In this document: positions 1 through 62,385 of the stretch, in pieces
Layout: every line of letters begins with the position of its first letter
Numbering within the stretch: the stretch's first letter is position 1
Assembly (NCBI GenBank): GCA_964482695.1
Contig: CAYZYP010000004.1
Coordinates: 1 to 62,385 of the forward strand
Length of the DNA: 62,385 nucleotides
From: an uncultured Gammaproteobacteria bacterium
Lineage (GTDB): Bacteria > Patescibacteriota > Patescibacteriia > Magasanikbacterales > GWA2-37-8
Direction of reading: 5' to 3'
Program-made: the position numbers and the translations under genes
The notes under the pieces: generated by a model
Seen by the model: the letters and a program-made list of their open reading frames with translations, nothing else
Database searches by the model: none
What the model was told of the DNA's origin: nothing

Positions 1-98
1 TTAATTGATAATCCATACATTTCTGAGTGTGTCAGATGTATGGTACCAATACAAAGAATCGAACTTTTTGCAAAAAGGTGATATAATTAGGTTAAATT

Positions 99-1289
99 AT
101 GGACAAAGATACGCAGAAAAAATTAAAAAGAAACATAAAAATATACTACCTATATGAGATCATGGCGGGAATGTTTTTTTCTGTACCAATAATGGTTTTG
201 TTTTGGCAAGCAAATGGTTTAAGCCTAAAACAGATAATGATACTACAATCTCTTTTTTCCTTGGCAACGGTGGTTCTAGAGGTGCCCACAGGCTATTTTG
301 CTGATCTGTTTGGCAGAAAAAAGTCTTTAATACTAGCCGGTGTATTTTGGACACTAGGGATAATCATATATAGTTTGGGGTATGGTTTTTACCAGTTTTT
401 AATAGCAGAATTAGTGTTTGCAATAGGCAATTCTTTTAGATCCGGAGCTGATTCAGCTTTTGTTTACGACACTCTAGTTGATTTAAAAGAAGAGAAAAGA
501 TATAAAAAGATATGGGGCAATACTGTATTTATCAGAGTTATGTCCTTGGCTTTTTCAGCTATTATTGGAGGTCTAATAGCAAAAACAGATTTAAGGCTCA
601 CTTTATATGTATCTATTCCTTTTTTTGCTATACAAATACTGTTGGCGTTTTTAATGAAGGAGCCCAAACGACACAAAGTTATTTTTGAAAAAGGGTATTT
701 ATTACAATTGTTCAATATATTTAAGAAAGTTTTTGTAGATAATAAGAAATTAAAATGGTTAATTATTTATTCAGGCATAGTATATGGTTTTAATCAATCT
801 GCCCTCTGGCTTTATCAGCCGTATTTTAAACTCACAGGTTTAGATATTATGTATTTTGGTTTTGTGTTTGCCGGCTTTAACGCGGTGTCAGCTTTTACTT
901 CAAAATACGCCTATAAATTAGAAGAAAAAATAGGCCAAAAATATTCTTTGATCATGCTGGTTTTTTTAGTTGGTATTAGTTATTTATTAATGAGTAGTTT
1001 TGTATTTTTATTCAGTTTTTCATTTTGTTTTTTACAACAGTTTGTCAGAGGGTATTTAATTACAGTAGTTAATGAGTACGTGAATAAATTAGCTAATTCT
1101 AGTATAAGAGCAACCATATTATCAGTGCAAAATATGTTGGGCAGGCTTTTTTATGCCATGATAATACCGATAATAGGCTGGGTGGCTGATGTATATACCT
1201 TGACTCAGGCCATGACAATTTTAGGTATAACAGTGTTATTGTTAGGATTTCTTAGTTTATTAATGTTAAAAAAAGTAAAAATAATTTAG
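99..1289 (+). CDS. MFS-family membrane transporter
   Basis: 396-aa ORF, hydrophobic throughout (about 12 TM segments). 'GYFADLFGRKKS' between TM2 and TM3 resembles MFS motif A. Confidence 0.7.
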   Translation: MDKDTQKKLKRNIKIYYLYEIMAGMFFSVPIMVLFWQANGLSLKQIMILQSLFSLATVVLEVPTGYFADLFGRKKSLILAGVFWTLGIIIYSLGYGFYQFLIAELVFAIGNSFRSGADSAFVYDTLVDLKEEKRYKKIWGNTVFIRVMSLAFSAIIGGLIAKTDLRLTLYVSIPFFAIQILLAFLMKEPKRHKVIFEKGYLLQLFNIFKKVFVDNKKLKWLIIYSGIVYGFNQSALWLYQPYFKLTGLDIMYFGFVFAGFNAVSAFTSKYAYKLEEKIGQKYSLIMLVFLVGISYLLMSSFVFLFSFSFCFLQQFVRGYLITVVNEYVNKLANSSIRATILSVQNMLGRLFYAMIIPIIGWVADVYTLTQAMTILGITVLLLGFLSLLMLKKVKII

Positions 1290-1399
1290 ATTTATTCTGC
1301 CGTTTAAATTTAGTAAAAGAGTCCTTGTTTTGTTACTTAAAATTTGTTACACTCTTATTTAAGAGATTCAAAAAAATTTATAAATATAAATAATAAATT

Positions 1400-2272
1400 A
1401 TGGATAATTTTGATCGTCGTGGCGATCATGCGATGCAAGAAGGACTTATAAATAGAGCGTATGAATTAGCCAGAAAAAAATTAGAAGAGGGCAGAGTAAA
1501 AATAGCAGATTTTCGAAGTATATATGGAGAAAGCAAAATAGCACAGGATACTAGTTATGTTAGAGAAATGGAAGCCCGTTTTGCGGAAAAGGCACAAGAA
1601 GCGCCCCCGTATCAAATAGAAGCGCAAAAAATGGGTACTATTTTAGAAGCAATAATGGATGATCAAATAGAAATGAGTGATTGGCTTGGACCAGATGTTT
1701 ATACGCACCCAACCTCCAAATTAGATGATATAAAACACGGGGTAGATACTGTGTTAGAAATTGAACGCGAAGAAGGCGCCGCTTTTTTAGCTTTAGGAAT
1801 AGATGTAACTCATTCCGCTCAATTTGTACCGGAGAAATTAAAAAAAATTAAAAGCGAAATTAAACGAGGAGAAATGGCTACCGTAGAATATTTTGAAAGT
1901 GAAACGCAAAGTATAAAAGGTGTGATGGAAAATTTACCACGAGTTGTTGTCTGTGTAGACAAAGAAACATTATTAAAATTAGTTCGTGCTTGGACGGATA
2001 GAACAAAGAAAAAAGATATGGGAGAACATCCTGTGCAGTTGCAAATTATAGATGAAATAATAATGCAATTAGAAACATACCGTGACTATGCCAATAATCT
2101 AAAACACACTAAATTAGTACAAAAATACGAAAGACAAATAAAAATATTTCACGGCATAAGGGATCAGAAAAAATCTCTTTATAAAAAATTGAAGGTAGGA
2201 GAAAATTATAGAACCACTGACCAAGCTTATCAAAGTTTAGAAAGAAGCTTAGAAAATTTTTATAGTTTATAA
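1400..2272 (+). CDS. hypothetical soluble protein (no motif recognised)
   Basis: 290-aa uninterrupted ORF with normal composition that fills the gap between neighbouring genes. Confidence 0.5.
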   Translation: MDNFDRRGDHAMQEGLINRAYELARKKLEEGRVKIADFRSIYGESKIAQDTSYVREMEARFAEKAQEAPPYQIEAQKMGTILEAIMDDQIEMSDWLGPDVYTHPTSKLDDIKHGVDTVLEIEREEGAAFLALGIDVTHSAQFVPEKLKKIKSEIKRGEMATVEYFESETQSIKGVMENLPRVVVCVDKETLLKLVRAWTDRTKKKDMGEHPVQLQIIDEIIMQLETYRDYANNLKHTKLVQKYERQIKIFHGIRDQKKSLYKKLKVGENYRTTDQAYQSLERSLENFYSL

Positions 2273-2294
2273 TTAATAAATAAATATTTTATCT

Positions 2295-3215
2295 ATGGAC
2301 GCGCAAACTGGTTTAACAATTCTATTTGGCATAATTATCGTTGGCTTTTTAGCCGTTGATTTGGGTTATTTTAATAGAAAGAGCCATGTTGTTGGTTTTA
2401 AACCAGCGCTTTATCAATCTTTGTTTTGGATAGCGATTTCTTTAATTTTTGGTTTTTTAATTTTTTTGTATATAGGCAAAGAAATGGCCGTTGAATTTTT
2501 AAGCGCTTATGTTACCGAAAAAATGTTATCAGTAGACAACCTATTTGTCATCATGTTAATTTTTAGTTTTTTTAAATTAGAAGAAAAATATCATCACCGC
2601 GTTTTGTTTTGGGGTATTATGGGCGCTATAGTTTTCCGTGGTGTTTTTATTGGTGTTGGCGCGTATATTATTCATCAATTTTACTGGGTATTGTATATTT
2701 TTGGCGCAATACTACTTTATACCGGCGTTAAATTATTGCGAGATAAAAAAGAAGAACACGTTGATTTTAGACATAACAAAATATTTAAATTGGCTCACAA
2801 ATATTTGCCATTTACCGCCAACCACCATAATGGTAAATTTTATTGCCGCGAGAACGGGCGGTTTATGTTCACCTCGTTATTTTTGGTAATGCTTTTAATA
2901 GAAGGCACGGATATAGTTTTTGCCGTTGATTCTATTCCAGCCGTGTTTTCTATTTCACAAAGTTTGTTTGTTGTTTTTACTTCCAATATTTTCGCTATCA
3001 TGGGACTTCGCGCTTTATTTTTCTTAATAGAAAATATTTTACACCGCTTCCATCATTTACAAAAAGGTTTGGCCTTTATATTGCTGTTTATCGGTTTAAA
3101 AATGCTTTCGGGCATATTTGGCTTTCACATCTCTTCTTTTATCTCTTTTGGCATTATCATGTTTGCCTTATTTTCTTCAATTATTTTATCCGTCATCTTT
3201 CCTAAAAAAATTTAA
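2295..3215 (+). CDS. TerC-family integral membrane protein
   Basis: 306-aa multi-TM ORF. 'KMLSVDNLFVI' and 'EGTDIVFAVDSIPAVF' match the duplicated TerC signature. Confidence 0.75.
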   Translation: MDAQTGLTILFGIIIVGFLAVDLGYFNRKSHVVGFKPALYQSLFWIAISLIFGFLIFLYIGKEMAVEFLSAYVTEKMLSVDNLFVIMLIFSFFKLEEKYHHRVLFWGIMGAIVFRGVFIGVGAYIIHQFYWVLYIFGAILLYTGVKLLRDKKEEHVDFRHNKIFKLAHKYLPFTANHHNGKFYCRENGRFMFTSLFLVMLLIEGTDIVFAVDSIPAVFSISQSLFVVFTSNIFAIMGLRALFFLIENILHRFHHLQKGLAFILLFIGLKMLSGIFGFHISSFISFGIIMFALFSSIILSVIFPKKI

Positions 3216-3250
3216 TTAGAGGCGCAAAATTTTGCGTTTGTATAAAAAAT

Positions 3251-4660
3251 ATGGAAAAAAATTTAAAAAAATTTCCACCAGTGCTCGGTATTAAAAAAAT
3301 TATTGGTCCGAGTTTTGTTATTTTAGCGCTTGGGCTTGGATCGGGCGAAGTAATATTATGGCCGTATTTGGCCTCTAATTATGGTTTGGGTATTGCTTGG
3401 GGAGCAATTTTGGGGATTACGTTTCAATTTTTCATTAACATGGAAATAGAGCGTTATGCCCTGGTAAAAGGCGAGAGCGTTTTTGTTGGTATTGCCAAAA
3501 TTTTCAGTTGGTCTGTTCATTGGTTTATTTTTTCTACTTTTGTTGGCTTTGGTTTGCCGGGTATTATTGCCGCGTCAGCCAAGGTTTTAGCTTCTGTTTT
3601 AGGATTGGCTAATTTTAAATGGCTGGCAATAGCGATGTTAATCATAATCGGAATTATTTTAAGCGCTGGCAAAACAGTTTATGGTTTAATGGAAAGATTA
3701 ACCAAAACCATTATTATTATTGCCGTACCTTTTATTTTTTTATTAGCTATATTTTTAAGTTCAAAAACTGATTGGCAATCTTTGGCAAGCGGTTTAGTTG
3801 GCCGCGGCGAAGGGTTTTGGTTTTTGCCAGTTGGTATTGCTCTGGCGACTTTTTTAGCCGCTTTCGCTTATTCTGGCGCTGGTGGTAATTTAAATTTAAC
3901 CCAATCAATATATATCAAAGAAAAGGGTTACGGTATGGGTAAATACGCGCAGAAAATTAGCGGTTTTTTTCGTGGTAAAAAAGAGGACAAAATACAGCTA
4001 GCTGGTGAAGATTTTGAGGTTAATGAAAGTAATGTCAATAATTTTAAATCATGGTGGAAAATTATCAATATTGAACATCTATTTGTTTTTTGGTTTATCG
4101 GCAGTTTATCCATGTTGTTACTCATGCTTTTGTCTTATGCCACCACTTTTGGTTTGGGTGATAACGCCGAGGGTATTAATTTTGTTATTAATGAAGGTCG
4201 TATGATTGGCCAAAATTTATATCCTATTTTTGGCGTTTTATTTTTACTAGCCGTATCTATTATGCTTTTCCAAACCCAATTAGGCATTATGGATTCAACC
4301 AGTCGTATTATGGCCGAGAATGCGGCCATTGCCAAATTGAAAAGAAATTCTCTCGGTAAAATTAATTTATCAAGAATTTATTTTATTTTTGTTTGGGCGC
4401 AAATCACTTTCGGCATAATTTTATTTTTATTAAATATTTACGAACCAAAAACCTTAATTATTTTAGGAGCGGTTATCAACGCTTTTGCCATGTTTGTGCA
4501 TACTGCCTTGGTGGCTTGGCTCAACCACCGTAGTTTGCCAAAAGTATTTCAGCCCAGTTGGTTTAGAAAAATTGTCATTGCCATTATTTTTATCTTTTTT
4601 GGCTTTTTCAGCGTTGTAGTTTTGTTGGATAAAGTAGGCGTTTTGAATGTTAATATTTAG
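3251..4660 (+). CDS. Nramp/APC-superfamily-like membrane transporter
   Basis: 469-aa ORF with about 11-12 TM segments. The N-terminal 'GLGSGEVILWPY...FQFFINMEIERYAL' resembles Nramp-related transporters, but the canonical DPGN motif is not present. Confidence 0.5.
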   Translation: MEKNLKKFPPVLGIKKIIGPSFVILALGLGSGEVILWPYLASNYGLGIAWGAILGITFQFFINMEIERYALVKGESVFVGIAKIFSWSVHWFIFSTFVGFGLPGIIAASAKVLASVLGLANFKWLAIAMLIIIGIILSAGKTVYGLMERLTKTIIIIAVPFIFLLAIFLSSKTDWQSLASGLVGRGEGFWFLPVGIALATFLAAFAYSGAGGNLNLTQSIYIKEKGYGMGKYAQKISGFFRGKKEDKIQLAGEDFEVNESNVNNFKSWWKIINIEHLFVFWFIGSLSMLLLMLLSYATTFGLGDNAEGINFVINEGRMIGQNLYPIFGVLFLLAVSIMLFQTQLGIMDSTSRIMAENAAIAKLKRNSLGKINLSRIYFIFVWAQITFGIILFLLNIYEPKTLIILGAVINAFAMFVHTALVAWLNHRSLPKVFQPSWFRKIVIAIIFIFFGFFSVVVLLDKVGVLNVNI

Positions 4661-4712
4661 TGAAAAGCATAGTAAATTAGTGTTATTTCGCGTCTCTATC
4701 TTTGAACTATGA

Positions 4713-4741
4713 TTGACAAACTAGTGATTTTGTGCTATACT
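4713..4741 (+). promoter_or_regulatory. sigma70-type promoter of the helicase gene
   Basis: TTGACA (4713-4718), 17-nt spacer ending in TGC, then TATACT (4736-4741). Confidence 0.6.
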
Positions 4742-4809
4742 AAGCTGTTCTAATTAATTTTGGCTGTATAAAGTAGCCAACGACTCGAATCTTTTGTGTC
4801 ATTTTGCGT

Positions 4810-4844
4810 ATGTGGCCCAGTAGAAAATCGGGTCACATTTTTTT
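4810..4844 (+). promoter_or_regulatory. terminator-like hairpin inside the helicase 5' UTR
   Basis: ATGTGGCCC / GGGTCACAT forms a 9-bp stem (one G-U pair). It is followed by T7 and ends 12 nt before the ATG at 4857. Confidence 0.45.
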
Positions 4845-4856
4845 AAATATTTAAAT

Positions 4857-6083
4857 ATGACACAAAAAAAACAGAGCGCGCCTGATTTTAACGAATTAGG
4901 CATCGCTCCAGAATTGTTAGAAGTCTTAAATTTCTTACAATTTACGTCTCCAACTCCAATACAACACCAATGTATCCCAACAGCTTTAGAAGGGAAAGAT
5001 ATTGTTGGCATCGCGCAAACAGGCACTGGCAAAACTCTGGCTTTTGGCGTCCCGATGATTCAATTACTTGGCCAAAACAGTGGACAAGGTTTGATACTGT
5101 TGCCTACTCGCGAGCTGGCTTTGCAAGTAAATGAAGTATTACAGAGTGTTGGTAGAAAATTTGGTCTGCGTACAGTAGTCGTAATTGGCGGCGCTTCTTC
5201 TTATCAACAGATTCAAGCTATACGCCGCAATCCACATATTATTGTTTCTACACCCGGTCGTTTAATAGATCATTTAAAACAAAAAAATCTTTCTTTAGAA
5301 AGAGTAAAAATGGTTGTTTTAGACGAAGCTGACAGAATGCTTGATATTGGTTTTATGCCAGCCATAAAACAAATTTTGGCCGTCGCGCCGCGTGAACGAC
5401 AGACACTAATGTTTTCGGCGACCATGCCAAAAGCAATTGCCGAAATTGCCGCTCGTTACATGAAAATGCCTTTGCGCATAGAAGTCGCGCCATCTGGCAC
5501 GGCCGCCAAAAATGTAGAGCAAGAATTGTTTATTATTTCAAAGGAAGCAAAGATCCAATTATTAGATAAAATTTTAACCGACAATTCTGGCACGGTTCTT
5601 GTTTTTTCGCGCACCAAATTTGGCGCCAAAAAAATCACCGCTAACGTGCGCGCTATGGGGCACACAGCCGCGGATATTCATTCTAACAAGTCTCTAGCGC
5701 AAAGAAAAGCGGCTCTAGAAGGATTTAAGTCCGGTAGATTTCGCGTACTTGTCGCGACTGATATTGCTTCTCGCGGTATTGATGTCAGTAATATTTCGTT
5801 GGTTATAAACTACGATTTGCCGGATAATTTAGAAGACTATGTGCATCGCATTGGCCGCACTGGCAGAGCCGATAAATTTGGCAAGGCAATATCTTTTGCC
5901 ACTCCCCAAGAGCGTGGCGATGTCAGGCAAATAGAGCGTTTAATTAAAAAAACTATTCCTATAATTTCTTTGCCAATTTTGCCTCCACGTCGCGTGGCTA
6001 GCATAGTTGTTCGTGGCAGTGGACAAGATAGGGGAGGCAGACCGCCTTTCCGCGGTCCGCGTAGAAATTTTCGAAGACGATAA
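4857..6083 (+). CDS. DEAD-box ATP-dependent RNA helicase with an Arg/Gly-rich C-terminal tail
   Basis: Motifs seen: Q motif region, AQTGTGKT (I), PTRELA (Ia), VLDEADRM (II), SAT (III), HRIGRTGR (VI), and the tail 'RGGRPPFRGPRRNFRRR'. Confidence 0.92.
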   Translation: MTQKKQSAPDFNELGIAPELLEVLNFLQFTSPTPIQHQCIPTALEGKDIVGIAQTGTGKTLAFGVPMIQLLGQNSGQGLILLPTRELALQVNEVLQSVGRKFGLRTVVVIGGASSYQQIQAIRRNPHIIVSTPGRLIDHLKQKNLSLERVKMVVLDEADRMLDIGFMPAIKQILAVAPRERQTLMFSATMPKAIAEIAARYMKMPLRIEVAPSGTAAKNVEQELFIISKEAKIQLLDKILTDNSGTVLVFSRTKFGAKKITANVRAMGHTAADIHSNKSLAQRKAALEGFKSGRFRVLVATDIASRGIDVSNISLVINYDLPDNLEDYVHRIGRTGRADKFGKAISFATPQERGDVRQIERLIKKTIPIISLPILPPRRVASIVVRGSGQDRGGRPPFRGPRRNFRRR

Positions 6084-6086
6084 AGA

Positions 6087-6461
6087 TTAAATCATTTTCT
6101 TAATAGTATCAATTACTTCTTGAAATCTAATGTTGCTTTTTACAAAGTATTTATTCGCTCCTTTTTTTATCGCTTCATCTATATCTGTTTCTTGACCCAA
6201 GTTAGACAAAACTATGATTGGTGTTTTTTTGTTACCTTCAATGGAACGGAGATCTTTAATTAGCGAAAAACCATCGCCATCCTGTAACATTAGATCAATA
6301 ATAAATAAATCAGGCTTTTTGTCTTTGGTTAATCTAATGACATCATTAGCATTGGGAGTGGCAATTATTTCGTAGCCCTCTTTGTTTAAAAGATTGGAAT
6401 AAAGTTTGAGCGAAAATTGATCGTCTTCAATAATGAGGATCTTTTTTTTGTTGGCGTTCAT
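6087..6461 (-). CDS. single-domain response regulator (CheY-like receiver)
   Basis: 124 aa. Has the 'ILIIEDD' acidic pocket, 'DLFIIDLMLQDGDG' phospho-acceptor Asp region and a conserved Lys region 'ANKYFVK'. There is no output domain. Confidence 0.85.
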   Translation of the reverse strand: MNANKKKILIIEDDQFSLKLYSNLLNKEGYEIIATPNANDVIRLTKDKKPDLFIIDLMLQDGDGFSLIKDLRSIEGNKKTPIIVLSNLGQETDIDEAIKKGANKYFVKSNIRFQEVIDTIKKMI

Positions 6462-7555
6462 ATTTTTGTTGATTTAAATTTAATAAAAAAAGTAGTTTTT
6501 TTGCCTGGTATGCTGTCAAACCAAATTTTGCCCCTATTTAATTCAACTAATTCGCGAGTGATATACATGCCCAAGCCAGTGCCATCGCCAATTTTATTTA
6601 CAGCGTTTTTGGCCCGGAAAAATTTTGCGAAAATAAAAGATTGCTGATCTGGCGGAATACCAATGCCAGTATCAGTACAAGAAAATAATAAATGGCTATT
6701 TTTTTGCTCAACTTGTATAGTAATGATTGTTTTTGGAAAGGAATACCGGATAGCGTTTTCAATAACGTTTTGAATAATTGAACGCAGGTGGTTTTCGTCT
6801 ATTTTAATATAAAGTTGTTTAGGACCAGTGATAGTTTTAATTTTTACGTTTTGTGCTTTAGCGTAAAATTTTGAATCGTCAATAACTTTTTTTATAATTT
6901 GTTTAAAGGATACTTTTTTAGTTAATGGCTTTATTTTTTTATTCTGCAGGCGGGAGACATTTAACAGGTCATTTACTAATCTGTTCATGTTTTTGAGTGT
7001 TTGATAAACATCGCTAAGGTAATCTTTTTGTTCGTTGTTCAATTTGCCTGATTTTTCGGTTAAAATATATTCCGTCGCCCATGAAGCATTGCCAAGAGGT
7101 GTTCTCAAGTTGTGGCTGGCGATGTGGGCAAAGTCAGTATGGTATTCTTCTTGCTTTTTTTCTTCTGTAATATCGCGGATAACGATGATGGCGCCTAAAG
7201 TGGCACCGTTTTCTTTTATAATAGGCGTGGTGGTTATAGAAGCCCAAAAACGCGAGCCGTCTTTTTTGATAAATTGTCGCACGGCATTGTTAATTTTTTT
7301 TCCTTGATTAATTGATTTAAACAAAGCCGCGTTGTGGCTATTTATTGGGTTACCCTTCTCATCAATCGCTTTTAGCAGTGCTAGAGTCAGTTGGCCGGCT
7401 ATTGTTTTTTTGTCGCAATAATCAAGCATTTCGCAAATAGCGTTATTGGCATTAATAATAACGCCATTATTATCGACAACGAGAATGCCGTCACCAATTG
7501 AATCCATGAAAAATTGCATATCACTGGCGACTTTTTTATTCCAAAAATTTAACAT
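6458..7555 (-). CDS. cytoplasmic PAS-domain sensor histidine kinase
   Basis: PAS-like N-terminus. H-box 'FAHIASHNLRTPL', N-box 'QNVIENAIRYS', G-boxes 'DTGIGI' and 'GTGLGM'. It overlaps the receiver gene by 4 nt and has no TM segment. Confidence 0.85.
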   Translation of the reverse strand: MLNFWNKKVASDMQFFMDSIGDGILVVDNNGVIINANNAICEMLDYCDKKTIAGQLTLALLKAIDEKGNPINSHNAALFKSINQGKKINNAVRQFIKKDGSRFWASITTTPIIKENGATLGAIIVIRDITEEKKQEEYHTDFAHIASHNLRTPLGNASWATEYILTEKSGKLNNEQKDYLSDVYQTLKNMNRLVNDLLNVSRLQNKKIKPLTKKVSFKQIIKKVIDDSKFYAKAQNVKIKTITGPKQLYIKIDENHLRSIIQNVIENAIRYSFPKTIITIQVEQKNSHLLFSCTDTGIGIPPDQQSFIFAKFFRAKNAVNKIGDGTGLGMYITRELVELNRGKIWFDSIPGKKTTFFIKFKSTKI

Positions 7556-7687
7556 ATAAATAGTAATTTTTATTTGCCTATATTATATCATATTTATAAA
7601 TTAAGTTAAAGCCAAGATAATATCAATAATGTTCATTTTTCTGATAAAATATGGTATAATATTAACATTGTATTAAAATACGCAAGT

Positions 7688-9379
7688 ATGCAAATTAATA
7701 ATGAAAAATTTAAGCGACTTTTAGTGGATTCTGGCTATGTGGCTGAAGCGAATTTTGACGCGGTTAGTAAAGAGGCTGAAAAAAGCGGTAAAACAATAGA
7801 AGAAATTCTACTGGCTGACGATTTAATTAAAGATGAGCAGTTGGGCCAACTTATAGCCGAAGAGCAGGGTTTTAATTTTGTTAATTTAAAAAAAGAAAAA
7901 ATAAACGAAGAGGTGCTTAATTTGGTGCCAGAACTCATGGCGCGCTCTAAAGGGGTTGTCGCTTTTAGTCGCGATAAACAAGGTTTTAAGGTGGGGATGA
8001 CTAACCCAAACGATTTAGAAGTTAAGCATTTGTTAGAAAAACGTTTAGGTGACAAAATTCAACCTTTTTATATTACTGACAAAGATTTTAATGACGCTTT
8101 TTTCCAATACAAAGCCAGTTTAAAAGATGAGTTTGCCAACGTCCTTAAACAAATGGACGAAGCGTCTCTGTCCCGCCAACAACGAGATGCTCTAACTGTT
8201 AAATTAGTTGATATTTTATTAGAATATGGTTATCAAAATAAAGCTTCTGATATTCACGTGGAGCCATACCCGGCAAAAGTAGTTGTGCGTTTTCGTATTG
8301 ATGGTGTAATGCATGATGTTTTGGAAATTAAAAAAGAATTAGCCGAATTTATAGTTACTCGTATTAAAATTTTATCCAAGATGCGTACCGATGAACACCA
8401 AGCGGCGCAAGACGGTAAAATTCGCTATGTTGGAACAGAAGAAAAAATAGATATTCGTGTTTCAGTATTACCGGTAACTTATGGCGAAAATGTAGTTATG
8501 CGATTATTATCAGCCAAAAGTCGTCAGTTTAATTTGTTAGATTTGGGTTTGGGAGAAGACGACCTAAAAAAAGTTAAACGAGCTATTAAAAATCCGCATG
8601 GAATGATTTTGGCAACCGGTCCAACTGGTAGCGGTAAAACTACTACCTTGTATGCCTTAATAAAGATTTTAAATAAACGAGATGTTCATATTTCAACCAT
8701 TGAGGATCCGGTTGAGTATGATATTGACGGCGTTAGTCAAATTCAGGTTAATCCTAAAACAAATCTAACTTTCGCGCAGGGTTTGCGTTCCATTGTGCGC
8801 CAAGATCCGGACATTATAATGGTTGGCGAAATTCGCGACGAAGAAACCGCCGGTATAGCGGTAAATTCCGCTCTAACAGGACATTTAGTATTATCTACTA
8901 TCCACACTAATGACGCGGCTACTACTTTGCCGCGTTTAATAGATATGAAAGTAGAACCATTTTTAGTCGCTTCTACTATCAAGTTGATTATCGCTCAAAG
9001 ATTAATTCGTAAAATTTGTGAAAAATGTCGTGTGTCGTACAAGATAAACGACGAAATTAAAATGATTTTGGAGAGCGAACCAGTTGTTAAAGAAATATTA
9101 CAAAGCAAGGGCTACAAGAATTTAGAAAAATTACGTTTATACAAAGGTAAAGGTTGTAAGGTATGCGACAATACTGGTTATATCGGGCGAATAGGTATTT
9201 TTGAAATTATGGAAATGACCGATGAAATTAGAAAAATGATTTTGCAAAGATCTTCAAGCGATGAAATAACCGAGCAGGCCTACAAAGATGGTATGCGTTC
9301 AATGATGGAAGATGGTCTTGAAAAAGTTTTAGAAGGACAGACTACTTTGGAAGAAGTGATTAGAGTGGCGAGGAGATAA
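7688..9379 (+). CDS. pilB: type IV pilus assembly ATPase (GspE/PilB family)
   Basis: 563 aa. Walker A 'GPTGSGKTTT', Asp box, Walker B 'IMVGEIRD', His box 'TGHLVLSTIHTN', and the tetracysteine motif CEKC...CKVC. Confidence 0.9.
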   Translation: MQINNEKFKRLLVDSGYVAEANFDAVSKEAEKSGKTIEEILLADDLIKDEQLGQLIAEEQGFNFVNLKKEKINEEVLNLVPELMARSKGVVAFSRDKQGFKVGMTNPNDLEVKHLLEKRLGDKIQPFYITDKDFNDAFFQYKASLKDEFANVLKQMDEASLSRQQRDALTVKLVDILLEYGYQNKASDIHVEPYPAKVVVRFRIDGVMHDVLEIKKELAEFIVTRIKILSKMRTDEHQAAQDGKIRYVGTEEKIDIRVSVLPVTYGENVVMRLLSAKSRQFNLLDLGLGEDDLKKVKRAIKNPHGMILATGPTGSGKTTTLYALIKILNKRDVHISTIEDPVEYDIDGVSQIQVNPKTNLTFAQGLRSIVRQDPDIIMVGEIRDEETAGIAVNSALTGHLVLSTIHTNDAATTLPRLIDMKVEPFLVASTIKLIIAQRLIRKICEKCRVSYKINDEIKMILESEPVVKEILQSKGYKNLEKLRLYKGKGCKVCDNTGYIGRIGIFEIMEMTDEIRKMILQRSSSDEITEQAYKDGMRSMMEDGLEKVLEGQTTLEEVIRVARR

Positions 9380-9409
9380 AATAATTTTTTATATTAAGAT
9401 ATATTAATT

Positions 9410-10483
9410 ATGAAAAAAAATTTTAATATTGAGATTAGTTTTGGTGGCACTGGATTGGTGCCCAAGGCGTTATTTGCCAAACATTTGGCGATTATGTTGA
9501 AATCTGGTTTGCCAATAACCGATGCTTTACAAGTGGCCGCCAGTTCATCTAAAGGCCGGTTCAAGAAAATTTTATTTAATGTTTTGTCTTCTGTCTCGGC
9601 TGGGCATACTTTATCCGCTTCTCTGGCAATGTATCCGAAAGTTTTTTCAGAATCTTTTATCAGCGCCACGCAAGCTGGTGAGTCAGCCGGAACTCTAGAA
9701 GAAAATTTAGCTCATCAGGCTATTCAATTGGAAAAAGAAAAAGAGCTGGTAAATAAAATACGCGGCGCCATGTTTTACCCTTTAGTAGTTTTGGCAGCTG
9801 CTTTTGTTTTGGGGTTGGGCATGGCTTTTTTGGTTTTGCCCAAAATCACTCCTTTGTTTGAAGGTTTAAAAATGAATTTACCAGCTACCACTCGTGCTTT
9901 AATCTGGTTTTCTCATTTTGTTCAAAAACACGGAGCTATTTTGTTTTTAGGTATTATAGTTGCAGTTGTTTTTTTTGCTTGGTTAGTGAAACAAAAATTT
10001 TCTCGGCCAGTGACCCATTTGTTTTTATTAAAAGCGCCGTTTATTGGCAGAATTTCGCGTAATGCCAACTTGGCGCGTTTTGCTCGTACTTTGGGTATGA
10101 TGTTAAAAAGCGGTCTAAATATTGATGAAGCACTTGATATTACCCAGAAAACCGTTGGCAATTATTTTTATCAGAAATTTTTAAACAAGGTTAGTTTGAG
10201 TATTAGTAAAGGCTCTAGATTGTCGGATAATTTACAGTTAGAGACTAATTTATTTCCTAACATGGCGGTTAGTATGATTAGAGTGGGCGAGGAGTCTGGT
10301 AATTTAGAAGAAACTTTGTTGTATTTAGCGGATTTTTACGACGCGGAAGTAGACACTGCTACCAAATCGCTCTCAACAATTATTGAGCCGTTATTGTTAA
10401 TTGTTATTGGTTCGGTTGTAGGCTTTTTGGCCTTGTCTATTATTACGCCAATTTATAATATTACCGGTGGGATGAAACGGTAA
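9410..10483 (+). CDS. pilC: type IV pilus platform protein (GspF/PilC family)
   Basis: 357 aa with two repeats of the T2SF domain ('MLKSGLPITDAL', 'MLKSGLNIDEAL') and 3 TM segments. Confidence 0.85.
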   Translation: MKKNFNIEISFGGTGLVPKALFAKHLAIMLKSGLPITDALQVAASSSKGRFKKILFNVLSSVSAGHTLSASLAMYPKVFSESFISATQAGESAGTLEENLAHQAIQLEKEKELVNKIRGAMFYPLVVLAAAFVLGLGMAFLVLPKITPLFEGLKMNLPATTRALIWFSHFVQKHGAILFLGIIVAVVFFAWLVKQKFSRPVTHLFLLKAPFIGRISRNANLARFARTLGMMLKSGLNIDEALDITQKTVGNYFYQKFLNKVSLSISKGSRLSDNLQLETNLFPNMAVSMIRVGEESGNLEETLLYLADFYDAEVDTATKSLSTIIEPLLLIVIGSVVGFLALSIITPIYNITGGMKR

Positions 10484-10501
10484 AATTTAAAAGTATTATT
10501 T

Positions 10502-10969
10502 ATGATCAGGAGAGCATTTGTTAAAAATGGTTTTACTGCTACGGAATTAGTAATTTCTTTGGGAATAACCGTTATTTTAATTGCGTTGGCTATTCCGGTT
10601 TATGGTAATTTACAAACTTCTGTGCAGTTAGACGAAAACACCTCACAACTTATTCAAACTATTCGTTTGGCCAGAGAGTACAGCCTTTCTTCGTATAATT
10701 CTGCGCGTTATGGTGTAAAAATTTTACCAACAAAATATATTTTGTATCAAGGTTCTTCTTACAGTCTGCGAAATAATCAATATGATCGGGAAACAGATCT
10801 TGGCAGCGCCTTACAATTAAATTGGGATTTAAGCGAGGGGAGTGGAGAGATAAATTTTACCAAAGGATTGGGATTACCAAGTAGCACGGGGACAATAATG
10901 TTTATTCATTCCAGCGCTGGTCAAAAGACAGTTAGTGTTAATAAAATGGGGATAGTGGAAGAGCAGTAA
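10502..10969 (+). CDS. prepilin-type minor pilin / pseudopilin
   Basis: N-terminal 'KNG|FTATELVISLGITVILIALAI' is a class III signal with Glu at +5. Confidence 0.7.
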   Translation: MIRRAFVKNGFTATELVISLGITVILIALAIPVYGNLQTSVQLDENTSQLIQTIRLAREYSLSSYNSARYGVKILPTKYILYQGSSYSLRNNQYDRETDLGSALQLNWDLSEGSGEINFTKGLGLPSSTGTIMFIHSSAGQKTVSVNKMGIVEEQ

Positions 10970-11003
10970 AAATATTTAAAGTACGCGTAAATATAATTCT
11001 ACG

Positions 11004-11073
11004 CGCCAAGGGATATAACTTTTTAGATCGTCCCGCCAAGGCGGGATCGCCCAAAAAGTCATATCCCTTGGCG
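11004..11073. repeat. 70-nt nested GC-rich palindrome (core TCCCGCC-AAG-GCGGGA)
   Basis: CGCCAAGGGATATAACTTTTT...AAAAAGTCATATCCCTTGGCG has 21-nt arms with 1 mismatch. They flank the inner hairpin TCCCGCC/GCGGGA. The element ends 13 nt before the ATG at 11087. Confidence 0.8.
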
Positions 11074-11086
11074 TGACGCATGAAGT

Positions 11087-12748
11087 ATGCTAAATGTAGA
11101 CAAAGATCTTAAAAATTCTGGTTTCACCCTTGTTGAACTTCTTATAGTGATTGCAATCATCGCCGTTTTGGCGGCTTTAATTTTTGTTGCTCTTAATCCT
11201 TTGCAACGTTTTCGTGATGCCAGAAACGCTAAAAGAAAACAAGATATTATTTCAATAGCAGACGCTATTAGGCTTTATCAAGTGTCTCATGGCGGGCAAT
11301 TGCCAATTGGTTTGGATAGTAATTGGCGTATGCTTGGCACAGACACTAGTGGTTGTGATGTAACTTGTGGCGACTTAATTGGTGGTGGAGGCGGTGGCGG
11401 CGGGAGTAGCTCTATAGTTGATGATACTCAAGCGGAATTTAATGATGGCGCTAATTCTAATACTCAATGGGATAATAGCAGTTTATGGTTGGAATTAACT
11501 TCTGCCGGGCAGACAGCTGGCAGTGGTATTTACACGTCGTCTATCAAAGATTCAAGCGCCGCCACTACGACTTGGAGCACTTTATCTTGGATTCCCCAAA
11601 GGCCGACTGGCAAAGAACTGCCAAATAATGGTGGGGTGGAAACTGCCTATGGAGAAGGAAATATCAGCATGAGCGGGAATGTATTGCTTATGCATCTAAA
11701 TGAAAGCAGTGGAAATTTGCTGGATTCTTCTGGTTTGGGAAACAACGCCACCGCTTTAAGCGGTTTGACATATGGCGTTACAGGTAAATTAAATACGGCT
11801 GTCCAATTCAATGGAATAAACGGTTATGCCAGAGTAAACGACAGTCCAAGTCTTAATCCCGGTAGTCAATCTTTTAGCGTATCCCTTTGGTTTCAGTGGA
11901 ACGGTGCAAAACCAAGTACGGTAAAACTGCTTTATAGCAAAAATTATTTATATGCCGGGGCAGTCGTCGGCAGCTCTTTTCGATATGCTCTTGCGCCAAA
12001 CTGGGTTTGGGCTGGAGCGAACACTTTTTCAGTTACCCCCAACCAGTGGTATCACGCGACAATAGTTTACAACAAAACCAATCAATATTTATATCAAAAC
12101 GGCCAATTGGTATATTCCCTTGCCCGAACCGATGATATTGGCACTAATAGTGAAAATTTTTATTTGGGAACCAGACTAAACAACGTCAGCCATCTACCTG
12201 GCGAGTTTTTTCCCGGAATTATAGACGAATTTGCAATTTTTTCTCGCGCTTTATCAGCCACTGAAGTAACTGATATTTATCGTCGTGGCGCTTTGCGCCT
12301 TAAACATCAAGTGCGATCTTGCGATGATAATGCCTGCTCTGGCGAAAATTTTATCGGTCCGGATGGTACGGCTAATACTTTTTATTCAGAAACTCCCAAC
12401 AATGCCATTGGTTTGCCTTCACTAAGTTTATCCAATGTAAATAATAATAGATATTTTCAATATCGCAGTACTCTAGAAACTGACGGTTTAACTCTTAGCC
12501 CAGAACTTAAAAGTATTACTTTTAATTATAGCAGTACCGGAGGTGGTAGTAGCGCCAGCGGTACTTTACAAAGTTCATGTCTTGATCTTTCTACTTTGCT
12601 TGGTTCGCAATTACCATATATTCCTCAAGATCCGTCTACTGGTAGCGCTGGCAAATCATATTATGCTATCAAAAGACAGACTTCTGGCCAAATTAACGTC
12701 AAATCTTGTAGTGCCGAAGGAGGCGAGAGTATTAATACGGCAAAATGA
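11087..12748 (+). CDS. type IV pilin fused to a LamG/concanavalin-A-like lectin domain
   Basis: 'KNSG|FTLVELLIVIAIIAVLAAL' prepilin signal. An 8-codon Gly run lies at 11381-11404. LamG-type block 'LHLNESSG...GIIDEFAIFSRALSATEVTDIYRRG'. Confidence 0.75.
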   Translation: MLNVDKDLKNSGFTLVELLIVIAIIAVLAALIFVALNPLQRFRDARNAKRKQDIISIADAIRLYQVSHGGQLPIGLDSNWRMLGTDTSGCDVTCGDLIGGGGGGGGSSSIVDDTQAEFNDGANSNTQWDNSSLWLELTSAGQTAGSGIYTSSIKDSSAATTTWSTLSWIPQRPTGKELPNNGGVETAYGEGNISMSGNVLLMHLNESSGNLLDSSGLGNNATALSGLTYGVTGKLNTAVQFNGINGYARVNDSPSLNPGSQSFSVSLWFQWNGAKPSTVKLLYSKNYLYAGAVVGSSFRYALAPNWVWAGANTFSVTPNQWYHATIVYNKTNQYLYQNGQLVYSLARTDDIGTNSENFYLGTRLNNVSHLPGEFFPGIIDEFAIFSRALSATEVTDIYRRGALRLKHQVRSCDDNACSGENFIGPDGTANTFYSETPNNAIGLPSLSLSNVNNNRYFQYRSTLETDGLTLSPELKSITFNYSSTGGGSSASGTLQSSCLDLSTLLGSQLPYIPQDPSTGSAGKSYYAIKRQTSGQINVKSCSAEGGESINTAK

Positions 12749-12749
12749 T

Positions 12750-13676
12750 ATGAATAATTCTGGACAATCTATCATGGAAGTTATTATTGCTTTGGCAATT
12801 TTTTCTTTAATTGCCGCGGCAATGGCAACTATGGTTTTGGGTGGTTCGGCCGCTTTAATACAAGGTGGCGAACAGACCGAAGCCGAAGCCTTTGCTCAAG
12901 AAGGCATAGAAGCTGTACGCGCTATCCGTGATCGTGCTTGGAATGAATTAATTTATAGTCGTAGCGGTATAGCCGCTAGTAGCGGACAATGGATTTTCAA
13001 AGGAGCTAGCAGTACTGATAGTTGGGGGAAATATACTCGTGTAATTGATTTTTTTGATGTTTGTCGTGATATTAGTGATGAAATTGTTAATTGTCCCAGT
13101 GGTCAAAAAGATTTACAGACTAAAAAAGTAGCTGTTAACGTAACATGGGATATTAGAACTAACGTAAAAAATGAAGTAAAACAAATAGCGTATTTAACCA
13201 ATTGGCGTTCACTAGATTGGACAGAAGATTTGTCTAATGATTTTAACGATGGTACGTTTACTAATACGGAAATATCTACCCTTGGAGATGGGGATGGAGC
13301 AATAGTGTTAAAAAAAATAAATCCTACCAGCACGGTTTTTATGGCAAGTGGTACTTATATGTCGTCAGTGTTTAATCTGGGAGATAAAAAACCAGTACAA
13401 ATACTTACTTGGCAAAGATCATTTTCTGATTCTAACTGTGGCTTAAATTGTCAGTTAAAATTGCAGTTGCGTGTGGCGCCAGATAATAATGGGCAACCTG
13501 GGACATGGACAGAATGGTATGGAGTAAACGGTACTAGTACTTATTTTATTAGCCCAACCAGCACTCTGTTGTCTACAGATCTAAATTGGCGACAGTGGAT
13601 ACAATATCAAGCGCTGTTTAATGGTGATGGAAGTAGCACACCAGTATTAGAGGACATAAAAATTAATTACAGATAG
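12750..13676 (+). CDS. prepilin-like protein (minor pilin / tip-associated)
   Basis: Start placed at ATG 12750, just after the stop of the previous gene. 'MNNSG|QSIMEVIIALAIFSLIAAA' is a pilin-type N-terminus. The track ORF starting at 12543 overlaps the upstream gene. Confidence 0.6.
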   Translation: MNNSGQSIMEVIIALAIFSLIAAAMATMVLGGSAALIQGGEQTEAEAFAQEGIEAVRAIRDRAWNELIYSRSGIAASSGQWIFKGASSTDSWGKYTRVIDFFDVCRDISDEIVNCPSGQKDLQTKKVAVNVTWDIRTNVKNEVKQIAYLTNWRSLDWTEDLSNDFNDGTFTNTEISTLGDGDGAIVLKKINPTSTVFMASGTYMSSVFNLGDKKPVQILTWQRSFSDSNCGLNCQLKLQLRVAPDNNGQPGTWTEWYGVNGTSTYFISPTSTLLSTDLNWRQWIQYQALFNGDGSSTPVLEDIKINYR

Positions 13677-13712
13677 TAAAAATAGATTAATACAGGATTT
13701 GAAGCTAAATTT

Positions 13713-14237
13713 ATGACTCATCAAATTAAAAGTAACAACGGCTTTACTCTCATTGAAACACTTATTTACATCGCGGTTATTGGCGCGGTGTCGATTAGTT
13801 TTGTTACTTTTAGTTTATCGGTTACTGGTTCTAGAAATAAAACTTATGTTACGCAAGAAGTACAAGCTAATTCCAGAAGCGCTTTAAATTTAGTTAGTCG
13901 GACGATTAAAATGGCTGTAGGCATAAACACTTCAACTTCTGTATTTAATTCTCATCCAGGAACATTGTCTCTAAAAATGGCGAGTAGCAGTGCTAACCCA
14001 ACAGTTATTAGTTTAGATGAAAATAACGATGTTTTACAACTAAAGGAAGGGGATAGTAGTCCGATTAATATTTCTAGCGATGAAGTAAAAGTAAATAATT
14101 TAGTTTTTACTAATTTTACTACTAGTGGCTCTAGTAATATTGGTATTAACATGGCTATTAAATATAATAATACCAGCGGAGATGTATATTATGATTATGT
14201 TCAAGATATACAGACAGCGGTAAGTTTGAAGAAATAA
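13713..14237 (+). CDS. prepilin-type minor pilin / pseudopilin
   Basis: 'SNNG|FTLIETLIYIAVIGAVS' prepilin signal. Confidence 0.7.
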   Translation: MTHQIKSNNGFTLIETLIYIAVIGAVSISFVTFSLSVTGSRNKTYVTQEVQANSRSALNLVSRTIKMAVGINTSTSVFNSHPGTLSLKMASSSANPTVISLDENNDVLQLKEGDSSPINISSDEVKVNNLVFTNFTTSGSSNIGINMAIKYNNTSGDVYYDYVQDIQTAVSLKK

Positions 14238-14241
14238 CTAT

Positions 14242-14628
14242 ATGCTTAAAGACAATCGTGGCGTGGCAGCTTTAATGGTGGTAGTAATAATTGGCGCGGC
14301 AGTGTTACTGATGTCTTACAGCGCTTCTTTGTTAGGTATTGGCGAATTGGATATGGGTTATGTTTCACAACGAGGCCACGAAGCCTTGGCTCTGGCCGAA
14401 GGTTGCGCGGAAGAAGCTCTGATTCGTCTTCGTTTTAATCAAAATTACACTGGTAGCACGTTGAATATTGGCGATAACTCATGTATAATATTTGTAACAG
14501 GCGACACTAATAATAAAATTATTAGTGTTAATAGCACAGTTGATAAATACCACAAAGCTATAAAAGTAACAGCAAGTATTTCTAGCAGTACAGTTCAAAT
14601 ATCCGGCTGGGAGGAAATATCTTTATAA
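14242..14628 (+). CDS. pilus-associated small protein with an N-terminal TM helix (PilX-like)
   Basis: 128 aa. 'RGVAALMVVVIIGAAVLLM' hydrophobic N-terminus without Glu5. The gene sits among the pilin genes. Confidence 0.45.
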   Translation: MLKDNRGVAALMVVVIIGAAVLLMSYSASLLGIGELDMGYVSQRGHEALALAEGCAEEALIRLRFNQNYTGSTLNIGDNSCIIFVTGDTNNKIISVNSTVDKYHKAIKVTASISSSTVQISGWEEISL

Positions 14629-14694
14629 ATTATAAGTCAGTATTTTTTGAATGAAGGGGAACAGCTTTAAATCACAGATTTTAAGTTAAGCGAT

Positions 14695-15759
14695 ATGTGT
14701 TTATTTACGAAACACTCTATTGGCTTGGACATTGCCGACCATACAATAGAAATAGTTGAATTACAAAAAACCGTTGGCAAGGTAAAAGTTAGAGGATTAA
14801 ATAGAATAAAATTAGACAGTGGCATAGTTGAACGTGGTCGGATAAAAAATAAAGAAAAATTAACGCAGGCGATAAAAGATGTCTTTAACCAAGCAAAACC
14901 AAATAAAATTACCGGTAGAAAAGTGGTATTTGGTTTACCAGAATGCCAAGTCTATACCCATATTTTTTCTTTGCCAGTAACAGAAAAAATTAAAAATAGC
15001 GATTTGTGGAATTTGGTGGCAGAAGAAGCCGGCAAAAATATCCCATTAAAAAAAGAAGACATTATATTGTCTTATAAAGTTTTGTCTAAAAGTGAGAGTG
15101 ATTTAGAAATATTATTAGTAGCCACTAGCCGCGAAGTAGTGCGAGAATGGCAGAATTTTTTTCAGGAATTAAAATTAACAGTAGATTTTTTTGATATAGA
15201 AACCATAGCGCTTTTTAGAGATCTTTTTAGTAAAAAGCCAGTCAAACCAGTTTGTTTAATTGATTTGGGAGCCGCTACTACCAATATCGCTATTTTTAAT
15301 AAAATTGGCTTGTGCTATTCTTATACTATAAACACCGCGGGCGAAATTTTTAGCCAAGAGATAGCCAAAATTTTAGAAATTTCTTTAGAAGAGGCGGAAC
15401 AAAAGAAAATAGAAACCGGATTAAACAAAAAAGATAAAAAAATATACCCAATAATTTGTAGATTTTTAGACGAAATTATAGCAGAAGTAAAGATAGCGAT
15501 TAGTTATGTACAACAAAAATACAATCAAGACGAGAAAATAGAAAAAATAGTTTTAGTAGGCGGTTCAAGCCAATTAAAAGGTCTGATAGAATATTTTAGC
15601 GAAGCTTTGCCTGATTTGGTTGTTGCTATAGGTGAATCACAGTTGGCGAAGCAAAAAGTGCCTTTGGAATATATAGAAGCCGTTGGCTTGGCTTTGCGTG
15701 GGTTAAACAGAAAAATTTATCAAGACGAACCAATGATAAATTTAGACGATAAAAAATAA
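14695..15759 (+). CDS. pilM: type IV pilus assembly protein PilM (actin-like ATPase fold)
   Basis: 354 aa. 'IGLDIADHTIEIVEL' phosphate-1-like start, 'IDLGAATTNIAIF', 'VLVGGSSQLKGL'. Typical PilM/FtsA-like pattern. Confidence 0.8.
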   Translation: MCLFTKHSIGLDIADHTIEIVELQKTVGKVKVRGLNRIKLDSGIVERGRIKNKEKLTQAIKDVFNQAKPNKITGRKVVFGLPECQVYTHIFSLPVTEKIKNSDLWNLVAEEAGKNIPLKKEDIILSYKVLSKSESDLEILLVATSREVVREWQNFFQELKLTVDFFDIETIALFRDLFSKKPVKPVCLIDLGAATTNIAIFNKIGLCYSYTINTAGEIFSQEIAKILEISLEEAEQKKIETGLNKKDKKIYPIICRFLDEIIAEVKIAISYVQQKYNQDEKIEKIVLVGGSSQLKGLIEYFSEALPDLVVAIGESQLAKQKVPLEYIEAVGLALRGLNRKIYQDEPMINLDDKK

Positions 15760-15810
15760 TATTTAAATATTGGATATTAAATTTACTTATTTATTTAATT
15801 AGTTATCTCT

Positions 15811-16317
15811 ATGCTTAAGCAAAAAGTAGATTTTAGAGGTTTTACGTTAGTAGAACTGCTAATAGTAATCGCCATCATCGCTATATTGGCGTCAGTGGTT
15901 TTTGTGGCGCTTGATCCATTGACCAGATTTAGAGAGGCGCGTGACTCTAGAAGATGGGCTGATATTTCATCATTGGTTAATGCTGTTAAAGTAGATCAGG
16001 TAGACAATGGTGGCTCGTATTTAACCGCAATAGCCAATATGACTTCTGGTACTGTCTATATGATAGGAACAGCCACTACTGGCTGTGATGACCAAAATAC
16101 TTATTGTGATACTGCGGTCACTAGCGATACTGCCTGCGTCGATACGACGGGATTAGTAACCGAAGGCTATTTGGGATCAGTGCCAATTAGCCCCAATGGC
16201 GCTGGTTCTTGGACAGCTTCTATTACTGGCTACACCTTACAGCGTTCTTCATCCGGGATCATTACCGCCCGCTCCTGTGAATCGGAAAATACCACCGAGA
16301 TTTCATTGTCTAGATAA
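15811..16317 (+). CDS. type IV pilin (probable major pilin)
   Basis: 'FRG|FTLVELLIVIAIIAILASVVFVAL', 168 aa, several Cys in the C-terminal half, and a strong terminator immediately after. Confidence 0.8.
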   Translation: MLKQKVDFRGFTLVELLIVIAIIAILASVVFVALDPLTRFREARDSRRWADISSLVNAVKVDQVDNGGSYLTAIANMTSGTVYMIGTATTGCDDQNTYCDTAVTSDTACVDTTGLVTEGYLGSVPISPNGAGSWTASITGYTLQRSSSGIITARSCESENTTEISLSR

Positions 16318-16340
16318 AAAAGTCAGTATACGGAAATATA

Positions 16341-16370
16341 AAAAAACCTCTCTGGAAAAGAGAGGTTTTT
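16341..16370. terminator. bidirectional rho-independent terminator
   Basis: A6-ACCTCTCT-GGAAA-AGAGAGGT-T5, between convergent genes. Confidence 0.8.
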
Positions 16371-16378
16371 CGTAATTT

Positions 16379-16588
16379 TTAGAGTTTTTCTATATTGCCA
16401 TCAGAACCAATCCTAATCGCGCCTCTTTGTTGCTTTTCTTCAGTAGGGATAGTTGGCTCTTCTGGCGGTAGTGGTGGTGGCACTTCAATCTGTGGTTGAG
16501 GTCGTTCTTCTTCTCGTCTTGGCGGTATCCAAGTTTCTACTGGTTTCCATTTTGGTTTCCATGGTGGCGGTATTTTAACTTCTCCCAT
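16379..16588 (-). CDS. small proline-rich protein (uncertain)
   Basis: 69-aa ORF 18 nt downstream of the PEBP gene on the same strand. Pro/Glu-rich and low complexity, so it could be non-coding. Confidence 0.35.
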   Translation of the reverse strand: MGEVKIPPPWKPKWKPVETWIPPRREEERPQPQIEVPPPLPPEEPTIPTEEKQQRGAIRIGSDGNIEKL

Positions 16589-16606
16589 ATATATTAAAAA
16601 TTAAAA

Positions 16607-17368
16607 TTATTTAGCGTATTTTCCCATTAAACTTGTTTGTGAAAGTATGTGTCCTTGCATAGCCGCTTCAATGCTTGCTTTGGTAGCAGACGAACTAAGC
16701 GAAAGAGTAGTATCTAGAGCGTAAATTTTAAAGTAGTAGCGATGAGTGCCACTAGGCGGGCAAGGGCCGCCATAACTGGCATTGCCCCAACTATTAGTCC
16801 CTTGAGTTCCACTAGGCACGCTGTTTTTGCTAATGACAGTAGTTTTTGGGTCTATGTTAAACACCACCCAATGTACCCACGTGCCATTTGGCGCGTCTGG
16901 GTCGTCCATAATAAGAGCCAAACTTTTTGTTGTTTCTGGCACATTGGCAATATTTATTTGTGGATTAGTGTCAGAAGCGCTGCAAGTATATTCCGCGGGT
17001 ATATTATTTCCATTGATAAATGCTGGACTAGTTATTTGCATAGGTTTTGGTTGTGGTTTAGGAGTTGGTGTTGGTTCTGCCTGTTTGGTTGGTTGAGTCG
17101 TTGTTTTTGTCGGTTCTTTGGCAACATTTTGTGTGTCACCATCTGTTTTGTTTTCTATTGCTTTTACTTCTGGAGCGGAAGTGGTAGCGATAATTACGGT
17201 TGCCGCCAGTTTCTCTGGTTTGTCGGTAGAATTTTCTGTTGCTTCCACATTGGTAGTTGGTTGATTGAAATTGCTTTCAATCTGTTTATTTTTGGCACAG
17301 CCGGCGGAAATAGATATCAAAGCGATAGCCACCAGAAGAATAATTATTCCTATTTTTTTTTGGCGCAT
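16607..17368 (-). CDS. PEBP/YbhB-YbcL family lipoprotein
   Basis: Start taken at 'MRQKKIGIIILL...ISAGC' (lipobox). The C-terminal 'DPDAPNGTWVHWVVFNI...GGPCPPSGTHRYYFKIYALD' is the PEBP signature. Confidence 0.8.
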   Translation of the reverse strand: MRQKKIGIIILLVAIALISISAGCAKNKQIESNFNQPTTNVEATENSTDKPEKLAATVIIATTSAPEVKAIENKTDGDTQNVAKEPTKTTTQPTKQAEPTPTPKPQPKPMQITSPAFINGNNIPAEYTCSASDTNPQINIANVPETTKSLALIMDDPDAPNGTWVHWVVFNIDPKTTVISKNSVPSGTQGTNSWGNASYGGPCPPSGTHRYYFKIYALDTTLSLSSSATKASIEAAMQGHILSQTSLMGKYAK

Positions 17369-17521
17369 AGTTGTTAAGATTATTAAATTAATTCTTAACA
17401 TGTATTCTACTTTAATTTTAGATTATGTCTAGTGATAGGCTGTGAATAGTATTTGTTTGTTAGTTAATAATAAATAGGTTATAATATATTAAATTTTAGA
17501 TAATTTAAAATAGACTATAAT

Positions 17522-17944
17522 ATGTGGTTATTTTACGCTTTTTTATCAGCTATTACCGCCGCTTTGGTGGCAATATTCGGTAAATTAGGATTAAAAAATA
17601 TTGATTCAACCTTGGCCACTACCGTCCGTTCTATTATTATGGCGTTATTTTTGGTTATTACTACTTTATTTCTTAAAAAATGGCAAGGGTTTACCTTGCA
17701 ATCTTTTAGTGGTAAAGATTGGTTGCTTATTTCTTTGGCCGGCATTTGTGGAGCTTTGTCTTGGTTATTTTATTTTTTTGCTCTTAAAACCGGTTTGGCT
17801 ACCAAAGTTGTCGTTATTGATCGTTTAAGTTTGGTGTTTGTGATAATTTTAGCGGCTTTGTTTTTGGGTGAAGCTTTGGGCTGGAAAACAGTTGTTGGGG
17901 CGCTCATGATGATCGGTGGCGCGATTTTAATTTCGTTAAAGTAG
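17522..17944 (+). CDS. EamA/DMT-like small membrane transporter
   Basis: 140 aa with 4-5 TM segments and a single EamA-type repeat. Confidence 0.65.
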   Translation: MWLFYAFLSAITAALVAIFGKLGLKNIDSTLATTVRSIIMALFLVITTLFLKKWQGFTLQSFSGKDWLLISLAGICGALSWLFYFFALKTGLATKVVVIDRLSLVFVIILAALFLGEALGWKTVVGALMMIGGAILISLK

Positions 17945-17953
17945 TAAAAAAAT

Positions 17954-18730
17954 ATGCAACAAGTTTATAATCAATTAATTAAGTTTATGGTGACATCCGG
18001 TAAAAGACTAGCTAAAAGAGCCGGTAAAATAGAAGATATTGGAGTAACTAAAAAATATTTGACAGAAGAAGATATAAAAGTAGAAAGAGGATTTAAAGAG
18101 ATTATCAAAAAAGGATTTCCAACCCATAAATTTTTTGCCGAAGAAGAAAATGATAATTTTTTACAATCTGATGATGTTTGGGTTTGCGACCCCATCAGTG
18201 GTACCAGAACTTTTATAAAAGGACTCGCGCATTATGGCATGGTAATTTCCCATATACACAAAGGCGAGACGGTTTTTGCGGCTGTTTACGATCCCTCTGT
18301 AGATGATTTATATACTGCTTATAAAAATAAAGGCACTTACCTTAATAAAAACAGAATAAAAATCATTGATTCTAATCTATCTAAGCCAAAAATAGTTTTT
18401 CATCCATCTTTAGTTTGGGAAGATAATCAGCCAGACGCGACAAGAGAAATATTTGAGAAACTAACTAAATTTAAGTTATATAGGACGTATAATTCCCAGG
18501 CTATTAATTATTGTCATATGGTAAGGGGTATTTATGATGGAATAGTTTTATTAGCTAAAGATAGTTTTGTTGATTTTGCCGCTTCGTTAATTGTAAGAGA
18601 GGCTGGTGGTAAATTTACTAATTTAAATGGTCAAACAAATATAAATTCTAGCGATAGAGTATTTATAGCTGGGAGTGATTCAGTTTATAAAATACTTAAA
18701 CAATTAGTTGATAGTGTTTTAAAAAAATAA
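17954..18730 (+). CDS. inositol monophosphatase-family phosphatase
   Basis: 'FFAEEE' and 'WVCDPISGT' match the IMPase metal-binding motifs. Confidence 0.8.
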   Translation: MQQVYNQLIKFMVTSGKRLAKRAGKIEDIGVTKKYLTEEDIKVERGFKEIIKKGFPTHKFFAEEENDNFLQSDDVWVCDPISGTRTFIKGLAHYGMVISHIHKGETVFAAVYDPSVDDLYTAYKNKGTYLNKNRIKIIDSNLSKPKIVFHPSLVWEDNQPDATREIFEKLTKFKLYRTYNSQAINYCHMVRGIYDGIVLLAKDSFVDFAASLIVREAGGKFTNLNGQTNINSSDRVFIAGSDSVYKILKQLVDSVLKK

Positions 18731-18751
18731 GATTAGAAATTTTAAAATAAT

Positions 18752-19003
18752 ATGGAAAACATCTCAAAAGAAATAGAATTGATTAAAGAAAGAAATAAAC
18801 GAGTAGAATTGGACAAAGCTTGGGAAAAAAGTTGGACAAGGCGACTATTTATTGCTGGTACTACTTATATAATAGCAGGTTTGTGGTTGGTTTTAATTAA
18901 CGATATTTATCCTTGGCTCAAAGCTTTTGTGCCAGTCGGTGGTTATATTTTATCAACTTTGTCTTTGCCGATTATCAAAAAATGGTGGGCTAAAAATAGT
19001 TAA
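18752..19003 (+). CDS. small two-TM membrane protein
   Basis: 83-aa ORF with two hydrophobic segments. Confidence 0.45.
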   Translation: MENISKEIELIKERNKRVELDKAWEKSWTRRLFIAGTTYIIAGLWLVLINDIYPWLKAFVPVGGYILSTLSLPIIKKWWAKNS

Positions 19004-19012
19004 ATTGTAATT

Positions 19013-19417
19013 ATGATTTTTGTTCCACTTACCGAAATTCAGCTTACTTTTGCCCGCTCATCTGGCGCCGGCGGGCAGAATGTCAATAAAACAGCGACCA
19101 AAGTGGTTGTCCGTTGGCCAGTAGGGAAGTCGCGTGTTTTTAGCCAAGAAGAAAAAGCCAGAATTAGAATAAAGTTAGCAAACAAATTAAACAACCAAGA
19201 CGAATTAGTTGTTGCTTCCGAAGAAGAAAGATCACAAGGCTGGAATCGCGAGTTGGCGATAAATCGTTTGCGATTTTTGGTTAGTAAGGCGCTACTTATA
19301 CCCAAAAAACGTCGCCCAACCCGCCCAACCAGAAGTTCTAAATTAAAAAGGTTAGAAAGTAAAAAAAAGCATGCTCAAAAAAAGTCAGCCAGAAAGGTTT
19401 TGTTAAATAAACAGTAA
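19013..19417 (+). CDS. arfB: alternative ribosome-rescue factor ArfB (peptidyl-tRNA hydrolase, GGQ domain)
   Basis: 134 aa with a 'SSGAGGQNVNKTATKV' GGQ motif and a Lys/Arg-rich C-terminal tail. Confidence 0.8.
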   Translation: MIFVPLTEIQLTFARSSGAGGQNVNKTATKVVVRWPVGKSRVFSQEEKARIRIKLANKLNNQDELVVASEEERSQGWNRELAINRLRFLVSKALLIPKKRRPTRPTRSSKLKRLESKKKHAQKKSARKVLLNKQ

Positions 19418-19441
19418 TGTATATTATCCACAGATTGGCTA

Positions 19442-19471
19442 TTGACACAATTCATACTAAAATAGTATAAT
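19442..19471 (+). promoter_or_regulatory. near-consensus sigma70 promoter
   Basis: TTGACA (19442-19447), 18-nt spacer, TATAAT (19466-19471). Confidence 0.65.
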
Positions 19472-19477
19472 ATACCT

Positions 19478-19575
19478 ATAAATCATTAACCATTAATCAT
19501 ATGACAGGTGGCGGATGCGGATCTTGCTAAGGCAAATCCAAAAAACAATCCCGATTTAATCGGGATTGTTTTTTA
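19478..19575 (+). ncRNA. ~100-nt transcription unit with a 9-codon ORF (MTGGGCGSC, 19501-19530); sRNA or leader
   Basis: The promoter above, the GC-rich hairpin GGATCTTGC-TAAG-GCAAATCC over the stop codon, then a strong terminator. Confidence 0.35.
19544..19575 (+). terminator. rho-independent terminator
   Basis: CAATCCCGAT-TTA-ATCGGGATTG is a 10-bp stem followed by T6. Confidence 0.8.
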
Positions 19576-19633
19576 ATTTTTTTAGGAGTAAAATATAAAT
19601 GTATTTAAATTTTAATTAACTAACCAAAAATTT

Positions 19634-19879
19634 ATGATGTCATACTTTTTGGCCAACGATTTGGCGTTTCCTTGGGCAATAATTAGTAGTTTTGTTTTTT
19701 TTATAATCATAATAATGGTCTGGTCGCTGGTTTGGAAAGGGAAGGCTCTGTGGCAAGCTGCCAGGCGCGGTGAAAAAGCTTGGTTTGTAGTATTTTTACT
19801 GGTCAATACAGCCGGTATTTTAGAAATCTTGTATCTGTATGTATTTGAAAAAGATAAAAAAGAAGAAAAAATAAATTAA
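19634..19879 (+). CDS. small membrane protein
   Basis: 81-aa ORF with two TM segments. 'WKGKALWQAARRGEKAWFVVFLLVNTAGILEILY' resembles a small conserved membrane family common in CPR genomes. Confidence 0.5.
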   Translation: MMSYFLANDLAFPWAIISSFVFFIIIIMVWSLVWKGKALWQAARRGEKAWFVVFLLVNTAGILEILYLYVFEKDKKEEKIN

Positions 19880-19888
19880 TTATTTTAT

Positions 19889-20596
19889 ATGTCCGCTTTA
19901 ATTTTTGACATAGAAACAATTGGCGAAAATTTTGATAATTTAGACGAAACAACTCAACATAGTTTAACGCGTTGGGTAGAACGGGCGGCCAAAAATAATG
20001 AAGAAAAAGAAGTAATGTTAAAAGACGTTAAAAATGGCTTGGGCTTTTCGCCATTAACAGGGGAAATTGTCGCTTTAGGTGTTTTTGATCATGAAAAAAA
20101 TCAGGGAGCCGTATATTATCAATCACCCGGACAGAACCAAGAAGAAACAGAAGAGGGTGGTTGCAAATTAAAGGCCATGACCGAAAAAGAAATATTAGAA
20201 AAATTTTGGGAATTAGCGAAAAAATATGATAATTTTGTTACTTTTAATGGTCGTTCTTTTGATGTGCCGTTTATGATTATTCGTTCGCTTGTCCATAAAA
20301 TTAAACCAAGTAAAGATTTAATGTCCAATCGTTATTTGTTTAGCCAAAAATATGGTGCCAAGCATATTGATTTGTTGGATCAATTAAGTTTTTATGGCGC
20401 TAGTCAACGCAAAGGCAATTTACATTTGTTTTGTCGTGCTCTTGGCATAGCCAGCCCCAAAGGCGAAGTGAGCGGCGATGATGTCGGCAGACTATTTTTA
20501 GAAAAAAAATATTTAGAGATCGCTAAATATAATGTTGGTGATATTAAAGCCACCAGTGAGTTGTATGAATACTGGCAGAAATATTTGAATTTTTAA
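19889..20596 (+). CDS. DEDD-type 3'-5' exonuclease-fold protein (RNase H-like, PolB-exo related)
   Basis: 'LIFDIETIG' (Exo I), 'FNGRSFDVPF' (Exo II) and 'YNVGDIKAT' (Exo III-like). Confidence 0.6.
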   Translation: MSALIFDIETIGENFDNLDETTQHSLTRWVERAAKNNEEKEVMLKDVKNGLGFSPLTGEIVALGVFDHEKNQGAVYYQSPGQNQEETEEGGCKLKAMTEKEILEKFWELAKKYDNFVTFNGRSFDVPFMIIRSLVHKIKPSKDLMSNRYLFSQKYGAKHIDLLDQLSFYGASQRKGNLHLFCRALGIASPKGEVSGDDVGRLFLEKKYLEIAKYNVGDIKATSELYEYWQKYLNF

Positions 20597-20653
20597 AACA
20601 AATCCAAACATCAACATTCCGGCTTACTAGACATGGCGGTTTTTTGTTTTTTG

Positions 20654-23038
20654 TTATAACTGTCTGATAAGTTCGTAATTCGGTAAATACCTAACTTCAT
20701 ATTTTTGCAAGTCGTCTAAATACGGTAAGTCAGCAATGGATATTTTGCCGATATATAAGTTTCGTAAGCCATCCGATAAGTGTTGTTTTATAAAATCAGT
20801 TACCTGCAGATAACCATTAAAATAAACAATATCTCGAGTAAAAGCAATTTTTTTGTTAGTATCTACCAAACCACGTTTTGCTTTTAAACAGGTTATCCAA
20901 GCTGTTTCATCTGTTAGTTTGTAATTATCTTTTAAATAATGAAATAATTCAACAAATGACATTTCGTTTGCCAGATAAACACCAATAGTTCTTAAAGCTG
21001 GCCAAATAGATTTCTCTCCCAAAGCAATATTAAGTTGGTTTTGATTAAAAATCGCTAAACCCTCTTCGGTGGTTAAATAATCAGTAGTACCTTTTTCAAA
21101 TATTTTATATTTTTGTAAACTGCCGTTTTCTAGACGGTAAATATGAGTGCAAATTTCATGAACAATAATAGCTTTTAACCTATTTTCAGAAAAACAACAG
21201 CCTTCTCGCAAAAAGATGGTCCCATTTTTGCTTACAGCTATTTCTGCTATGCGATCGGTAACTAGTTTAATTTTCCATTTGGTTAATTTTTGCTCTGCCA
21301 AAAAATTTTCTATTTTTTTAACAATCGTTTTATTATTTAATTCTTTGCTGTCATCTTCGTAAATGGGGTGTTCGTGAATATAACGAATAGCTTTGTCGTA
21401 TAACATGCTGTCTGCTTGGCCATATAGTTTAACAGAGGCGGTTTGTAAGCCAACGGGGTCGTTAACAGATTCTATAATATCAAGTTTAGCTCGTAATTCC
21501 GCTATTTTTTTAAGATATATTTTGGCCAAAGGATGTTTGAAATCAATTGGCAATGATTTAAGCTCTCTTCTGAATTGGGCGACATCGGCGTGAATGGGGC
21601 GGTAAAAGAAACGCGGTGAATATATCGGATGGCGAAAAAATTCTTCTTTTTCTTTATCTAAATTAGTTGGGCGTAAAGCGCCAATAACGTGAATTTTGTT
21701 TTCTATGTTTCCCAACTTTTTGTCAACATTTTGAATAATTTTTTCGTCAATATCGTGTTTGGTTTTAACTGCGGAAAGATTTTTTTTATCTATATTTTGG
21801 TTAAGATTAAGATCAATTAAAAAATCTTGTAAATATTTACCGGTTAAGATAGCTTGATATTTTTCTTGTCGCAGGTCAGCAAATTTAAAAGGCAAAACAA
21901 GTCTTTTGTTTTTTAATTTTATTTCTATTGTTTTATCCTCATTATCCAGATCGTTTAAAGAGTAATCTATCAAAACTTGTTCGGCGTGCGGGTCTATTTT
22001 GAAAATTACATTACTATGTTTAGTGTTTAAAATATCAATAGGTTCATAAAGGCCAACAACAGGTTTCTCGGTCTTTTTTTCTTCTTTTTCTAATGGGATA
22101 TTGGCGCTAAATAAAGTTTGACTAATTTCTACTCCTTTTTCTGGTGTTGGAACTTTTAAATCAGTCACTTTTTTGAGACGATTTTTAAGCAGCACCTGAT
22201 TAGCTATTTGGATAGCTAATCCAGCGCGTGCGTTTAGTTCTAATATTTTTACGCCACTGTTAGTTATAGCCAAATCTACCGCCAAAAAACCTATTTGGCT
22301 GGCATGTTGCGTTTTGGTAGCCGTTAATAATAATTGAGTCCAATCAGGAATCTGTATATTTTTAATTGGTTCTCCGTTTGGTAATTTTTTAATAAACTTA
22401 TCATAATGTACCGCGTAAGTGGCTCGACCGCTAGCGATATCAATGCCTACGCCCACAGCCCCTAAATGTAAATTGGCCTTGCCATTTGATTCGGTTGTTG
22501 GCAAGCGCAACATAGCAATTACTGGCACGTAGTTAAAAACGATTACTCGCACGTCTGGCAAGCCGTAATCAACATAGCGTTTAAAATAATCGTGTATTAC
22601 AAGCATTTCTTCTATAATTATTTGGTCACCTAAGCCAGAAATAGCGTAGCGGCCATCTAAAATAGAAACCATGTGGCGGTATAAATTTTTCCAATCTAAT
22701 TCTTTGCCATTAATATCAATAAAATTATGTTTATTTTTTTCTTTTATTAACAAAATTCCTTCACCGCCATAACCATGATTAGGCTTGATAACAAAATTAA
22801 CAGGTAGAGAATTGGGATTAAAATTCTTAAGTTCCTGATAGTTTTTAATAATAGTATAAATTTTGGCCACTCCCAAACCCCTGGAACTTAAATAATTTTT
22901 AGTAAAAATCTTGTCATCGGCGAATTTTTTGTTAGTTTTGGAATTATAACGATTGACAAACAAAAGATTGCGGGCGTTCATGCCAAGAATGCCAGAAGCT
23001 TTTTCTAAAAAGGATAAAGGATGTTTGATTAGTTTCAT
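20654..23038 (-). CDS. fusion protein: RimK-related ATP-grasp ligase (N-terminal) plus DUF1704/QEGLA-motif (MATCAP-like) metallocarboxypeptidase (C-terminal)
   Basis: N-terminus 'GILGMNARNLLFV...VIKPNHGYGGEGI...LAVDLAI...ILELNARAG' is ATP-grasp-like. The C-terminus has H-E-I-C-T-H (21143-21160) and 'TTEEGLA' about 25 residues later. Confidence 0.75.
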   Translation of the reverse strand: MKLIKHPLSFLEKASGILGMNARNLLFVNRYNSKTNKKFADDKIFTKNYLSSRGLGVAKIYTIIKNYQELKNFNPNSLPVNFVIKPNHGYGGEGILLIKEKNKHNFIDINGKELDWKNLYRHMVSILDGRYAISGLGDQIIIEEMLVIHDYFKRYVDYGLPDVRVIVFNYVPVIAMLRLPTTESNGKANLHLGAVGVGIDIASGRATYAVHYDKFIKKLPNGEPIKNIQIPDWTQLLLTATKTQHASQIGFLAVDLAITNSGVKILELNARAGLAIQIANQVLLKNRLKKVTDLKVPTPEKGVEISQTLFSANIPLEKEEKKTEKPVVGLYEPIDILNTKHSNVIFKIDPHAEQVLIDYSLNDLDNEDKTIEIKLKNKRLVLPFKFADLRQEKYQAILTGKYLQDFLIDLNLNQNIDKKNLSAVKTKHDIDEKIIQNVDKKLGNIENKIHVIGALRPTNLDKEKEEFFRHPIYSPRFFYRPIHADVAQFRRELKSLPIDFKHPLAKIYLKKIAELRAKLDIIESVNDPVGLQTASVKLYGQADSMLYDKAIRYIHEHPIYEDDSKELNNKTIVKKIENFLAEQKLTKWKIKLVTDRIAEIAVSKNGTIFLREGCCFSENRLKAIIVHEICTHIYRLENGSLQKYKIFEKGTTDYLTTEEGLAIFNQNQLNIALGEKSIWPALRTIGVYLANEMSFVELFHYLKDNYKLTDETAWITCLKAKRGLVDTNKKIAFTRDIVYFNGYLQVTDFIKQHLSDGLRNLYIGKISIADLPYLDDLQKYEVRYLPNYELIRQL

Positions 23039-23050
23039 ATTTAAAGCGGG

Positions 23051-24598
23051 CTATTCTTCGGCGTGTTCTCTAAACAAGCTTTTAAATCTTAAATATTCGC
23101 TTAAACGTAAACCGCTAAATTTACCAATTAATAAAATTAACAGCAAAGGAATGAGTATTAGTTCGGGCCAAGACATTACTAAATTATTAAAAGATGTCCA
23201 ACTAATTAGATAATAACAAGCTGTTACAACAATTAAGGTTTCCAGCACTCCAAAAACAGCCCCGCGAAAACCTTCTTCGGATTGGGCGGCCATAAATTTT
23301 TCGGCCACGCTAGACATTACCAACATTGGAAAAATGCTTACCGACAAATTTACAGACAAGCCAAAAAATAAAACCAACCAGACAACAGTTAAAAAAGACA
23401 AACTAATAATGCTCAAATTTAGAGCCACCTTGGATAAATAAAGCAGTTCAAATTTATTTAGAATATATTTGACAATATAGCCGATTATTACCGCGAACAG
23501 AAAAGTAATAATGCCAAACCAAATACCAAGAATATAAAATGAAGCTGCCGTAATTACCGGAGTATAAATTCCAAAAGTGGAAAGGCCGATAATTTGACGA
23601 AAAAATACTACTACGCAAGCCAAAAATGGTATGAGTAGAATTAAATAAATACTATTTCCAGAAACATCTTTAGCCACAAAACTAGTTATCAGGTTTGATA
23701 AAACAAGAAAATTTGACTTTTTTCCTCGTTCATCAATAACTTTATATTCAACACCCCTGTTTTTTAATGTGTCAGCGGTTTTGGAATAATCTTTAATACT
23801 TAGAAGAGGGGAAAGAGCTTCTTGGCGGGTTAGTAGAATATATTTAGGCTTGATTATTTTAAAAGACTGGTAAGCAAAGTTAGAAGCAACATCCATGTTA
23901 CCATCACTAATGGTGACGAAAAATTTATTTTTAATAATTTCTTTATCTTCATCGGTAGCGTTTTGCCAGAAACGAGTAAAAGCCTGCAAGCCACTAAAAG
24001 ATTTAGTATAGAAGATAAGAACGTCGGTATCTGTTATGTAGTTACTGATTTTAGCGATTTCTTTAACCAGATTGTCCTCGGTTAAAAATTCTGTTAAGAA
24101 CCCCCCACCGCCTTCTTTGATAGTAGAAAGAACCTGCAAAGCGACGCCGTTCTCTGCGGCTTGTAATTTAATTTGATTAACCTCTCCTTCAATTTTTCTA
24201 TCAATAATCAGCAACGCTCTTTTATCATAAACAAATATTTGCTGGCTAACAGAACTGGATTCGTTATTTTGAGTTATGGTTAGCATGACGTTATATTTGC
24301 CAATTTTTTTATACTGGTGCACCGCGTCTTTGCCAACGGCTTGAACATTATCGCCAAAATCCCAAATATATTTTGGCGTGCCAGTTGGTAAAATACTAGA
24401 ATTAACAGCGTCAAAAATTACTTTTTTTTCAACTTGTACAAATTCCTCGGCTTTAATTTTTGCCGTTAATTTGTCAATTTTGGCTTCCTCACCAATGTTT
24501 TCGTTGCCAGTGCTGGTGGTTGCTTTTGTGTTGTCTTGGCCATATACAGGTGTCGCTAAAAATAAAAAAATTAGGACAAAAATTATTACTTTTTTCAT
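23051..24598 (-). CDS. secreted PKD-domain protein anchored by a C-terminal 7-TM module (the 7TM type usually fused to an inactive transglutaminase)
   Basis: Signal peptide, 'PKYIWDFGDNVQAVGKDAVHQYKKIGKYNVMLTI' (PKD), seven hydrophobic segments, and the ending 'GKFSGLRLSEYLRFKSLF'. Confidence 0.7.
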   Translation of the reverse strand: MKKVIIFVLIFLFLATPVYGQDNTKATTSTGNENIGEEAKIDKLTAKIKAEEFVQVEKKVIFDAVNSSILPTGTPKYIWDFGDNVQAVGKDAVHQYKKIGKYNVMLTITQNNESSSVSQQIFVYDKRALLIIDRKIEGEVNQIKLQAAENGVALQVLSTIKEGGGGFLTEFLTEDNLVKEIAKISNYITDTDVLIFYTKSFSGLQAFTRFWQNATDEDKEIIKNKFFVTISDGNMDVASNFAYQSFKIIKPKYILLTRQEALSPLLSIKDYSKTADTLKNRGVEYKVIDERGKKSNFLVLSNLITSFVAKDVSGNSIYLILLIPFLACVVVFFRQIIGLSTFGIYTPVITAASFYILGIWFGIITFLFAVIIGYIVKYILNKFELLYLSKVALNLSIISLSFLTVVWLVLFFGLSVNLSVSIFPMLVMSSVAEKFMAAQSEEGFRGAVFGVLETLIVVTACYYLISWTSFNNLVMSWPELILIPLLLILLIGKFSGLRLSEYLRFKSLFREHAEE

Positions 24599-24753
24599 AT
24601 TATATTTAGTATTTTAATTGTTTGATAGATCTATTATATATGGATTTAGAAAAAAAACAAATTTATCTCTTTTTAATTTGCTTCTGTTTCTAGTTAGTAT
24701 TATAATAATACTATTATATTTAGGTACTCTACAAATAATATGAGCGAAGAATT

Positions 24754-25527
24754 ATGAATTTATTGCAAGTTGTAATTTTGGGCGTAGTAGAAGGCATAAC
24801 CGAATTTTTGCCAATTTCTTCTACTGGACATTTAATATTAAGTTCTAACTTATTAAAATTAACCCAAACCGAATTTTTAAAGAGTTTTGAAATAATTATT
24901 CAATTGGGAGCAATTTTGGCAGTTGTTGTGTTATACGGTCGTAATCTATTGTTAAATAAAGATATTATTAAAAAATTAATAGTCGCTTTTATTCCCACTG
25001 GTATCATAGGTTTGTTGTTGTATAAAGTTGTCAAACAATATTTATTGGGCAATAACGAGGTAGTTTTGTGGTCGTTATTAATAGGTGGTATTTTGTTAAT
25101 TATTTTTGAACTACTTTACAAAGAATCAGAAACATCTATTGATAATATATCTCAACTTTCATGGCAAAAGTCTTTTATTATAGGCATTTTTCAGTCTTTG
25201 GCTATTGTGCCAGGAGTTTCTCGCGCCGCAGCCACTATTATCGGGGGATTACTCATGGGATTAAAAAGAAAGACCATTGTTGAGTTTTCATTTTTATTAG
25301 CCGTACCAACTATGTTAGCCGCTACTGGCCTAGATTTGTTTAAAAGTGCTAACGCGTTTCGGGCGGGTGACTTTTTTTTGTTAGCAGTCGGTTTTGTCGT
25401 TTCGTTTTTAGTGGCTTTCTTTAGTATTAAATTTTTACTTTCTTTTATCAAAAATCATACTTTTATGTGGTTTGGAATTTATCGTATAGTATTGGTTTTG
25501 TTTTTTTGGTTGGTGGTGTTAAGATAG
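24754..25527 (+). CDS. uppP: undecaprenyl-diphosphate phosphatase
   Basis: 257 aa. 'GVVEGITEFLPISSTGHL' and 'PGVSRAAATIIGG' are BacA/UppP signatures. Confidence 0.9.
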   Translation: MNLLQVVILGVVEGITEFLPISSTGHLILSSNLLKLTQTEFLKSFEIIIQLGAILAVVVLYGRNLLLNKDIIKKLIVAFIPTGIIGLLLYKVVKQYLLGNNEVVLWSLLIGGILLIIFELLYKESETSIDNISQLSWQKSFIIGIFQSLAIVPGVSRAAATIIGGLLMGLKRKTIVEFSFLLAVPTMLAATGLDLFKSANAFRAGDFFLLAVGFVVSFLVAFFSIKFLLSFIKNHTFMWFGIYRIVLVLFFWLVVLR

Positions 25528-25591
25528 TTGAAGTTTATTGATATTTTAGGTATAATTTACGTAATAAGCTAGTTTAATAAATTAAAGTATT

Positions 25592-25879
25592 ATGGCGATT
25601 ACTCTTGATGAAGTTCGTAAAATTGCCGGGTTGGCGCGTATTAAATTAACGCCAGCCGAGGAAAAACGTCACGCGGAAACTATTTCCGTTGTTTTAGATT
25701 ATATGAAAATTTTAAACGAAGTAGATATAAACGGGGTTGAAATGACTTGCCAGGTGACGGGGTTAGAAAATATAACACGCGAAGACGCAGTGAGTGATTG
25801 TAATATTAAAAAGGAATTAATAAATGTCATGCCGACGGTTGAAGAAAATGAGTTAAAAGTGCCGGCAGTGTTTGAGTAA
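25592..25879 (+). CDS. gatC: Asp/Glu-tRNA amidotransferase subunit C
   Basis: 95 aa with the typical GatC 'VRKIAGLARIKLTPAEE'. It overlaps gatA by 8 nt. Confidence 0.85.
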   Translation: MAITLDEVRKIAGLARIKLTPAEEKRHAETISVVLDYMKILNEVDINGVEMTCQVTGLENITREDAVSDCNIKKELINVMPTVEENELKVPAVFE

Positions 25880-27305
25880 GTATATGAATTTAAATGAACT
25901 AACAATCCAACAGGCCGCGGAAGGCCTAAAGAAAAAAGAATTTTCTTCGGTAGAACTTACCAGGGCGTGTTTGGCGCGGATAAAAGAGCGTAATTCAGAA
26001 ATAAACGCTTTCATTACTGTTTGTGAAGAAAGCTCGCTTGAAGAAGCAAAAAAAGCGGATAAGATAATAAAAGATAAAAAAGCTGGTTCGTTGACCGGAA
26101 TCCCTTTTTGCGTTAAAGACGCAATTTGTACCAAAGGCGTGCGTTCAACAGCGGCCGCTAAAATTTTGGATAATTATATTCCACCATTTGATGCCAGTGT
26201 AATTAAAAAAATTCGCGAGCAAGGCGGAGTTTTAATTGGCAAAAATAATTGCGACGCGTTTGGTCATGGCGCTAGCAATGAAAATAGCATGTATGGCCCA
26301 GTTAAAAATCCTCACGATCTTACCAAAGTTTCTGGCGGTTCTTCTGGAGGCTCGGCGGCTGCGGTAGCTGATAATATGTCTATTTATGCCATTGGCGAAG
26401 ATACTGGAGGCTCTATCCGTCAGCCGGCTAGTTTTTGTGGAATTGTAGGTTTGCGGCCAAGTTATGGTCGTAATTCGCGTTATGGCATTATGCCGATGGC
26501 TTCTTCACTTGATACTGTTGGACCGATAACAAAAACAGTAGAAGACTGCGCCTTGGTAGAACAAATTATTGCTGGTCAAGACAATTTGGACGCGACAACT
26601 GTTCCTGATAGAGTGCCAGATTACCCTGCAGAATTAAAAAAAGATATTAAAGGTTTGAAAATAGGCGTGCCAAAAGAATATTTTGAACTTACTGGCTTAG
26701 AAGAAGAAACTAAACAAAAAATTACTCAACAAATAGAAAAATTAGCTGAATTAGGCTGTGCGATAAAAGAGGTAAGCTTACCATACACTAAATACGCTAT
26801 TGCGGTTTATTACATAGTAGTGCCCAGCGAAGTTAGTTCTAATTTTGGTAGATTAGACGGGATTAGATATGGAGTGAGAGAAAAAGCTAATAATCTTTTT
26901 GATGTTTACGCGTTGTCTCGCGAACAGGGTTTTCCAGAAGAAGTAAAAAGAAGAATTTTAATCGGCACTTATGCCTTGTCAGCTGGATATTATGATGCTT
27001 ATTATAAGAAAGCGCAAACAGTACGTACGTTAATTAAACGTGATTTTGACGAGGTGTTTAAAAAAGTTGATGCGCTTATTACTCCGACATCTCCTTTCCC
27101 ATCTTTTAATATTGGCGAAAAGTCAGAAGACCCGCTAGCTATGTATTTAGCAGATGTAATGCTCGCCCCATCTTCGGTGGCTGGCATGCCAGCAATATCC
27201 GTGCCAGCAGGTGAAACTAAAAATGGTTTACCAATAGGCGCGCAGATAATCGGCGCCAGGATGAACGATGGAATAGTAATGAGAGTGGCAAAAAATATAG
27301 GGTAA
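25872..27305 (+). CDS. gatA: Asp/Glu-tRNA amidotransferase subunit A (amidase signature)
   Basis: 477 aa with the amidase signature 'GGSSGGSAAAVA' and 'GEDTGGSIRQPASFCG'. Confidence 0.92.
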   Translation: MSKYMNLNELTIQQAAEGLKKKEFSSVELTRACLARIKERNSEINAFITVCEESSLEEAKKADKIIKDKKAGSLTGIPFCVKDAICTKGVRSTAAAKILDNYIPPFDASVIKKIREQGGVLIGKNNCDAFGHGASNENSMYGPVKNPHDLTKVSGGSSGGSAAAVADNMSIYAIGEDTGGSIRQPASFCGIVGLRPSYGRNSRYGIMPMASSLDTVGPITKTVEDCALVEQIIAGQDNLDATTVPDRVPDYPAELKKDIKGLKIGVPKEYFELTGLEEETKQKITQQIEKLAELGCAIKEVSLPYTKYAIAVYYIVVPSEVSSNFGRLDGIRYGVREKANNLFDVYALSREQGFPEEVKRRILIGTYALSAGYYDAYYKKAQTVRTLIKRDFDEVFKKVDALITPTSPFPSFNIGEKSEDPLAMYLADVMLAPSSVAGMPAISVPAGETKNGLPIGAQIIGARMNDGIVMRVAKNIG

Positions 27306-27309
27306 GTAT

Positions 27310-27331
27310 CCCCAGAGTTTGCTCTGGGGTT
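27310..27331 (+). terminator. hairpin terminator after gatA (weak U tail)
   Basis: CCCCAGAG-TTTG-CTCTGGGG is a perfect 8-bp stem followed by TTAAT. Confidence 0.5.
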
Positions 27332-27410
27332 AATACCATTTATAAAATTCTACAAAAACAAATAAATTTTTGAAAATTTTATTACTGATTAATTATAAAA
27401 AAATAGTATT

Positions 27411-28748
27411 ATGTCAGCAACAAACTCAGTAACCGATAAAAATTTACCATTAGAAAAAAAATCATTTGTCACTGCTGGCGCGGTTGTTAATTTTCGCGAT
27501 AGCTGGCGGATTTTTAGAATTATCACTGAATTTGTGGAAGGCTATCAATTTTTGGGAGATTTGACAAAAGAAGTTACCATATTAGGTTCGGCGCGTATTC
27601 CAAAAAATAATAAATATTATAAAATAGCCGAAGATCTGGGATATTTACTAGGTAAAAATGGTTTTACCACTATTACCGGCGGCGGTCCGGGCATCATGGA
27701 AGCCGCCAATAAAGGTGCTTATGAGGCGGGTGGGGAATCTATTGGCTTAAATATTCAATTACCACACGAACAGCGAGTAAATCAATACGTAAAAAAGTCG
27801 GTTGGCTTTTATTATTTTTTTAGTCGCAAAGTAATGTTAACATCACCAGCCAACGCCTTTGTTTTTTTCCCAGGCGGTTTTGGCACGTTAGACGAATTTT
27901 TTGAAGTAGTTGATCATATAGAATTAAAACAAATGCCCAAAGTCCCAATTGTTTTGGTCGGCAAAGAATTTTGGCAGCCTGTTATAAATTTTTTACGGCA
28001 AAAATCAATTAAAGAAGTTGGCTCTGTGCCAGAAGAAGAAATAAATAGCTGGCAAATGGTAGAAACATCAGCCGAGGCTTTTGAATGTGTAAAAGAAACA
28101 GCCGATCGCCCTAATACCTGTGAAGCAGGGTCACTCAATCCGCATTGTCAAGGTGGTTTGGATTGGCGTATTTTTAGAATAATGGCCGAATTAGTAGAAG
28201 GTTTTGAATTTTTAACAAAATTAACCAACGATGTAACTATTTTAGGCACCAAAAGTATTCATTTTGATTCGCCTTATTATCAGTCAGCTTACGAAGTTGG
28301 TAAAATTTTGGCGCAAAATAAAATTACTACTATTACTGGCGGCGGTCCGGGCATTATGGAAGCCGCCAATAAAGGCGCGTTTGAGAACGGTGGCGAAAGT
28401 ATAGGGATAAATATGCGTTTTGAGCGAGGTGAACGAATAAACAGCTATGTTAGTAAATCTATTGGTTTTTATTTTTCTTTTGTCCGCAAGCTGATTATTT
28501 CCGCTCCTTCGCGTGCTTTTGTTTTTTTCCCAGGCGGTTTTGGTACGCTTCATCAATTGTTTGAATTGCTGACTTTGTTGGAAACCAAAAAAATTGAATC
28601 AGTGCCTATTTTGCTTTATGGCAAAGAATTTTGGCTACCTTTGCTTAATTTCATCCACACTTTGCGTTTTGATTTTAAAACTATTAATCAATCGGACGAA
28701 GAACTGTTAAAGGTGATAGAAAAGCCGGAAGAGGTTTTAAACATTTAG
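27411..28748 (+). CDS. tandem-duplicated LOG-family (TIGR00730-like) protein
   Basis: Two ~220-aa repeats each carry 'ITGGGPGIMEAANKGA' and 'FFPGGFGTL'. The nucleotide repeats are offset by exactly 660 nt. Confidence 0.8.
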   Translation: MSATNSVTDKNLPLEKKSFVTAGAVVNFRDSWRIFRIITEFVEGYQFLGDLTKEVTILGSARIPKNNKYYKIAEDLGYLLGKNGFTTITGGGPGIMEAANKGAYEAGGESIGLNIQLPHEQRVNQYVKKSVGFYYFFSRKVMLTSPANAFVFFPGGFGTLDEFFEVVDHIELKQMPKVPIVLVGKEFWQPVINFLRQKSIKEVGSVPEEEINSWQMVETSAEAFECVKETADRPNTCEAGSLNPHCQGGLDWRIFRIMAELVEGFEFLTKLTNDVTILGTKSIHFDSPYYQSAYEVGKILAQNKITTITGGGPGIMEAANKGAFENGGESIGINMRFERGERINSYVSKSIGFYFSFVRKLIISAPSRAFVFFPGGFGTLHQLFELLTLLETKKIESVPILLYGKEFWLPLLNFIHTLRFDFKTINQSDEELLKVIEKPEEVLNI

Positions 28749-28764
28749 TCTAATATATTTTAGT

Positions 28765-30876
28765 ATGCCTCCAGAATCAGCAACACAACGTTTATCATAT
28801 TTAGAAGATCCTTCACAGGCCGATCCAGAAGAACATGAAAATAAAGAAGCCGAGCTAGGAGAAACTTTTTCTGAATTTGAAAAAGATAACCCAGGTCATT
28901 TTGACGCCAATGAATTATTAGCTGATTTTAAAAAAAGCAGCGAAGAAAAAGAAAGAAAAGAAAGCTGCCGAAGATCAATCAGAAAAATGTACGGCAACCC
29001 TTTTTATTTAGAAACTCTATACGATCGTTTGGAACATTTGCAAGGTTTAGACGAAGAAAATGAAAAGTATATAAATGAAATAAAGATAACAATTGACTTG
29101 CTAACGTCAGAGACTATAGAAAAAGAACAGCTTGGTTTAGGATTACATCAAAAAGGAAAAAAAGAAGGAGTAGATAATATTTCAGAAAGGGATTTGCAGA
29201 CAATGGATCGTTGGTTAGAACTTTATGCTAATAATAATTATCGAGACAGAATAGGTAAATTAATAGGATTGTCAGTAACAAAGGCAAAAACTTCGCGTAA
29301 TTATATTTCTAGACTATATGTTTTGGCTTATGGAGTGGTAAGAACAAGCGACCCAGAAATAATAAAAGCTGGTTTAACTTTTTTAGCTCGCGAAGAAGAA
29401 AATTTACCAGGTGATTTAACTGATATTGACAGATATATTGCCGCGACTTTAGAACCAGACAATGATGTGACAAAAATGAGTTTTGATACTGATGCGGTAT
29501 TTACTGCTTTTGCTAGTAGATATTTACCAGAAGGTATTAGGCGTTTTAAAGAAAAGTCAGCAGATTTATCCGATAGATTGTTAAAGTCAGGAAATGTTTT
29601 GGATACAAGGTTACATACCGGTCGTTTGATGCAAGAGGTTGCTACCGCGCAACTGGAAGGTAGGATAGAAGATCCAAGAATCCAGAAGATAATAGCTTTG
29701 ATGAAATTTAACGATCAAATAGGTGGTGTGGTTATTGCCGGAAGAAGTGATGAAAATGATCCAAGCAGGTTTGACTTTTCTACTGTTGAAGAAGCTCCTA
29801 CTCCTAGCGGTAGAGTTAATGTCGTAGGCTCCGAAGAAGATTTTGAGAATTTTATACCAGCTGGCGCGACCACAAGGCAAAGAGAAATTGCTATCAAGGA
29901 ATTGAGAAAAAAATTACTGACAATGGAAGAATATCCAATTATTCTTGTTACTCAAGAAAGTGAAATGACTAATTTGCGCCGAGATTTTAGCAGTAGAATG
30001 GCAGCTGTGAGAACCGCGGAAAACGGCGCTGTTTATCGGGCAGTATATTTACCTAGACAAGGAGAGTCTAATTTACAAATACCGTCGAATTTAGAGCAGA
30101 GACGAAAAATAGCACAAAGGGGTTTTAATGATGAAAAAGCCGCGAACAAGGTAATACGAGAAGATACTATATTTGAATTAATGGCTTTATTATTTCCTAA
30201 TGTTACCGCGGAAAAGAGAACTAATTTGGTATCAAGAATCGTAGAGTTAAAAAGACAGTTGCGAGAAGATATTAGACAATTAATTAGTCCGCGAGGCGAC
30301 CATATTGAAATAGAGGATGAATTATTATCTAGAGAATTAGGAATTACCTCAATAACTTTTAAACCAACCACTTCGGTTGTAGATTTAGATATTATAATTA
30401 GAATTGGTAACGTAGATTGCATGTTGCATATAGACGATCAATGCAATCTTAAAAGAGCGGAAACAGATCCTAAAAAAATTAATCGTCCTCTAAGGGTAGT
30501 GCCCGATACTCATTTATTAATTCAAGAGTTAGTTTACTCTCATTTGCAGGCTATTCTTTGTAAAGAGACGGTATCTGTTGGTAGTAGCACTGAACGTGGA
30601 TCAGGATTAGAAGAAAAAGTTGTGAGTCGACGAGCCCACCTAAGGCGTTTACCAGTTGGCCAGCGTTGCTCCGAACAGCAGATAAGGTTAGCAAGCGAAT
30701 TTTGTGATCTGCTTGCTTTTAATCGTAGCCGTGGTTTAACTGGAGAAACCGAAGAAACCAGGCAATTTACTTTTGTTAAGGCAGTAGAAGTAGAATATAT
30801 TGATGAAGAGTCCAAAACACAAGATCCAATTAGAACTAGAATCAAAGATGCTTCAGAATTGAAAAACGTATTATAA
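28765..30876 (+). CDS. large hypothetical protein with an acidic N-terminus
   Basis: 703-aa uninterrupted ORF, 16 nt after the LOG gene and 7 nt before lgt. No motif recognised. Confidence 0.5.
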   Translation: MPPESATQRLSYLEDPSQADPEEHENKEAELGETFSEFEKDNPGHFDANELLADFKKSSEEKERKESCRRSIRKMYGNPFYLETLYDRLEHLQGLDEENEKYINEIKITIDLLTSETIEKEQLGLGLHQKGKKEGVDNISERDLQTMDRWLELYANNNYRDRIGKLIGLSVTKAKTSRNYISRLYVLAYGVVRTSDPEIIKAGLTFLAREEENLPGDLTDIDRYIAATLEPDNDVTKMSFDTDAVFTAFASRYLPEGIRRFKEKSADLSDRLLKSGNVLDTRLHTGRLMQEVATAQLEGRIEDPRIQKIIALMKFNDQIGGVVIAGRSDENDPSRFDFSTVEEAPTPSGRVNVVGSEEDFENFIPAGATTRQREIAIKELRKKLLTMEEYPIILVTQESEMTNLRRDFSSRMAAVRTAENGAVYRAVYLPRQGESNLQIPSNLEQRRKIAQRGFNDEKAANKVIREDTIFELMALLFPNVTAEKRTNLVSRIVELKRQLREDIRQLISPRGDHIEIEDELLSRELGITSITFKPTTSVVDLDIIIRIGNVDCMLHIDDQCNLKRAETDPKKINRPLRVVPDTHLLIQELVYSHLQAILCKETVSVGSSTERGSGLEEKVVSRRAHLRRLPVGQRCSEQQIRLASEFCDLLAFNRSRGLTGETEETRQFTFVKAVEVEYIDEESKTQDPIRTRIKDASELKNVL

Positions 30877-30883
30877 TTTCTTT

Positions 30884-31684
30884 ATGATCCCATACTTTCA
30901 ATACAATTCTTTCCTCTTTGGTCCAATCGCCATTCAAGTATGGGGGATTTTTGTTTCTTTGGGGCTTTTGGTGGCAATAATATTTGCCTATCGGTTAGCG
31001 CGTAAATATTTTTTATCAGGCGAAGTGATGCTGGATTTGGCTATTTGGGTTTTAATAGGCGGGTTTTTAATGGCACGCGCCTTTCATGTGATTTTCTACG
31101 AACCAACTTACTATATTGTTAATCCATTGGATGTAATTAAATTTTGGCAAGGCGGCGCTTCTTCTTTGGGTGGGTTTATTGGCGCTGGCTTGGCCGCTTG
31201 GTTGTTTTTTAAAAAACGGCATTTTAAGTTAAAAGAAGCATTGCCTTATTTAGATATTGGCGTTTTAAGTTTGTGGTTGGGATGGGGGATAGGTCGCATT
31301 GGTTGTTTTATGATTCACGATCATCCCGGCCATTTGACCAACTTTTTTTTAGCAGTTAATTTTTCTGGCGGCGCCAGATACGATTTAGGCTTGTTGGATT
31401 CGTTGCTAGGTTTTTTACTATTTACTATTTACTATTTACTATTTACTCGTTTGATAAGAATTCGCTGGGGGTTAGTCGCCCTACTATCTTTTATGGATTA
31501 CGCCTTGGTAAGATTTTTATTTGATTTTCTTCGCGCTACTGATTTACCACAAAGTGACATTAGATATTGGCTACTCACTCCGGCGCAGTGGGGGATGACA
31601 GTTTTATTTTTTATCTTGACCATTATCCTAATTTACGGTATAAAAGTACAGAACGTTGCTAAGAAAGAAGTTAAAAGTATATAA
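30884..31684 (+). CDS. lgt: prolipoprotein diacylglyceryl transferase
   Basis: 266 aa, multi-TM. 'WGIGRIGCFMIHDHPG' corresponds to the Lgt 'GRxGNFxN' region. Confidence 0.85.
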   Translation: MIPYFQYNSFLFGPIAIQVWGIFVSLGLLVAIIFAYRLARKYFLSGEVMLDLAIWVLIGGFLMARAFHVIFYEPTYYIVNPLDVIKFWQGGASSLGGFIGAGLAAWLFFKKRHFKLKEALPYLDIGVLSLWLGWGIGRIGCFMIHDHPGHLTNFFLAVNFSGGARYDLGLLDSLLGFLLFTIYYLLFTRLIRIRWGLVALLSFMDYALVRFLFDFLRATDLPQSDIRYWLLTPAQWGMTVLFFILTIILIYGIKVQNVAKKEVKSI

Positions 31685-31694
31685 CTATATCACT

Positions 31695-31779
31695 GGAGGA
31701 TTCGCCTAGTGGTCTATGGCGCCGCCCTGGAAAGGCGGTTGGTCGAAAGGCCTCGTGGGTTCGACTCCCACATCCTCCG
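31695..31779 (+). tRNA. tRNA-Ser (anticodon GGA), no encoded CCA
   Basis: Acceptor GGAGGAT/ATCCTCC, 3-bp D stem, anticodon stem CCGCC/GGCGG with loop CU-GGA-AA, long variable arm, T arm GTGGG-TTCGACT-CCCAC, discriminator G. Confidence 0.9.
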
Positions 31780-31866
31780 CCTTCGGTCGCCGAAGCTTTA
31801 GCGACGGCGACCTTGTAAAATAGCGAATATTGAAAAGGTGTATATTCTAATTTAGAAAGTGGAATA

Positions 31867-32070
31867 GTGAAAATTTTAGCGCCGGCTGTCAAAAAAGCGA
31901 AAAAGATGCCTGGTAATTTAGTTAACAACGCGGTAAAAATTGATGTCAAAATGGTAACAGAAAAATTAAAAATTAATCCACTAATAAAAAAGCTAGTCCA
32001 AAAAAAACAGCTTAAAATAGTTGGGGCGTATTATCATTTAGAAAGCGGGATGGTAGAGATTTTAAAATAA
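31867..32070 (+). pseudogene. C-terminal remnant of a beta-class carbonic anhydrase
   Basis: The GTG-initiated 67-aa ORF ends '...PLIKKLVQKKQLKIVGAYYHLESGMVEIL', like the last ~55 residues of beta-CAs. The ~150 N-terminal residues carrying the zinc ligands are absent. Confidence 0.45.
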
Positions 32071-32074
32071 TTTT

Positions 32075-32731
32075 ATGTCCGACATTATCACGACCTATAA
32101 ACTTGATGACTTGGATCAACCAATGCCAATGAACAGAGAAGAGTTTTACCAAGAACAGATAGAGGTATACAAAGAAACAGGCAAACCAACACGCGCCACA
32201 GCGATCGTGCAAATTCTTTTATTTACCCCGGGTAAAGAAATTATTGTTCAAAAACGTTCTAATACTAAAAAACACAATCCAGGTTTAATGGACAAAAGTA
32301 TCGGTGGCCATATTCTTTTTAGCGATTCAGCCAATTATACAGCTATGGTGGAAACACTGCAGGAGCTAACAGTGCCATCTATTGTTTTGCCCAATGAAGA
32401 AAATTTTAAAAAGACTTTTAAATTATTGAAAAATTTTCTTAATAATCTAACAATAGTTCAGTTTATAGATAGTCACACCAATAATTTTATAAAAGTTTTT
32501 GAAGAAGGGTCAGCTAAAATAGCTAGCAAATATTATTTTTATTTAGGGATTTATGGCGGGGCTATCAAACCATCAGACAAAGAAGCGGCTGGTGTTTTAT
32601 TTTATAAATATGACAATTTAAAAAAAGAATTAAACAGTGACAAAACAAGAGGGTTGTATACCGATGATTTACATTTTTTTATCAATAAATACGACGGTCG
32701 GATTCAAGAATTTTTGCGGATTTTAGAATAA
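32075..32731 (+). CDS. Nudix-fold protein with a degenerate Nudix box
   Basis: 'GGHILFSDSANYTAMVETLQELTV' loosely follows GX5EX7REUXEEXGU, but several catalytic positions are substituted. Confidence 0.4.
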   Translation: MSDIITTYKLDDLDQPMPMNREEFYQEQIEVYKETGKPTRATAIVQILLFTPGKEIIVQKRSNTKKHNPGLMDKSIGGHILFSDSANYTAMVETLQELTVPSIVLPNEENFKKTFKLLKNFLNNLTIVQFIDSHTNNFIKVFEEGSAKIASKYYFYLGIYGGAIKPSDKEAAGVLFYKYDNLKKELNSDKTRGLYTDDLHFFINKYDGRIQEFLRILE

Positions 32732-32800
32732 GGTTATAAATACAAAAATTTGACATTTGTTTTTCAATGTAGTTAGATAGATATAATAAGCAGAAAAAAT

Positions 32801-33109
32801 ATGTGGCAAAAAATATTTCGTTTTATTTTCCCTTCTCTTTCCCCGCAAGAATTAAAGAAAAAATATAATCTGCCAGCTAGTTTAAAGTTGGATTTTAATA
32901 TTACCAAAGATGGTTGGTATACAGCCGAATGTCCGGAAATTCCTGGTTTATTCACGCAAGCTCGCAGCCAACAAGAATTACTAGAAATGATTAACGACGC
33001 GATATTAACTTATTTTGATATTCCCAAGAAAGAAGCAGATTACGTGTATAATCAACTAAACATCAATGGCCAAGTAGTGCGTTATAATGCTCAGTTGCAG
33101 ACTGCTTAA
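32801..33109 (+). CDS. HicB-like (UPF0150) antitoxin-fold protein
   Basis: 'DGWYTAECPEIPGLFTQARSQQELLEMINDAILTYF' matches the HicB N-terminal fold pattern. No C-terminal DNA-binding domain is present. Confidence 0.55.
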   Translation: MWQKIFRFIFPSLSPQELKKKYNLPASLKLDFNITKDGWYTAECPEIPGLFTQARSQQELLEMINDAILTYFDIPKKEADYVYNQLNINGQVVRYNAQLQTA

Positions 33110-33131
33110 ATAGCCAAAAAGAGGGGGGATT

Positions 33132-33389
33132 ATGGGAGGGTATAATTTTAATCGTAAACAATGTGTACATTCTTTAGAAAAGATTGGTTTTTGTTTAGGA
33201 AATAAAAGAAGAGGCAGACACGATAAATATAACGCGCCACAAAAATATCTGAATAATTTACCACTAACCGCTTGTCCGTTTGTTATGGTACCACGCCACA
33301 ATGAGTTAAAATTGCAAGAAAAAATAATTAAAGAGATACGTTTAATAGGGGGCCAGGAGTTGGTAGAAAATTTTTTAAGAAATTTATAA
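33132..33389 (+). CDS. HicA-like mRNA interferase toxin
   Basis: 85 aa. 'CVHSLEKIGFCLGNKRRGRHDKY...VPRHNELKLQEKIIKEI' follows the HicA/YcfA pattern (GxH catalytic region). It sits 22 nt after the HicB-like ORF. Confidence 0.55.
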   Translation: MGGYNFNRKQCVHSLEKIGFCLGNKRRGRHDKYNAPQKYLNNLPLTACPFVMVPRHNELKLQEKIIKEIRLIGGQELVENFLRNL

Positions 33390-33443
33390 CAAAGATTGTT
33401 AAAAAAAACTCTTATTGAGATTTTTTTTTGGGGGGGTCGGCCA

Positions 33444-33472
33444 TTGACAAAAAGTTATTTTTGTGCTAGTAT
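33444..33472 (+). promoter_or_regulatory. strong sigma70 promoter (extended -10)
   Basis: TTGACA (33444-33449), 17-nt spacer ending TGC, then TAGTAT (33467-33472). Confidence 0.65.
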
Positions 33473-33479
33473 AAACACA

Positions 33480-33640
33480 TCTTTAAAACTTATGATTTTT
33501 CTTTCCTGCTTTCAGTTGGCAGGTGGCTCCTACAAAGGGCACAAATTGTGTTTATTTAGAGAAAAAGCATAAGTTTTAAACTTCAAAATTTACTTTAATT
33601 TACACAAAAAAGCACCGCTCAGACCGGCGTTTTTCTTTTT
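33480..33640 (+). ncRNA. structured leader or small RNA
   Basis: TTTAAAACTTATGATTTTTCT (33483-33503) pairs with AGAAAAAGCATAAGTTTTAAA (33559-33579) with 1 mismatch. Inner hairpin CCTGC-N9-GCAGG. A weak hairpin plus T5CT5 lies at 33611-33640. Confidence 0.45.
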
Positions 33641-33675
33641 GCGCGTTTTGTGGGGGCCAACACAAGGAGAGAACC

Positions 33676-33966
33676 ATGGCAAAGCGACTTCCCAAGGTGT
33701 TACGAGGCAATCCACTGATTAGGCAAATGATGGAGGCGACCGATCCTGAAGATGCAATGTTCGGCTATCCGCCGATTCCTCGGACATGTGATTTCTGTTT
33801 TTACCGCCATCGAGCAGGGTACCCCAAGGATCCGGACTGCATGCTGGCCTCGAAGGAGGCGAAAAAGCAGTTTGGCATTCCCGAAAACGAGCCGATGCCA
33901 GAAAAAATCGACGGAGTACCCGTCGGTTTTTATTGTCGCAATTGGACGGACTTTGGCGCGGAATGA
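33676..33966 (+). CDS. GC-rich small Cys-containing protein of unknown function
   Basis: 96-aa ORF preceded by AAGGAG (33664-33669). One 60-nt line counted by hand is 32/60 G+C, against 11/60 in the flank. Confidence 0.6.
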   Translation: MAKRLPKVLRGNPLIRQMMEATDPEDAMFGYPPIPRTCDFCFYRHRAGYPKDPDCMLASKEAKKQFGIPENEPMPEKIDGVPVGFYCRNWTDFGAE

Positions 33967-34008
33967 ATCAGGGCAAACTAGCTAAAAAAACCAAAAGGAG
34001 ACAAAAGA

Positions 34009-34134
34009 ATGAAGCAAACGAGTCTGGCAACCACTTGCGGACTCACTATGTTTTTAAAATTTGAAAATATAGTGAGCAAGTGGTTGTCAACAACTAAAGA
34101 TAGATTGAAGTGGCTTGAAAAAGAAAAATCATAA
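34009..34134 (+). CDS. 41-codon ORF (MKQTSLATTCGLTMFLKFENIVSKWLSTTKDRLKWLEKEKS), uncertain
   Basis: GGAG lies 8 nt upstream. The ORF body contains an 18-bp interrupted hairpin (34028-34086), so it may be an RNA element instead. Confidence 0.3.
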   Translation: MKQTSLATTCGLTMFLKFENIVSKWLSTTKDRLKWLEKEKS

Positions 34135-34146
34135 TTTTAAATTAAA

Positions 34147-34175
34147 AACGTTCCGATTAAGTCGGAGCGTTTTTT
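34147..34175. terminator. rho-independent terminator (usable from both sides)
   Basis: AACGTTCCGA-TTAAG-TCGGAGCGTT followed by T5 and preceded by A5. Confidence 0.75.
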
Positions 34176-34236
34176 AGTTTTTTTAATTTCTGTTTTAATT
34201 AAACTAGACCAATAACCAGACTAATTATAGACTGAT

Positions 34237-34608
34237 TTACTTTTTCTTCTTACCAATATTTGGCTCACCGCTATAGGTGGGAGAAATATATTGGCCAACA
34301 GGTTGTTTAAGAAGTTTGGGTATTAATTTTTGAATAGAATTACTTTGTTCGTTGTTAATAGCTAAAACAGGAATTTGTAGAGTATAGGCCAGCGTATTGG
34401 CAACCACTGCCGCGATACGCGTACTGGTAAAACCGCCAGCGCCAACCACGCACATAATGCCGTTTAGTTTTTGTTTTTGTAAAATATCATCAATACATTC
34501 CAATAATTCACGATTCTGGCCGTGATATTTTTTTTCACTGTATTTTTTTTCGTCAAACAACGCCAAATGGGCAATGTCTTTTTCCGAAAGATTGATTAAG
34601 AGGTACAT
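34237..34608 (-). CDS. tsaB: short TsaB/YeaZ-like protein (t6A biosynthesis partner, N-terminal domain only)
   Basis: 123 aa. 'LLINLSEKDIAHLALF...VVGAGGFTSTRIAAVVANTLAY' matches the YeaZ N-terminal domain. Confidence 0.65.
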   Translation of the reverse strand: MYLLINLSEKDIAHLALFDEKKYSEKKYHGQNRELLECIDDILQKQKLNGIMCVVGAGGFTSTRIAAVVANTLAYTLQIPVLAINNEQSNSIQKLIPKLLKQPVGQYISPTYSGEPNIGKKKK

Positions 34609-34611
34609 ATT

Positions 34612-34798
34612 TGAACTGGTTTAGTGTTGTTACTCGATTTTATTTTGAATTAGCCAATATAATGGCGTCAAATTTCGCCTGTCATTCCGACGACACAGGA
34701 GGAATCTCTGTCTCGCCAAATTGGCCAATTGGACAGAGATCCCTCACCCCTGCGACGGGGATTCGGGATGACAATTGTCGAAATCCTAAATGAGTTCA
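34612..34798. mobile_element. MITE-like element A (GC-rich nested palindromes between 14-nt inverted termini)
   Basis: Termini are TGAACTGGTTTAGT (34612-34625) and CCTAAATGAGTTCA (34785-34798). Internal dyads: GTCATTCCGA/TCGGGATGAC, GGAATCTCTGTC/GACAGAGATCCC and GCCAAATTGGC. Confidence 0.5.
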
Positions 34799-34831
34799 TT
34801 GTATTTTTAATTATCGTCTTTTTTTAATATA

Positions 34832-34860
34832 TTGTCAATAAAAATATAATATGTTATACT
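34832..34860 (+). promoter_or_regulatory. sigma70-type promoter
   Basis: TTGTCA, 17-nt spacer ending TGT, then TATACT (34855-34860). Confidence 0.5.
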
Positions 34861-34954
34861 TTAATATATAGAATTGGTAGTGAGTTTTGGCTAATTTTAA
34901 ATATATTTTAAAGATAAATCACCACGAGTTCACATTATTCTTAATCAAAAAAAT

Positions 34955-35440
34955 ATGCTCATTGGCATCATCAGTGACACCCATGATAATATTTGGAATT
35001 TAGAAAAAGTTTTAAATAAACTAAAGGCAAAAGGAATTGAGACGCTAATTCATTGTGGTGATTTTTGTGGTCCTTTTATAATCAATATTTTGGCAGAAAC
35101 AAATATGCAAGTACATTGTGTTTTTGGCAATACCGATGATCAATTTAAAGCAACCAGGTTTGCTGACGCGACTAAAAATGTCACTCTGCATGGCGAACTA
35201 GCGGAGATTGAATTAGGCGGTAAAAAAATTGCTTTTACTCATTTACCACAATTTGCCGAAGGCTTGGCTTATACTGGTAAATATGACGTGGTATTTTATG
35301 GTCATACTCATAAAAAAGATAATCAAAAAATTGGTAATTCTTTACTTGTTAATCCAGGTGAAGTTATGGGCAAAGCTGGGGCGCCAACTTTCGCAGTATA
35401 TAACACAGAAAATAACGAAGTTGAATTTAGTGAAATTTAG
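34955..35440 (+). CDS. YfcE/MJ0936-type metallophosphoesterase
   Basis: 161 aa with motifs 'ISDTHDN', 'HCGDF', 'GNTD' and 'GHTH'. Confidence 0.8.
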   Translation: MLIGIISDTHDNIWNLEKVLNKLKAKGIETLIHCGDFCGPFIINILAETNMQVHCVFGNTDDQFKATRFADATKNVTLHGELAEIELGGKKIAFTHLPQFAEGLAYTGKYDVVFYGHTHKKDNQKIGNSLLVNPGEVMGKAGAPTFAVYNTENNEVEFSEI

Positions 35441-35441
35441 T

Positions 35442-35470
35442 TTGCCTATAAAAATAAAATGTGCTACACT
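35442..35470 (+). promoter_or_regulatory. sigma70-type promoter of gdh
   Basis: TTGCCT, 17-nt spacer ending TGC, then TACACT (35465-35470). Confidence 0.5.
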
Positions 35471-35474
35471 TTAA

Positions 35475-35495
35475 ACAACCACCCAAGTGGTTGTT
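35475..35495 (+). promoter_or_regulatory. 5'-terminal stem-loop or operator-like dyad
   Basis: ACAACCAC-CCAA-GTGGTTGT begins about at the predicted +1. The same CAACCAC/GTGGTTG arms recur at 34028-34086. Confidence 0.4.
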
Positions 35496-35527
35496 TTAGA
35501 TAAAGAAACATAAAAATATAATAATTT

Positions 35528-36796
35528 ATGATCACGCAAAAGCAAAAAGGAGACGCGAAGGTTCAAGCCGACGCCTATAGCGGCGCTTTAAAACAATTGG
35601 AAAAGGTCAACAAAAGCATTAATTTAGAGGTAAATATTTATGAACAATTAAAATCACCGCATCGAGTTATCCAAGTTTCAATACCGGTTAAAATGGATAA
35701 TGGCCAAGTAAAAGTTTTCAAAGGGTATCGCTCACAATTTAATAATGCTCGCGGCCCGTACAAAGGTGGTATTCGTTTTCACCCAGAGGTAAACGAATCC
35801 GAAGTAAAAGCCCTAAGCATGTGGATGACTTGGAAATGCGCGGTTGTTGATATTCCACTTGGCGGCGGCAAAGGCGGGGTAATTGTTAATCCTAAAGAAT
35901 TAAGCGTTAGCGAATTAGAAAAACTGTCTCGCGGCTATATGCGCGCCGTTGCCAAATTTATTGGCCCTAATTTAGACATACCAGCCCCAGACGTTTATAC
36001 TGATCCACGAATTATGGGTTGGATGTTAGATGAATACGAAAAAATAGTTGGGTTTCACGCTCCAGGAGTTATAACCGGTAAACCATTAAGTATTGGTGGT
36101 TCAAAAGGGCGTGGTTATTCTACTGCCCAAGGTGGCTATTATGTATTAAACGAAGCGGCTAAAAAATTAAAAATAAAAGAAGGTTCTGACGTGGTTATTC
36201 AAGGTTTTGGCAATGCCGGGGCAAATATGGCAAAAATAGTTAGTGAAAATGGCTATAAGGTAGTAGCTGTAAGCGATTCCAGAGGCGCGGTACAAAATTC
36301 AAAAGGTTTGGATATTAATGCTTTGTTAAAACACAAAGAAAAAACCGGCGGTGTAACTAATTTTAGCGGCGGGAAAAATTTAATTAGTGATATTTTGGAA
36401 CAAGAAGTAAAAGTTTTGGTTTTAGCTGCTTTAGAAAATGCTGTTACTTTGGATAATGTTAACAAAATTAAGGCGCCGTTAGTTATTGAATTAGCCAATG
36501 GCCCGATTAATTTAGATGCTGACGAAGTTTTGGCTAAAAAAAATATTACTGTTGTACCAGATATTTTGGCCAATGCCGGCGGTGTGGGCGTTAGTTATTT
36601 AGAACAAACACAAAACGCGTATAATTATTATTGGTCCGAGAGCCATGTTTTAGAAGAACTACAAAAAATGATGATCAAAGCCTTTGACGAGGTTTGGACA
36701 AAAAAAGAACAATACAAGACCGATGTCCGCATGGGCGCTTATGCCTTGGCTGTAGAACGCGTGGCGCAGTCCATGAGAGATAGAGGGTGGACTTAA
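35528..36796 (+). CDS. gdhA: glutamate dehydrogenase (Glu/Leu/Phe/Val dehydrogenase family)
   Basis: 422 aa with 'GPYKGGIRFHP', 'PLGGGKGGV' and a 'GFGNAGANMA' Rossmann motif. Confidence 0.88.
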   Translation: MITQKQKGDAKVQADAYSGALKQLEKVNKSINLEVNIYEQLKSPHRVIQVSIPVKMDNGQVKVFKGYRSQFNNARGPYKGGIRFHPEVNESEVKALSMWMTWKCAVVDIPLGGGKGGVIVNPKELSVSELEKLSRGYMRAVAKFIGPNLDIPAPDVYTDPRIMGWMLDEYEKIVGFHAPGVITGKPLSIGGSKGRGYSTAQGGYYVLNEAAKKLKIKEGSDVVIQGFGNAGANMAKIVSENGYKVVAVSDSRGAVQNSKGLDINALLKHKEKTGGVTNFSGGKNLISDILEQEVKVLVLAALENAVTLDNVNKIKAPLVIELANGPINLDADEVLAKKNITVVPDILANAGGVGVSYLEQTQNAYNYYWSESHVLEELQKMMIKAFDEVWTKKEQYKTDVRMGAYALAVERVAQSMRDRGWT

Positions 36797-36805
36797 AAAT
36801 ATTTT

Positions 36806-37507
36806 ATGTTATCTTCTTTTTGGCACATATTTCTTTACCAGCCAGTTTTCAACGCCTTGATTTGGATTTATACCAATATAGCAAATTTTAATTTAGGCTG
36901 GGCGGTAGTGTGGTTAACAATTTTTTTGCGTTTAATTTTACTTCCACTTACTTTTATATCCGAACGCGACGCTGTTAAACAAGAAAAAGTAAGAGAAGAA
37001 GCAGAAAAAACAGCCTTGTCCTTTAAAAACGATCCGGTTGCTCGCAAAGAAGAAATAAGGCGTATAATGAAGAAAAATCGCATTTCTCCTTGGGCCAAAG
37101 TATTAACTCTGGGTATTCAATTATTAGTGTTAGTTTTACTTTACCAAGTGTTTGTGGGTGGCATAACTGGCCAAAAGATGTATAAAAATTTATATTCATT
37201 TATTGATTTTCCAGGCAAGGTAAATATTGATTTTTACGGTTTTGATATAGGGAAAAGACATGATAGTTTTTGGGCAGGGATATCAGCAGTTTACATTTTT
37301 GCCTATATTTTTTGGACCAATCGCCATGACAAGAGTTGGGAAGTTTCTAAAGCCGCTTATTTAGTGCTTTTTCCACTTTTTACTTTTTTTGCTTTGTGGC
37401 TGTTACCAATGGTAAAATCCCTTTTTATTTTGACTTCTATGATATTTTCTGATATAATAAGCGTATTCAGGCTGATTTTTTTTCCAGCCAAAAAAGTTAA
37501 ACATTAA
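36806..37507 (+). CDS. yidC: membrane protein insertase YidC (short form)
   Basis: 233 aa. 'GWAVVWLTIFLRLILLPLT' is followed by a charged loop and further TM segments. Confidence 0.75.
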   Translation: MLSSFWHIFLYQPVFNALIWIYTNIANFNLGWAVVWLTIFLRLILLPLTFISERDAVKQEKVREEAEKTALSFKNDPVARKEEIRRIMKKNRISPWAKVLTLGIQLLVLVLLYQVFVGGITGQKMYKNLYSFIDFPGKVNIDFYGFDIGKRHDSFWAGISAVYIFAYIFWTNRHDKSWEVSKAAYLVLFPLFTFFALWLLPMVKSLFILTSMIFSDIISVFRLIFFPAKKVKH

Positions 37508-37512
37508 AAAAT

Positions 37513-38085
37513 ATGTCCGCTGACTCACTAGACAAATTAATGTACTCGTTCGTCATGGACGATGTTTTAAAAGGTATTTTTATTAACGTGCCACCTGGTT
37601 ACGTGGCTTGTGTTTATGATTTAGGCAGGGGAGTGCTAAAAAAAGTTTTAACCCCAGGCTTGCATTTAAAAATTCCTTTTTGGCAAAAAGCAAAATTATT
37701 TAATACACAGACACTGGAATATAGCATTTCTCGCCAATTTAATTTAGATCACGAAAAAGCTTTGGGCGATGTGCCTATAGCGGCAATTACCCAAGACAGC
37801 CAACGAGTAGCAGTAGAAGGTACTATCTTATTACGTTTAGATGTACATCAAATACCATCTATTTGGCAGACTATTGGCGAGGATTTTGTTGCAAAAATTG
37901 TTCGCCCAACTATTCGTAGTCGTGTGCGAATGGTGTTTAGCCATTTTGATTATCAGGATATAATTACTGCCAAACGTGATACAGTAGAAATGGAATTAAA
38001 AAATGAATTAGAAAGGATATTTTACGCGCGGGGAATATACGTAGAAAATGTCTTGCTTAGTGAAATCGGCAGAATCGCGGCGTAA
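37513..38085 (+). CDS. SPFH/band-7 (prohibitin-like) domain protein
   Basis: 190 aa. The pattern 'GLHLKIPFWQKA...ITQDSQRVAVEGTILLRL' is typical of SPFH. Confidence 0.65.
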   Translation: MSADSLDKLMYSFVMDDVLKGIFINVPPGYVACVYDLGRGVLKKVLTPGLHLKIPFWQKAKLFNTQTLEYSISRQFNLDHEKALGDVPIAAITQDSQRVAVEGTILLRLDVHQIPSIWQTIGEDFVAKIVRPTIRSRVRMVFSHFDYQDIITAKRDTVEMELKNELERIFYARGIYVENVLLSEIGRIAA

Positions 38086-38132
38086 GTAAAAGCTGGGTGA
38101 AAAGCCCAGTTTTAAATTTAAATTATATATCT

Positions 38133-39299
38133 ATGCGTATTGCCATGATCGGCCTAAAGGGCATTCCATTTAGCGAAGATGGTGGCGGAGTGGAAAGACA
38201 CGTAGAAGAATTGTCTACTAGATTAATAAAACTTGGCCATGAAGTGATTGTTTATGTTCGCCCAAGATTCACAGAAAAAGGATTAACAATGTATCAGGGG
38301 ATTGAATTAATAAGTACACCTTCGGTATCTACAAAAAATTTGGATACCATTACCCATACTTTTTTTTCTGTTTTGAATGTTTTATCGCAAAAAGTAGATA
38401 TTGTTCATTTTCATGGAGTTGGACCTTCGACATTGGCTTGGTTAGTTAGAATTTTTAAACCAAAGGCCAAAGTAGTGGTTACTTTTCATAGCATTGATCG
38501 TTTTCATAAGAAATGGGGTTTTTTTGGCCGGCTTTATTTGGCTTGGGGCGAGTGGACCGCTTGCCATTTTGCTCACCAGACAATTACTGTTTCGCGCGCT
38601 TTAGAACAGTATTGTTTGCACAGATTTAAAAAAGAAACTGTTTATATCCCCAATGGAGTTAGTTTGCGAAAACACAATTTGAATAGAGATAATAAAATAA
38701 AAATATTTGACATCGCCCGCGGTGAATATATCTTAACAGTGGCGCGTTTAGTTAAACACAAGGGCATCCATTATTTGATCCAAGCGTATAAAAAATTAGC
38801 AGAACATTTTGGCGCCGATGCGTCTAATTGGCCGGGCGGTATTAAACGTAAGTTGGTAATTGTTGGCGCGCCAAGCTATACCCACAATTATTTAGCCTAT
38901 TTAAAACAGTTGGCAGGTGAAAACAAAAATATTATTTTTGCTGGTTTCCAGGGCGGCGAAACATTAGCTCAATTATTCGCCAATGCCTATTTATATGTTC
39001 ACCCGTCCGAAGCAGAAGGTTTGTCTACTACTATTATAGAAGCCTTAAGTTATGGCAAATGTGTGTTGTCTAGCAATATTCCAGAGAATTTAGAAGTTTT
39101 AGATCATGGTGGCTATTCTTTTGAATCCAAAAATGTTAATGATTTGTTTGAAAAATTAGTTTATTTGTTTGATTTTGAAGAAGGGGTTAAACGCCGGGGT
39201 GAACATGGATTTGAGTTTGTTAAATCACACTTTGATTGGGAAAAGATAGTAAAAGATGTGGAAAAAGTATATAGCCAAGTAAGTAATAATTTGGCTTGA
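38133..39299 (+). CDS. GT4-family glycosyltransferase
   Basis: Start taken at ATG 38133 ('MRIAMIGLKGIP'), after a hairpin. 'GGVERHVEEL' and the C-terminal 'PSEAEGLSTTIIEALSYGKCVL' (E-x7-E) were seen. Confidence 0.8.
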   Translation: MRIAMIGLKGIPFSEDGGGVERHVEELSTRLIKLGHEVIVYVRPRFTEKGLTMYQGIELISTPSVSTKNLDTITHTFFSVLNVLSQKVDIVHFHGVGPSTLAWLVRIFKPKAKVVVTFHSIDRFHKKWGFFGRLYLAWGEWTACHFAHQTITVSRALEQYCLHRFKKETVYIPNGVSLRKHNLNRDNKIKIFDIARGEYILTVARLVKHKGIHYLIQAYKKLAEHFGADASNWPGGIKRKLVIVGAPSYTHNYLAYLKQLAGENKNIIFAGFQGGETLAQLFANAYLYVHPSEAEGLSTTIIEALSYGKCVLSSNIPENLEVLDHGGYSFESKNVNDLFEKLVYLFDFEEGVKRRGEHGFEFVKSHFDWEKIVKDVEKVYSQVSNNLA

Positions 39300-39350
39300 T
39301 TATCTTAATTATTTATGATAATATAGCGTGGCTTTAAAAGGCCATTTTTT

Positions 39351-42098
39351 ATGTCATTTTTAACTAAAATTTTCGGCGATCCTAATAAAAAAGTAATAGA
39401 AAGTCTTCAGCCGATTGTTGAAAAAATTAATTCTCTTGAGCCAGAGATGGAAAAATTAAATCTCGACCAATTACGCGAAAAAACCGCTATTTTTAAAGAT
39501 CGTTTAAACAAAGGCGAAACTTTAGATAATATTCTGCCAGAAGCTTTCGCGGTTGTTAGAGAAACTTCCAAACGTCTAACTGGCATGCGCCATTATGATG
39601 TCCAGCTAGTTGGCGGTATAGTGCTTCATCGTGGCCAGATATCTGAAATGCGTACTGGTGAAGGTAAAACTTTGGTAGCCACTTTGCCAATATATCTAAA
39701 CGCCTTAACTGGTCGTGGTGTGCATTTGGTTACTGTTAACGATTATTTGGCCAAGCGCGACGCTGTTTGGATGGGGCAGATTTATAGCGCTTTGGGTTTA
39801 AGTGTTGGTATTATACAACAGCAAATGGGTTCTTTTAAACTTAAAAATTCAACAAGTAATAAAGAAAATAAACAAAATTCAGAAGAACAAAATCAAAATT
39901 CCGAACAAGGTGTTTTTAAAGTAGAGAATGAATTTTTAGAAAATTGTACTCGCCAAGAAGCCTATAATTGCGATATTACTTATGGTACTAACAATGAATT
40001 TGGTTTTGATTATTTACGCGATAACATGGTTGGTGCTTTGGAACAAATGTCGCAAAGGCCTTTTTATTATGCCATAGTAGACGAAGTAGATTCTATTTTA
40101 ATAGATGAAGCTCGTACCCCACTGATAATTTCCGCTCCAGCCGAAAAAGCCACAGATAAGTATTACAAATTCGCTGAATTAACCAGACGTTTAAAAGAAA
40201 ACGAAGATTATAATGTAGACGAAAAAATGAGATCTGCCACTTTGTCGGAAGTTGGAATAAATAAAATGGAAAAATGGTTAGGAGTAGAAAATATTTACGC
40301 CGAAGGTGGAATTTCGACAGTCCATCACGTAGAACAAGCTTTGCGCGCGCAAACATTATTTCAACGGGATCGTGATTATATTATAGAAAATGGTGAAATA
40401 ATAATTGTTGATGAATTTACTGGTCGTAAAATGCCCGGCAGGCGTTATAGCGAAGGTTTACATCAAGCTATAGAAGCCAAAGAAAACGTCGATATTCAAC
40501 AAGAAAGTCAAACCATGGCAACAATTACTTTTCAGAATTATTTTCGTATGTACAAAAAGTTGGCTGGTATGACTGGCACGGCAGTAACCGAAGCCGAAGA
40601 GTTTGGTAAAATTTACAATTTAGAAGTAGTGGTTGTCCCTACTGATAAAACTAGCCAGAGAATAGATTATCCAGATAGAATTTATAAAACAGAAGAAGCA
40701 AAATTTAAAGCGATTGTCCAAAAAGTTAAAGAATCACAAGCCAAAGGCCAGCCAGTTTTAATCGGTACTGTTTCTGTAGACAAAAACGAGCTATTAAGCG
40801 AATATTTAAACCAAGAAGGAGTTTTGCACGAAATTTTAAATGCCAAAAACCATGAGCGTGAAGGAGAAATTATCGCTCAAGCTGGCCGAGCCGGCAAGGT
40901 TACTTTAGCAACCAATATGGCTGGTCGAGGCGTTGACATTATTCTTGGTGGTAATCCTCCAGATAAAACAGAAGCAGAAAAGGTAAAAATGGCTGGCGGT
41001 TTATTAGTAATTGGTACTGAACGCCATGAAAGTAGGCGTATAGACAACCAACTACGCGGTCGTTCTGGCCGTCAAGGCGATCATGGCCAATCACAGTTTT
41101 ATCTTTCAACCGAAGATGATTTAATGCGTATTTTTGCCGGCGATCGCATTCGCAACGTAATGAATACGCTTCGTGTGCCCGACGATATGCCAATAGAACA
41201 AAAAGCTATTACTCGAATTATCCAGTCCGCGCAAAGTAAAGTTGAAGGCATTCATTTTGACACAAGAAAACACTTATTAGAATATGATGATGTTTTAAAT
41301 CGCCATCGCGAGGTTATTTACGGCAAAAGACGCGAAGTGCTGGATGTTTATGCCAAACAAAAACAAGCTAACGAAAATATAGACAAAACCTTGCGCCAAA
41401 TAATTTTGGGAATGATTGAACAGGAATTAGAACAAATAGTTTCTTTTCATACCAACAGCGAAGCAAAAGAGGATTGGGATATAAAAGAAATCAGTGAATC
41501 GGTTGTTACTATTTTCCCAGTAATATCCACAGAAAAAGATAAAATAGCCGAATTTACCAAATCAATTGGACAAGAAAAAATAGACGAAATTACAGCTCGT
41601 ACCAACATTATTGAATATTTAGTTTCTTTGTCAAAACAAAAATACGAAGAATTGTTAGTAAAACAAGTACCAGATCAAAATATATTGCTAGAAATAGAAA
41701 AACAGGTTTTATTGCGAGCAATTGATAATTTGTGGATAGATCATTTAGTAGCAGTTGATTATTTACGTACAGGTATTGGTTTGCGTGGTTATGGCCAACA
41801 CGATCCTTTGGTAGAATACAAGAAAGAAACTTTTCACATGTTCAATGAGTTATTAAGTCTTATTCAAAAAGAGGTTGTTTATTTAATTTATAAAGTAAAT
41901 ATAGGCATTCAATTAGCGCCGTCTATTATGGCCAAAGAAAATATGATTTTAAAGGGTGCGGAAAAAACCACTGGCGAGGGTAATCAGCAATTAAATTCTA
42001 ATAATAAACAGCGCGATGCCAGTGGCAATAAGATAGGTCGCAACGATCCTTGCCTGTGTGGAAGCGGCAAAAAGTTTAAGCGCTGTTGCGGAACGTAA
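39351..42098 (+). CDS. secA: preprotein translocase ATPase SecA
   Basis: 915 aa with 'MRTGEGKTLVATL', 'DEVDSILIDEARTPLIIS', 'TNMAGRGVDI' and the C-terminal zinc motif 'CLCGSGKKFKRCCG'. Confidence 0.95.
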   Translation: MSFLTKIFGDPNKKVIESLQPIVEKINSLEPEMEKLNLDQLREKTAIFKDRLNKGETLDNILPEAFAVVRETSKRLTGMRHYDVQLVGGIVLHRGQISEMRTGEGKTLVATLPIYLNALTGRGVHLVTVNDYLAKRDAVWMGQIYSALGLSVGIIQQQMGSFKLKNSTSNKENKQNSEEQNQNSEQGVFKVENEFLENCTRQEAYNCDITYGTNNEFGFDYLRDNMVGALEQMSQRPFYYAIVDEVDSILIDEARTPLIISAPAEKATDKYYKFAELTRRLKENEDYNVDEKMRSATLSEVGINKMEKWLGVENIYAEGGISTVHHVEQALRAQTLFQRDRDYIIENGEIIIVDEFTGRKMPGRRYSEGLHQAIEAKENVDIQQESQTMATITFQNYFRMYKKLAGMTGTAVTEAEEFGKIYNLEVVVVPTDKTSQRIDYPDRIYKTEEAKFKAIVQKVKESQAKGQPVLIGTVSVDKNELLSEYLNQEGVLHEILNAKNHEREGEIIAQAGRAGKVTLATNMAGRGVDIILGGNPPDKTEAEKVKMAGGLLVIGTERHESRRIDNQLRGRSGRQGDHGQSQFYLSTEDDLMRIFAGDRIRNVMNTLRVPDDMPIEQKAITRIIQSAQSKVEGIHFDTRKHLLEYDDVLNRHREVIYGKRREVLDVYAKQKQANENIDKTLRQIILGMIEQELEQIVSFHTNSEAKEDWDIKEISESVVTIFPVISTEKDKIAEFTKSIGQEKIDEITARTNIIEYLVSLSKQKYEELLVKQVPDQNILLEIEKQVLLRAIDNLWIDHLVAVDYLRTGIGLRGYGQHDPLVEYKKETFHMFNELLSLIQKEVVYLIYKVNIGIQLAPSIMAKENMILKGAEKTTGEGNQQLNSNNKQRDASGNKIGRNDPCLCGSGKKFKRCCGT

Positions 42099-42145
42099 AT
42101 TATCCACTTGCTTTTTTTAATGAAAAGAGTAAAATTAACCACCAA

Positions 42146-42310
42146 CGAACTCATTTAGGATTTTCTATTTAACGCCTCATACATACTGATTTTTTTCCGC
42201 CAAAACTCGTCCCGCCTTTGGCGGGACTTCGCCCCCTCGGGGGTTTCCATTGGCGAAAAAAATCAGTATATATTTTGGCTTAAAATATAACAAAACACTA
42301 AATGAGTTAA
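42146..42310. mobile_element. MITE-like element B (same termini as element A, in inverted orientation)
   Basis: Termini CGAACTCATTTAGG (42146-42159) and ACTAAATGAGTTAA (42297-42310) share an 11-nt perfect inverted core. Inner 20-21-nt arms span 42183-42269 around TCCCGCC-TTTG-GCGGGA. Confidence 0.5.
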
Positions 42311-42339
42311 ATAAGATTATCTTGAAATTTAAATTATAT

Positions 42340-44412
42340 ATGTCAAATAAACGTCCTCAAGTAAGACAGGCTACTAAAAAACAGGTAAAATTAAGGGTAT
42401 TAGGCGCGGCTGTTTTGGCAATTTTAAGTCTAGTGGCAGTTTTCCCTAATAAAATTAATATTGGTATTAATTGGGTAAATAAAAAGACTAATTTAGGCGT
42501 GCCAGCCTTGCCAAGCAAAGGTTTTAATTTGGGTTTGGATTTACAAGGCGGAGCGCATCTGATTTATCAAGCCGACACCACTGTAGTAGAAGCCAAAGAT
42601 CAGGCTAGTTCGGTAGAAGGCGTGCGTGACGTAATTGAAAGGCGCGTAAGAGGAGGCCTTGGAGTGGCCGAACCATTGGTGCAGACTACCAAAGTAGGAA
42701 ATGATTATCGGGTTATAGTTGAATTACCAGGGGTTCAGGATGTTTCCAAAGCAATTAAAATGATAGGTGAAACACCATCTTTGGAATTTAAAGAAGAAAA
42801 TAACGCTCCAGCCAGAGAATTAACAGCCGAAGAAAAGAAACAATTGGCTGATTATAACAAAAAAGCAGAAAATAAAGCCAAAGAAGCCTTAAATGAAGTT
42901 AACAAGCCAGGAGCTGATTTTGCTAAGTTAGCTGTAAAATATACCGAAGACGAACAATCAAAAAATAATAATGGTGATTTGGGTTTTATAGACGACAGTA
43001 TCTATCCAGAATTATATGCTTGGGCCAATCAGCGCAAAGATGGCGAAGTGAGTAAAGATTTAGTAAAAAGTAGCACAGGTTTAAACATAGTTAAAAAAAT
43101 TTCTTCGCAGGATGGCGAAACAGAATATTCTGCCGCTCATTTACTTGTTTGTTATAAAGGAGCGCAGATGTGCGATAATCCTAAATATTTAACAAAAGAC
43201 GAAGCAAAAAATAAAATTACCGAAATTAAAAAAGAAATAACTGCTAAAAATTTTACTGATTTAGTTAAAAAGTATTCTACCGAACCGAGCGCCACAACCA
43301 CTGGTGGTAATTTAGGTTGGTTTAAAAAAGGGGACATGGTGTCTGAATTTGAAAACAAAGTTGTTGCCATGGCTACAGGCACTATTTCCGATATGGTAGA
43401 AACTCAATTTGGTTATCATTTAATTTATAAAAAAGATGAACGAAAAGCAAAAAATTATCAAGTGGCAAGGATATTTGTAAAAACAAAACAAGCGACAGAT
43501 ATTGTCCCTCCGGCCGAACAATGGAAAAGCACCGGCTTATCCGGTAAACAATTAAAAAGAGCCGAGGTTCTCCAAGATCAGCAAAACGGTCAGATTCAAG
43601 TTAGTTTGAATTTTGATTCTGATGGCACTAAGCTGTTTGCTGATATTACTACTCGCAATACAGGAAAACCAGTAGCGATTTTTTTAGATGGCGAAGCCAT
43701 TAGTGTGCCAAATGTAAACGAGCCGATACTTAGCGGCAGTGCCGTGATTACCGGTCGTTTTACCTTTAACGAAGCAAAATTATTAGCTCAACGTTTAAAT
43801 TCTGGCGCTTTGCCAGTGCCAATTAAATTGGTAGCCCAGCAAACCGTTGGCGCCACTCTTGGCTCTGATTCTTTAACCAAAAGTTTAAAAGCAGGATTAC
43901 TTGGTTTTTTGGCGGTCATATTATTTATGATATTATACTATCGCTTGCCCGGCATATTAGCTGTTTTGGCTTTGGGATTATACGCGGTATTAAGCCTAGC
44001 TATTTTCAAAATAATTGGCGTAACCTTAACTCTTTCCGGCATCGCTGGTTTTATATTATCTATTGGTATGGCAGTAGACGCCAATGTTCTTATTTTTGAG
44101 CGTCTAAAAGAAGAGTTGCGTTTAAAAAAGAGCTTGCGTTCTGGTTTAGAAGAATCATTTGTTCGTGCTTGGCCGTCTATCCGTGATAGTAATATTACCA
44201 CTTTAATTAGTTGTATGTTTTTAATTTGGTTGGGCGGTGGCTTTGTGCAGGGTTTTGCTGTAACTTTGGCCATAGGTGTTTTGGTTAGCATGTTTACAGC
44301 CATTACTATCACTAGGAATTTATTACGTTTTATTTGTCCTTGGTTTAAAGAAAATGGCAATTGGCTGTTTTGGGGATACACAAAACAAGAAATTCAAGAT
44401 CCTAAATCATAA
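42340..44412 (+). CDS. secD: SecD with a ~230-aa parvulin (PpiC-type PPIase) insertion in the periplasmic head
   Basis: Start taken at ATG 42340 because the track TTG start lies inside the repeat element. SecD blocks 'GLDLQGGAHL' and 'VIVELPGV' plus C-terminal TMs were seen. The insert has 'GGNLGWFKKGDMVSEFE...QFGYHLIY'. Confidence 0.85.
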   Translation: MSNKRPQVRQATKKQVKLRVLGAAVLAILSLVAVFPNKINIGINWVNKKTNLGVPALPSKGFNLGLDLQGGAHLIYQADTTVVEAKDQASSVEGVRDVIERRVRGGLGVAEPLVQTTKVGNDYRVIVELPGVQDVSKAIKMIGETPSLEFKEENNAPARELTAEEKKQLADYNKKAENKAKEALNEVNKPGADFAKLAVKYTEDEQSKNNNGDLGFIDDSIYPELYAWANQRKDGEVSKDLVKSSTGLNIVKKISSQDGETEYSAAHLLVCYKGAQMCDNPKYLTKDEAKNKITEIKKEITAKNFTDLVKKYSTEPSATTTGGNLGWFKKGDMVSEFENKVVAMATGTISDMVETQFGYHLIYKKDERKAKNYQVARIFVKTKQATDIVPPAEQWKSTGLSGKQLKRAEVLQDQQNGQIQVSLNFDSDGTKLFADITTRNTGKPVAIFLDGEAISVPNVNEPILSGSAVITGRFTFNEAKLLAQRLNSGALPVPIKLVAQQTVGATLGSDSLTKSLKAGLLGFLAVILFMILYYRLPGILAVLALGLYAVLSLAIFKIIGVTLTLSGIAGFILSIGMAVDANVLIFERLKEELRLKKSLRSGLEESFVRAWPSIRDSNITTLISCMFLIWLGGGFVQGFAVTLAIGVLVSMFTAITITRNLLRFICPWFKENGNWLFWGYTKQEIQDPKS

Positions 44413-44427
44413 ATTTGAAATTATTTT

Positions 44428-45333
44428 ATGAATATTCCTTTTATTAAATATTCCAAATTACTGTTAGTTGTAAGCGGTATAATAGTAGTTGTTAGCATTT
44501 TTTTCTTGTTTAAATGGGGTTTAAAACCAGGTATTGATTTTACCGGTGGCAGTTTAATGGAATTGTCTTTTAGTGAAAAAGTTCCAAAGAGCGAAGAAAT
44601 TTCGGCTATTTTTTCTGATAATAATTTAAAAGATGTTGTTCCGCAAAAGTCTGGCGAAAAATCATACATTGTGCGTACTAATTTTATCGACGAAGAAGCG
44701 CACCAGAAAATTTTAAAGCAAGCCAGAGATAAATATCAAAAAGATAAAAATTTAGTACGTGAAGAAAGATTTGAAACCATTGGTTCATCTGTTAGCCAAC
44801 AATTGCGTCGCCGTGCTATTTGGGCCATTATTTTTGTAAATTTAGGTATTATAGCTTATGTAGCTTACGCTTTTAGGCGCGTTTCTCGGCCAGTAGCCAG
44901 TTGGAAATATGGTGTTTTAGCCATTGTGGCTTTGGTGCATGATGTTTTATTAGTAATGGGTGTGTTTGCTATTTTAGGACATTATAGCGGCGTAGAAGTT
45001 GACATACCATTTGTGGTAGCGATTTTAACAGTACTAGGTTATTCTGTAAACGACACCATAGTAGTTTATGATCGTATTAGAGAAAATTTATTAAGACATA
45101 GCGCCGAGGCTTTTCCAGAAGTTGTCAATAACGGCTTAAATCAAACATTAATGCGTTCTATTAATACTACGACAAAAACCTTATTGCCATTATTAGCCTT
45201 GTATTTTTTTGGTGGAGTAACTATTCATAATTTTGTCTTAGCTTTGCTTATCGGTATTGCAAGTGGCGCTTATTCTTCTATATTTATTGCTAGTCCGCTA
45301 CTTGTTGTGGTAGAAAAGTGGCAAAAGAGATAA
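44428..45333 (+). CDS. secF: protein-export membrane protein SecF
   Basis: 301 aa with 'GIDFTGGSLMEL' and the 'LGYSVNDTIVVYDRIREN' SecF signature. Confidence 0.9.
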   Translation: MNIPFIKYSKLLLVVSGIIVVVSIFFLFKWGLKPGIDFTGGSLMELSFSEKVPKSEEISAIFSDNNLKDVVPQKSGEKSYIVRTNFIDEEAHQKILKQARDKYQKDKNLVREERFETIGSSVSQQLRRRAIWAIIFVNLGIIAYVAYAFRRVSRPVASWKYGVLAIVALVHDVLLVMGVFAILGHYSGVEVDIPFVVAILTVLGYSVNDTIVVYDRIRENLLRHSAEAFPEVVNNGLNQTLMRSINTTTKTLLPLLALYFFGGVTIHNFVLALLIGIASGAYSSIFIASPLLVVVEKWQKR

Positions 45334-45349
45334 AAATTTTGATTTTAAT

Positions 45350-45382
45350 ACAGGCTGGTGAAAAAACTAGCCTGTTTTTTTT
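45350..45382 (+). terminator. rho-independent terminator after secF
   Basis: ACAGGCTGG-loop-CTAGCCTGT followed by T8. Confidence 0.7.
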
Positions 45383-45473
45383 GCAAAAGGTGTGATATAA
45401 TTATAGTTATAAAGTTCACAAAGTACTAGAACTTTATAAATTTTATAACTTTTAACTTTATAACTAAAGTTTT

Positions 45474-45644
45474 ATGTCTGAATCATCTGTTCGCCACATG
45501 ATAGCGATTTTAGCTACTTTAATTTGTCTGATGGCTTATTATAGTGGGTACGTATCAGGAAAGTTCGGTTGGTGGTGGACGGTTTTTGGAATTTTGATAA
45601 TTTATGGCGCTGTATATAAAATTATTAATACCGGCGGCCATTAA
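45474..45644 (+). CDS. 56-aa two-TM membrane protein (below the ORF-track length cut-off)
   Basis: ATG 45474 to TAA 45642-45644 gives MSESSVRHMIAILATLICLMAYYSGYVSGKFGWWWTVFGILIIYGAVYKIINTGGH. It ends 5 nt before the next gene. Confidence 0.45.
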   Translation: MSESSVRHMIAILATLICLMAYYSGYVSGKFGWWWTVFGILIIYGAVYKIINTGGH

Positions 45645-45649
45645 ATTTT

Positions 45650-47125
45650 ATGTCTCCACTTGTTATAGATTTACCATTTGGCATAAGCGTAGACCTTTCC
45701 TTTTGGATAGGCATTTTCCAATTAGGAAGCTGGGAGATGTTTAAGACAATTTTTGCTATAATTGGCTGGGAAGTTCTGGCTGTTGTTTTTATTTACATGG
45801 GGGAAATAATGTGGTTGAAATACCGCCAAAGCATGTATGAATCACATTGGAAATGGGTGTTACTGGCAGTGGACATTCCAGAAGAAACTATCCAGAGTCC
45901 CAAAGCCGTTGAACAAATTTTTGCTCATTTAAGCGGCGCACTACTACACACCAATATTGCAGAAAAGTATTGGCACGGTGAAAAGCAAAAATGTTTTAGT
46001 TTAGAAATTATTAGCATAGAAGGTTATATCCAATTTTTAATACACACCGAAGCGGCTTTTAGAGATTTGGTTGAAGCGTCTATTTATGCCCAATATCCGC
46101 AAGCAGAAATTACCGAAGTAGAAGATTATGTTAATAATATTCCTCGTAAATATCCAAACGACACCCATGATGTTTTTGCTGTTGAATTTGGCTTAAATGC
46201 CAATGAAACTTTTCCTATTCGTACTTATAGTGAATTTGAGTACAGTATTAGTAAAGATGTGGTATTTAGTGACCCGATGGCATCATTGTTGGAGACTTTT
46301 TCGCGTGTAGGAGCCGGAGAAAATTTTTGGATGCAAATTATTATTGAGCCAACTGGTAATTCTTGGAAAGAAAAAGGCGTTGAATTAGCTAAAAAAATTA
46401 TAGAACATCGCGGTTTGGATATAAGCGGCGGTCATGCCCATAATTCTTGGGCGAGTAAGATTGGAGAAATACCAATGAAATTAATGCAAGAATTATTTAA
46501 TATTTGGCATTGGCAGTTTGAGCCAAGCGAAGAACACGCTGTTGAGGTTGAACCACTAGGTAAGATGCAAGAGTTAACTCCAGGGCTAAAAGACGCTGTT
46601 GAAGCGATAGAAACTAAAATTTCACGCGTTGGTTTTAAGAGTAAAATTAGAGTTTTGTATATTTCACGGAAAGAAATTTATAATCCAATGAAATTAATTA
46701 AAGCGTTTATTGGTTCAATTAATCAGTTTTTTAACAGTACTCGCAATGGTATTGTCCCAAAATTAGCCACGCAGTTTCATTATGCCTTTAAAAAATCAAG
46801 AACTGCTCATGCCAAAAATAGACTTGTTAAAGCTTATATAAAGAGAAAAATAAAAACTGGCATTAATCCATATATTTTAAATACCGAAGAATTAGCCACT
46901 GTTTGGCATTTCCCGTTGCCATTTGTCAAGGCACCGTTGGTGCAAAAAGCATCTACTAAACGCGTAGAACCGCCAATAAACTTACCTTTAGAAACTTTTG
47001 AAGATTTTCCACTAGTTATTGATGAGGATAAAAAAGATAATTCAGATATCAAAGCTGATACTAATCGCAGTGATAAAATAACCACCGATAGCGGCTCTTT
47101 TCCCAATGATATTAATTATGGGTAA
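45650..47125 (+). CDS. hypothetical membrane-anchored protein (two N-terminal TM segments plus a large soluble domain)
   Basis: 491-aa ORF. No catalytic motif recognised. Confidence 0.5.
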   Translation: MSPLVIDLPFGISVDLSFWIGIFQLGSWEMFKTIFAIIGWEVLAVVFIYMGEIMWLKYRQSMYESHWKWVLLAVDIPEETIQSPKAVEQIFAHLSGALLHTNIAEKYWHGEKQKCFSLEIISIEGYIQFLIHTEAAFRDLVEASIYAQYPQAEITEVEDYVNNIPRKYPNDTHDVFAVEFGLNANETFPIRTYSEFEYSISKDVVFSDPMASLLETFSRVGAGENFWMQIIIEPTGNSWKEKGVELAKKIIEHRGLDISGGHAHNSWASKIGEIPMKLMQELFNIWHWQFEPSEEHAVEVEPLGKMQELTPGLKDAVEAIETKISRVGFKSKIRVLYISRKEIYNPMKLIKAFIGSINQFFNSTRNGIVPKLATQFHYAFKKSRTAHAKNRLVKAYIKRKIKTGINPYILNTEELATVWHFPLPFVKAPLVQKASTKRVEPPINLPLETFEDFPLVIDEDKKDNSDIKADTNRSDKITTDSGSFPNDINYG

Positions 47126-47141
47126 AGATAAATGGAATTTT

Positions 47142-47678
47142 TTAATAGTTATTTTTTTCATCTACAGTTTGGAGTAATAACTTAGATGATTTAATAAAAT
47201 ACAAAAGTTCAAGGCCACCGATTAGAACAAAGGTATAAAATAAATCTCCTAACAAACTATTGCGGAAAAAGGGGACAGCCATGTAGTAACTTTGCAAAAG
47301 ACCATAAAAATTATGGGTATACATTGAGCCAAAAGCCCAAACCGCCCAGTTGGTAATTAAAAAAAATAAAATACTGCCTAGCAAAGCTCCACCTAAGATA
47401 GTGTGAAATTTTTTATTTTTCTTGATATAACTGCCAATAACTGCTATCAAAACAAAAGCAGTATAAACCGCCAACATTATCGGCCAATTATAGAACCCGA
47501 TAAATAAATCGCTGATAAACATCGCGGGCAGAGTGATAAGCAGAGACCATCTGGTTGGCAAATAAATGGCCCCAAACAGGGCAATAGCACCAATAGGGGC
47601 AAAGTTAGCTGGGTGGGGTAGGAAGCGGCAAATAACGCCTAACATGATAAGTAAGACAATAGGGATGTATTTTTGCAT
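47142..47678 (-). CDS. small 6-TM putative vitamin (cobalamin) transporter, ECF-S-component-like
   Basis: 178 aa with 'RFLPHPANFAPIGAIALFGAIYL'. It is the last gene of the riboswitch-controlled operon. Confidence 0.5.
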   Translation of the reverse strand: MQKYIPIVLLIMLGVICRFLPHPANFAPIGAIALFGAIYLPTRWSLLITLPAMFISDLFIGFYNWPIMLAVYTAFVLIAVIGSYIKKNKKFHTILGGALLGSILFFLITNWAVWAFGSMYTHNFYGLLQSYYMAVPFFRNSLLGDLFYTFVLIGGLELLYFIKSSKLLLQTVDEKNNY

Positions 47679-47715
47679 ATAAATTTTTCAATGATTTTTT
47701 AAGTTCTATGTTTAA

Positions 47716-49524
47716 TTATACAATATACTTCAACAATTTCCAACCCAAGTATAGTCCAAGAATAAGGGCGCCAGAACCAGAGGTGGCGGCTACTTTTTTG
47801 GCAGTAGAACGAGCGGATGAAGTTGGTATTAATTCAGTAGGGGTTTCTTTTGCAAGTTGTTGTTTTGCTTGCCCGCTATTTGTGTAAGTAAAATTATTTT
47901 TATCCTCAGTTGGTTGTTGTTTTTTTGTTTTACTAGTTTCAGTTATTTTTGTTAATTTGGGTTTTGCTATTTCTTTGGTACTGTTTGCGACGTTCAATTT
48001 TATTTTTTCAATCACAGTAGATGTAGTGGTTGTACTAGTAGTCGCGACGCTACTTGAAGCAGTGATTGATATTAAAATAGTGCTAGTTGTTGTGATGGCA
48101 GTTGACGAAGAAACAGTAGAGGTTGTAAAAATAATTGTTGTTGTAGGTATGGTTACCGTTGATGTAGTTGAACTTGTGTTATTGTTTAATTGTTCAAAGT
48201 TGGGATTGGCGCCGGAATATTGATTTTGTGAAAAACGCGGTTCAATTGGCCAACTTTGGCCTAATAACGCTGGTACACCATGCTTGGTGGCAAACCAATC
48301 TGTTGTGCCAGGCGCCCAGTTTGGTTCGTAATAGCCACTGTTATTTAAAGTCTCTATTAATATATTCCATGGATTTTTATTATCTTTAAACCAATCTGTC
48401 TGGCTTTCGTTTAATGAGCTTATACCCATTATAGCCCAGCTAGTGGTTAAAGCATCACTACTAAAATAACCCCAGCCGCCATCGTCTAACTGTTGTGTTT
48501 TTAAATAATTTTTTGCTTTTGTGAAAATTGTTTCATCTAAGTTTATTCCTTTATTTCGCGCGTATTTGAGAGTGTTAACAGCGCCGCCGGTAATATCAGC
48601 GCCAGGCCAGCCATCCCAAGTAAAAGCGCCATCTACAGTTTGATCCTCTGTGATAGTTTTTATTATATCTTGAATAATATTTTCGGCAATGTCAGTGCCG
48701 GCAGAAAGAAGCGCTATTAGTCCAAAAATATCGTCGTTTATACCTCTTTGTCCATAAAGATTATTTAAATAACACTTGCTTTTAATGTCGTTGATTATTT
48801 GTCGCATTAGGTTATCCGAGGTATCTAGGCCAGAAGTATATAGGGCTAGATAATGGCGTGGATAAGCCGCGCAGATATTTATGTCGCTAGCATCGGTAAA
48901 TTGATAATTTTTAGCATATTCAAACAAAGATAATCCGTCGTATTTTTTTATTTCCGCAGGATTTTGTCCAGCGGCCACAAAAGACATTATAGACCAGTCG
49001 GTAATACCAGCGTCAATAATTTTTCCGGTTTTATCTTGTTGGAATTTTAGATAGTTTAAAATTTTATTTACTGCTTGATTTATTTGTTCGCTGGATATTA
49101 TAGTTGGCGCGGTAGAAGAAGTTGTTGCGGCGGTATCGGTAGTGTTAGTGTCAATAGGAGTGGAAGTGGTAGCGGGCGAACCGCCAGTAGAATGGTTAGT
49201 GTTAGAGTTAGTTTGGCCTTGATTAGTAGTAGTGGAGTTGGTTGAAGTGGTGTTTGTTGTGGTACTTGTTGTGCTAGGTAAAGTGCTACTAGTAGAGGTT
49301 ATGGTGGTTGACGACGCGGTCGCGGTGGTTGTAGCTGTCACAGTTGTTGTATTTGTAGATATGGTAGAGGTAACAGTCGTGCTAGTTGTGGCAATGGTTG
49401 TGGTCGTGGCAGTGTTAACAGTAGAAGTTGTAGAGGAAGTGGTTTCTGCGTTAGAAAACGATACAAAAAACAAACAGCCGGCAAGAACAATGGTAGCGAA
49501 TAATAAATTATTGGTAGTTTTCAT
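47716..49524 (-). CDS. surface-anchored alpha/alpha-toroid (prenyltransferase/squalene-oxidase-repeat-like) protein with Thr/Ser-rich stalks
   Basis: Signal peptide, two Thr/Ser low-complexity regions, the repeat signature 'QQLDDGGWGYFSSDALTTSWAIMG', and a C-terminal TM anchor. Confidence 0.6.
   Translation of the reverse strand: MKTTNNLLFATIVLAGCLFFVSFSNAETTSSTTSTVNTATTTTIATTSTTVTSTISTNTTTVTATTTATASSTTITSTSSTLPSTTSTTTNTTSTNSTTTNQGQTNSNTNHSTGGSPATTSTPIDTNTTDTAATTSSTAPTIISSEQINQAVNKILNYLKFQQDKTGKIIDAGITDWSIMSFVAAGQNPAEIKKYDGLSLFEYAKNYQFTDASDINICAAYPRHYLALYTSGLDTSDNLMRQIINDIKSKCYLNNLYGQRGINDDIFGLIALLSAGTDIAENIIQDIIKTITEDQTVDGAFTWDGWPGADITGGAVNTLKYARNKGINLDETIFTKAKNYLKTQQLDDGGWGYFSSDALTTSWAIMGISSLNESQTDWFKDNKNPWNILIETLNNSGYYEPNWAPGTTDWFATKHGVPALLGQSWPIEPRFSQNQYSGANPNFEQLNNNTSSTTSTVTIPTTTIIFTTSTVSSSTAITTTSTILISITASSSVATTSTTTTSTVIEKIKLNVANSTKEIAKPKLTKITETSKTKKQQPTEDKNNFTYTNSGQAKQQLAKETPTELIPTSSARSTAKKVAATSGSGALILGLYLGWKLLKYIV
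47995..48190 (-). repeat. second low-complexity Thr/Ser-coding tract (approximate limits)
   Basis: Encodes 'TSSTTSTVTIPTTTIIFTTSTVSSSTAITTTST...'. Confidence 0.6.
49090..49445 (-). repeat. low-complexity Thr/Ser-coding tract (approximate limits)
   Basis: Runs of ACN/AGY/TCN codons encode 'TTSSTTSTVNTATTTTIATTSTT...'. Confidence 0.6.
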
Positions 49525-49556
49525 AATTGAAATGAGTGAAAGAAAAACGAATGAAA

Positions 49557-50141
49557 TTATATCTTAATATATTTCCAAGTGATGATATCATTAGATCTGA
49601 TAATATAACTAGATATACCTACTTTGGCAGATTCATCATTAATATAGTAAACCCAGTACTTATTTTGTTGGCCATTTTTAATACCATTAATTTCTTCTAT
49701 CAAAAATCCTAAACTTCCATAATCTTTGCTTTTAAAATCAAGGCTAGCGTTTTGTTGTAACAACAGCATGGCGTTATAGGCTGTTGTGGTAGCTGTAAGC
49801 TGGAGATTATAAGTTGTCTCTGCTATTTTTATTTTAGAATTCAAGCAATTTTGTTGGCAATTAACAAATATTTTATTTTCATCTTTGTTTTTTGCCGCTG
49901 GCTTTTTGTTGGTTGGTGAAGACGATGTTATTGTTTGTTGTTTGATTTCAGCGGTATTTTTGGTTGGTATTTTTTGAGTTGTAGTAGTAGAGTTATTGGT
50001 ATTATTTGGTTCGTTGGTTTTGTATTCTGTGTTTAAAGGGGATGTAGTAGCCAAAGCATACCAGCCACTAATAGCTGTTGTTAATAACAGGGTTATAAAT
50101 AAAATTAAATGATATTTGTGTTTTTTAGCAAATTCGCGCAT
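49557..50141 (-). CDS. DUF4430-type (transcobalamin/intrinsic-factor beta-domain-like) secreted protein
   Basis: N-terminal TM/signal. The C-terminal 'GSLGFLIEEINGIKNGQQNKYWVYYINDESAKVGISSYIIRSNDIITWKY' matches the DUF4430 pattern. Confidence 0.7.
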   Translation of the reverse strand: MREFAKKHKYHLILFITLLLTTAISGWYALATTSPLNTEYKTNEPNNTNNSTTTTQKIPTKNTAEIKQQTITSSSPTNKKPAAKNKDENKIFVNCQQNCLNSKIKIAETTYNLQLTATTTAYNAMLLLQQNASLDFKSKDYGSLGFLIEEINGIKNGQQNKYWVYYINDESAKVGISSYIIRSNDIITWKYIKI

Positions 50142-50154
50142 AAAATACTTGTTT

Positions 50155-50184
50155 AAAAATAAAATCTTCCCAAGTAGGAAGATT
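50155..50184 (-). terminator. riboswitch expression-platform terminator
   Basis: Minus strand reads AATCTTCC-TACTTG-GGAAGATT followed by TTATTTTT. It ends about 14 nt before the ATG at 50141. Confidence 0.6.
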
Positions 50185-50225
50185 AAAGATAAAAAATAAT
50201 CAGCATTTCCTGCTCGGAATACACA

Positions 50226-50319
50226 TATATTTGAAGACCGGACTTATTCTCCCGCCAAAGGCGGGGGACTTTACCGTTGCGGCACAGTGGAGGAATTTTA
50301 CCTCACTTCCACAAATATA
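50226..50319 (-). promoter_or_regulatory. cobalamin riboswitch aptamer (compact, class-II-like)
   Basis: Minus strand reads TATATTTG-[GTGGAAGTGAGGTAAAATTCCTCCACTGTGCCGCAACGGTAAAGTCC...AAGTCCGG...]-CAAATATA. GGAA...GGTAAAATTCC...CCACTG...ACGGTAAAGTCC resembles the Cbl core, closed by an 8-bp helix. Confidence 0.6.
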
Positions 50320-50337
50320 CGGATGAATTGTAATTCT

Positions 50338-50366
50338 AGTTTAATGAGTTTACTAGCGTCTGTCAA
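50338..50366 (-). promoter_or_regulatory. sigma70 promoter of the riboswitch operon
   Basis: On the minus strand: TTGACA (50366-50361), 17-nt spacer, TAAACT (50343-50338). Confidence 0.6.
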
Positions 50367-50442
50367 ACAGGGGTGTGGATAACATTAAATTATTTTTTCA
50401 CTTTTTTGTCAAAATAACCGTAAAAATTATAAAAATATGACT

Positions 50443-51162
50443 TTATTCTTTATATTTCAGTAACTCAGATATTGTAACAAAAATATAGCCTTTTTCTTTT
50501 AATCCGCTTATAATTTTTGGTAGGGCTTCTCTGTCTGATTCACAATTTTTTCCGCAAAAAGGATGAAGTAATATTATTGACCCTGGCCTGATATTTTCAA
50601 AAACATTTTTTACAATAAGATTTGTATTGTTAGAGAAATATGTATCTGGTTCTAAATTCCACATAATTGTCTTAATATTATTTTGGCTAAGATACCAAGG
50701 CAAACCAAATAATTTTTTACCATTTGGAGGGCGAAATGTAATTTCACCGGTGTATCCAGCATTGCGAATAAGCAAATCAGTCTTTTTTATTTCATTTTTA
50801 ATAAATGATTGGGATTTTAAAATAAAACGTTTATGTGAATATGAATGGTTTCCGAGTTCATTTCCTTGTTGGACAATCGCCTTGGCTTGATCGGGATAAT
50901 TTTCTAAAGATTGGCCAATAGCGTAAAAAGTAGCATGGACATTATTTTTTGATAATATTTTTAAAACCTCATTTGTATATTCTGTGGGTGCATCATCAAA
51001 TGTTAATGCCACAACTTTTTGATCAGTATTTACATGACTAATTAGGACTCCAAAAATTTGTAAAGTCCTTGATTCGCTTAGCTCAAATAACCCATAGACA
51101 ACCATTGCCAGTATAATCAACAGTAATGAGCTTGCTAAATATTTATTACAATTAATTTTCAT
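50443..51162 (-). CDS. membrane-anchored polysaccharide deacetylase (NodB homology domain)
   Basis: 239 aa with an N-terminal TM segment. 'LTFDDAP', 'HSYSH' and 'RPPNG' motifs seen. Confidence 0.85.
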   Translation of the reverse strand: MKINCNKYLASSLLLIILAMVVYGLFELSESRTLQIFGVLISHVNTDQKVVALTFDDAPTEYTNEVLKILSKNNVHATFYAIGQSLENYPDQAKAIVQQGNELGNHSYSHKRFILKSQSFIKNEIKKTDLLIRNAGYTGEITFRPPNGKKLFGLPWYLSQNNIKTIMWNLEPDTYFSNNTNLIVKNVFENIRPGSIILLHPFCGKNCESDREALPKIISGLKEKGYIFVTISELLKYKE

Positions 51163-52016
51163 TATTTCGTTGTTTGAAAATATTTATTTACGACTGCTTT
51201 CCAATCGTCAATTCGAGCATGGTTTTTTTTTGTTCTGCCTATAATTTTTAATAGTTGATCATACATTTGATTATCCTGCGTTTTTTTTAGCTTTAACAAA
51301 AACAAACGTAAGGGATCTTCACTACCTTGCACACAAGATGCCTTAAGCGCTCTAAAAAGTCCTTGGTCATCTGGACACTGCGCCCAGAGATAGTTAATCA
51401 TGTGACGTTCAAAGTAACCACTGTTTTCGATTTCTTTGAGTTCTTCGTCACTGAAAACCTTGTCATCTGCTGCAATCCAGTCTGTTACTGCCTCCCAAAA
51501 TAAAAAGCGTTGATTGTGATATTCTACCTCTTCAAAAACGCTAGGTACAGAAGATAAATCAACAGAATTAGTTTCGTCTCTGAATCTTTTAAATTTATAT
51601 CCGCCGACATAATCATAAAAAGTTTGCATATCTAATTTTCTCATTGGATCATGTGGCACAAAAACAGGTTTTGGTGTCATCAAATGCACAGACTCATGTA
51701 AGAGTGTATGTAAGGTGTTAGCACGGGACGACCCCATCATTACGATCGGGACACGTTTGACTTCTGTCTCACTGACCTCAAGACGCATGAGTCCGTCTGC
51801 GCCAGCATCTTTAGGGTTAGTTTTTGCGATTTCTGTCATTCGTTCAGGTGTAACGAATTGTATATTATTAATATCTAGCAATCTTTTTTCCAGCTCCGCA
51901 CTTTCTAAAACGTCACTAAAAATATCACGGAGTTCACGTCGCGCAATTATTTTGTATTCTGTTTGTTGTATTTCTATTTCGGCTGTTGTTTTATGTTCAG
52001 AATTTCGATTTTTCAT
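51162..52016 (-). CDS. hypothetical protein with an HExxH motif (possible metallopeptidase)
   Basis: 284 aa with 'TLLHESVHLM'. Its stop overlaps the deacetylase start (TAATG at 51160-51164). Confidence 0.5.
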   Translation of the reverse strand: MKNRNSEHKTTAEIEIQQTEYKIIARRELRDIFSDVLESAELEKRLLDINNIQFVTPERMTEIAKTNPKDAGADGLMRLEVSETEVKRVPIVMMGSSRANTLHTLLHESVHLMTPKPVFVPHDPMRKLDMQTFYDYVGGYKFKRFRDETNSVDLSSVPSVFEEVEYHNQRFLFWEAVTDWIAADDKVFSDEELKEIENSGYFERHMINYLWAQCPDDQGLFRALKASCVQGSEDPLRLFLLKLKKTQDNQMYDQLLKIIGRTKKNHARIDDWKAVVNKYFQTTK

Positions 52017-52196
52017 ACGATAATTTTAAAAAATCGTGATCACTTTCCGGATGAATTTGAAATCCGACATAATTGTTATTTTCATATTTTTATCTTTCGG
52101 CGTTAAGATACCAAATTTTATAAACCTATCAATTACAGCTCAGTCACATTGCCATTGTGGTAACCGAGTAATTTTTTGTGCTTTTTAAGTTATTTT

Positions 52197-53621
52197 TTAT
52201 TTGTTATTCATCAAAACATCCTTTTCCACCAAAAACACGCCATCATTCTTGGCTAGTTTTACCATTTCAGGCGTAAAACCACTCTTGCTAAATAAAATAA
52301 GATATTCCTTTCGGTCATTTTTATTCCACTCTACTTTTTTCGTTTTCTTTTTTAATTCTTCGTAAATATTTGTGCCCACCGGCTTTTCCGACCACTTGCA
52401 TTCGCCAAAAATTATTTTATTTTCGGAAGAGCTGAATCCCACGACGTCAATTTCTTGATTATTGTCCCAATAACGACCCACTCGTTCAAACGCAAAAATC
52501 TTGTCTCGCCAAGTCGTTAACAGCTCAACTGCGACTCGTTCATACACTTGCGCGGCAATACTTTTAAAACCGGAATTTACCTTGTCGTCATATTTTAAGC
52601 CACTAAACATCTTTTCCAGTACATAATCATAATTGTCCATTTCCAAATAGCTTTTGTAGGGGAAAATATATTGAAACCAAAAAACAAAAAAATTATCGGA
52701 AATTTTGTATAGCCCTTTGCGAGATTTATCCGGCTTATCTTCGGTTATTGGCACTTCGCGTTTTACCAAGCGCAGATTGATCAGCACGGAAAGATACTTA
52801 TTAGCGGTGGCCTTGTCCAGTCCAGTTTCATTAACGATTTCGCTTAATTTTCTTTTACCGAGCGCAATGGCGCGTAAAATTGCCAAATAATTTTTAGTTT
52901 CGCGCAGTTCTTCTTTGAGGGTGAATTCCACCTCGTTGTACAAAAAAGCGGTTTTGTTAAAAATTTTTTTCTTAATTTCATCGGAAATTTCTCCACCACC
53001 CTCAAACTGTTTAAGATAGGCGGGCATGCCGCCGGTGATGGTATAAATATTAAGAAAATCAGAAAAATTTTTTTTCGGGAAAAATTTTTGTGCTTGCGAA
53101 AAATTTAATGGATCAATCAAAATTTGGCCGGTGCGACGGCCAAACAGGGGAGCGCTTTGACTTAGTGTTTCCGATTCCATCATGGCGATACTTGATCCAG
53201 ACAATATTAAAAATATTTTGGTATTTTTCAAGTATTCATCCCAGCCCTTTTGAAAAAGAGAACTGGTGGATTTATCGTTTTCAGTAAGATAAGGATATTC
53301 ATCTATCGCCAAAATCAGAGGCTCGGTAGTTGCTTTTGTTTTTAAATATGAAAATACTTCTATCCAATCACCAAAGCCATTTTTGATTAAAATTTCATCT
53401 TTAAAGTAACTGCCGACGATTTGGCCCAACTCTCGCAATTGATCTGCGGTAGTGCGCTTGTCGGCCAGAAAATATAGTGCTGACTTGTCTTTGATAAATT
53501 GTTTAATCAATTCAGTTTTACCAACGCGTCGTTTGCCGTAAATAATAAAAAACTGGGCAATATTGGATTGCCATTTTTCATTAAGCACCTTTAATTCTTG
53601 TTCACGGTTGATAAAAGGCAT
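52197..53621 (-). CDS. AAA-type ATPase with a C-terminal wHTH/DUF234-like region (archaeal-ATPase family)
   Basis: 474 aa with Walker A 'IYGKRRVGKT' and Walker B-like 'LILAIDEYPYL'. The later region 'LAILRAIALGKRKLSEIVNETGL' is wHTH-like. Confidence 0.75.
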   Translation of the reverse strand: MPFINREQELKVLNEKWQSNIAQFFIIYGKRRVGKTELIKQFIKDKSALYFLADKRTTADQLRELGQIVGSYFKDEILIKNGFGDWIEVFSYLKTKATTEPLILAIDEYPYLTENDKSTSSLFQKGWDEYLKNTKIFLILSGSSIAMMESETLSQSAPLFGRRTGQILIDPLNFSQAQKFFPKKNFSDFLNIYTITGGMPAYLKQFEGGGEISDEIKKKIFNKTAFLYNEVEFTLKEELRETKNYLAILRAIALGKRKLSEIVNETGLDKATANKYLSVLINLRLVKREVPITEDKPDKSRKGLYKISDNFFVFWFQYIFPYKSYLEMDNYDYVLEKMFSGLKYDDKVNSGFKSIAAQVYERVAVELLTTWRDKIFAFERVGRYWDNNQEIDVVGFSSSENKIIFGECKWSEKPVGTNIYEELKKKTKKVEWNKNDRKEYLILFSKSGFTPEMVKLAKNDGVFLVEKDVLMNNK

Positions 53622-53728
53622 ATTTTTAGTGTTTGTTCAATATACTTGTAAGTAGTATACCTTATGAGTATACTATGTGTCAATAGTGCATTTTTTATCA
53701 TATTTTAGCCAAAAAGCGGGGCAAGTTA

Positions 53729-54190
53729 TTAAGAAATCGTTTTAGCCATAACAAAGATTTCCAATTTTTTATCATTTACAGGATGTAAATCTTTTTTTAT
53801 GACTTTATATCCTTGTTTTTTGTAAAATTCTTTTGCGGTGACTGTGCCTTTTAATGTAACTCTTTTACATCCGTGTTTTTTGAGCGAGTCTTCCGCAACT
53901 TTGAGGAGGCGAGAACCAATGCCCTTGCCAATATAATTCTTGTGAATATACAAACCCCACAGTTCACAATTAAATCCATGATCGCAAAAGCCGACTATTT
54001 TATCATCTTCTATTGCGACCCATCTTTTACATTTATAAGCATTACTACGAAAACGTTCTGCATTTGTTCGAGCCGACCAAGCATAAATTTGATCTCCTGT
54101 ATAATCTTTGGAATTTACATTGCGAATTGTTTGTCGGTGAAGACGAGCGATTGCCACATAATCCCCATCTCTTGCTAAACGAATTCTCAT
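53729..54190 (-). CDS. GNAT-family N-acetyltransferase
   Basis: 153 aa with the acetyl-CoA motif A 'IHKNYIGKGIGSRLL'. Confidence 0.85.
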   Translation of the reverse strand: MRIRLARDGDYVAIARLHRQTIRNVNSKDYTGDQIYAWSARTNAERFRSNAYKCKRWVAIEDDKIVGFCDHGFNCELWGLYIHKNYIGKGIGSRLLKVAEDSLKKHGCKRVTLKGTVTAKEFYKKQGYKVIKKDLHPVNDKKLEIFVMAKTIS

Positions 54191-54212
54191 AACGTTTTAA
54201 ATTTAAAAATTT

Positions 54213-54248
54213 ATTTCGTACAATGTTCCTGCGTATGCGATGTTTTGC
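54213..54248 (-). repeat. intergenic repeat X, copy 1
   Basis: ATTTCGTACAATGTTCCTGCGTATGCGATGTTTTGC, 22 nt upstream of the GNAT start. Confidence 0.6.
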
Positions 54249-54268
54249 TAAAAATAGTTCACCTTAAT

Positions 54269-54763
54269 TTACGAGCCCTTTCGAAACGAAAAATTTTTCA
54301 CCGCTTTTTGTATATCGTCTTCAGCTTGTTTATTTGATTCATAATGAATTACTGTCAAACCAGCTTCTTTGGCCGCATTAATATTTGCTTGCTTGTCATC
54401 TATATACAAAATCTCTTCTGGTTTGAGGTCGATTTTATCAGCAATAATTTTGTATGTTTCGACATCAGTCTTTTTTAGGCCGAGGCGAGCAGCGCTAAAA
54501 ACGCCTTTAAAAATACCTTCCATTTTTGGTTGCAACGCTGGATGTTCTTGAATATACTCTGAAGTAAAAACAAAAACATCAATCTGTTCGCCGATAGTTT
54601 TGTAAAAAGCAAGCAAATTCTGGTTTAATTGGAAGAATTTCCAGAAATCATAGTCACCTTTGGCAGATAGTTCTTTGTGTAACAGATTAAGTCCGCCAGC
54701 ATAATTTTTATCTACTGGTGATAGAATAACTCTAGAAAAGTCACTAACTAATGCTTTTATCAT
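54269..54763 (-). CDS. HAD-superfamily hydrolase
   Basis: Start taken at 'MIKALVSDFSRVIL', because the longer track ORF begins inside a repeat. The C-terminal 'ILYIDDKQANINAA' is HAD motif IV-like. Confidence 0.7.
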   Translation of the reverse strand: MIKALVSDFSRVILSPVDKNYAGGLNLLHKELSAKGDYDFWKFFQLNQNLLAFYKTIGEQIDVFVFTSEYIQEHPALQPKMEGIFKGVFSAARLGLKKTDVETYKIIADKIDLKPEEILYIDDKQANINAAKEAGLTVIHYESNKQAEDDIQKAVKNFSFRKGS

Positions 54764-54770
54764 AAAATTT

Positions 54771-54822
54771 TTCGTTTTGGCGAGGTGCAGAGGGGAACGA
54801 AAGGGGTGAGTGCCACCTGTAG
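54771..54822 (-). repeat. intergenic repeat Y, copy 1
   Basis: TTCGTTTTGGCGAGGTGCAGAGGGGAACGAAAGGGGTGAGTGCCACCTGTAG, directly upstream of the HAD start. Confidence 0.55.
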
Positions 54823-54832
54823 CCATATCGTT

Positions 54833-55927
54833 TTAAATAATTTTATAGCGCGCGCTCCTTCCCAACCCGATTCTTTCAATCTTTTTTAACCTAAGCAAAA
54901 CATCCAACGTTTGTTTTACCGTTGGTCTAGCGATTTTAGTATTTTCCGCAATATCACCTGTGCCGGTTTCTTTTATTTTTTCAATATATTGCCAAACAAT
55001 TAGTTGTTTTTTTGACAGAATTTTTTCTATATTTTCCTTTGACAACAGTTCTACTGCCATTTGTGACTGTTTTAAAACAATATCCAAAAAGAAATCTAGC
55101 CAATCGGTAATATTTTCATTTTCAGTACCAATAGTTTTTTGACTTCGGCGTAAGGCAACATAATAATCTGGTTTGTTGTCTTCCACTAATTTTTCATGAG
55201 AGACATATGGTACATACAAATATCCAGCTTGCAGTAAAAGCATGTTTGTAAGCACGCGAGACAGTCGTCCATTTCCGTCGCTAAAAGGGTGGATCTTTAA
55301 AAATTCAACTAAAAAATTTCCAGTTACCAATAATGGGTGGAATTTATTTTCTAACAATATTTTTTGCGTCCATTCTACCAAATTTTGCATTTGTCCAGGA
55401 GTAAGATATGCCGGCGTGGTGTCAAAAAGAATGCCGACCGACTGACCCGTCTCATCTATCATGTGTACTTTATTTTCACCTTTTTTGTAATCACCACGAT
55501 GTTTTTCGTCTTTATCCACATATTTCAGGAGTTCTTGATGAAAATGTTTAATTGTATTTTCGCTAAGTTTTAAACCCTTCCACGAATTAAAAACATATTC
55601 CAGCAGTTCGTAATATCCTTGCGCTTCTTGTTTATCACGGTTAGTGAATTTTTGAATGTTAATACCGCGCATTAATTTCTCAATATCTTCGTCAGAAAGA
55701 CGAGAACCTTCAATGCGGGTAGAAGCGCCGGTTGAGGTAACCAAAACCGACTTTTTTAACCTGCCCAAAACCTGCGGGCTTAAACGAGCCCCAGTTATCC
55801 ACTGTCCTTTTAATTCATCAATCTTGGCGATTTTAGAGACAATAACAGATGAAATTTGTTCAATCCGCTTGGAAAAGTTGTCTGTGGGTAGGTGTTTTTC
55901 TGTTAGTTTTTGGCTATGTTCAGGCAT
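54833..55927 (-). CDS. Fic-family protein (AMPylase-type) with a C-terminal wHTH
   Basis: 364 aa with the Fic motif 'HPFSDGNGRLSR'. The C-terminal 'TGDIAENTKIARPTVKQTLDVLLRLKKIERIG' is wHTH-like. Confidence 0.9.
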   Translation of the reverse strand: MPEHSQKLTEKHLPTDNFSKRIEQISSVIVSKIAKIDELKGQWITGARLSPQVLGRLKKSVLVTSTGASTRIEGSRLSDEDIEKLMRGINIQKFTNRDKQEAQGYYELLEYVFNSWKGLKLSENTIKHFHQELLKYVDKDEKHRGDYKKGENKVHMIDETGQSVGILFDTTPAYLTPGQMQNLVEWTQKILLENKFHPLLVTGNFLVEFLKIHPFSDGNGRLSRVLTNMLLLQAGYLYVPYVSHEKLVEDNKPDYYVALRRSQKTIGTENENITDWLDFFLDIVLKQSQMAVELLSKENIEKILSKKQLIVWQYIEKIKETGTGDIAENTKIARPTVKQTLDVLLRLKKIERIGLGRSARYKII

Positions 55928-55982
55928 ATTTTTAATTGGATATTTTAACTATGTCCAATTATATCCAATTAGAAGGATTGTG

Positions 55983-56498
55983 TCAATTGCTTAAGGAGTA
56001 TATTTTTTTGGCAATAAAATTATCCGTCTCGCTTCTGGTTTTTAAGCAAATTATTTTATTTTCAAATCCTTTGATTGCTTCTTCAATTTCCGGTCTTTCT
56101 CCACGTTTCCACATGATTTTTAAAAAATTCCAGTCAAATTTTTCAATGCACCCAGCCGCCATTTCCGGTCTGGTTTTACCTCGGCATTTCCACCACCTGT
56201 TTAAACCACCCCAAAATGCCAGCCAACCAGAATAATCCAAGTAAATTATAATATCCGCATTTTCCAATTTACTTTTGGCGGCTGGGTGGATAAACCCTTC
56301 GATAATCCACTTATCTTTTTGGATTACTTCTTCAAGTTTTTGCTCTACTAATTTTTCTTCTATTTCTTTCCAGTTTTCACCCCAAACAAACTCATCATAA
56401 TGGGTGACTGGAATTTTTAAAAAGTTGGAAAATTTTTTTGCCAACCTTGTTTTACCTGTTCCGCTTATTCCGATGATTAAAACTTTGTTTATTGTCAT
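55983..56498 (-). CDS. P-loop NMP-kinase-like protein (adenylate kinase / topology-modulation family)
   Basis: Start taken at 'MTINKVLIIGISGTGKT' (ATG 56498). The upstream part of the track ORF is repeat sequence. Confidence 0.65.
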   Translation of the reverse strand: MTINKVLIIGISGTGKTRLAKKFSNFLKIPVTHYDEFVWGENWKEIEEKLVEQKLEEVIQKDKWIIEGFIHPAAKSKLENADIIIYLDYSGWLAFWGGLNRWWKCRGKTRPEMAAGCIEKFDWNFLKIMWKRGERPEIEEAIKGFENKIICLKTRSETDNFIAKKIYSLSN

Positions 56499-56510
56499 AA
56501 AAAGTTTATT

Positions 56511-56546
56511 ATTTCGTACAACGTTCGCGCATATCTGATGTTTTGC
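56511..56546 (-). repeat. intergenic repeat X, copy 2
   Basis: ATTTCGTACAACGTTCGCGCATATCTGATGTTTTGC. 30 of 36 positions match copy 1 by hand alignment. It lies 12 nt upstream of the kinase start. Confidence 0.6.
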
Positions 56547-56584
56547 GGAGCGTAGCGGAGAAAGTCCACCCCCCCCACTCACAG

Positions 56585-57451
56585 CTATATTTTTCTCGCC
56601 ACACAATTAAATGCTTCCCATTTAGTATTGTGCTTATAGCTAATACTCAATTCAATGACATCATTTTTTGAAACCTGAATATCTTGTTTGATTGGAAATA
56701 CGATAGGAGGCATTAGGCTGTCGGAAAAATTAAAGTTTATTTTTCCATGAACTTGCAAGGGGGAAGTTAACCTCACGCTATTCAGGATGCCATCGGAATT
56801 AACTTGGACTTTGATTTTTTTATTAACAATCGGTGAATTCTGTTTTGCAAGATCAATCTCTTCAAACAAATTTTTTGCTGATAGGATTTTGCTTTTTTTG
56901 ATTCCAGTAAATTCAAAATAGTGTGTTCTTAAATCGATAACATTTTCGAATCTATATTGAGATTGCACTAACTCGATGTAGTTAAAAATTTTCGCGGGTA
57001 ACACAGCGCTATTTTTTTTTGCTAAAAATTTGTTGATGTGATTCATGATTTGAATTTGCGGTTCGGTAACCTGCCATGTGCTTAGATTCTCAGCAATTAC
57101 CACATCAACTCTTTCGTCATCAATATCTTCTATTTTTACTTTTTTAACATCGCTCTCAATTAAGGTAATGATGTTTTGGTACCCTGCTTTTTTAATATTT
57201 TTTCGTGCAAATTTCGCAACTTCCCCGTCTATTTCTACTGCATATACTTTTTTAGCACCTGCTTTGGCTGCGAGTATGCTTAAAATACCCGAACCTGTTC
57301 CGCTTTCCAAAACTCTTTTACCTTTGCATGTAGTGAAAATCGATTTTCTAAATGGCGTTACTCTTTTTTTATCCGAAACCATTTCATAATGGTACGGAAG
57401 GCCTAATGCCTCCGAACTTTTTGGATTGTTGTACTGGATTCTTGATGTCAT
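56585..57451 (-). CDS. class I SAM-dependent methyltransferase with PRMT-like motifs
   Basis: 'VLESGTGSGILSILAAKAGAKKVYAVE' (motif I plus post-I) and 'VDVVIAENL' (the double-E-loop position) resemble protein arginine methyltransferases. Confidence 0.7.
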   Translation of the reverse strand: MTSRIQYNNPKSSEALGLPYHYEMVSDKKRVTPFRKSIFTTCKGKRVLESGTGSGILSILAAKAGAKKVYAVEIDGEVAKFARKNIKKAGYQNIITLIESDVKKVKIEDIDDERVDVVIAENLSTWQVTEPQIQIMNHINKFLAKKNSAVLPAKIFNYIELVQSQYRFENVIDLRTHYFEFTGIKKSKILSAKNLFEEIDLAKQNSPIVNKKIKVQVNSDGILNSVRLTSPLQVHGKINFNFSDSLMPPIVFPIKQDIQVSKNDVIELSISYKHNTKWEAFNCVARKI

Positions 57452-57584
57452 AAGATTTGTTGGTTAATGAATATTTATAAAGTTTATTGTTTATGTGGGT
57501 GGGGGTGTATTGCACATAATGCGATAGTTGATCCGAAGTATGAGGAAATTATATCATAATTTTCTAATATTTCGGATAGCGGGA

Positions 57585-57647
57585 GTTATGCGAAGTCGCG
57601 AAGCGATATGGGTGTAGCGATCAATGGGAGCGAAACCGTATATATGC
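57585..57647 (-). repeat. intergenic repeat Z, copy 1
   Basis: ...GTCGCGAAGCGATATGGGTGTAGCG...GGGAGCGAAACCGTATATATGC. Confidence 0.45.
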
Positions 57648-57703
57648 TTTGTCATATGCTGTTCCGCTCGATTTAATCAGATTATTTCTCTTTATTTCAC
57701 AAT

Positions 57704-58603
57704 CTAATTTGTAATTTTTGATTTAAACAATTTAGTGCTTAAATACTTTTCTCCTCTATCTGGTATTATAACAACTATATTTCCTTTCTTCAACAATCCG
57801 CCTGTTTGGCTGGCTGCAAAAAGGGCTGCTCCTGAACTCATGCCTACAAAAAGCCCTTCTTCTTTGGCGACTTTTCTGGTCATTTCAAACGCCCCTTCTT
57901 TAGAAATATGGAAGTGTTTATCTATTAAGTTGTTGTTATATATGTCGCCACTGAAATCTTTTTGAGGATTTTGCAGCCCTTGAATTTTGTAGCCAGTAGG
58001 AGGAAAGACCCCAATGATTTTTGTTTGAGGTGAATCCTCTTTAAACCTATTTGCAATTCCAATTATTGTACCGGAAGTGCCGATTCCCGCAATTAAATAA
58101 TCAATGTTAGGAACTTCATGTAGTATCTCTGGGGCAATACCTTGATAGTGAGCTTGAACATTGTCTTGATTATTGAACTGATTAGAAAACCAGTATAAAA
58201 GAGGCGAGCTTTTAACTAATCCCTTTGCTTTGGTGATTGCTCCTTCAGTGCCAAATTTTTTGTCTGTTAGTATTAATTTTGCTCCAAGTGCTCTAAGCAT
58301 AGTTTTACGTTCATCGCTCATGCCTTCTGACATGACAATGTGAACTTCATATCCTTTGTTGGCTCCGATCATTGCAAGGGCAATCCCCATGTTACCACTC
58401 GTGGCTTCAAGAATGATCTTGCCTTGTTTAAGCTCGCCTCTTTTTTCAGCTTGTTCAATCATATATAAAGCCGCTCTATCTTTTATCGAGCCACCTGGAT
58501 TTTGCCCCTCCAGTTTTGCAAATAGGTTTATATTCTTATTGCTTAGAATCTTCTCCAATTTGATCATTGGGGTGTTTCCGATTGTTTGTAATAAATTTTT
58601 CAT
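57704..58603 (-). CDS. cysK: cysteine synthase (PLP-dependent, CysK/CysM family)
   Basis: 299 aa with 'NPGGSIKDRAALYMI' (PLP Lys region), 'ATSGNMGIALA' and 'GIGTSGTIIG'. Confidence 0.9.
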   Translation of the reverse strand: MKNLLQTIGNTPMIKLEKILSNKNINLFAKLEGQNPGGSIKDRAALYMIEQAEKRGELKQGKIILEATSGNMGIALAMIGANKGYEVHIVMSEGMSDERKTMLRALGAKLILTDKKFGTEGAITKAKGLVKSSPLLYWFSNQFNNQDNVQAHYQGIAPEILHEVPNIDYLIAGIGTSGTIIGIANRFKEDSPQTKIIGVFPPTGYKIQGLQNPQKDFSGDIYNNNLIDKHFHISKEGAFEMTRKVAKEEGLFVGMSSGAALFAASQTGGLLKKGNIVVIIPDRGEKYLSTKLFKSKITN

Positions 58604-58627
58604 AATGTTTAAGTTAATTGAATAAAT

Positions 58628-58651
58628 AAAAAACCCTCGGTGTTCCGAGAG
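58628..58651 (-). terminator. attenuator terminator in the cysK leader
   Basis: Minus strand reads CTCTCGG-AACA-CCGAGGG followed by T6, about 25 nt before the cysK ATG. Confidence 0.7.
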
Positions 58652-58680
58652 CCTTCTTTGTCTAAATTCTTATGAATTTA

Positions 58681-58767
58681 CTACAAACACAAACAGGCGG
58701 ATCTCGGAACGATTCCAAGATTGCAACAACAATTATTTACCTGATTGTAATTGTTTATGGACTTCAT
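58681..58767 (-). CDS. Cys-rich leader peptide MKSINNYNQVNNCCCNLGIVPRSACLCL
   Basis: 28 codons with 5 Cys, including TGT-TGT-TGC at 58731-58723. The alternative RNA pairings lie immediately downstream. Confidence 0.6.
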   Translation of the reverse strand: MKSINNYNQVNNCCCNLGIVPRSACLCL

Positions 58768-58773
58768 TTTGTT

Positions 58774-58801
58774 ATCTTAACATAAAGTAAAAAAATTGCA
58801 A
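58774..58801 (-). promoter_or_regulatory. promoter of the cysK leader
   Basis: On the minus strand: TTGCAA (58801-58796), 16-nt spacer ending TGT, TAAGAT (58779-58774). Canonical spacing puts +1 at the A of the leader ATG (58767). Confidence 0.5.
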
Positions 58802-58850
58802 ATTTTAAAATCCCAATTATCTTGTTTAGCTGAAATAGTAAGGGCGGGAA

Positions 58851-58885
58851 TGGTATACGATGTGCGCGCGTATGTGATGTCCCGC
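58851..58885 (-). repeat. intergenic repeat X, copy 3 (diverged)
   Basis: TGGTATACGATGTGCGCGCGTATGTGATGTCCCGC. Confidence 0.4.
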
Positions 58886-58940
58886 GAAGCGGGATATGGG
58901 TGGAGGCTTACTGTTGGGGAAGCCGGAACCAGATACACGC
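58871..58940 (-). repeat. intergenic repeat Z, copy 2
   Basis: ...GTCCCGCGAAGCGGGATATGGGTGGAGG...GGGGAAGCCGGAACCAGATACACGC. It shares the blocks CGCGAAGCG, ATATGGGTG, GGGA(A)GC and GAA(A)CC with copy 1. Confidence 0.45.
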
Positions 58941-59018
58941 TGTTAGCTGTTGTATTTGTTTTTCTTTATTACGACCGCAGTCGGAATTACTCGTAAAAAT
59001 AATTCAATTTTGTTTTTT

Positions 59019-59066
59019 GTCGTTTTCGGCAAAGGGGGGGTTAAGGGGTGAATGCCCCCTGAAGCC
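59019..59066 (-). repeat. intergenic repeat Y, copy 2
   Basis: GTCGTTTTCGGCAAAGGGGGGGTTAAGGGGTGAATGCCCCCTGAAGCC. Confidence 0.55.
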
Positions 59067-59112
59067 GTATTATAGCTTAAAATTCGCGTTTTTAAAGGGT
59101 TTTCCACAATCA

Positions 59113-59141
59113 TTGACAACTTGCGATATGTCGTATATAAT
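59113..59141 (+). promoter_or_regulatory. perfect consensus sigma70 promoter, antisense to the surrounding gene orientation
   Basis: TTGACA (59113-59118), exactly 17 nt, TATAAT (59136-59141). Confidence 0.7.
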
Positions 59142-59147
59142 AAGTTC

Positions 59148-59266
59148 AGAAGATAAGTCCTTAGGGTAAAGCTTCGTGGAGGGCGTTCTCTATCAGGAAC
59201 ATCCCGTTGAAACGAAGATATTCCCAAAAGGCTCTTTTACATGAATCCGCTTTACAGCGGGTTTTT
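59148..59266 (+). ncRNA. orphan small RNA (~115 nt)
   Basis: Bounded by the consensus promoter and the terminator ATCCGCT-TTAC-AGCGGGT plus T5 (59245-59266). The body folds as one long irregular hairpin (CCTT/AAGG, GGG/CCC, CTTCGT/ACGAAG, GGG/CCC, GTTC/GAAC). Confidence 0.55.
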
Positions 59267-59400
59267 GATTTGTATTAATCTAAATCCAATATCTTCAAAT
59301 ATGTGGCTTGAATCAGTTTGATATTCTTTGTAGAAAGTATTGGAAACAAAATCGGATTCTTTTTAAGAGCTGGGGCGATAGCCCTAAAAGGAAAACATGT

Positions 59401-59436
59401 ATTTCGTATAACGTCGCCGATATGCGATGTTTTTGC
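59401..59436 (-). repeat. intergenic repeat X, copy 4
   Basis: ATTTCGTATAACGTCGCCGATATGCGATGTTTTTGC. About 29 positions are shared with copy 1. No gene follows it. Confidence 0.55.
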
Positions 59437-59605
59437 GACCAACGGGAGCAAAAATACGGGAGAGGAAAATAGCGATTCCGTTGAAAATATTATTTATCGC
59501 TATTTTCTGAACCGCATATACCGTGTTGTACGATGTAAATTTTTTGTCGTTTTTTATATTTTCCCGTGTCGCCGTCTCGTTATTGTTAATCGCGAACAAA
59601 ATTTT

Positions 59606-59650
59606 TCCGTTTTGGATTTTGGGCAGAGGGGTCAGGGGTGAATGCCCAAA
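59606..59650 (-). repeat. intergenic repeat Y, copy 3
   Basis: TCCGTTTTGGATTTTGGGCAGAGGGGTCAGGGGTGAATGCCCAAA. Confidence 0.55.
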
Positions 59651-59670
59651 AGACAAAATACTTAATTATT

Positions 59671-60975
59671 TTATGTGGCAAACGCAAATAAGCGTTGTTG
59701 TGCAAAAATTGGTTCACAAACTTCTTCCTCAATAATCTCACCTTCTAACATTTTTATGATTGTATCACCAATATAGTACCCAAGATTTACCGGGACAGCA
59801 TTTCCGATTTGTTTATATTGGTGGCCAATAGAACCGGCAAATTCCCAGTCATCTGGAAATGTTTGAATTCGTGCGTATTCTCGAACAGTAAGAGGTCTCG
59901 TCTCGTCAGGATGACACCGTTCAGTCTGTTTTTGAGCAGGACTGCATGTCAAAGTGAGCGATGGTTCGTTCCATGATAATCGTCGTGCCATGCCTGTTTT
60001 ACCACCGCCCATGTAAAAACTGGCACCCATGTATTCTTTTTGTAAATCTTCCGGCAATTCCCTCCAATATCCGCCAGGCGGGATCATTTTCATTATTTTT
60101 TTCTTTTTTTCTGGATATTCTTGACCTGATGATTTTGGGCACTTGTGCAATGCCTCGCGAAGGGGGACAATATAGTCTTTTTCTTTTGGGAATGAAATTG
60201 GGATATTCAGATCTTTTCTAACGCCAATAATTATGAGGCGTTCCCTTTTTTGTGGGATATCTAAATATTGAGATCGCATTACTTTGTATTTTACATTGTA
60301 CCCAAGTTCTTCTAATACCTCAACCATTGTTTTTAATGTTCGTCCATTATCATGATTAAGTAGTCCTTTTACGTTTTCACCGATTGCTATTTTTGGTCTT
60401 ACTTCTTTTACACATCTCGCAAATTCAAAAAATAGCGTACCGCGTATGTCATCAAACCCCATTTTTTTACCAGCGTATGAAAAAGTTTGGCAGGGAAAAC
60501 CTCCCTGAACAATATCTGCTTGTCCTTCTGTAAATTTAAGATTTCTTACATCTCCTTCGATTACATTCCATTCGGGTTTATTTTTTCTAAGAGTTTCGCA
60601 AGCATGTTTATCATATTCGTTGAGCAAAATATGTTGAATACCAGCATTTTCCATTCCGAGTGCCGTACCGCCCGCACCGGCGAATAGTTCAATTGCAGTA
60701 TAGGAAGATGTTTTCTTGTTTTTTAAAATTTTGAATTTACTTTTTTTATCGCCTTGAGTTTTATTTTGTATTCTTTTTATTTCGTCCAAACTAAATATAC
60801 GGTCATTTCTTTCATTTCGAAAAGATCTGATTAATCCTTTTTTATCCCATCTGCGGATGGTATCTATGGAAAGCCCTAATTGAATAGCGACTTCTCCAGC
60901 AGTAATAAATTTAACATTGTTTAGCATATAATAATGATAGGGGATTAACCTATCATTATTATACCAAATAACCAT
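59671..60975 (-). CDS. DNA (cytosine-5)-methyltransferase with an N-terminal MerR/excisionase-type HTH
   Basis: Motifs 'ELFAGAGG' (I), 'GGFPCQTFS' (IV), 'ENVKGLL' (VI), 'QKRERL' (VIII) and 'GNAVPV' (X). N-terminal 'ITAGEVAIQLGLSIDTIRRWDKKGLI'. An alternative start lies at 60927. Confidence 0.9.
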   Translation of the reverse strand: MVIWYNNDRLIPYHYYMLNNVKFITAGEVAIQLGLSIDTIRRWDKKGLIRSFRNERNDRIFSLDEIKRIQNKTQGDKKSKFKILKNKKTSSYTAIELFAGAGGTALGMENAGIQHILLNEYDKHACETLRKNKPEWNVIEGDVRNLKFTEGQADIVQGGFPCQTFSYAGKKMGFDDIRGTLFFEFARCVKEVRPKIAIGENVKGLLNHDNGRTLKTMVEVLEELGYNVKYKVMRSQYLDIPQKRERLIIIGVRKDLNIPISFPKEKDYIVPLREALHKCPKSSGQEYPEKKKKIMKMIPPGGYWRELPEDLQKEYMGASFYMGGGKTGMARRLSWNEPSLTLTCSPAQKQTERCHPDETRPLTVREYARIQTFPDDWEFAGSIGHQYKQIGNAVPVNLGYYIGDTIIKMLEGEIIEEEVCEPIFAQQRLFAFAT

Positions 60976-60989
60976 TGCATAGGCAAAGG

Positions 60990-61697
60990 TTATTCTGTGG
61001 AAAAGGCCATTTTGAATAATTCGAAGTATTGTAACGCCTCGTTTTTGCTCAATTTAAACTTGTATTCGTCGACTAATATGTGAGATACTGCTTCAAACAA
61101 CTCTTTTAGAGCATGTTTTCGTCCAGTAGCTAATTCATAGAAATTTTTTCCATCAATAACCCTTATATGTTTGTTGGATGGTCGTCTTTTTTTAGTTTTA
61201 TTGTCCGGCGGGACAAAAGGTTTGTCGTATGTTTTTTTGCTCTGTGGGATAACTTCAACAAAATAACCAATATAATCTGTGTATGTTTCAGTTTTAAGTT
61301 TTGATTTTATAGCATCGTATACTTCTACTTTATGGTTACCTTTTGTAGTATTGAATTTATTTTTTACCTCTGCAATAATTTTCATTTCTGAATTCACAAC
61401 ATCTAAACCACCACCTGCGCCTAGATTTGACCAACCAGGGATGGCACCGAGTACTTCTTGGTGAAAATCGCCAATCGCATTTTGCATTGTTTTTTGCGAC
61501 TGCCTAGCCTTTTCTTGTTCAATCCATTCCTTGTAAGTTATGGCATGCGTTACGCCATGAAATAGGGCGGAAAATGGATCAATTACATTTTTATGCAGAT
61601 TGTTATCTGCTTCGTGTTCGGCCGTTTCAATTATTTTGACAACTTTGCCAACGGCGGAGATTAATTGTTTGTTGGTGATAAATTTGAGATATGGCAT
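60990..61697 (-). CDS. type II restriction endonuclease (PD-(D/E)xK; Eco47II-like by memory)
   Basis: 235 aa immediately upstream of the methyltransferase. 'NVIDPFSALF', 'IGDFHQEVLG' and 'LDVVNSEMKIIAEVKNKFNTTKG' (a D...E-x-K pattern). Confidence 0.6.
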   Translation of the reverse strand: MPYLKFITNKQLISAVGKVVKIIETAEHEADNNLHKNVIDPFSALFHGVTHAITYKEWIEQEKARQSQKTMQNAIGDFHQEVLGAIPGWSNLGAGGGLDVVNSEMKIIAEVKNKFNTTKGNHKVEVYDAIKSKLKTETYTDYIGYFVEVIPQSKKTYDKPFVPPDNKTKKRRPSNKHIRVIDGKNFYELATGRKHALKELFEAVSHILVDEYKFKLSKNEALQYFELFKMAFSTE

Positions 61698-61699
61698 AG

Positions 61700-62359
61700 T
61701 TATGTTTTAATACTTTTTAATGTTTTTAGTTTTTTAGTATAGGCGATTAAATTAATGGTAATACAAATTATAGCAAGAAGAATGGTTATTATCAATGTTT
61801 GTGCTATAAAATTATATAATTCAAAGTTTAAGTAAATAATTGCAGACCATGCAGAGTATATTAACCCAAAAGCCGTTGACTCCAAGAATGTTAGTAAATA
61901 GTATTTGTAGATTTTCCCCACGTAGTAATATTTAAAAATTTTATTATTGAGATAATAAGCAAAAGAAAATAGAGTCATTCCTAACATTGGTCCAATAATT
62001 TTTAAGTAGTTTGATAATTGTTCTCTGTAAATTAAAATTAAATATTTCCACGCAAAGTAAATAAAAAATCCCATTGTAATTAGAACTACCGAACTTAGAA
62101 AATCTGTTGAAATATAAGATAATCTAATTTTTTTCTCAAATTTTTTTTCTAGTTTTATAAAATATAGATAAAAAATTATCATTATTGCCGATATTGATAT
62201 AGTTATAATGATTAACCATAGCATTTGCATGTAAAACAAAGCTATTTGTGCATCTTTGCTCTCTGGTTTAGAAATTGAAATAAAAATAGCTCCAATAGCC
62301 GTAAGTAATCCGGCAGCTTCCAATGCGCTTTTCTTTTGTTCCCAAAATTCTTTAAACAT
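61700..62359 (-). CDS. polytopic membrane protein of unknown function, first gene of the R-M operon
   Basis: 219 aa with about 6 TM segments. Its stop lies 2 nt before the endonuclease start. Confidence 0.5.
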   Translation of the reverse strand: MFKEFWEQKKSALEAAGLLTAIGAIFISISKPESKDAQIALFYMQMLWLIIITISISAIMIIFYLYFIKLEKKFEKKIRLSYISTDFLSSVVLITMGFFIYFAWKYLILIYREQLSNYLKIIGPMLGMTLFSFAYYLNNKIFKYYYVGKIYKYYLLTFLESTAFGLIYSAWSAIIYLNFELYNFIAQTLIITILLAIICITINLIAYTKKLKTLKSIKT

Positions 62360-62385
62360 AATATAAATCTGTTTTTTGCCTGTTC

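Follow-up and report, generated by a model that had tools for sequence, protein, structure and literature searches.

Ligases of the ATP-grasp fold are opposed by peptidases in several described systems. RimK adds Glu, in variable number, to the -EE C-terminus of RpsF, RimB takes Glu off, and RimK also produces free poly-alpha-glutamate (PMC12239564). The RloABC operon of Pseudomonas aeruginosa, found also in other Gammaproteobacteria, was the subject of genetic work in 2025 that also covered the biochemistry of RloA, and a first-pass annotation of the DNA described here, according to which no member had been characterised, is outdated on this point. RloA cuts polyGlu of at least eight residues; in P. 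aeruginosa, cells that lose the secreted RloA proteases suffer toxicity only if RloB and RloC are present, a sign that some product arrives in the periplasm, and Rlo mutants show envelope and hypo-osmotic phenotypes (PMC12239564). In the tubulin tail cycle, TTL/TTLL ligases are opposed by the MATCAP enzymes TMCP1/2 (7z5g, 7z6s) on an acidic tail ending in -EE(Y). Enzymes of the MATCAP family, for which an EEG motif has been described, take Tyr, Ala and Glu off the C-terminal end of acidic tails and shorten polyGlu, and TMCP1 requires a penultimate Glu (PMC10499314).

The window, by which we mean the whole 62,385-nt stretch of DNA that was analysed, from the genome of an uncultured member of the Patescibacteria (CPR), carries a two-gene locus comparable to each of these. 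The gene for a 515-aa membrane protein (23051..24598) lies 12 nt upstream of that for a 794-aa, predicted cytoplasmic fusion enzyme (20654..23038), assigned from its ORF and from Pfam and NCBIfam as an ATP-grasp ligase, a degenerate retropepsin remnant and a MATCAP carboxypeptidase. Both genes, and all coding features given below, are on the minus strand, and their coordinates and lengths are exactly as first annotated. As in RloABC, the 7TM gene precedes the ligase gene and ligase is paired with peptidase; the ligase is homologous to RloC and the 7TM protein to RloB, and, judged from these sequences, the module is by evolution a system of the Rim/Rlo type. It differs from RloABC in its apparently active peptidase, a fused cytoplasmic zinc carboxypeptidase of the MATCAP type, and in having no separate secreted retropepsin but a degenerate remnant of one inside the ligase protein; in an ectodomain of PKD plus alpha/beta domain in place of the inactive transglutaminase of RloB; and in a 7TM tail that ends in Glu, as RloB tails do not. 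With RimK/RimB it shares the RimK-like ATP-grasp fold and the opposition of ligase and peptidase, and the 7TM tail resembles the RpsF acceptor. The ligase, however, is of another ATP-grasp subfamily (ATPgrasp_ST/TIGR02291), the partner is a membrane protein, a metallo-carboxypeptidase on the same chain as the ligase stands in for the retropepsin, and the substrate is a candidate only.

The RloC/RimK-type ligase domain spans residues 13-296 (22151..23002) of the fusion, for which the AF2 model has a pLDDT of 86. It matches PF14397 (ATPgrasp_ST) over residues 23-292 (E 2.3e-57) and TIGR02291 (E 3e-75) and is 38% identical to the RloC proteins of Aeromonas and Legionella. Foldseek retrieved RimK (5zct, 2.6e-8), as well as cyanophycin synthetase and ArgX/LysX; the TTL family model PF03133 gave a marginal match only, on a relative. 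All previously quoted motifs were located, those of the ligase domain being GILGMNARN at residues 16-24, KPNHGYGGEGI at 85-95 and ILELNARAG at 265-273. Residues K85, E143, D255, E267, N269 and R271 are invariant in 80 of 80 copies, and the last four form the predicted Mg-ATP site D255...E267-x-N269-x-R271 on the ILELNARAG strand (22226..22276), where we take them to be metal and ATP ligands from general knowledge of ATP-grasp enzymes and not from mapping on a solved structure. The carboxypeptidase domain (residues 439-790; 20669..21724) matches PF08014 over residues 466-788 (E 6.7e-47), TIGR02421 (QEGLA; E 1e-51) and human MATCAP 7z5g (E 2.7e-13 with a single sequence and 5.6e-21 with a profile), and its predicted fold was aligned by Foldseek to 7z5g with E 4e-12 and a TM of 0.65. 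The zinc-binding and catalytic HExxxH motif, HEICTH (H627, E628 ... H632; 21143..21160, as first placed), aligns with HEIGTH of human MATCAP and is invariant in the 78 of 78 copies that extend into the motif region. TTEEGLA follows at residues 656-662, 26 residues past H632; its TEEGLA portion (657-662; 21053..21070) aligns with TEEGLA of human MATCAP and would supply the third metal ligand of the EEG/QEGLA motif. There E659 and G660 are invariant, and E658 is replaced by Q in nine copies. Sequence, catalytic motif and predicted fold back the initial calls of an ATP-grasp and a DUF1704/MATCAP domain, and the attribution of DUF1704 to the MATCAP family is supported by the PF08014 match and the human alignment. 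Both enzyme domains look active, with all catalytic motifs intact. The carboxypeptidase is accordingly a true homologue of the tubulin enzymes, with the same HExxxH, EEG and fold, likewise opposed to an ATP-grasp ligase. In contrast to the tubulin cycle there is no tubulin here, the ligase is RimK/RloC-like and not of the TTL family, writer and eraser are fused, and the candidate target is a membrane protein.

The first-pass annotation left the segment that separates ligase and carboxypeptidase (about residues 298-418; 21785..22147) without an assignment. This segment is all-beta in the AF2 model, and hhalign aligned it over 120 columns with RloA and the retropepsins of ATP-grasp-retropepsin fusions (probability 99.0, E 4e-18), which identifies it as a shortened retropepsin of the RimB/RloA type. 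The catalytic DTG position reads D-P-H and is not conserved across the family, and the domain is probably inactive. Since this is a retropepsin remnant that has lost DTG, the MATCAP domain appears to have replaced the retropepsin of Rim/Rlo systems; that the pairing of ligase and peptidase was kept while the type of peptidase was swapped argues that the two activities share one product. The homologous retropepsin domain occurs in CPR ATP-grasp-retropepsin fusions (loci L087, L092, L096 and L098) with the same PKD-7TM partner architecture, ligase family and gene order. These differ in being 465-487 aa long, in lacking MATCAP, in keeping DTGA in the copies read, and in the mixed tails of their partners.

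In a census of 80 fusion loci across several Patescibacteria lineages, the fusion was one unbroken ORF at every locus, and at 73 of them a 7TM gene on the same strand immediately precedes it, usually by 0-20 nt; five of about 78 loci carry the fusion without an adjacent 7TM gene. The best 120 matches are all of this architecture. The pairing of the fusion with a PKD-7TM protein is therefore the standard form throughout Patescibacteria and not the rarity it was first taken for, and the suggestion that ATP-grasp and 7TM genes are conserved neighbours is borne out. No conserved third gene was found near the module in these loci, the next-best candidate being present in 16. This, the retropepsin remnant in the fusion and the invariant Glu end of the 7TM partners described below are new here. 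In the window, the module's divergent neighbour is uppP/bacA, and the AT-rich intergenic region that separates it from the 7TM gene (24599..24753) is the presumed promoter region of the two-gene operon; a consensus scan of this interval did no better than on shuffled sequence, and no promoter was assigned. The adjacency of uppP would suit a role in small-molecule or cell-envelope amide metabolism, in which a small amide or peptide, for example a wall-precursor peptide or a gamma-glutamyl compound, is made by the ligase and hydrolysed by the MATCAP domain, with a link to envelope or osmotic homeostasis. The envelope and hypo-osmotic phenotypes of Rlo mutants point the same way, as does the 38- and 27-fold induction at low salinity of genes annotated as GshB and QEGLA-motif protein, with neighbouring locus tags (RS17020, RS17025), in Photobacterium damselae (PMC10308900). 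Proteobacterial QEGLA (TIGR02421) proteins, of the same MATCAP/DUF1704 family, likewise adjoin an ATP-grasp ligase, and lie beside or are fused to N-formylglutamate-amidohydrolase-like (FGase) domains. Their ligases, however, are of the glutathione-synthetase clade, the genes are unfused or FGase-MATCAP, and a 7TM protein is missing, whereas the fusion ligase falls in the RimK/RloC and not the GshB clade. As the neighbours of the module are not conserved, and the Glu tail and retropepsin ancestry would go unexplained, we consider such a role very unlikely.

The membrane partner (AF2 pLDDT 81, pTM 0.69) has the architecture first described for it, a signal peptide, a PKD domain, a domain of ~190 aa and a 7TM module; it does not end in ...RFKSLF as then given, the true end being ...RFKSLFREHAEE. 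The six final residues, absent from that description, are the most informative part of the protein. The predicted extracellular PKD domain (residues 46-124; 24227..24463) matches PKD_4 over residues 46-119 (E 1.3e-12, Pfam) and, in Foldseek, the PKD domain of ColG (E 9e-7, TM 0.88). It is followed by an alpha/beta domain (residues 126-310; 23669..24223), likewise predicted to be extracellular, of alternating strands and helices in AF2, for which Foldseek gave weak matches only and no homology to the inactive transglutaminase of RloB was detectable. The 7TM_transglut module (residues 311-496; 23111..23668; seven AF2 helices) matches PF14402 over residues 311-508 (E 2.8e-33) and RloB proteins in hhalign (probability 99.6), the match to the NCBIfam RloB model being confined to this part. 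In Halobacterium sp. DL1, the C-terminus of the 7TM part continues into the N-terminus of the ATP-grasp part within a single 584-aa Rosetta-stone protein; 7TM and ligase therefore probably act together, with the 7TM C-terminus on the enzyme's side of the membrane. This fusion, the signal peptide, the seven helices and the K/R-rich loops suggest a topology with the N-terminus outside and the C-terminus inside. Different lineages retain the 7TM core but have exchanged or lost the ectodomains, as would be expected of a conduit. The system may be an Rlo-like factory for free peptide, in which the ligase polymerises an anionic chain such as poly-alpha-glutamate, the 7TM protein exports or presents it, the PKD and alpha/beta domains handle it at the surface, the MATCAP domain keeps the chain short or recycles product in the cytoplasm, and the -EE tail does no more than hold the enzyme at the membrane, as a tether or pseudo-substrate. 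The free polyGlu made by RimK, the cleavage of polyGlu by RloA and the dependence on RloB and RloC of the toxicity of RloA loss agree with such export. Yet the active peptidase would be cytoplasmic and fused to the ligase, hence unable to process an exported product, and Foldseek found no transporter-like fold or solved homologue for the 7TM module. We regard export as possible but doubtful.

The putatively cytoplasmic tail, GLRLSEYLRFKSLFREHAEE (23054..23110), extends about 6-9 residues past the last helix and its final two codons (23054-23059) are GAA GAA. All 73 partners in the census have a terminal Glu, within a run of one to four that follows variable residues, and 64 finish in -EE; two further MATCAP-linked partners from a 7TM-seeded search both end in -EE, giving terminal Glu in 75 of 75, which export of free peptide alone leaves unexplained. 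Of the 788 other ORFs of 200 aa or more in the loci, sampled over about 20 kb per genome, 33 (4%) end in E and none in EE. The terminal Glu codons vary synonymously (GAA 135, GAG 25) and ten loci keep the tail although the following gene begins at a distance of 44-433 nt, which rules out an artefact of a ribosome-binding site. One 7TM protein without an ectodomain (L072) still keeps it. MATCAP systems are not alone in having a Glu tail: of five partners sampled from CPR ATP-grasp-retropepsin fusions, two end in -EE and three in basic residues. A free Glu tail is absent from proteobacterial RloB proteins (terminal Glu in 1 of 120 in the control) and from the Halobacterium fusion, so the ancestral ligase needs none, as export of free peptide would have it, and the 7TM tail is not a universal substrate of the ligase family. 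The target could also be another cytoplasmic protein, for example ribosomal protein S6 as with RimK/RimB, the 7TM protein only recruiting or regulating the enzyme. The RimK-related ligase, the loci with no adjacent 7TM gene and the action of MATCAP-family enzymes on protein C-termini (PMC10499314) would allow this; however, no candidate substrate gene is conserved nearby, -EE ends are absent from the other sampled ORFs, and the near-obligate pairing and covalent Halobacterium fusion point to the membrane protein, so that we judge it unlikely.

Our preferred reading, to which we give a probability of about 0.4, is that the two genes make up a self-contained membrane module of Patescibacteria, whose fusion enzyme adds and removes C-terminal Glu, with the 7TM tail as the likeliest acceptor. 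The published chemistry of RimK/RimB, RloA and the MATCAP family would fit a Glu tail. Counting against this reading are the shortness of the tail, the five loci that lack an adjacent 7TM gene, and the distribution of Glu tails, which are shared by some retropepsin systems and missing in RloB. The idea of a write-erase system, put forward in the first-pass annotation, concerns a predicted activity and is still the best reading; both the invariant Glu at the end of the 7TM partners and the reported deglutamylase activity of MATCAP-family enzymes (PMC10499314) speak for it. The 7TM protein would sit in the cell membrane with its PKD and alpha/beta domains outside and its Glu-ended tail in the cytoplasm, where the fusion enzyme would dock on it. 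At the expense of ATP, the ATP-grasp domain would join amino acids (alpha-linked glutamate most probably) to a C-terminal carboxylate, for which the 7TM partner's own -E(E) tail is the most plausible candidate, and the fused zinc carboxypeptidase would take the added residues off singly. With writer and eraser on one chain, ligation and cleavage would cancel out in a futile cycle if nothing regulated them, and a regulatory element was not found; the state of the membrane protein may plausibly bias the balance between ligase and peptidase. On this view the length of the tail would serve as a reversible mark that depends on how the two activities of one polypeptide are balanced. If true, the module would be a bacterial counterpart of the add-and-remove cycle of the tubulin tail.

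The two reading frames proposed in the first-pass annotation were recovered as claimed: a 794-aa frame at 20654..23038(-), the fusion enzyme, and a 515-aa frame at 23051..24598(-), the 7TM partner, lie on the same strand with 12 nt between them, and every motif quoted there was found in the translations. Its division of the longer frame into an ATP-grasp half and a MATCAP/DUF1704 half is borne out by HMM searches, motifs and predicted fold. In Pfam, residues 23-292 match ATPgrasp_ST (PF14397, E 2.3e-57; 194.7 bits, above the 31.4 cut-off) and residues 466-788 match MATCAP (PF08014, E 6.7e-47; 160.6 bits, above the cut-off of 27). The matches to TIGR02291 "alpha-L-glutamate ligase-like" (E 3e-75) and TIGR02421 "QEGLA" (E 1e-51) reach 253.1 and 176.2 bits, below the respective equivalog cut-offs of 314.2 and 338.65, and the halves are thus members of these families and not strict equivalogs. 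An AlphaFold2 model of the fusion enzyme, computed with 38 homologues as input, had a mean pLDDT of 86. Foldseek matched its ATP-grasp half to RimK (5zct, E 2.6e-8), cyanophycin synthetase and ArgX/LysX (~3e-8); PDB sequence searches with this half gave matches at chance level, and the fold search was needed. Residues K85, E143, D255, E267, N269 and R271 are without variation in 80/80 aligned family copies, and we take them to have ATP and Mg roles by analogy with the ATP-grasp superfamily in general. Judged by sequence and model, the ligase half looks catalytically competent. The literature searched contains no report of an assay on any member of the ATPgrasp_ST/RloC subfamily.

The MATCAP half was recognized by a plain PDB sequence search, which found the human MATCAP structures 7z5g, 7z5h and 7z6s at E 2.7e-13, improving to E 5.6e-21 with a family profile. 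The best Foldseek matches of the model were again MATCAP (7z5g and 7z6s, E 4e-12, TM 0.65 on the target), with pLDDT above 90 across most of the domain. The motif of the family is HExxxH followed by a downstream EEG metal ligand (PMC10499314). In the alignment, HEICTH (627-632) pairs with HEIGTH of human MATCAP and TEEGLA (657-662) with TEEGLA; H627, E628, H632 and E659 show no variation among those copies of the 80-member alignment that extend to the peptidase region. This half, too, looks competent for catalysis as predicted from its motifs and modeled fold. Microtubule binding is not expected in a bacterium, and the protein is accordingly a homologue of the MATCAP catalytic domain only. The related TMCP1/2 take Tyr, Ala and Glu off the C-termini of acidic tails and trim polyGlu chains, and TMCP1 does not process a tail in which the penultimate Glu is replaced by Asp or Gln (PMC10499314).

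Between the two enzyme domains, residues ~298-418 form an all-beta unit in the AlphaFold2 model. A profile of this middle region from 80 MATCAP fusions, compared by hhalign with the retropepsin domains of CPR ATP-grasp-retropepsin fusions and with RloA, aligned with a probability of 99.0 and an E of 4e-18, through flanking blocks "AKID..." and "G(R/K)xL..FLID" separated by a large internal gap, where the central barrel part of the retropepsin is deleted. The catalytic D-T-G position reads D-P-H in the window, and the positions after D349 vary across the family; the region has neither the D-T/S-G motif nor the complete barrel of a full retropepsin (RimB/RloA, PF05618). Homology to the retropepsins is clear, and the order of the fusion is ligase, probably inactive retropepsin remnant, MATCAP, in which a metallo-carboxypeptidase has displaced an aspartic endopeptidase while the ligase-peptidase partnership was kept. 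That the partnership outlasted the swap of peptidase argues that both activities work on one and the same product. The remnant anchors the module securely in the Rim/Rlo lineage. Some CPR genomes encode a sister arrangement, an ATP-grasp/RimB-RloA-like-retropepsin fusion of 465-487 aa adjoining a PKD-7TM gene; in four of the related loci examined (L087 4609-6006, L092 5010-6470, L096 2130-3593 and L098 5076-6488) the DTGA motif is present and the retropepsin apparently intact. The sister pair was seen repeatedly in a YebC-RuvC-[7TM]-[ligase] setting, with RuvA next in L092 and L093.

A protein search with the fusion enzyme gave 2971 matches at E <1e-5, the best 120 of which are all two-domain proteins of ~770-800 aa, with CPR as the source wherever the source name bears a taxon. 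The PKD-7TM protein has 75 close relatives of like architecture. We scanned one genome per species and obtained a census of 80 loci, from Magasanik-, Parcu-, Kerfeld-, Uhr-, Peregrini- and Gracilibacteria groups and Altimarinota (some records being otherwise auto-labelled). The fusion is a single intact frame in 80/80 loci, and in 73 of the ~78 with upstream sequence a 7TM gene lies immediately upstream on the same strand, the gap usually being 0-20 nt. The domains and the pairing on which the first-pass annotation based a write-erase system, including a conserved 7TM-ATP-grasp neighbourhood, are upheld; its view that the fusion and the PKD replacement are unusual is not, both being the norm in Patescibacteria among the best 120 matches and all 80 loci. 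Five loci with upstream sequence have no adjacent 7TM gene (L043, L046, L051, L052 and L063). In two of them the gene upstream of the fusion codes for a very large secreted surface protein, a 1047-aa subtilase with T4SS-pilin repeats in L043 (1833-4976) and a 2293-aa protein with an SdrD-B-like domain in L052 (3013-9894). Clustering of all neighbouring ORFs gave no third conserved gene or separate substrate gene, the next real cluster covering 16 loci; that the substrate is a different cytoplasmic protein is a reading we regard as rather improbable. PADLOC defence-system models had zero matches to the fusion enzyme or the 7TM partner, and an anti-phage defence system was dropped.

The window looks like ordinary CPR housekeeping DNA, with PilM, an EamA transporter, GatA, Lgt and tRNA-Ser as neighbours, a PolB-exonuclease-like gene convergent with the module and uppP/bacA divergent. 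A 445-aa protein (27411-28748, +) with two LOG/"lysine decarboxylase-like" (SLOG) stretches looks like a tandem LOG protein; between this LOG-family gene and lgt lies a 703-aa frame (28765-30876, +) that matches no Pfam family at E ≤0.001. A gene for prolipoprotein diacylglyceryl transferase (lgt) lies no more than a few kb from the module in the window (30884-31684) and in the otherwise different loci L096 (5120-5914), L098 (7946-8566) and L099 (7673-8455), and LysM-M23 peptidase genes recur in L096 and L098; these recurrences may be chance or a weak envelope-related linkage. Elsewhere in the window, the long frames 16607-17401(-) and 16742-17377(+) overlap on opposite strands, in a region whose AT skew is unusual (-0.21 over 16001-18000). 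The GC skew changes sign within ~48000-52000, with a cumulative maximum near 50 kb, which may reflect a change of gene strand or a replication landmark. Promoter and terminator scans did no better than on shuffled sequence.

In the 7TM partner, residues 46-119 match PKD_4 (E 1.3e-12; PKD PF18911/PF00801 in Pfam) and residues 311-508 match 7TM_transglut (PF14402, E 2.8e-33); the NCBIfam RloB model covers residues 316-510, the 7TM part, only. The PKD domain is a beta-sandwich in the model, with the PKD domain of ColG as its Foldseek match (TM 0.88). In the rest of the ectodomain, strands alternate with helices to form a second domain, and Foldseek gave nothing transglutaminase-like for the model. 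Profile-profile comparison with RloB aligned the 7TM module alone (probability 99.6) and left the ectodomains unaligned; on the fold search and this comparison, a divergent inactive transglutaminase was rejected. The partner of L072 is a bare 270-aa 7TM protein, its ectodomain absent. In Halobacterium sp. DL1 a single 584-aa protein joins the 7TM module to the N-terminus of an ATP-grasp domain, a Rosetta-stone fusion by which the two are shown to work jointly and the C-terminus of the 7TM module is placed on the cytoplasmic side. The fusion (L086 5164-6918, on plasmid CP007061.1) links a 7TM_transglut-like module that has no ectodomain directly to an RloC-type ATP-grasp; the record carries no gene annotation for it, and transposases lie on both sides. 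A signal peptide, seven helices, loops and a tail rich in K/R, and the Halobacterium arrangement all point to a cytoplasmic tail in the CPR partner, on the enzyme's side of the membrane.

The end of the membrane protein had been quoted earlier as "...RFKSLF"; it actually reads "...RFKSLFREHAEE", the tail peptide being GLRLSEYLRFKSLFREHAEE. A terminal Glu is present in 73/73 of the upstream 7TM proteins of the census, and 64 end in -EE. The run comprises one Glu in 9 proteins, two in 43, three in 19 and four in 2, and the residues preceding it vary (EHAEE, KNIEE, EDSQE, RHIEE, HTGEEE); the ectodomain-less partner of L072 is still Glu-tailed. As controls, 1/120 proteobacterial RloB-type proteins has a terminal Glu, and among the other frames ≥200 aa long at these loci 33/788 end in E and 0/788 in EE. 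The Glu codons of the tail are synonymously mixed (GAA 135, GAG 25). A contribution of these codons to a Shine-Dalgarno sequence could be discarded: they are mostly GAA, and the tail is still there in 10 loci whose next gene begins only after 44-433 nt, so it is not a ribosome-binding-site artefact.

We also sampled from the 7TM side, searching the module against 1.84 billion cluster representatives and reading the tails of the best 150 matches, of which 76 end in Glu and the remainder mostly in basic residues. Among the contexts sampled in this way, two proteins with -EE tails precede ATP-grasp-MATCAP fusions, three with basic or other tails precede ATP-grasp-retropepsin fusions, and a transglutaminase-7TM protein ending in ...AESNL precedes a plain ATP-grasp gene. 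Two further 7TM proteins, P0399 and P0340, have -EE tails upstream of ATP-grasp-retropepsin fusions and refute a strictly MATCAP-exclusive tail. With the census and the first two of these taken together, 75/75 MATCAP-linked partners (73 + 2; counts phylogenetically non-independent) are Glu-tailed. The Glu tail is universal with MATCAP and not exclusive to it, and with a secreted peptidase it is all but missing.

The module is a variant of the Rim/Rlo ligase-peptidase systems. The earlier statement that no member had been characterized no longer holds: P. aeruginosa has a homologous operon, rloABC, studied in 2025, which encodes a secreted retropepsin (RloA), an inactive-transglutaminase-7TM protein (RloB) and an ATP-grasp protein (RloC), and loss of the three RloA paralogues is lethal in hypo-osmotic medium unless rloB or rloC is deleted (PMC12239564). 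RloA cuts polyglutamate stretches of at least 8 residues; the study found no polyGlu candidate encoded in the genome and did not settle on a physiological substrate (PMC12239564). In the Rim system, RpsF, which has an -EE C-terminus, receives Glu residues there from RimK and loses them to RimB (PMC12239564). The order retropepsin gene, RloB, RloC is found on a Legionella plasmid and, by ORFs and sequence features, in an Aeromonas caviae record. RloABC and the CPR module alike have a cytoplasmic RloC-type ATP-grasp beside the 7TM gene. They differ in that RloA is a separate secreted protein with a signal peptide, whereas the CPR operon has only the internal remnant without a conserved DTG, and in that the homologous 7TM module bears an inactive transglutaminase ectodomain in RloB but a PKD and an alpha/beta domain in the CPR partner. 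Outside CPR, bacterial MATCAP proteins (Photobacterium, Sinorhizobium) stand beside GshB-like ATP-grasps and N-formylglutamate-amidohydrolase domains, with no 7TM gene; the amidohydrolase is fused or adjacent in L081 5095-8089 (Photobacterium sp. DA100) and L083 5388-9189 (Sinorhizobium meliloti pSymB). In Photobacterium damselae, two genes annotated as glutathione synthase GshB and QEGLA-motif protein, at neighbouring locus tags, respond to low salinity with 38- and 27-fold induction (PMC10308900). A function of the CPR module in small-molecule or envelope amide metabolism seems very improbable to us. The module genes are already in databases under generic names. In the searchable literature on DUF1704, QEGLA and MATCAP with ATP-grasp, the fusion, the retropepsin remnant and the Glu-tail rule are nowhere described. 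The original comparative-genomics description is reportedly that of Iyer et al. in 2009.

The identities of the domains, the motifs, the pairing of the genes, the retropepsin ancestry and the conserved tail are observed; a chemistry, an acceptor and a regulation we infer. In the 7TM partner, the Glu tail at the C-terminus would be lengthened by the ligase domain, probably with Glu, and the MATCAP domain would cut the extended tail back, the last Glu after a non-Glu residue serving as an irreducible primer. Both opposed activities would reside in one chain and be biased by the state of the membrane protein. Opposed activities in one chain are known from other bifunctional switch enzymes. By analogy, the published chemistry of RimK/RimB and TMCP1/2 fits such extension and trimming. 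We give this model as a whole, the best supported of those considered, with the balance biased by the membrane protein, a probability of roughly 0.4. A free Glu tail is lacking in RloB proteins and in the Halobacterium fusion, and the 7TM tail thus cannot be a universal substrate of the ligase family; if it is the substrate in CPR, this is a derived feature. The Rlo genetics favour a free poly-Glu-like peptide that is made and then exported via the 7TM module, the tail acting as a tether, but the active peptidase is cytoplasmic in CPR, which weakens this possibility, and we consider it doubtful.

As substrate of the RloB/RloC system, the CPR variant supplies a concrete candidate, the partner's own -EE tail. 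Extension and trimming of that tail could be taken further, to a bacterial "tail code" in which a writer/eraser, the RimK-like ligase fused to MATCAP, turns an extracellular signal into the length of the cytoplasmic tail of a seven-helix surface receptor, a prokaryotic forerunner of the eukaryotic tubulin tyrosination/glutamylation cycle; we propose this tentatively and think it unlikely as it stands. If true, it would give the RloC ligase family its first physiological protein substrate. Should the tail hypothesis hold, the partner would be the third glutamylated bacterial protein after RpsF and SdeA (PMC12239564) and, as far as we know, the only one of these in a membrane. Few membrane-associated enzyme systems are conserved across the reduced genomes of Patescibacteria, and this module is one of them; little is known of the cell surface in these bacteria. 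On the tail hypothesis, the system could be a bacterial analogue of the tubulin tail cycle, and the pairing of MATCAP with ATP-grasp on acidic tails would predate eukaryotes and bear on the origin of the tubulin code.

Follow-up and report, generated by a model that had tools for sequence, protein, structure and literature searches.

Background

Stabilising stem-loops at the 5' terminus are known from bacterial mRNAs such as the ompA, ermC and aprE leaders. Structured 5' regions also include attenuation leaders and 5' UTRs of the riboswitch type, such as the SAM-I leader. At the DNA level, integron cassettes carry attC sites whose core sequences R'' and R' read RYYYAAC and GTTRRRY. Gene regulation in the CPR (Patescibacteria), which are almost uncultured, is very little known. 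The locus described here shares features with each of these systems, and also with phage morons and small Cys4 metal-binding domains, and differs from each of them. It lies in the genome of a tiny groundwater bacterium of the Candidatus Magasanikbacteria type, within 62,385 nucleotides of one contig (the window, i.e. the whole stretch of DNA analysed), and consists of a self-contained GC-rich gene for a four-Cys protein placed behind a structured leader RNA. It offers a candidate leader RNA that has no Rfam counterpart, is supported by covariation and shows an attenuator layout, together with an unnamed four-Cys protein family that has a confident predicted fold and no solved-structure match at the thresholds used. 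It also ties together two recurring oddities of this genome, high G+C and the use of Shine-Dalgarno (SD) sequences, at least one such gene lying in a conserved slot where cargo appears to be swapped. We consider it rather probable that the whole is a single transcription unit in a conserved accessory-gene slot 3' of a NUDIX-like gene, in which a leader with a putative attenuator precedes exchangeable GC-rich, SD-led cargo.

Locus and syntenic context

The ORFs of region 32000-36000 place the unit among tRNA-Ser, a NUDIX-like gene, tsaB and a glutamate dehydrogenase gene. Two features precede the promoter:

32075..32731, plus strand: NUDIX-like gene, 218 aa, anchoring the slot by synteny; its match to Pfam NUDIX is weak (E 0.007)
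32801..33389, plus strand: two small ORFs of 102 and 85 aa between the NUDIX-like gene and the promoter, possibly HicB/HicA-like

Orthologues of the NUDIX-like gene (43-58% identity) are found immediately 5' of a homologous leader in G542, G604, G599, G531 and G572. The gene itself is patchily distributed (14/141 genomes of the order). The 102/85-aa pair stands at this position in this genome only and is missing from the other five NUDIX-leader loci. Its HicB_lk_antitox match (E 0.014, 15.9 bits) falls below the Pfam cut-off of 27 bits, and the 85-aa ORF has neither a significant Pfam family nor a HicA match, PADLOC also giving no match. Comparison of synteny across 25 relatives was uninformative, tsaB and the gene on the tRNA-Ser side being linked nowhere else, and in G009 no cassette is found behind tsaB. 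Loci and orientations of the family of the four-Cys gene (ORF96, below) differ between genomes; in G458 its relative also lies within the tsaB-NUDIX interval, but in reversed orientation.

Promoter and leader RNA

The following elements lie ahead of the gene:

33444..33472, plus strand: sigma-70-type promoter with extended -10 (TTGACA-N17-TAGTAT with TG)
33479..33585, plus strand: 5' domain of the leader, with conserved 5' end AUCUUUAAAACUUAUG, closing helix P1/P1b and three small hairpins
33606..33641, plus strand: terminator-like hairpin with A-tract and U-tract (GUUUUUCUUUUUG, T5CT5), putative attenuator
33648..33669, plus strand: small hairpin TTGTG...CACAA ahead of the ribosome binding site (RBS), overlapping the AAGGAG SD (33664-33669)

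An earlier sequence-only reading of this DNA had proposed such a promoter, a 21-bp stem with two inner hairpins at the transcript start and a weak hairpin followed by T5CT5, and all three are recovered here. Near-identical promoters, including the spacer AAAAGnnATTTTTGTGC, are found in other genera of the family, and one precedes every homologous leader. Each of these leaders begins 5-6 nt past the -10 box, and this clade-typical strong promoter would start an RNA whose first base, as predicted, opens the conserved leader.

P1/P1b pairs 33482-33504 with 33559-33580 and carries a bulge at nt 17. Its core (33482-33502 with 33560-33580, 21 nt) is 95% complementary, and the helix, of about 22 bp with its bulge, starts around 3 nt from the predicted 5' end. 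It surrounds the CCTGC/GCAGG and CACA/TGTG hairpins. The fold predicted for the 5' domain (33479-33588) has an energy of -32.4 kcal/mol (z = -5.3), and that of the whole predicted transcript z = -6.7. The T5CT5 hairpin is weak on the plus strand, the terminator scan scoring the minus strand only. Ahead of their SDs, the homologous leaders carry GC hairpins equivalent to the small one at the RBS, as do many of the genome's other GC-rich cassettes.

Searches against Rfam, which the sequence-only reading had recommended, gave no family match for the leader or the 3' hairpin: cmscan of 32500-35000 with Rfam 15 (E<=10) returned sub-threshold chance matches only, the best being sroD on the terminator (26.5 bits for a cut-off of 50), and four homologous loci gave none at E<=0.1. 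The layout is that of an attenuator insofar as an intrinsic terminator, predicted from sequence and weak in the window's copy, separates the structured 5' domain from the RBS. Neither a conserved antiterminator pairing, mutually exclusive with the terminator, nor a conserved ligand-binding core was identified. Since conservation does not extend to the inside of the 5' domain, a ligand-binding aptamer is unlikely.

Conservation of the leader

The leader recurs in the five other genomes of the order named above, always directly 3' of the NUDIX orthologue and with a common layout. The RNA opens with AUCUUUAAAACUYAUG, a bulged helix closes an interior that varies, and behind it come a terminator-like hairpin and its U-tract, another, small hairpin and the SD. 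The set of six includes several members spotted by eye, and the sequences recovered by the strict pattern are those from which it had been built. The closing helix and the 5' end are the most conserved in sequence, while the interior hairpins vary in number and sequence between genomes. The leaders of this genome and of G542 share 75% of nucleotides over 106 nt (E 7e-14), compared with only 41% of residues for the proteins encoded behind them.

Pairing in the closing helix is supported by compensatory changes. RNAalifold predicted 32 pairs for this genome and G542, two of them compensatory, and a position-by-position pair table of P1/P1b across five genomes, few as these sequences are, showed double changes at at least six positions. 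Numbered from the 5' end, they are AU to UA at position 10, UA to CG at 13 and UA to AU at 18, with further changes at 21 (UA to AU or CG), 11 (CG to AU) and 16 (GC to AU or GU). G-U pairs are tolerated in P1. A MAFFT alignment of all five 5' domains was incorrect. Covariance model R1, overfitted on its two sequences, reached the G604 leader at no better than E 0.23, and this with filters off. Three of the attenuator hairpins went into model R2, which proved not to be leader-specific: it detects ordinary bidirectional terminators throughout the genome and misses the weak attenuator copy of the window. Judged from these sequences and their predicted folds, the leader is conserved across six genomes and has no counterpart in Rfam. 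The compensatory changes strengthen the proposal that the first ~160 nt form a discrete structured RNA, either an sRNA or a cis-regulatory leader.

All six leaders contain the hairpin and its A- and U-tracts, and those of G542, G599, G531, G604 and G572 carry far stronger terminator-like hairpins at the equivalent place. According to the reading that we favour, RNA polymerase would read in turn the ~105-nt 5' domain, the terminator-like hairpin with its U-tract, the small hairpin and a canonical SD. The 5'-terminal helix might guard the transcript against decay that depends on the 5' end, or flag it for double-strand-specific processing. The internal terminator would pass only part of the transcripts to the gene (attenuation), in a fraction that may be regulated, and the default product would be an RNA of ~160 nt.

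That RNA could also be the purpose of the element. Promoter, 5' domain and terminator might constitute an independent ~160-nt sRNA gene inherited with the NUDIX-like gene, behind which GC-rich genes landed and live on leaky read-through. Promoter, structured RNA and a terminator that cannot be told from ordinary ones do make up a complete transcription unit, which is kept whatever the cargo, and its most conserved parts are the closing helix and the 5' end, the pattern expected of a stable RNA. However, all six loci have an SD-led gene on the same strand 25-110 nt behind the leader, with no space for a promoter of its own; moreover the terminator of the window is weak and the RNA has no known target or partner. 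We regard an sRNA gene as an improbable alternative to the attenuating leader. The two are compatible, since a leader that ends at its terminator can act in trans as well. In two relatives, L013 and L014, the gene sits behind a shorter leader with one hairpin at the transcript start, so that the long leader is not required for an ORF96-type gene.

The four-Cys gene

33676..33966, plus strand: ORF96, small protein with four Cys (C-x2-C-x13-C-x31-C), unnamed family of 64 representatives

ORF96 is a real gene. As the sequence-only reading had seen, it has 96 codons, is GC-rich (52% G+C) and is led by a perfect SD, AAGGAG standing 6 nt ahead of the ATG. A full HMMER search was needed to find its family (64 representatives at E<=1e-3), the word-index protein search having retrieved only ORF96 itself. 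Three of its Cys (C38, C41 and C55) and F66 are invariant in 26 sequences, and the fourth, C87, is conserved in at least 90%. The AlphaFold2 model is confident (pLDDT 92.2).

No family match was found in Pfam, PHROG, NCBIfam or PADLOC, and ten longer homologues with N-terminal extensions matched nothing in Pfam. The profile search against PDB gave hits with E>1 only, and comparison of the fold with PDB and BFVD gave no match at the thresholds used (Foldseek E>2; VIA-align wide, no chain with Z>=2). The suggestion of a zinc ribbon did not hold, given a single CxxC and no structural match, and what emerged in its place is the unnamed family with its well-modelled fold. The Cys pattern and the predicted model suggest that ORF96 is probably a compact metal-binding domain.

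Presence of the gene in sister genomes is patchy: the family occurs in 7/240 genomes of the order and 2/401 of the phylum. All named homologues come from Magasanikbacteria or an unclassified MAG, and the arrangement is also found in independent MAGs from other studies.

Cargo, composition and origin

ORF96-type genes occupy the slot in this genome, G542 and G604. The cargo of G572, counted as a fourth gene of this type, is a 170-aa protein with a C-terminus that looks, by eye, like the ORF96 motif; it is in G599 a guanylate-kinase-like protein and in G531 a 197-aa protein whose family is unknown. The cargo is compositionally atypical in all six loci. In contrast, the promoter and the 5' domain look like host sequence because they are AT-rich and syntenic with the NUDIX-like gene; promoter and 5' leader thus appear to belong to a conserved host slot beside this gene rather than to the foreign cargo.

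Windowed G+C and codon-usage analyses mark ORF96 as an outlier. Its G+C exceeds the genome mean of 36.3% (sd 5.2%, 300-nt windows), its GC1/2/3 values are 0.57/0.43/0.56 compared with 0.44/0.34/0.31 for the genome, and its CAI of 0.51 is within the lowest 1% of genes. Nearly all other genes, as had been noticed for the window, lack an SD: SD-like motifs precede 5.0% of 704 long ORFs and 5.1% of random positions. The two oddities are linked, 14/27 ORFs of at least 40 aa preceded by AAGGAG-N5-9-ATG having a G+C of at least 0.47 compared with 7.4% of background ORFs, and the genome has ~20-25 genes that are both GC-rich and SD-led, this module among them. The anti-SD GGATCACCTCCTT is kept in the 16S rRNA of relatives (the 16S is not assembled in this genome). 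We infer that an SD may be needed here since initiation without an SD, as in the AT-rich rest of the genome, would not work on a structured, GC-rich mRNA. The idea that a "hairpin-packed" coding sequence causes the high G+C was rejected for the ORF96 family (coding-sequence z of -0.35, -1.1 and +1.0).

These data bear on the proposal that the locus is an acquired module. It is indeed foreign in composition, self-contained and patchy, but that the acquisition was recent is doubtful: homologues with 40-53% amino acid identity in five other AT-rich Magasanikbacteria-type genomes are equally GC-rich and SD-led. Such a pattern calls for long persistence, or else for recent imports that took place independently many times. 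The favoured reading would have the GC-rich part made of SD, gene and 3' UTR be exchangeable cargo from a GC-rich gene pool circulating among Magasanikbacteria-type genomes.

Recent import of the whole module from a GC-rich, SD-using donor outside the clade (phage, plasmid or host bacterium), its composition having not yet drifted, would account for the rise in G+C at all three codon positions, for the very low CAI and for the rarity of the family. By sequence features, the family comes closest to ESM-Atlas clusters of viral hypothetical proteins (score 0.91), which is no more than a lead. However, no relatives were found in PHROGs, IMG/VR (whose pattern scans used two sub-alignments), GenBank phages or PLSDB, so that the phage or plasmid source suggested by the sequence-only reading finds no backing, and no donor of the GC-rich cargo was found. 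The clade-restricted homologues, their persistent G+C and the AT-rich, clade-typical promoter and leader also speak against such an import, which we judge unlikely.

The 3' region

34009..34134, plus strand: 41-codon ORF (AAGGAG-N8-ATG), overlapping the 29-bp hairpin
34025..34089, plus strand: 29-bp hairpin of the 3' UTR (-38.1 kcal/mol, z = -8.9)
34120..34141, plus strand: third copy of the stem arm, a direct repeat of 33560-33580 and inverted to 33482-33504
34144..34174, plus strand: bidirectional intrinsic terminator common to the convergent tsaB (terminator scan; matched by model R2)

The second ORF of the supposed mini-operon does possess its own AAGGAG and a hairpin, here extended to 29 bp, but its status as a gene is not upheld: among 5.8 billion proteins it matches only itself, and it is missing from the homologous loci. 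It is probably, on this sequence evidence, not a gene and largely a coding image of the hairpin. The 3' UTRs of relatives and of other cassettes also carry hairpins with GC stems or AT loops. The transcription unit would close with the 29-bp hairpin, then the terminator, which had been correctly predicted.

The third copy of the stem arm, unnoticed in the sequence-only reading, is complementary to the 5' arm at 20/22 positions, and the minimum-energy fold predicted for the full-length transcript pairs it with the 5' end. Such a 5'-3' closing stem was rejected as a conserved feature, being absent in G542 and G604, and as a class feature. The stem at this locus scores 18/20, which 1/600 shuffled pairings reached. 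Palindromes footed by CTATG were likewise rejected as a genome-wide repeat family (three perfect cases only).

Could the inverted repeats instead be DNA-level recombination sites of cassette exchange, either integron attC/attI-like or terminal repeats, with 33560-33580 and 34120-34141 as duplicated insertion junctions? Replacement of cargo at a fixed site, direct repeats that flank the GC-rich part exactly, a hairpin with conserved stem, extrahelical base and variable interior, and the reversal of the gene family in G458 would all fit. Yet no integrase or transposase is present in the region of the window examined or in the homologous loci (none was noticed among the ORFs of 32000-36000, six being scanned against Pfam), and, judged by eye, the arms TTTAAAACTTATG and CATAAGTTTTAAA depart from the R'/R'' consensus of attC. 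Tolerance of G-U pairs in the stem argues for RNA rather than DNA symmetry, the duplication of the repeat is missing from G542 and G604 and is not a feature of the class, and the repeat is single-copy in the genome. Recombination sites are thus quite improbable. That the GC-rich stretch is a non-coding structured RNA or an assembly chimera is effectively refuted, although GC-rich islands of AT-rich genomes are often RNA genes and the whole transcript is strongly folded, by the 64 homologous proteins and their invariant Cys, a confidently modelled fold, a coding sequence alone no more structured than its shuffles, the lack of an Rfam match and the recurrence of the arrangement in independent MAGs.

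Beyond the preferred reading of a single transcription unit with an attenuating leader, it is a speculative and rather unlikely idea that Magasanikbacteria-type CPR keep a conserved "expression slot" (NUDIX-like gene, strong promoter, terminator-bearing leader) for exchangeable GC-rich SD-led genes, the leader being a new class of regulatory RNA or a recombination hairpin used both as RNA and as DNA that gates this translationally special gene pool in genomes that make no other use of SDs. If true, it would reveal how genes of foreign composition are acquired and expressed by streamlined, SD-independent genomes, and would provide a native promoter and leader for gene expression in these organisms.

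Comparison with known systems

The ORF96 protein resembles Cys4 metal-binding domains (zinc ribbons, rubredoxin knuckles, HiPIP-type) in its ~90 residues, little regular secondary structure, one CxxC with two distant Cys and richness in aromatic residues. However, zinc ribbons and rubredoxin have two CxxC knuckles, whereas ORF96 has one (C38-C41) and two single Cys, and matches them neither in sequence nor in structure.

As in phage morons or ORFan islets, a promoter, a small ORFan and a terminator form an autonomous unit of atypical composition, patchy distribution and variable position. It differs from morons in having no prophage neighbours and no PHROG or other phage matches, and in its host-like, syntenic promoter and leader. 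Furthermore, its class is genome-wide (~20-25 genes) and tied to SD use in an SD-less genome.

Attenuation leaders and riboswitch-type 5' UTRs are similar in their strong promoter, long closing helix, terminator just before the RBS and covariation. The leader of the window is unlike riboswitch-type 5' UTRs in that it has no Rfam match, its interior junction is not conserved and it has no evident ligand pocket, while leaders of the same type precede unrelated genes. With the ompA, ermC and aprE stabilisers it shares a helix close to the predicted 5' end, and the L013 and L014 leaders also open with a hairpin; the helix of the window, however, is predicted to be much longer, is bulged, could be a substrate of a double-strand RNase and is followed by a terminator.

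Integron cassettes, finally, are similar in that small SD-bearing ORFan cargo of odd composition is exchanged at one expressed site, next to a hairpin with conserved stem, bulged base and variable loop and, in the window, adjoining a toxin-antitoxin-like pair. Here, in contrast, the hairpin is part of the transcript and precedes the gene, the cargo is a single unit of one or two genes instead of an array, and the G-U pairs of the stem point to RNA.

The leader RNA and its conservation

The promoter, the stem with its inner hairpins, the T5CT5 hairpin, both ORFs and the terminator described by the sequence-only reading were all found where it had placed them. The unit is composed as follows.

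33444-33472: promoter, TTGACA-N17-TAGTAT with TG upstream
33482-33502 and 33560-33580: stem arms of 21 nt, 95% complementary
about 33606-33641: hairpin with T5CT5, weak on the + strand (putative attenuator)
33676-33966, + strand: ORF96, gene for a four-cysteine protein, AAGGAG 6 nt 5' of the ATG
34025-34089: hairpin of 29 bp, -38.1 kcal/mol, z = -8.9, overlapped by a 41-codon ORF with AAGGAG 8 nt 5' of its start
34120-34141: near copy of the 3' arm of the stem
34144-34174: bidirectional terminator

The stem arms close a domain (33479-33588, -32.4 kcal/mol, z = -5.3 against dinucleotide shuffles) that holds two or three smaller hairpins. Conservation of this leader in other genomes of the order is the main new result of the analysis. 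Window 33474-33660, used as a DNA query against the order, matched G542 with 75% identity over 106 nt (E 7e-14), directly upstream of an ORF96 homologue whose protein is only 41% identical to ORF96. The leader also precedes an ORF96 homologue in G604, a 369-aa guanylate-kinase-like gene in G599 and, in G572, the gene for a 170-aa Cys-rich protein with a C-terminus that, by eye, looks like the ORF96 motif (...FGLGDGHVPEYVLNGQDLGFFCPHW...). In G531 a more diverged form precedes a gene of unknown family (197 aa).

In these leaders the conserved 5' sequence AUCUUUAAAACUYAUG is separated from the -10 box by 5-6 nt. Next come 7-13 bp of closing helix, one unpaired base (position 17) and a further helical segment, followed by interior hairpins that differ in number and sequence between genomes, and a spacer. 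The 3' part consists of an A-tract, a hairpin and a U-tract (UUUUUUCUU), then a small GC hairpin, the Shine-Dalgarno (SD) motif and the ATG. Folded alone, each 5' domain adopts a common shape, with z = -5.3, -2.9 and -2.9 for three leaders and those of G599, G531 and G572 folded without shuffle comparison. Double substitutions preserve pairing (numbered from the 5' end) at positions 10 (AU to UA, G599), 11 (CG to AU), 13 (UA to CG, G604), 16 (GC to AU or GU), 18 (UA to AU, G542 and G599) and 21 (UA to AU or CG), and G-U pairs are tolerated.

The element is single-copy in G000, the genome carrying the window, and the Rfam search that had been proposed as a check returned no family for the window region or the homologous loci. 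The pattern ATCTTTWAAWCTYATG-N50-80-ATRAGW, derived from the same four sequences that it recovers, occurs in 4 of 240 genomes and in none of the reversed control. A covariance model of the attenuator hairpin, built from three copies, matches ordinary bidirectional terminators across these genomes, among them the one at the 3' end of the window's unit, and did not recognise the window's weak attenuator.

The window promoter including its spacer (33444-33480, TTGACA-AAAAGnnATTTTTG-TGCTAnnAT) recurs almost unchanged at unrelated loci in further genera of the same family (L004, L007, L008, L009), and AAAAGnnATTTTTG forms a short palindrome, ACAAAAA/TTTTTGT. This recurrence suggests a clade-wide consensus promoter or operator. 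Two minus-strand terminator-like hairpins with T-runs (33909-33925 and 33613-33629) are also present within the module and could stop antisense read-through out of tsaB.

The 3' end of the unit

The 41-codon ORF, placed in a mini-operon by the sequence-only reading, has no relatives in protein searches and is missing from the homologous loci. On this second ORF that reading is wrong or unproven, and the ORF is treated here as the coding image of the 34025-34089 hairpin. The whole transcript (minimum-energy fold, z = -6.7) has the 34120-34141 copy paired with the 5' end. This pairing scores 18/20, a value equalled in 1 of 600 shuffled pairings, and its duplex with the 5' arm (-16.9 kcal/mol) is nearly equal to that between the two stem arms (-17.5 kcal/mol). 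When the copy is blocked in the computed fold, the ribosome binding site can pair with the pyrimidine-rich segment of the 5' arm. The third arm is not present in G542 and G604, nor is it common to other cassettes of the genome. It may correspond to a local duplication, an end-to-end clamp of the mRNA or a junction repeat of inserted cargo.

A proposed NUDIX-linked slot

In all five other leader genomes, an orthologue of the NUDIX-like gene at window 32075-32731 (43-58% identity) is the gene that precedes the leader, ending 40-77 nt upstream of it; the window has two small ORFs, which give a faint HicB-like signal, between its own copy and the promoter. The NUDIX-like gene is itself patchy (14 of 141 genomes), and about half of the examined genomes bearing it lack a leader at this position. 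AT-rich composition extends over the promoter and 5' domain, and G+C climbs from near the attenuator onward. We read the NUDIX-like gene, promoter and leader as a conserved platform of the host, and the SD, gene and 3' UTR as exchangeable cargo. In G542, a second GC-rich gene of 96 aa follows the ORF96 homologue in one operon.

G458 (L014) carries an ORF96 homologue in the same tsaB-NUDIX interval in opposite orientation, with a divergent GC-rich 36-codon ORF with its own AAGGAG (L014 about 7631-7741, - strand) between tsaB and the cassette promoter. TsaB (window 34237-34608 compared with L014 and L025) is 63% identical between G000 and G458 and only 30% between G458 and its congener G009. The identities of the neighboring glutamate dehydrogenase (75%, 72% and 81%; G000-G458 75%, G458-G009 81%) agree with taxonomy, and this conflict implies that the interval has its own history; the comparison suggests block exchange or replacement. 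In window 31695-32070, a tRNA-Ser(GGA) is followed by an ORF of 67 codons, with one copy of a 36-nt direct repeat on either side of the ORF (31843-31878 and 32029-32064, 78% identical).

The ORF96 family

ORF96 encodes a real and new protein. A word-index search recovered the window's own protein alone; the profile search and structure prediction that had been envisaged gave more. Exhaustive HMMER against 1.84 billion representatives yielded 64 proteins at E<=1e-3, 17 of them at E<=1e-10. An alignment of 26 sequences shows no variation at C38, C41, C55 and F66 and retains C87 in at least 90%, with the consensus LRGNPFIG...PR.C..CF.R...DC...AK..FGI..E.LP..DG.EVG.YCP. The domain is always C-terminal in longer members, whose N-terminal extensions match no Pfam family, and ORF96 itself has no match in Pfam, PHROGs, NCBIfam or PADLOC. 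AlphaFold2 run from the alignment gave a model with scant regular secondary structure (pLDDT 92.2, pTM 0.81). The cysteine pattern together with this model points to a putative compact Cys4 metal site. Foldseek against PDB and BFVD gave a best E of only about 2-3, and VIA-align found none of 48,161 chains with Z>=2, which does not prove a new fold.

Homologues with a named taxon are from Candidatus Magasanikbacteria MAGs. Distribution among sister genomes is patchy: the profile hits 2 of 401 sampled genomes of the phylum and 7 of 240 of the order (1 of 99 others in the window's family, 5 of 107 in a second family). ORF96 has 52% G+C against 36.3% for the genome (1.15 Mb, 28 contigs), GC1/2/3 of 0.57/0.43/0.56 against 0.44/0.34/0.31 for 704 long ORFs, and a CAI of 0.51, in the lowest 1%. 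In five of six order genomes the ORF96-type gene is SD-led and 15-27 points richer in G+C than its flanks; these copies have GC3 of 0.56-0.83 and only 40-53% identity to ORF96. Selection for mRNA hairpins does not account for this composition, since the coding sequences show no excess of structure over shuffles (z = -0.35, -1.1, +1.0). A metagenomic homologue (L015 5995-6291), still SD-led, shows the reversed contrast (34% G+C, GC3 0.13, contig about 49% G+C) and adjoins a NOG1-like GTPase, archaeal-looking by eye.

GC-rich, SD-led genes in the genome

An SD-like motif precedes 5.0% of long ORFs and 5.1% of random sites; the genome overall therefore does not use SD, as the sequence-only reading had noted for nearly all other genes in the window. 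Among ORFs of at least 40 codons preceded by AAGGAG-N5-9-ATG, 14 of 27 have G+C of at least 0.47, against 7.4% of background ORFs, and about 20-25 GC-rich, SD-led genes are spread across the contigs (for example C2:36730-37407, C23:8459-8785, C1:91797-93098, C5:20026-20352, C3:5828-6319 and C9:1095-3672). Their 5' UTRs are more structured (-12.1 against -6.6 kcal/mol, p = 1e-5), a difference owed in part to higher G+C, and their 3' UTRs are C-rich (33% against 15% C, p = 3e-4), a tract that the window unit does not carry. SD-led initiation is possible, since the 16S anti-SD GGATCACCTCCTT is kept in family relatives (the 16S gene of G000 is absent from its assembly).

The tracts start straight after the stop codon and are G-poor (CCCACC, CTCCCAC), and a small hairpin of GCCCAA..TGGGC type lies just 5' of the SD. 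Several members appear nucleotide-related by eye (cytidine-deaminase-like, nucleoside-phosphorylase-like, histidine-phosphatase-like). Further AAGGAG-led genes of 0.52-0.60 G+C occur in AT-rich contigs of other Magasanikbacteria MAGs (L013 3237-3644, - strand, and 10500-10901, + strand; L022 1134-1421, - strand). A repeat of about 70 nt (AAAGCAGTTATCCGTTTGCCTTTTTGCCT...GGCAAAAAGTTTTCCGACTACTTTTTT) is present in at least 10 copies in G000 (C1:91544, C1:151111, C1:185118, C2:80145, C3:39981, C8:7531, C9:21154, C13:19467, C13:12335, C17:19603), one of them directly 5' of a GC-rich acyl-ACP-reductase-like gene.

Interpretation

We favour an attenuator-type leader that occupies a conserved NUDIX-linked slot and drives a GC-rich, exchangeable gene encoding a new Cys4 protein; what the leader and the protein do can only be inferred. 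The earlier view of a self-contained module, foreign in appearance and carrying a genuine leader RNA, is upheld by G+C and codon composition and by the unit's own promoter and terminator. Its phage or plasmid origin is wrong or unproven, with no relatives among GenBank phages, PLSDB plasmids or, by the patterns used, IMG/VR sequences, and the same holds for recent acquisition. Gene transfer is reported to be frequent among groundwater Patescibacteria (PMC12455944), and retention of the anti-SD to vary across CPR (PMC9297842). Neither the leader nor the link between G+C and SD turned up in the searched passages of these two papers or in the other literature retrieved.

Follow-up and report, generated by a model that had tools for sequence, protein, structure and literature searches.

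Gene content and promoter of the operon

A three-gene operon preceded by a cobalamin riboswitch is located on the minus strand of the analyzed window, a 62,385-nt stretch of DNA from a groundwater bacterium of the candidate phyla radiation (CPR, Patescibacteria). The features of this locus are listed in Table 1. The original prediction comprised six elements, namely a promoter, an aptamer, an intrinsic terminator, a DUF4430 protein, a 602-aa surface protein, and a 178-aa membrane protein; all of them were found on the minus strand where it had placed them, but the antiterminator strand had been missed. The proposed TTGACA-N17-TAAACT promoter was recovered by consensus scan. Of 53 related loci, most have a TTGACA-N17-TAnnnT promoter equally far 5' of the leader, and thus the match goes beyond chance agreement with the consensus. 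The 'AC-AAU' columns located 7-12 nt 3' of the -10 box are almost invariant in 31 aligned leaders. At the other end of the operon, the next gene (45650-47125) is convergent.

Table 1. Features of the cobalamin riboswitch-controlled operon, in order of transcription
Feature	Position	Strand	Basis
Sigma-70-type promoter: TTGACA (50366-50361), 17-nt spacer, TAAACT (50343-50338)	50338..50366	-	consensus scan
Conserved 5' leader, ACAAUUnAA-like, probable transcript start	50321..50331	-	alignment of 31 leaders
Cobalamin riboswitch aptamer, 94 nt, P1 = UAUAUUUG/CAAAUAUA	50226..50319	-	RF01482 match, covariation
Antiterminator strand CCGAGCAGGAA, with invariant 'CGAGCAGG' element	50207..50217	-	invariance and complementarity
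Intrinsic terminator: hairpin AAUCUUCCU-ACUU-GGGAAGAUU, then UUUUAUUUUU	50155..50184	-	terminator scan
Gene 1, 194-aa DUF4430 protein	49557..50141	-	PF14478
DUF4430 (transcobalamin beta-like, SLBB) domain, residues 125-192	49769-49566	-	PF14478, E 6.5e-15
Gene 2, 602-aa surface protein	47716..49524	-	PF13243, 29 bits; AlphaFold2 model
Signal peptide of 602-aa protein	residues 1-26	-	
First stalk of 602-aa protein, 66% Ser/Thr	residues 27-139	-	composition
Alpha/alpha toroid of 602-aa protein, residues ~139-431	49110-48232	-	PF13243, model
Second stalk of 602-aa protein, 49% Ser/Thr	residues 440-520	-	composition
C-terminal hydrophobic anchor GALILGLYLGWKLL, residues 585-598	47772-47731	-	
Gene 3, 178-aa six-helix DUF6580 membrane protein, candidate corrinoid S-component-like transporter	47142..47678	-	PF20221, E 3.5e-46
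Terminator-like hairpin 3' of the last gene, tentative operon end	47080..47096	-	consensus scan only

Cobalamin riboswitch and its expression platform

The leader was matched by cmscan to the AdoCbl riboswitch family RF01482 (50336-50195, 52.4 bits, E 9e-7; the gathering score is 50 bits). A compact cobalamin riboswitch had been expected here under RF00174; this held for the clan, CL00101, to which both families belong, but not for the family itself. The aptamer is closed by the pair TATATTTG/CAAATATA, and its P6 extension consists of a short hairpin only. RF01482 was also matched at three related loci (L015, L050, and L030), and the majority of the CPR aptamer copies score under the Rfam gathering cut-off. 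Over 31 homologous leaders the aptamer helices were 91.8% paired, compared with 41-54% when the partners were slid, and compensatory changes were observed in 16 of the 24 pairs, affecting P1, the GAGG/CCUC hairpin, and the P6-extension hairpin; none of 500 shuffles attained the observed values. The aptamer core is invariant across these 31 sequences. The RF01482 match and the helix covariation bear out the control of the operon by a cobalamin riboswitch.

The antiterminator strand is invariant in 51 related leaders and is complementary to the terminator 5' arm and loop of its own locus. In the window, CCGAGCAGGAA pairs with UUCCUACUUGG (50180-50170) with a duplex energy of -13.3 kcal/mol, whereas shuffled duplexes reach -5.1 +/- 2.3 kcal/mol and only 3 of 1000 equal the real one. 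The anticipated intrinsic terminator is present as a 9-pair hairpin (50184-50163, -9.4 kcal/mol) followed by UUUUAUUUUU, and a hairpin followed by five or more consecutive T occurs at the equivalent position in 49 of the 51 related leaders. Compared to its relatives, the window has a stronger terminator and a weaker antiterminator (one mismatch and one G-U pair), and the CGG kissing motif is replaced by UGG, which is partly buried in the stem; the switching efficiency in the window is therefore uncertain.

The CPR aptamer shares a four-way-junction core, a short P6 hairpin extension, intrinsic-terminator control, and CCG in L5 with the known cobalamin riboswitch used for comparison. In contrast to the latter, it has no P2 module, its antiterminator strand with the invariant CGAGCAGG is a peculiarity of this CPR group, and most CPR relatives possess a terminator with a large loop bearing YUCGG, a candidate L13. 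According to the proposed mechanism, transcription would begin at the conserved promoter, and at low intracellular cobalamin CCGAGCAGGAA would pair with the terminator 5' arm and loop, allowing polymerase readthrough. Cobalamin bound to the aptamer would withdraw CCGAGCAGGAA or its partner, so that the terminator could form. This withdrawal probably proceeds via the L5-L13 kissing loop typical of cobalamin riboswitches, with the terminator loop acting as L13.

Protein families and conservation of the operon

The PF14478 match confirmed a DUF4430 protein as the product of the first gene, in which a signal peptide or signal anchor (residues ~11-31) is followed by a low-complexity polar linker. 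A search with the orthologue profile of this protein recovered the beta domains of two B12 carriers, that of haptocorrin (4kki) at E 1e-3 and that of intrinsic factor (3kq4 and 2pmv) at E 3e-3; the proposed homology of DUF4430 to this type of beta domain is thus supported. The DUF4430 gene is the first one after the riboswitch in all 60 riboswitch-bearing related loci.

The second protein carries the alpha/alpha toroid, the two Thr/Ser stalks, and the C-terminal anchor that had been ascribed to it. The AlphaFold2 model of the toroid (pLDDT 92) has 12 helices, and its best Foldseek matches were single-domain squalene-hopene-cyclase-like proteins (TM 0.66), whereas transcobalamin appeared at ranks 26 and 44 (TM 0.52-0.55). 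The toroid profile matched squalene-hopene cyclase with E 8e-33, and the QxxDGGW repeats are of the terpene-cyclase/prenyltransferase type, with the cyclase DxDD motif degenerate (GADIT, residues 308-312). In profile and fold searches, the sequence of the toroid showed no resemblance to the alpha domain of transcobalamin. Judged by sequence, the toroid is a member of the terpene-cyclase/prenyltransferase family that resembles the transcobalamin alpha domain at the fold level only; its designation as the alpha half of a transcobalamin is thus correct for the fold but not for the sequence family.

The third protein was assigned to DUF6580 and has six helices in its AlphaFold2 model (pLDDT 83), as expected for the 6-TM protein. 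The best solved structure found by Foldseek was BtuM with cyanocobalamin (8c7p, TM 0.58/0.57, rmsd 3.5 A), with a weak E-value of 0.26, followed by ThiT and RibU; TM values for the three S-components were 0.55-0.58. The sole PDB match of the DUF6580 profile was a 182-aa chain named 'Membrane protein' in the ECF-CbrT entry 6FNP, which was marginal both in this search (E 0.074) and by hhalign (65% probability) and has the motifs PxN[FV]xP and IS[DN]xFxGFxxW in common with DUF6580. Invariant residues of DUF6580 include His22, Asn25, and Pro28 in loop 1 and Ser56-Asp57. The model comparisons support an ECF S-component (vitamin-transporter) fold for DUF6580, which agrees with the small transporter originally proposed.

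Among 80 related Patescibacteria loci, 60 share the order riboswitch > DUF4430 > toroid > [DUF4430] > DUF6580; most of the others are interrupted by contig ends. The toroid gene is kept in about 70 of the 80 loci. In 44 related loci the toroid has one or two N-terminally fused DUF4430 domains, separated from it by a linker of ~100 residues, and most relatives encode a stand-alone DUF4430 protein plus a DUF4430-DUF4430-toroid fusion. Distant homologs (P0135-P0139) also combine PF13243 and PF14478 within one protein, and directly upstream of P0135 there is a sub-threshold RF00174 match (28.1 bits, E 0.0017). A functional link between the toroid and DUF4430 is therefore supported by their riboswitch-controlled neighborhood and by their fusion in the 44 loci and the distant homologs. 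Given the 44 fusions, the 'split' form in the window represents a minority architecture and is probably derived; the toroid protein of the window appears to have lost its own DUF4430 domain. Several loci contain DUF4430 and DUF6580 only, with or without the riboswitch (L015, L056, L059, L033, L041, L048, and L084). Judging from such minimal loci (L015, L056, L059, and L084), the core function can do without the toroid, which is thus an accessory and not an essential half of the binder. The view of two binder halves encoded as separate proteins thus applies to the window and is backed by the toroid-DUF4430 link, but the split is atypical and the toroid accessory.

Proposed role in corrinoid capture and import

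Based on these results, we consider it likely that the operon encodes a B12-repressed system for surface corrinoid capture and import. The DUF4430 protein, on its flexible polar linker, would be either membrane-held or released outside and would bind the corrinoid in the manner of the transcobalamin and intrinsic factor beta domains. The tail-anchored toroid protein would be spaced from the membrane by its Ser/Thr-rich stalks, and together with DUF4430 it may clamp the corrinoid or pass it on, acting in trans in the window organism and in cis in most relatives. The secretion of the toroid protein and the degeneration of its cyclase DxDD motif are in line with this role. Fedosov and colleagues reportedly observed that cleaved intrinsic factor fragments re-assemble around cobalamin. 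The corrinoid would then be handed to the S-component-shaped DUF6580 protein and cross the membrane; DUF6580 may act alone, as BtuM does, or, like CbrT, rely on an ECF module from elsewhere in the genome. A scan of 34 larger ORFs, covering most of the window ORFs of at least 110 aa, revealed neither an ECF module nor a B12-dependent enzyme.

The animal B12 carriers transcobalamin, intrinsic factor, and haptocorrin likewise pair an alpha/alpha toroid and a DUF4430/SLBB beta-grasp domain, which enclose one B12 between them. They are, however, single soluble chains with alpha preceding beta, whereas the window encodes separate membrane-tethered proteins and its relatives have the order beta-beta-alpha; moreover, the window toroid lies outside the transcobalamin alpha sequence family. 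Alternatively, the core could consist of DUF4430 and DUF6580, and the toroid, without contacting B12, could be co-regulated for a different task at the surface, for instance as a cell-wall/S-layer scaffold, as a spacer keeping DUF4430 off the membrane, in host attachment, or in stripping B12 from the carrier of the host. The loci with just these two genes and the linker that parts DUF4430 from the toroid in the fusions are consistent with this possibility, as are the nearest relatives of the toroid, which are terpene cyclases/prenyltransferases and, weakly, complement thioester domains, and not transcobalamin. We nevertheless regard it as unlikely, considering the retention of the toroid gene in most loci, the conservation of its NDD motif residues in the CPR family and in the distant fused homologs alike, and the recurrent pairing of toroid and DUF4430, with either domain first, in bacteria as well as in transcobalamin, whose toroid contacts B12 (PMC1796856).

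Surface corrinoid capture by such proteins is already known as a concept. Bacterial SLBB-toroid surface proteins were predicted to be B12 scavengers (Burroughs et al., 2007; PMC1796856), and Lsa1839/Lsa1840 of Latilactobacillus sakei are beta-like and alpha-like secreted proteins encoded, as in the window, by separate genes, in an ECF operon (bioRxiv 10.1101/864751). Both systems share secreted or surface DUF4430 and toroid proteins with the window, and their operons often include a further DUF4430 paralog along with a transporter of the vitamin type. In contrast, they contain CbiO/CbiQ-type (ECF) energizing genes with a classical S component, where the window operon has DUF6580 only, and the Patescibacteria proteins are distinguished by their Ser/Thr-rich stalks and conserved C-terminal tail anchor. 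The novel aspects are DUF6580 as the membrane component, the operon without energizing genes, and the Patescibacteria lineage.

The transported ligand could also be another tetrapyrrole or a corrinoid precursor (cobinamide or heme), with the riboswitch merely reporting B12 status. Cobalamin riboswitch targets are overwhelmingly genes for B12 synthesis, B12 uptake, or B12-independent isozymes, and CPR genomes are not known to encode corrinoid remodelling. The L. sakei alpha-like/beta-like operon was reported to contribute to heme uptake (bioRxiv 10.1101/864751), whereas we read the window operon as a B12 system; cobinamide is also carried by ECF-CbrT (PMC5997447), and the scavenger prediction allowed for 'B12 or its precursors' (PMC1796856). 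With a B12 transporter as the best structural match of DUF6580, we assign only a slim chance to a different ligand.

For corrinoid import by DUF6580, the closest precedent is BtuM of Thiobacillus denitrificans, an S-component-like protein that transports vitamin B12 on its own (PMC6072759). Both proteins have ~180 aa, six helices, the ECF S-component fold (predicted for DUF6580), a gene context linked to B12 uptake, and no adjacent ECF genes. However, they belong to separate sequence families (no match by phmmer or hmmsearch), the essential Cys80 ligand in loop 3 of BtuM has no conserved counterpart in DUF6580, and BtuM operates in Proteobacteria behind the outer-membrane BtuB, whereas DUF6580 would operate behind the surface DUF4430 and toroid proteins. 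Firmicute cbrT loci are regulated by B12 riboswitches. The ECF-type B12 transporter CbrT of Lactobacillus delbrueckii resembles DUF6580 in the hhalign-detected motifs around loop 1 and helix 3, but the 6FNP fragment matches PF12822 instead of PF20221, and CbrT is inactive without the EcfA/A'/T module (PMC5997447), for which neither the operon nor the scanned ORFs of the window include any genes. Alternatively, import could depend on another system, and DUF6580 could receive or tether the DUF4430 protein at the membrane or act in export. This would fit the lack of an ATPase or EcfT gene in the operon, the weak E-values of the structural and profile matches of DUF6580, and a literature search that gave no experimental annotation of it. 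Such a role of DUF6580 is very improbable in view of its similarity to three different S-components, its final position in a B12-repressed operon in 60 loci, its NCBI family annotation as 'putative transport protein', and the solitary BtuM (PMC6072759).

Corrinoid capture at the surface also has a parallel in two-membrane bacteria. The Bacteroides proteins BtuG and BtuH are said to be surface B12-binding lipoproteins, according to work by Wexler from 2018 and Putnam from 2022. As proposed for the window operon, they provide riboswitch-controlled surface B12 capture that feeds a membrane transporter and enables competition for B12, whereas their folds are unrelated (beta-propeller and others) and they deliver to the TonB-dependent BtuB.

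The operon and its leader RNA

The promoter, aptamer, terminator, and three genes of the original prediction were all found on the minus strand where it had placed them, and their coordinates are collected in the table. Since the gene downstream is convergent, the three genes form one transcription unit. As a CPR genome fragment the window is typical, with a GC content of ~35%, and it also carries type IV pilus genes and genes for SecA, SecD/SecF, Lgt, a histidine kinase, and a DNA methyltransferase. The region is present in groundwater metagenomes; among sequencing runs, only groundwater DNA metagenomes contained it, and no RNA sequencing run did. No B12-dependent enzyme was found among the 34 larger ORFs scanned, which represent most of the 59 ORFs of at least 110 aa in the window. 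No Shine-Dalgarno-like sequence precedes any of the three starts (50142-50169, 49525-49552, and 47679-47706, minus strand), where the sequence is AU-rich. Gene orientation converges at ~47.1 kb, where plus-strand genes on the left give way to minus-strand genes on the right, and the GC skew changes sign near 51 kb. The ~47.1-51 kb interval may be a replication terminus region, or the positive skew at 48-51 kb may be due instead to Thr codons (ACN) on the minus strand.

Coordinates of the operon elements and flanking genes, and domain boundaries of the gene 2 protein
Feature	Position	Strand	Size or remark
Promoter-like site	TTGACA 50366-50361, TAAACT 50343-50338	minus	17-nt spacer
94-nt element	closed by UAUAUUUG (50319-50312) and CAAAUAUA (50233-50226)	minus	
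Terminator	50184-50163	minus	9-bp hairpin, then UUUUAUUUUU
Gene 1 ORF (DUF4430)	50141-49557	minus	194 aa
Gene 2 ORF (toroid protein)	49524-47716	minus	602 aa
Gene 3 ORF (DUF6580)	47678-47142	minus	178 aa
Upstream gene, polysaccharide deacetylase	51162-50443		ends 77 nt before the promoter
Downstream gene	45650-47125		convergent with the operon
Gene 2 signal peptide	residues 1-26		Ala-X-Ala-type cleavage site kept in homologs
Gene 2 first stalk	residues 27-139		66% Ser/Thr
Gene 2 folded domain (toroid)	residues ~139-431		
Gene 2 second stalk	residues 440-520		49% Ser/Thr
Gene 2 hydrophobic tail GALILGLYLGWKLLKYIV	protein end, 47731-47772	minus	GLYLGW[RK] core kept in homologs

The Rfam scan covered the whole window, with overlapping within-clan matches reduced to the best one, and returned two matches above gathering: one tRNA and, at 50336-50195, the AdoCbl riboswitch RF01482 (52.4 bits against a cut-off of 50, E = 9e-7). 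The predicted cobalamin riboswitch was thus recovered, in RF01482 rather than in RF00174, the family originally named, which belongs to the same clan (CL00101). Because the score barely passes the threshold, independent support was sought. A search of a genome collection with the DUF6580 alignment yielded 80 loci, all from Patescibacteria metagenome-assembled genomes and mostly from Magasanikbacteria, although some are titled ‘Gammaproteobacteria’, obviously wrongly. Iterated nhmmer searches of these loci with the window leader detected, in 60 of them, a homologous element that precedes the genes on the same strand. Fourteen of the remaining 20 loci are cut by the contig end before the expected position, and one (L024) has less than 500 nt of upstream sequence. 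In five loci with enough upstream sequence (L033, L041, L048, L052, and L055), neither nhmmer nor the Rfam cobalamin riboswitch models detected the element.

We aligned 31 leaders and counted the pairs of P1, the GAGG/CCUC hairpin, the 3-bp UGU/GCA hairpin, the CGG/CCG helix, and the variable P6-extension hairpin. In this structure 91.8% of the cells were paired, compared to 41-54% with the 3' partners slid. Changes on both sides were observed in 16 of 24 pairs, including all eight P1 pairs, the observed covariation values were reached in 0 of 500 shuffles, and the junction sequences were invariant. The aptamer lacks the P2 module and carries only a short hairpin on P6, so that the suggested ‘class II-like’ architecture fits the compact form in a published classification (summarised in PMC7367189). 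Judged by the Rfam match and this covariation, the leader RNA is a real cobalamin riboswitch. The leaders of three relatives (L015, L050, and L030) scored 58.9, 54.5, and 51.9 bits with RF01482. Of seven loci with clear homologs that were tested, only three reached the Rfam cut-off, and L004, L010, L056, and L059 were among the loci with nhmmer hits; standard annotation would therefore miss most such riboswitches. B12 regulons are under-annotated where copies lie near or under the cut-off, and adding these copies would improve their annotation in CPR bacteria. We found no literature pairing a cobalamin riboswitch with Patescibacteria.

The promoter is backed by conservation: TTGACA-17 nt-TAnnnT was present in most of 53 leaders, often with an extended-minus-10 TG, and its end lay 7-12 nt ahead of ACAAUU, a nearly invariant sequence with which the RNA probably begins. 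We rejected TACAAT at 50332-50327 as the true -10 element, since 28 nt separate it from the conserved TTGACA upstream in the window and all relatives have a separate TAnnnT 17 nt after TTGACA. The element central to regulation had been missed in the original prediction, namely an invariant CCCGAGCAGGAA located 5-40 nt after P1, which in the window is CCGAGCAGGAA at 50217-50207. In each locus the only conserved complement of this strand is the terminator 5' arm plus loop. The invariant CGAGCAGG was also considered as a Shine-Dalgarno site, a small-ORF start, or the 5' arm of a local P13 hairpin, all rejected on account of this sole conserved partner. For example, in relative L044 CCGAGCAGGAA pairs with UUCCUGCUCGG, inside AAUCUUUCCUGCUCGGCAAAGAUU, and a U-run follows. 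The hairpin was followed by at least five T in 49 of 51 leaders, and the duplex of invariant strand and hairpin was typically at -12 to -20 kcal/mol, compared to -5 to -8 for shuffled strands (51 leaders). The window strand pairs with UUCCUACUUGG (50180-50170) at 10 of 11 positions, giving a duplex of -13.3 kcal/mol against -5.1 +/- 2.3 in shuffles, 3 of 1000 of which were as good. By this complementarity, the invariant strand and the terminator are a classic antiterminator/terminator pair, and cobalamin binding should therefore favour termination (an OFF switch).

We looked for an aptamer segment able to sequester the antiterminator by base pairing and found none that was convincing. Many relatives have as terminator a weak, AU-rich stem whose 8- to 10-nt loop contains YUCGG. 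CCG occurs in L5 of the aptamer (UGU-GCC-GCA), as it does in the B. subtilis yvrC riboswitch, in which the L5 CCG pairs with L13 and couples ligand binding to the terminator (PMC7367189). The terminator hairpins contain CGG in 22 of 49 relatives and UGG in eight. These counts lend partial support to the hypothesis that the terminator loop would act as L13, a kissing contact with L5 stabilising the terminator directly. The window motif is UGG, partly buried within a stem stronger than those of the relatives, and this copy may therefore switch less cleanly.

The DUF4430 and toroid surface proteins

The gene 1 product has a basic N-terminus, a 20-residue hydrophobic segment ending in Ala-Leu-Ala predicted to act either as a signal anchor or as a signal peptide that is cleaved, and a polar, low-complexity linker of ~75 residues. 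DUF4430 (PF14478) follows at residues 125-192 (E = 6.5e-15, 55.8 bits against a gathering threshold of 23.8). A PDB search with the single protein sequence returned nothing, and a profile was needed. The profile built from 21 orthologous domains matched haptocorrin (4kki, residues 335-430, E = 1e-3) and the C-terminal domains of intrinsic factor (3kq4/2pmv, E = 3e-3); its match to transcobalamin 2 was weak. The matched haptocorrin and intrinsic factor regions are the beta domains that contact B12. The claimed homology of DUF4430 to the beta domain of B12 carriers is borne out by these profile matches, which agree with the SLBB analysis that placed such bacterial domains in a transcobalamin-like clade (Burroughs et al., 2007; PMC1796856). 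The literature found on DUF4430 does not address its bacterial function.

The toroid of the gene 2 product was modelled with a pLDDT of 92 as 12 helices in an alpha6/alpha6 toroid fold of ~300 residues. The toroid profile matched squalene-hopene cyclase (1gsz, E = 8e-33), prenyltransferase beta subunits (~1e-4), and complement C4 in the PDB, and transcobalamin was not among the matches. At E ≤ 0.1, Pfam gave only SQHop_cyclase_C and _N and not PF01122, the transcobalamin/intrinsic factor alpha domain; the PF13243 match reached 29 bits. In Foldseek, single-domain cyclase-like proteins came first (8pak, TM 0.66), and transcobalamin structures 2v3n and 7qbe_C appeared at ranks 26 and 44 with TMq of 0.52 and 0.55. 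By sequence, the toroid is a member of the terpene-cyclase/prenyltransferase family. The catalytic DxDD is absent, the window having G-A-D-I-T where squalene-hopene cyclase has D-V-D-D-T; with this degenerate motif and an extracellular location, an enzymatic cyclase role is unlikely. Thus, the view of the toroid as a transcobalamin-like alpha half draws on fold class and context and not on sequence membership.

Toroid proteins end in a tail motif, GLYLGW[RK]xLxxxV (alignment A1 of the homologs), which may be a lineage-specific anchoring/sorting signal rather than a generic transmembrane helix. The signal peptide contains a lipobox-like LAGC (Cys17; 49474-49485, minus strand), and Lgt is encoded at 30884-31684 (plus strand). 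We rejected LAGC as a lipidation site: homologs have Ala-X-Ala cleavage sites and Cys17 is not conserved, so that lipidation is doubtful and a type I signal peptide is assumed.

The commonest order in the 80 loci is riboswitch, stand-alone DUF4430, toroid protein, an optional small DUF4430, and DUF6580. The toroid proteins of 44 loci have one or two DUF4430 domains of their own at the N-terminus, and then a ~100-residue linker and the toroid. In the distant homologs P0135-P0139, outside this group, the toroid comes first and DUF4430 after it in a single chain, which is the transcobalamin order; directly upstream of P0135 is an RF00174 match below threshold (28.1 bits, E = 0.0017). The 181-aa gene following P0135 was considered as a DUF6580 gene and rejected, as its product is not a DUF6580 protein. 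In locus L081 (1086-1211, 6092-6188, and 7676-7867), LOOT and DUF3800-V RNAs adjoin a DUF3800 gene, and the sub-threshold RF00174 match lies upstream of P0135. The window protein has only a Ser/Thr-rich tail where relatives carry DUF4430 domains. The predicted split of the binder into separate genes is therefore real in the window but not the typical state, being common to only ~20 of the 80 loci; comparison of the loci suggests that it is a derived form, the separate gene 1 product supplying the sole beta-like domain.

The toroid could also have a non-binding surface role. Some loci contain only DUF4430 and DUF6580, either with the riboswitch (L015, L056, and L059) or without it (L033, L041, L048, and L084), and the toroid is therefore accessory to a DUF4430-DUF6580 core. 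On the other side, transcobalamin and the fused bacterial proteins are precedents for a toroid acting with DUF4430 on a corrinoid, and the repeated fusion of the two domains, together with their repeated B12 control, is good evidence that both act together, the reading we prefer.

Synteny between the window (39351-47125) and L084 (8476-16516 of a 963-kb CPR contig) extends over the secA-secD-secF genes, a 491-aa ORF, and the DUF6580 operon convergent with them. At the shared position, L084 has only the minimal pair of DUF4430 (122 aa) and DUF6580, and no cobalamin riboswitch was detected in this locus. The 491-aa ORF had no Pfam match in our scan, and the precomputed Pfam record of its L084 counterpart lists DUF8128. 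The extracytoplasmic part of the window SecD (42250-44412, plus strand) has two PPIC-type peptidyl-prolyl isomerase (rotamase) domains as insertions, and the L084 SecD also has a rotamase domain.

The DUF6580 membrane protein

The gene 3 product matched PF20221 (DUF6580; E = 3.5e-46) and no other family at E ≤ 0.1, including any recognised S-component family. Its close relatives number 2,981 in a 90%-identity collection, the named ones being all from Patescibacteria and some labelled ‘DUF6580 family putative transport protein’ by NCBI; a full HMMER scan gave 5,902 clusters at 50% identity (E ≤ 1e-3). The literature searched does not mention the family. Across the 80 loci, DUF6580 lies behind the cobalamin riboswitch in 60 and beside transcobalamin-like surface proteins in 77. 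In relatives it is followed by tRNA genes or convergent genes.

The structural model (pLDDT 83) has six helices and a low-confidence loop at residues 22-26. Its best match among solved structures was BtuM with cyanocobalamin (8c7p; TM 0.58/0.57, rmsd 3.5 Å over 150 columns), at a poor Foldseek E-value of 0.26; such values are usual for small helical membrane proteins. ThiT (TM 0.55-0.58) and RibU (TM 0.47-0.50) followed, all others remaining under 0.4, and the anticipated six-helix vitamin-transporter protein is matched by the S-component fold of the model. A single DUF6580 sequence found nothing in the PDB, and a profile was again required; its only sequence match was the 182-residue ‘Membrane protein’ chain of 6FNP (E = 0.074), the structure of the ECF-CbrT B12 transporter (PMC5997447). 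The hhalign comparison with the 6FNP fragment gave a probability of 65%, which makes the relation to CbrT marginal, and aligned two motifs, PANFAPIGA with CbrT IPNVQPVTD and MFISDLFIGFYNW with CbrT MVISNIFLGFGIW. Since the 6FNP fragment belongs to PF12822, DUF6580 is a separate, distantly related family.

BtuM is defined by a loop-3 Cys that ligates cobalt (PMC6072759), whereas DUF6580 has no conserved Cys at residues 56-66 and at Cys17 the family varies between A, C, and G. Invariance was seen at Arg18, Pro21, His22, Asn25, Phe26, and Pro28 in loop 1 and at Ser56-Asp57, Thr109-Asn110, Trp114, and Pro136-Phe-Phe-x-Asn140 elsewhere; of these residues, His22 could serve as a cobalt ligand. Neither an ATPase gene nor an EcfT gene is present in the operon, and no ECF module was found among the 34 scanned ORFs. 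DUF6580 might accordingly be viewed as a receptor rather than a transporter; the structural similarity to BtuM is consistent with the transporter reading, which we retain.

Proposed mechanism and known systems

At low B12, the antiterminator would form and the three genes would be expressed. DUF4430, on its flexible tether, would bind the corrinoid outside the cell, and the toroid, held between two mucin-like stalks and anchored C-terminally, would close over the corrinoid or receive it. Fragments of intrinsic factor reportedly re-assemble around B12, a precedent for such a toroid/DUF4430 clamp. DUF6580 would then carry the corrinoid across the membrane, alone (as BtuM) or with a shared ECF module (as CbrT), and rising intracellular cobalamin would cause termination and switch the operon off. 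We consider this overall reading, B12-repressed capture by DUF4430 and the toroid with corrinoid import by DUF6580, to be likely. Its components differ in strength: regulation by B12 and a B12-related function are far more secure, and the sandwich assembled in trans and solitary transport by DUF6580 are less so.

The concept itself is not new. Secreted bacterial SLBB-toroid proteins have been described and predicted to scavenge B12; their operons include CbiO/CbiQ-type transporter genes and a second SLBB paralog, and the organisms do not synthesise B12 (Burroughs et al., 2007; PMC1796856). In L. sakei, the lsa1836-1840 locus encodes a separate secreted beta-like Lsa1839 and alpha-like Lsa1840 adjoining a complete ECF transporter. 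Heme has been claimed as the ligand of the latter system, and heme or a precursor could likewise be the ligand here; the operon of the window lies behind a cobalamin riboswitch, and a corrinoid is the ligand we favour. The new features are a membrane partner whose uncharacterised family is linked by structure, and weakly by sequence, to both known B12-specific S-component-type proteins, an operon without energising genes, the wide spread and high conservation of the system in Patescibacteria, the stalked, tail-anchored protein build, and a lineage-specific riboswitch expression platform.

To our knowledge, CPR bacteria have very few recognisable transporters, and their cofactor acquisition is an open question. 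For many B12-dependent bacteria, the membrane B12 transporter is still unknown (PMC6072759), and the operon makes DUF6580 a directly testable candidate. We propose, tentatively and with less confidence than the overall reading, that DUF6580 (~5,900 clusters at 50% identity) is an unrecognised corrinoid transporter family, the standard B12 importer of many Patescibacteria, which is ECF-module-free and loaded directly by membrane-tethered transcobalamin-like domains. If so, the operon would be a self-contained, ATP-independent B12 capture-and-import device, and the split arrangement, if it works as proposed, would show the transcobalamin sandwich assembling in trans on a bacterial surface. The bacterial transcobalamin-like system, a proposed source of animal B12 carriers, now reaches another major lineage, and natural ‘split’ and ‘fused’ versions are available for studying how the domains clamp B12.

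Two further observations were made outside the operon. At 20654-24598 of the window (minus strand), a 794-aa protein that fuses a sugar-transfer-associated ATP-grasp to a MATCAP-type carboxypeptidase domain adjoins a membrane protein with PKD plus ‘7TM fused to inactive transglutaminase’. In the Magasanikbacteria locus L055 (1641-1954), the RNase P RNA was matched best by the archaeal model RF00373 (125.8 bits) and not by a bacterial one.
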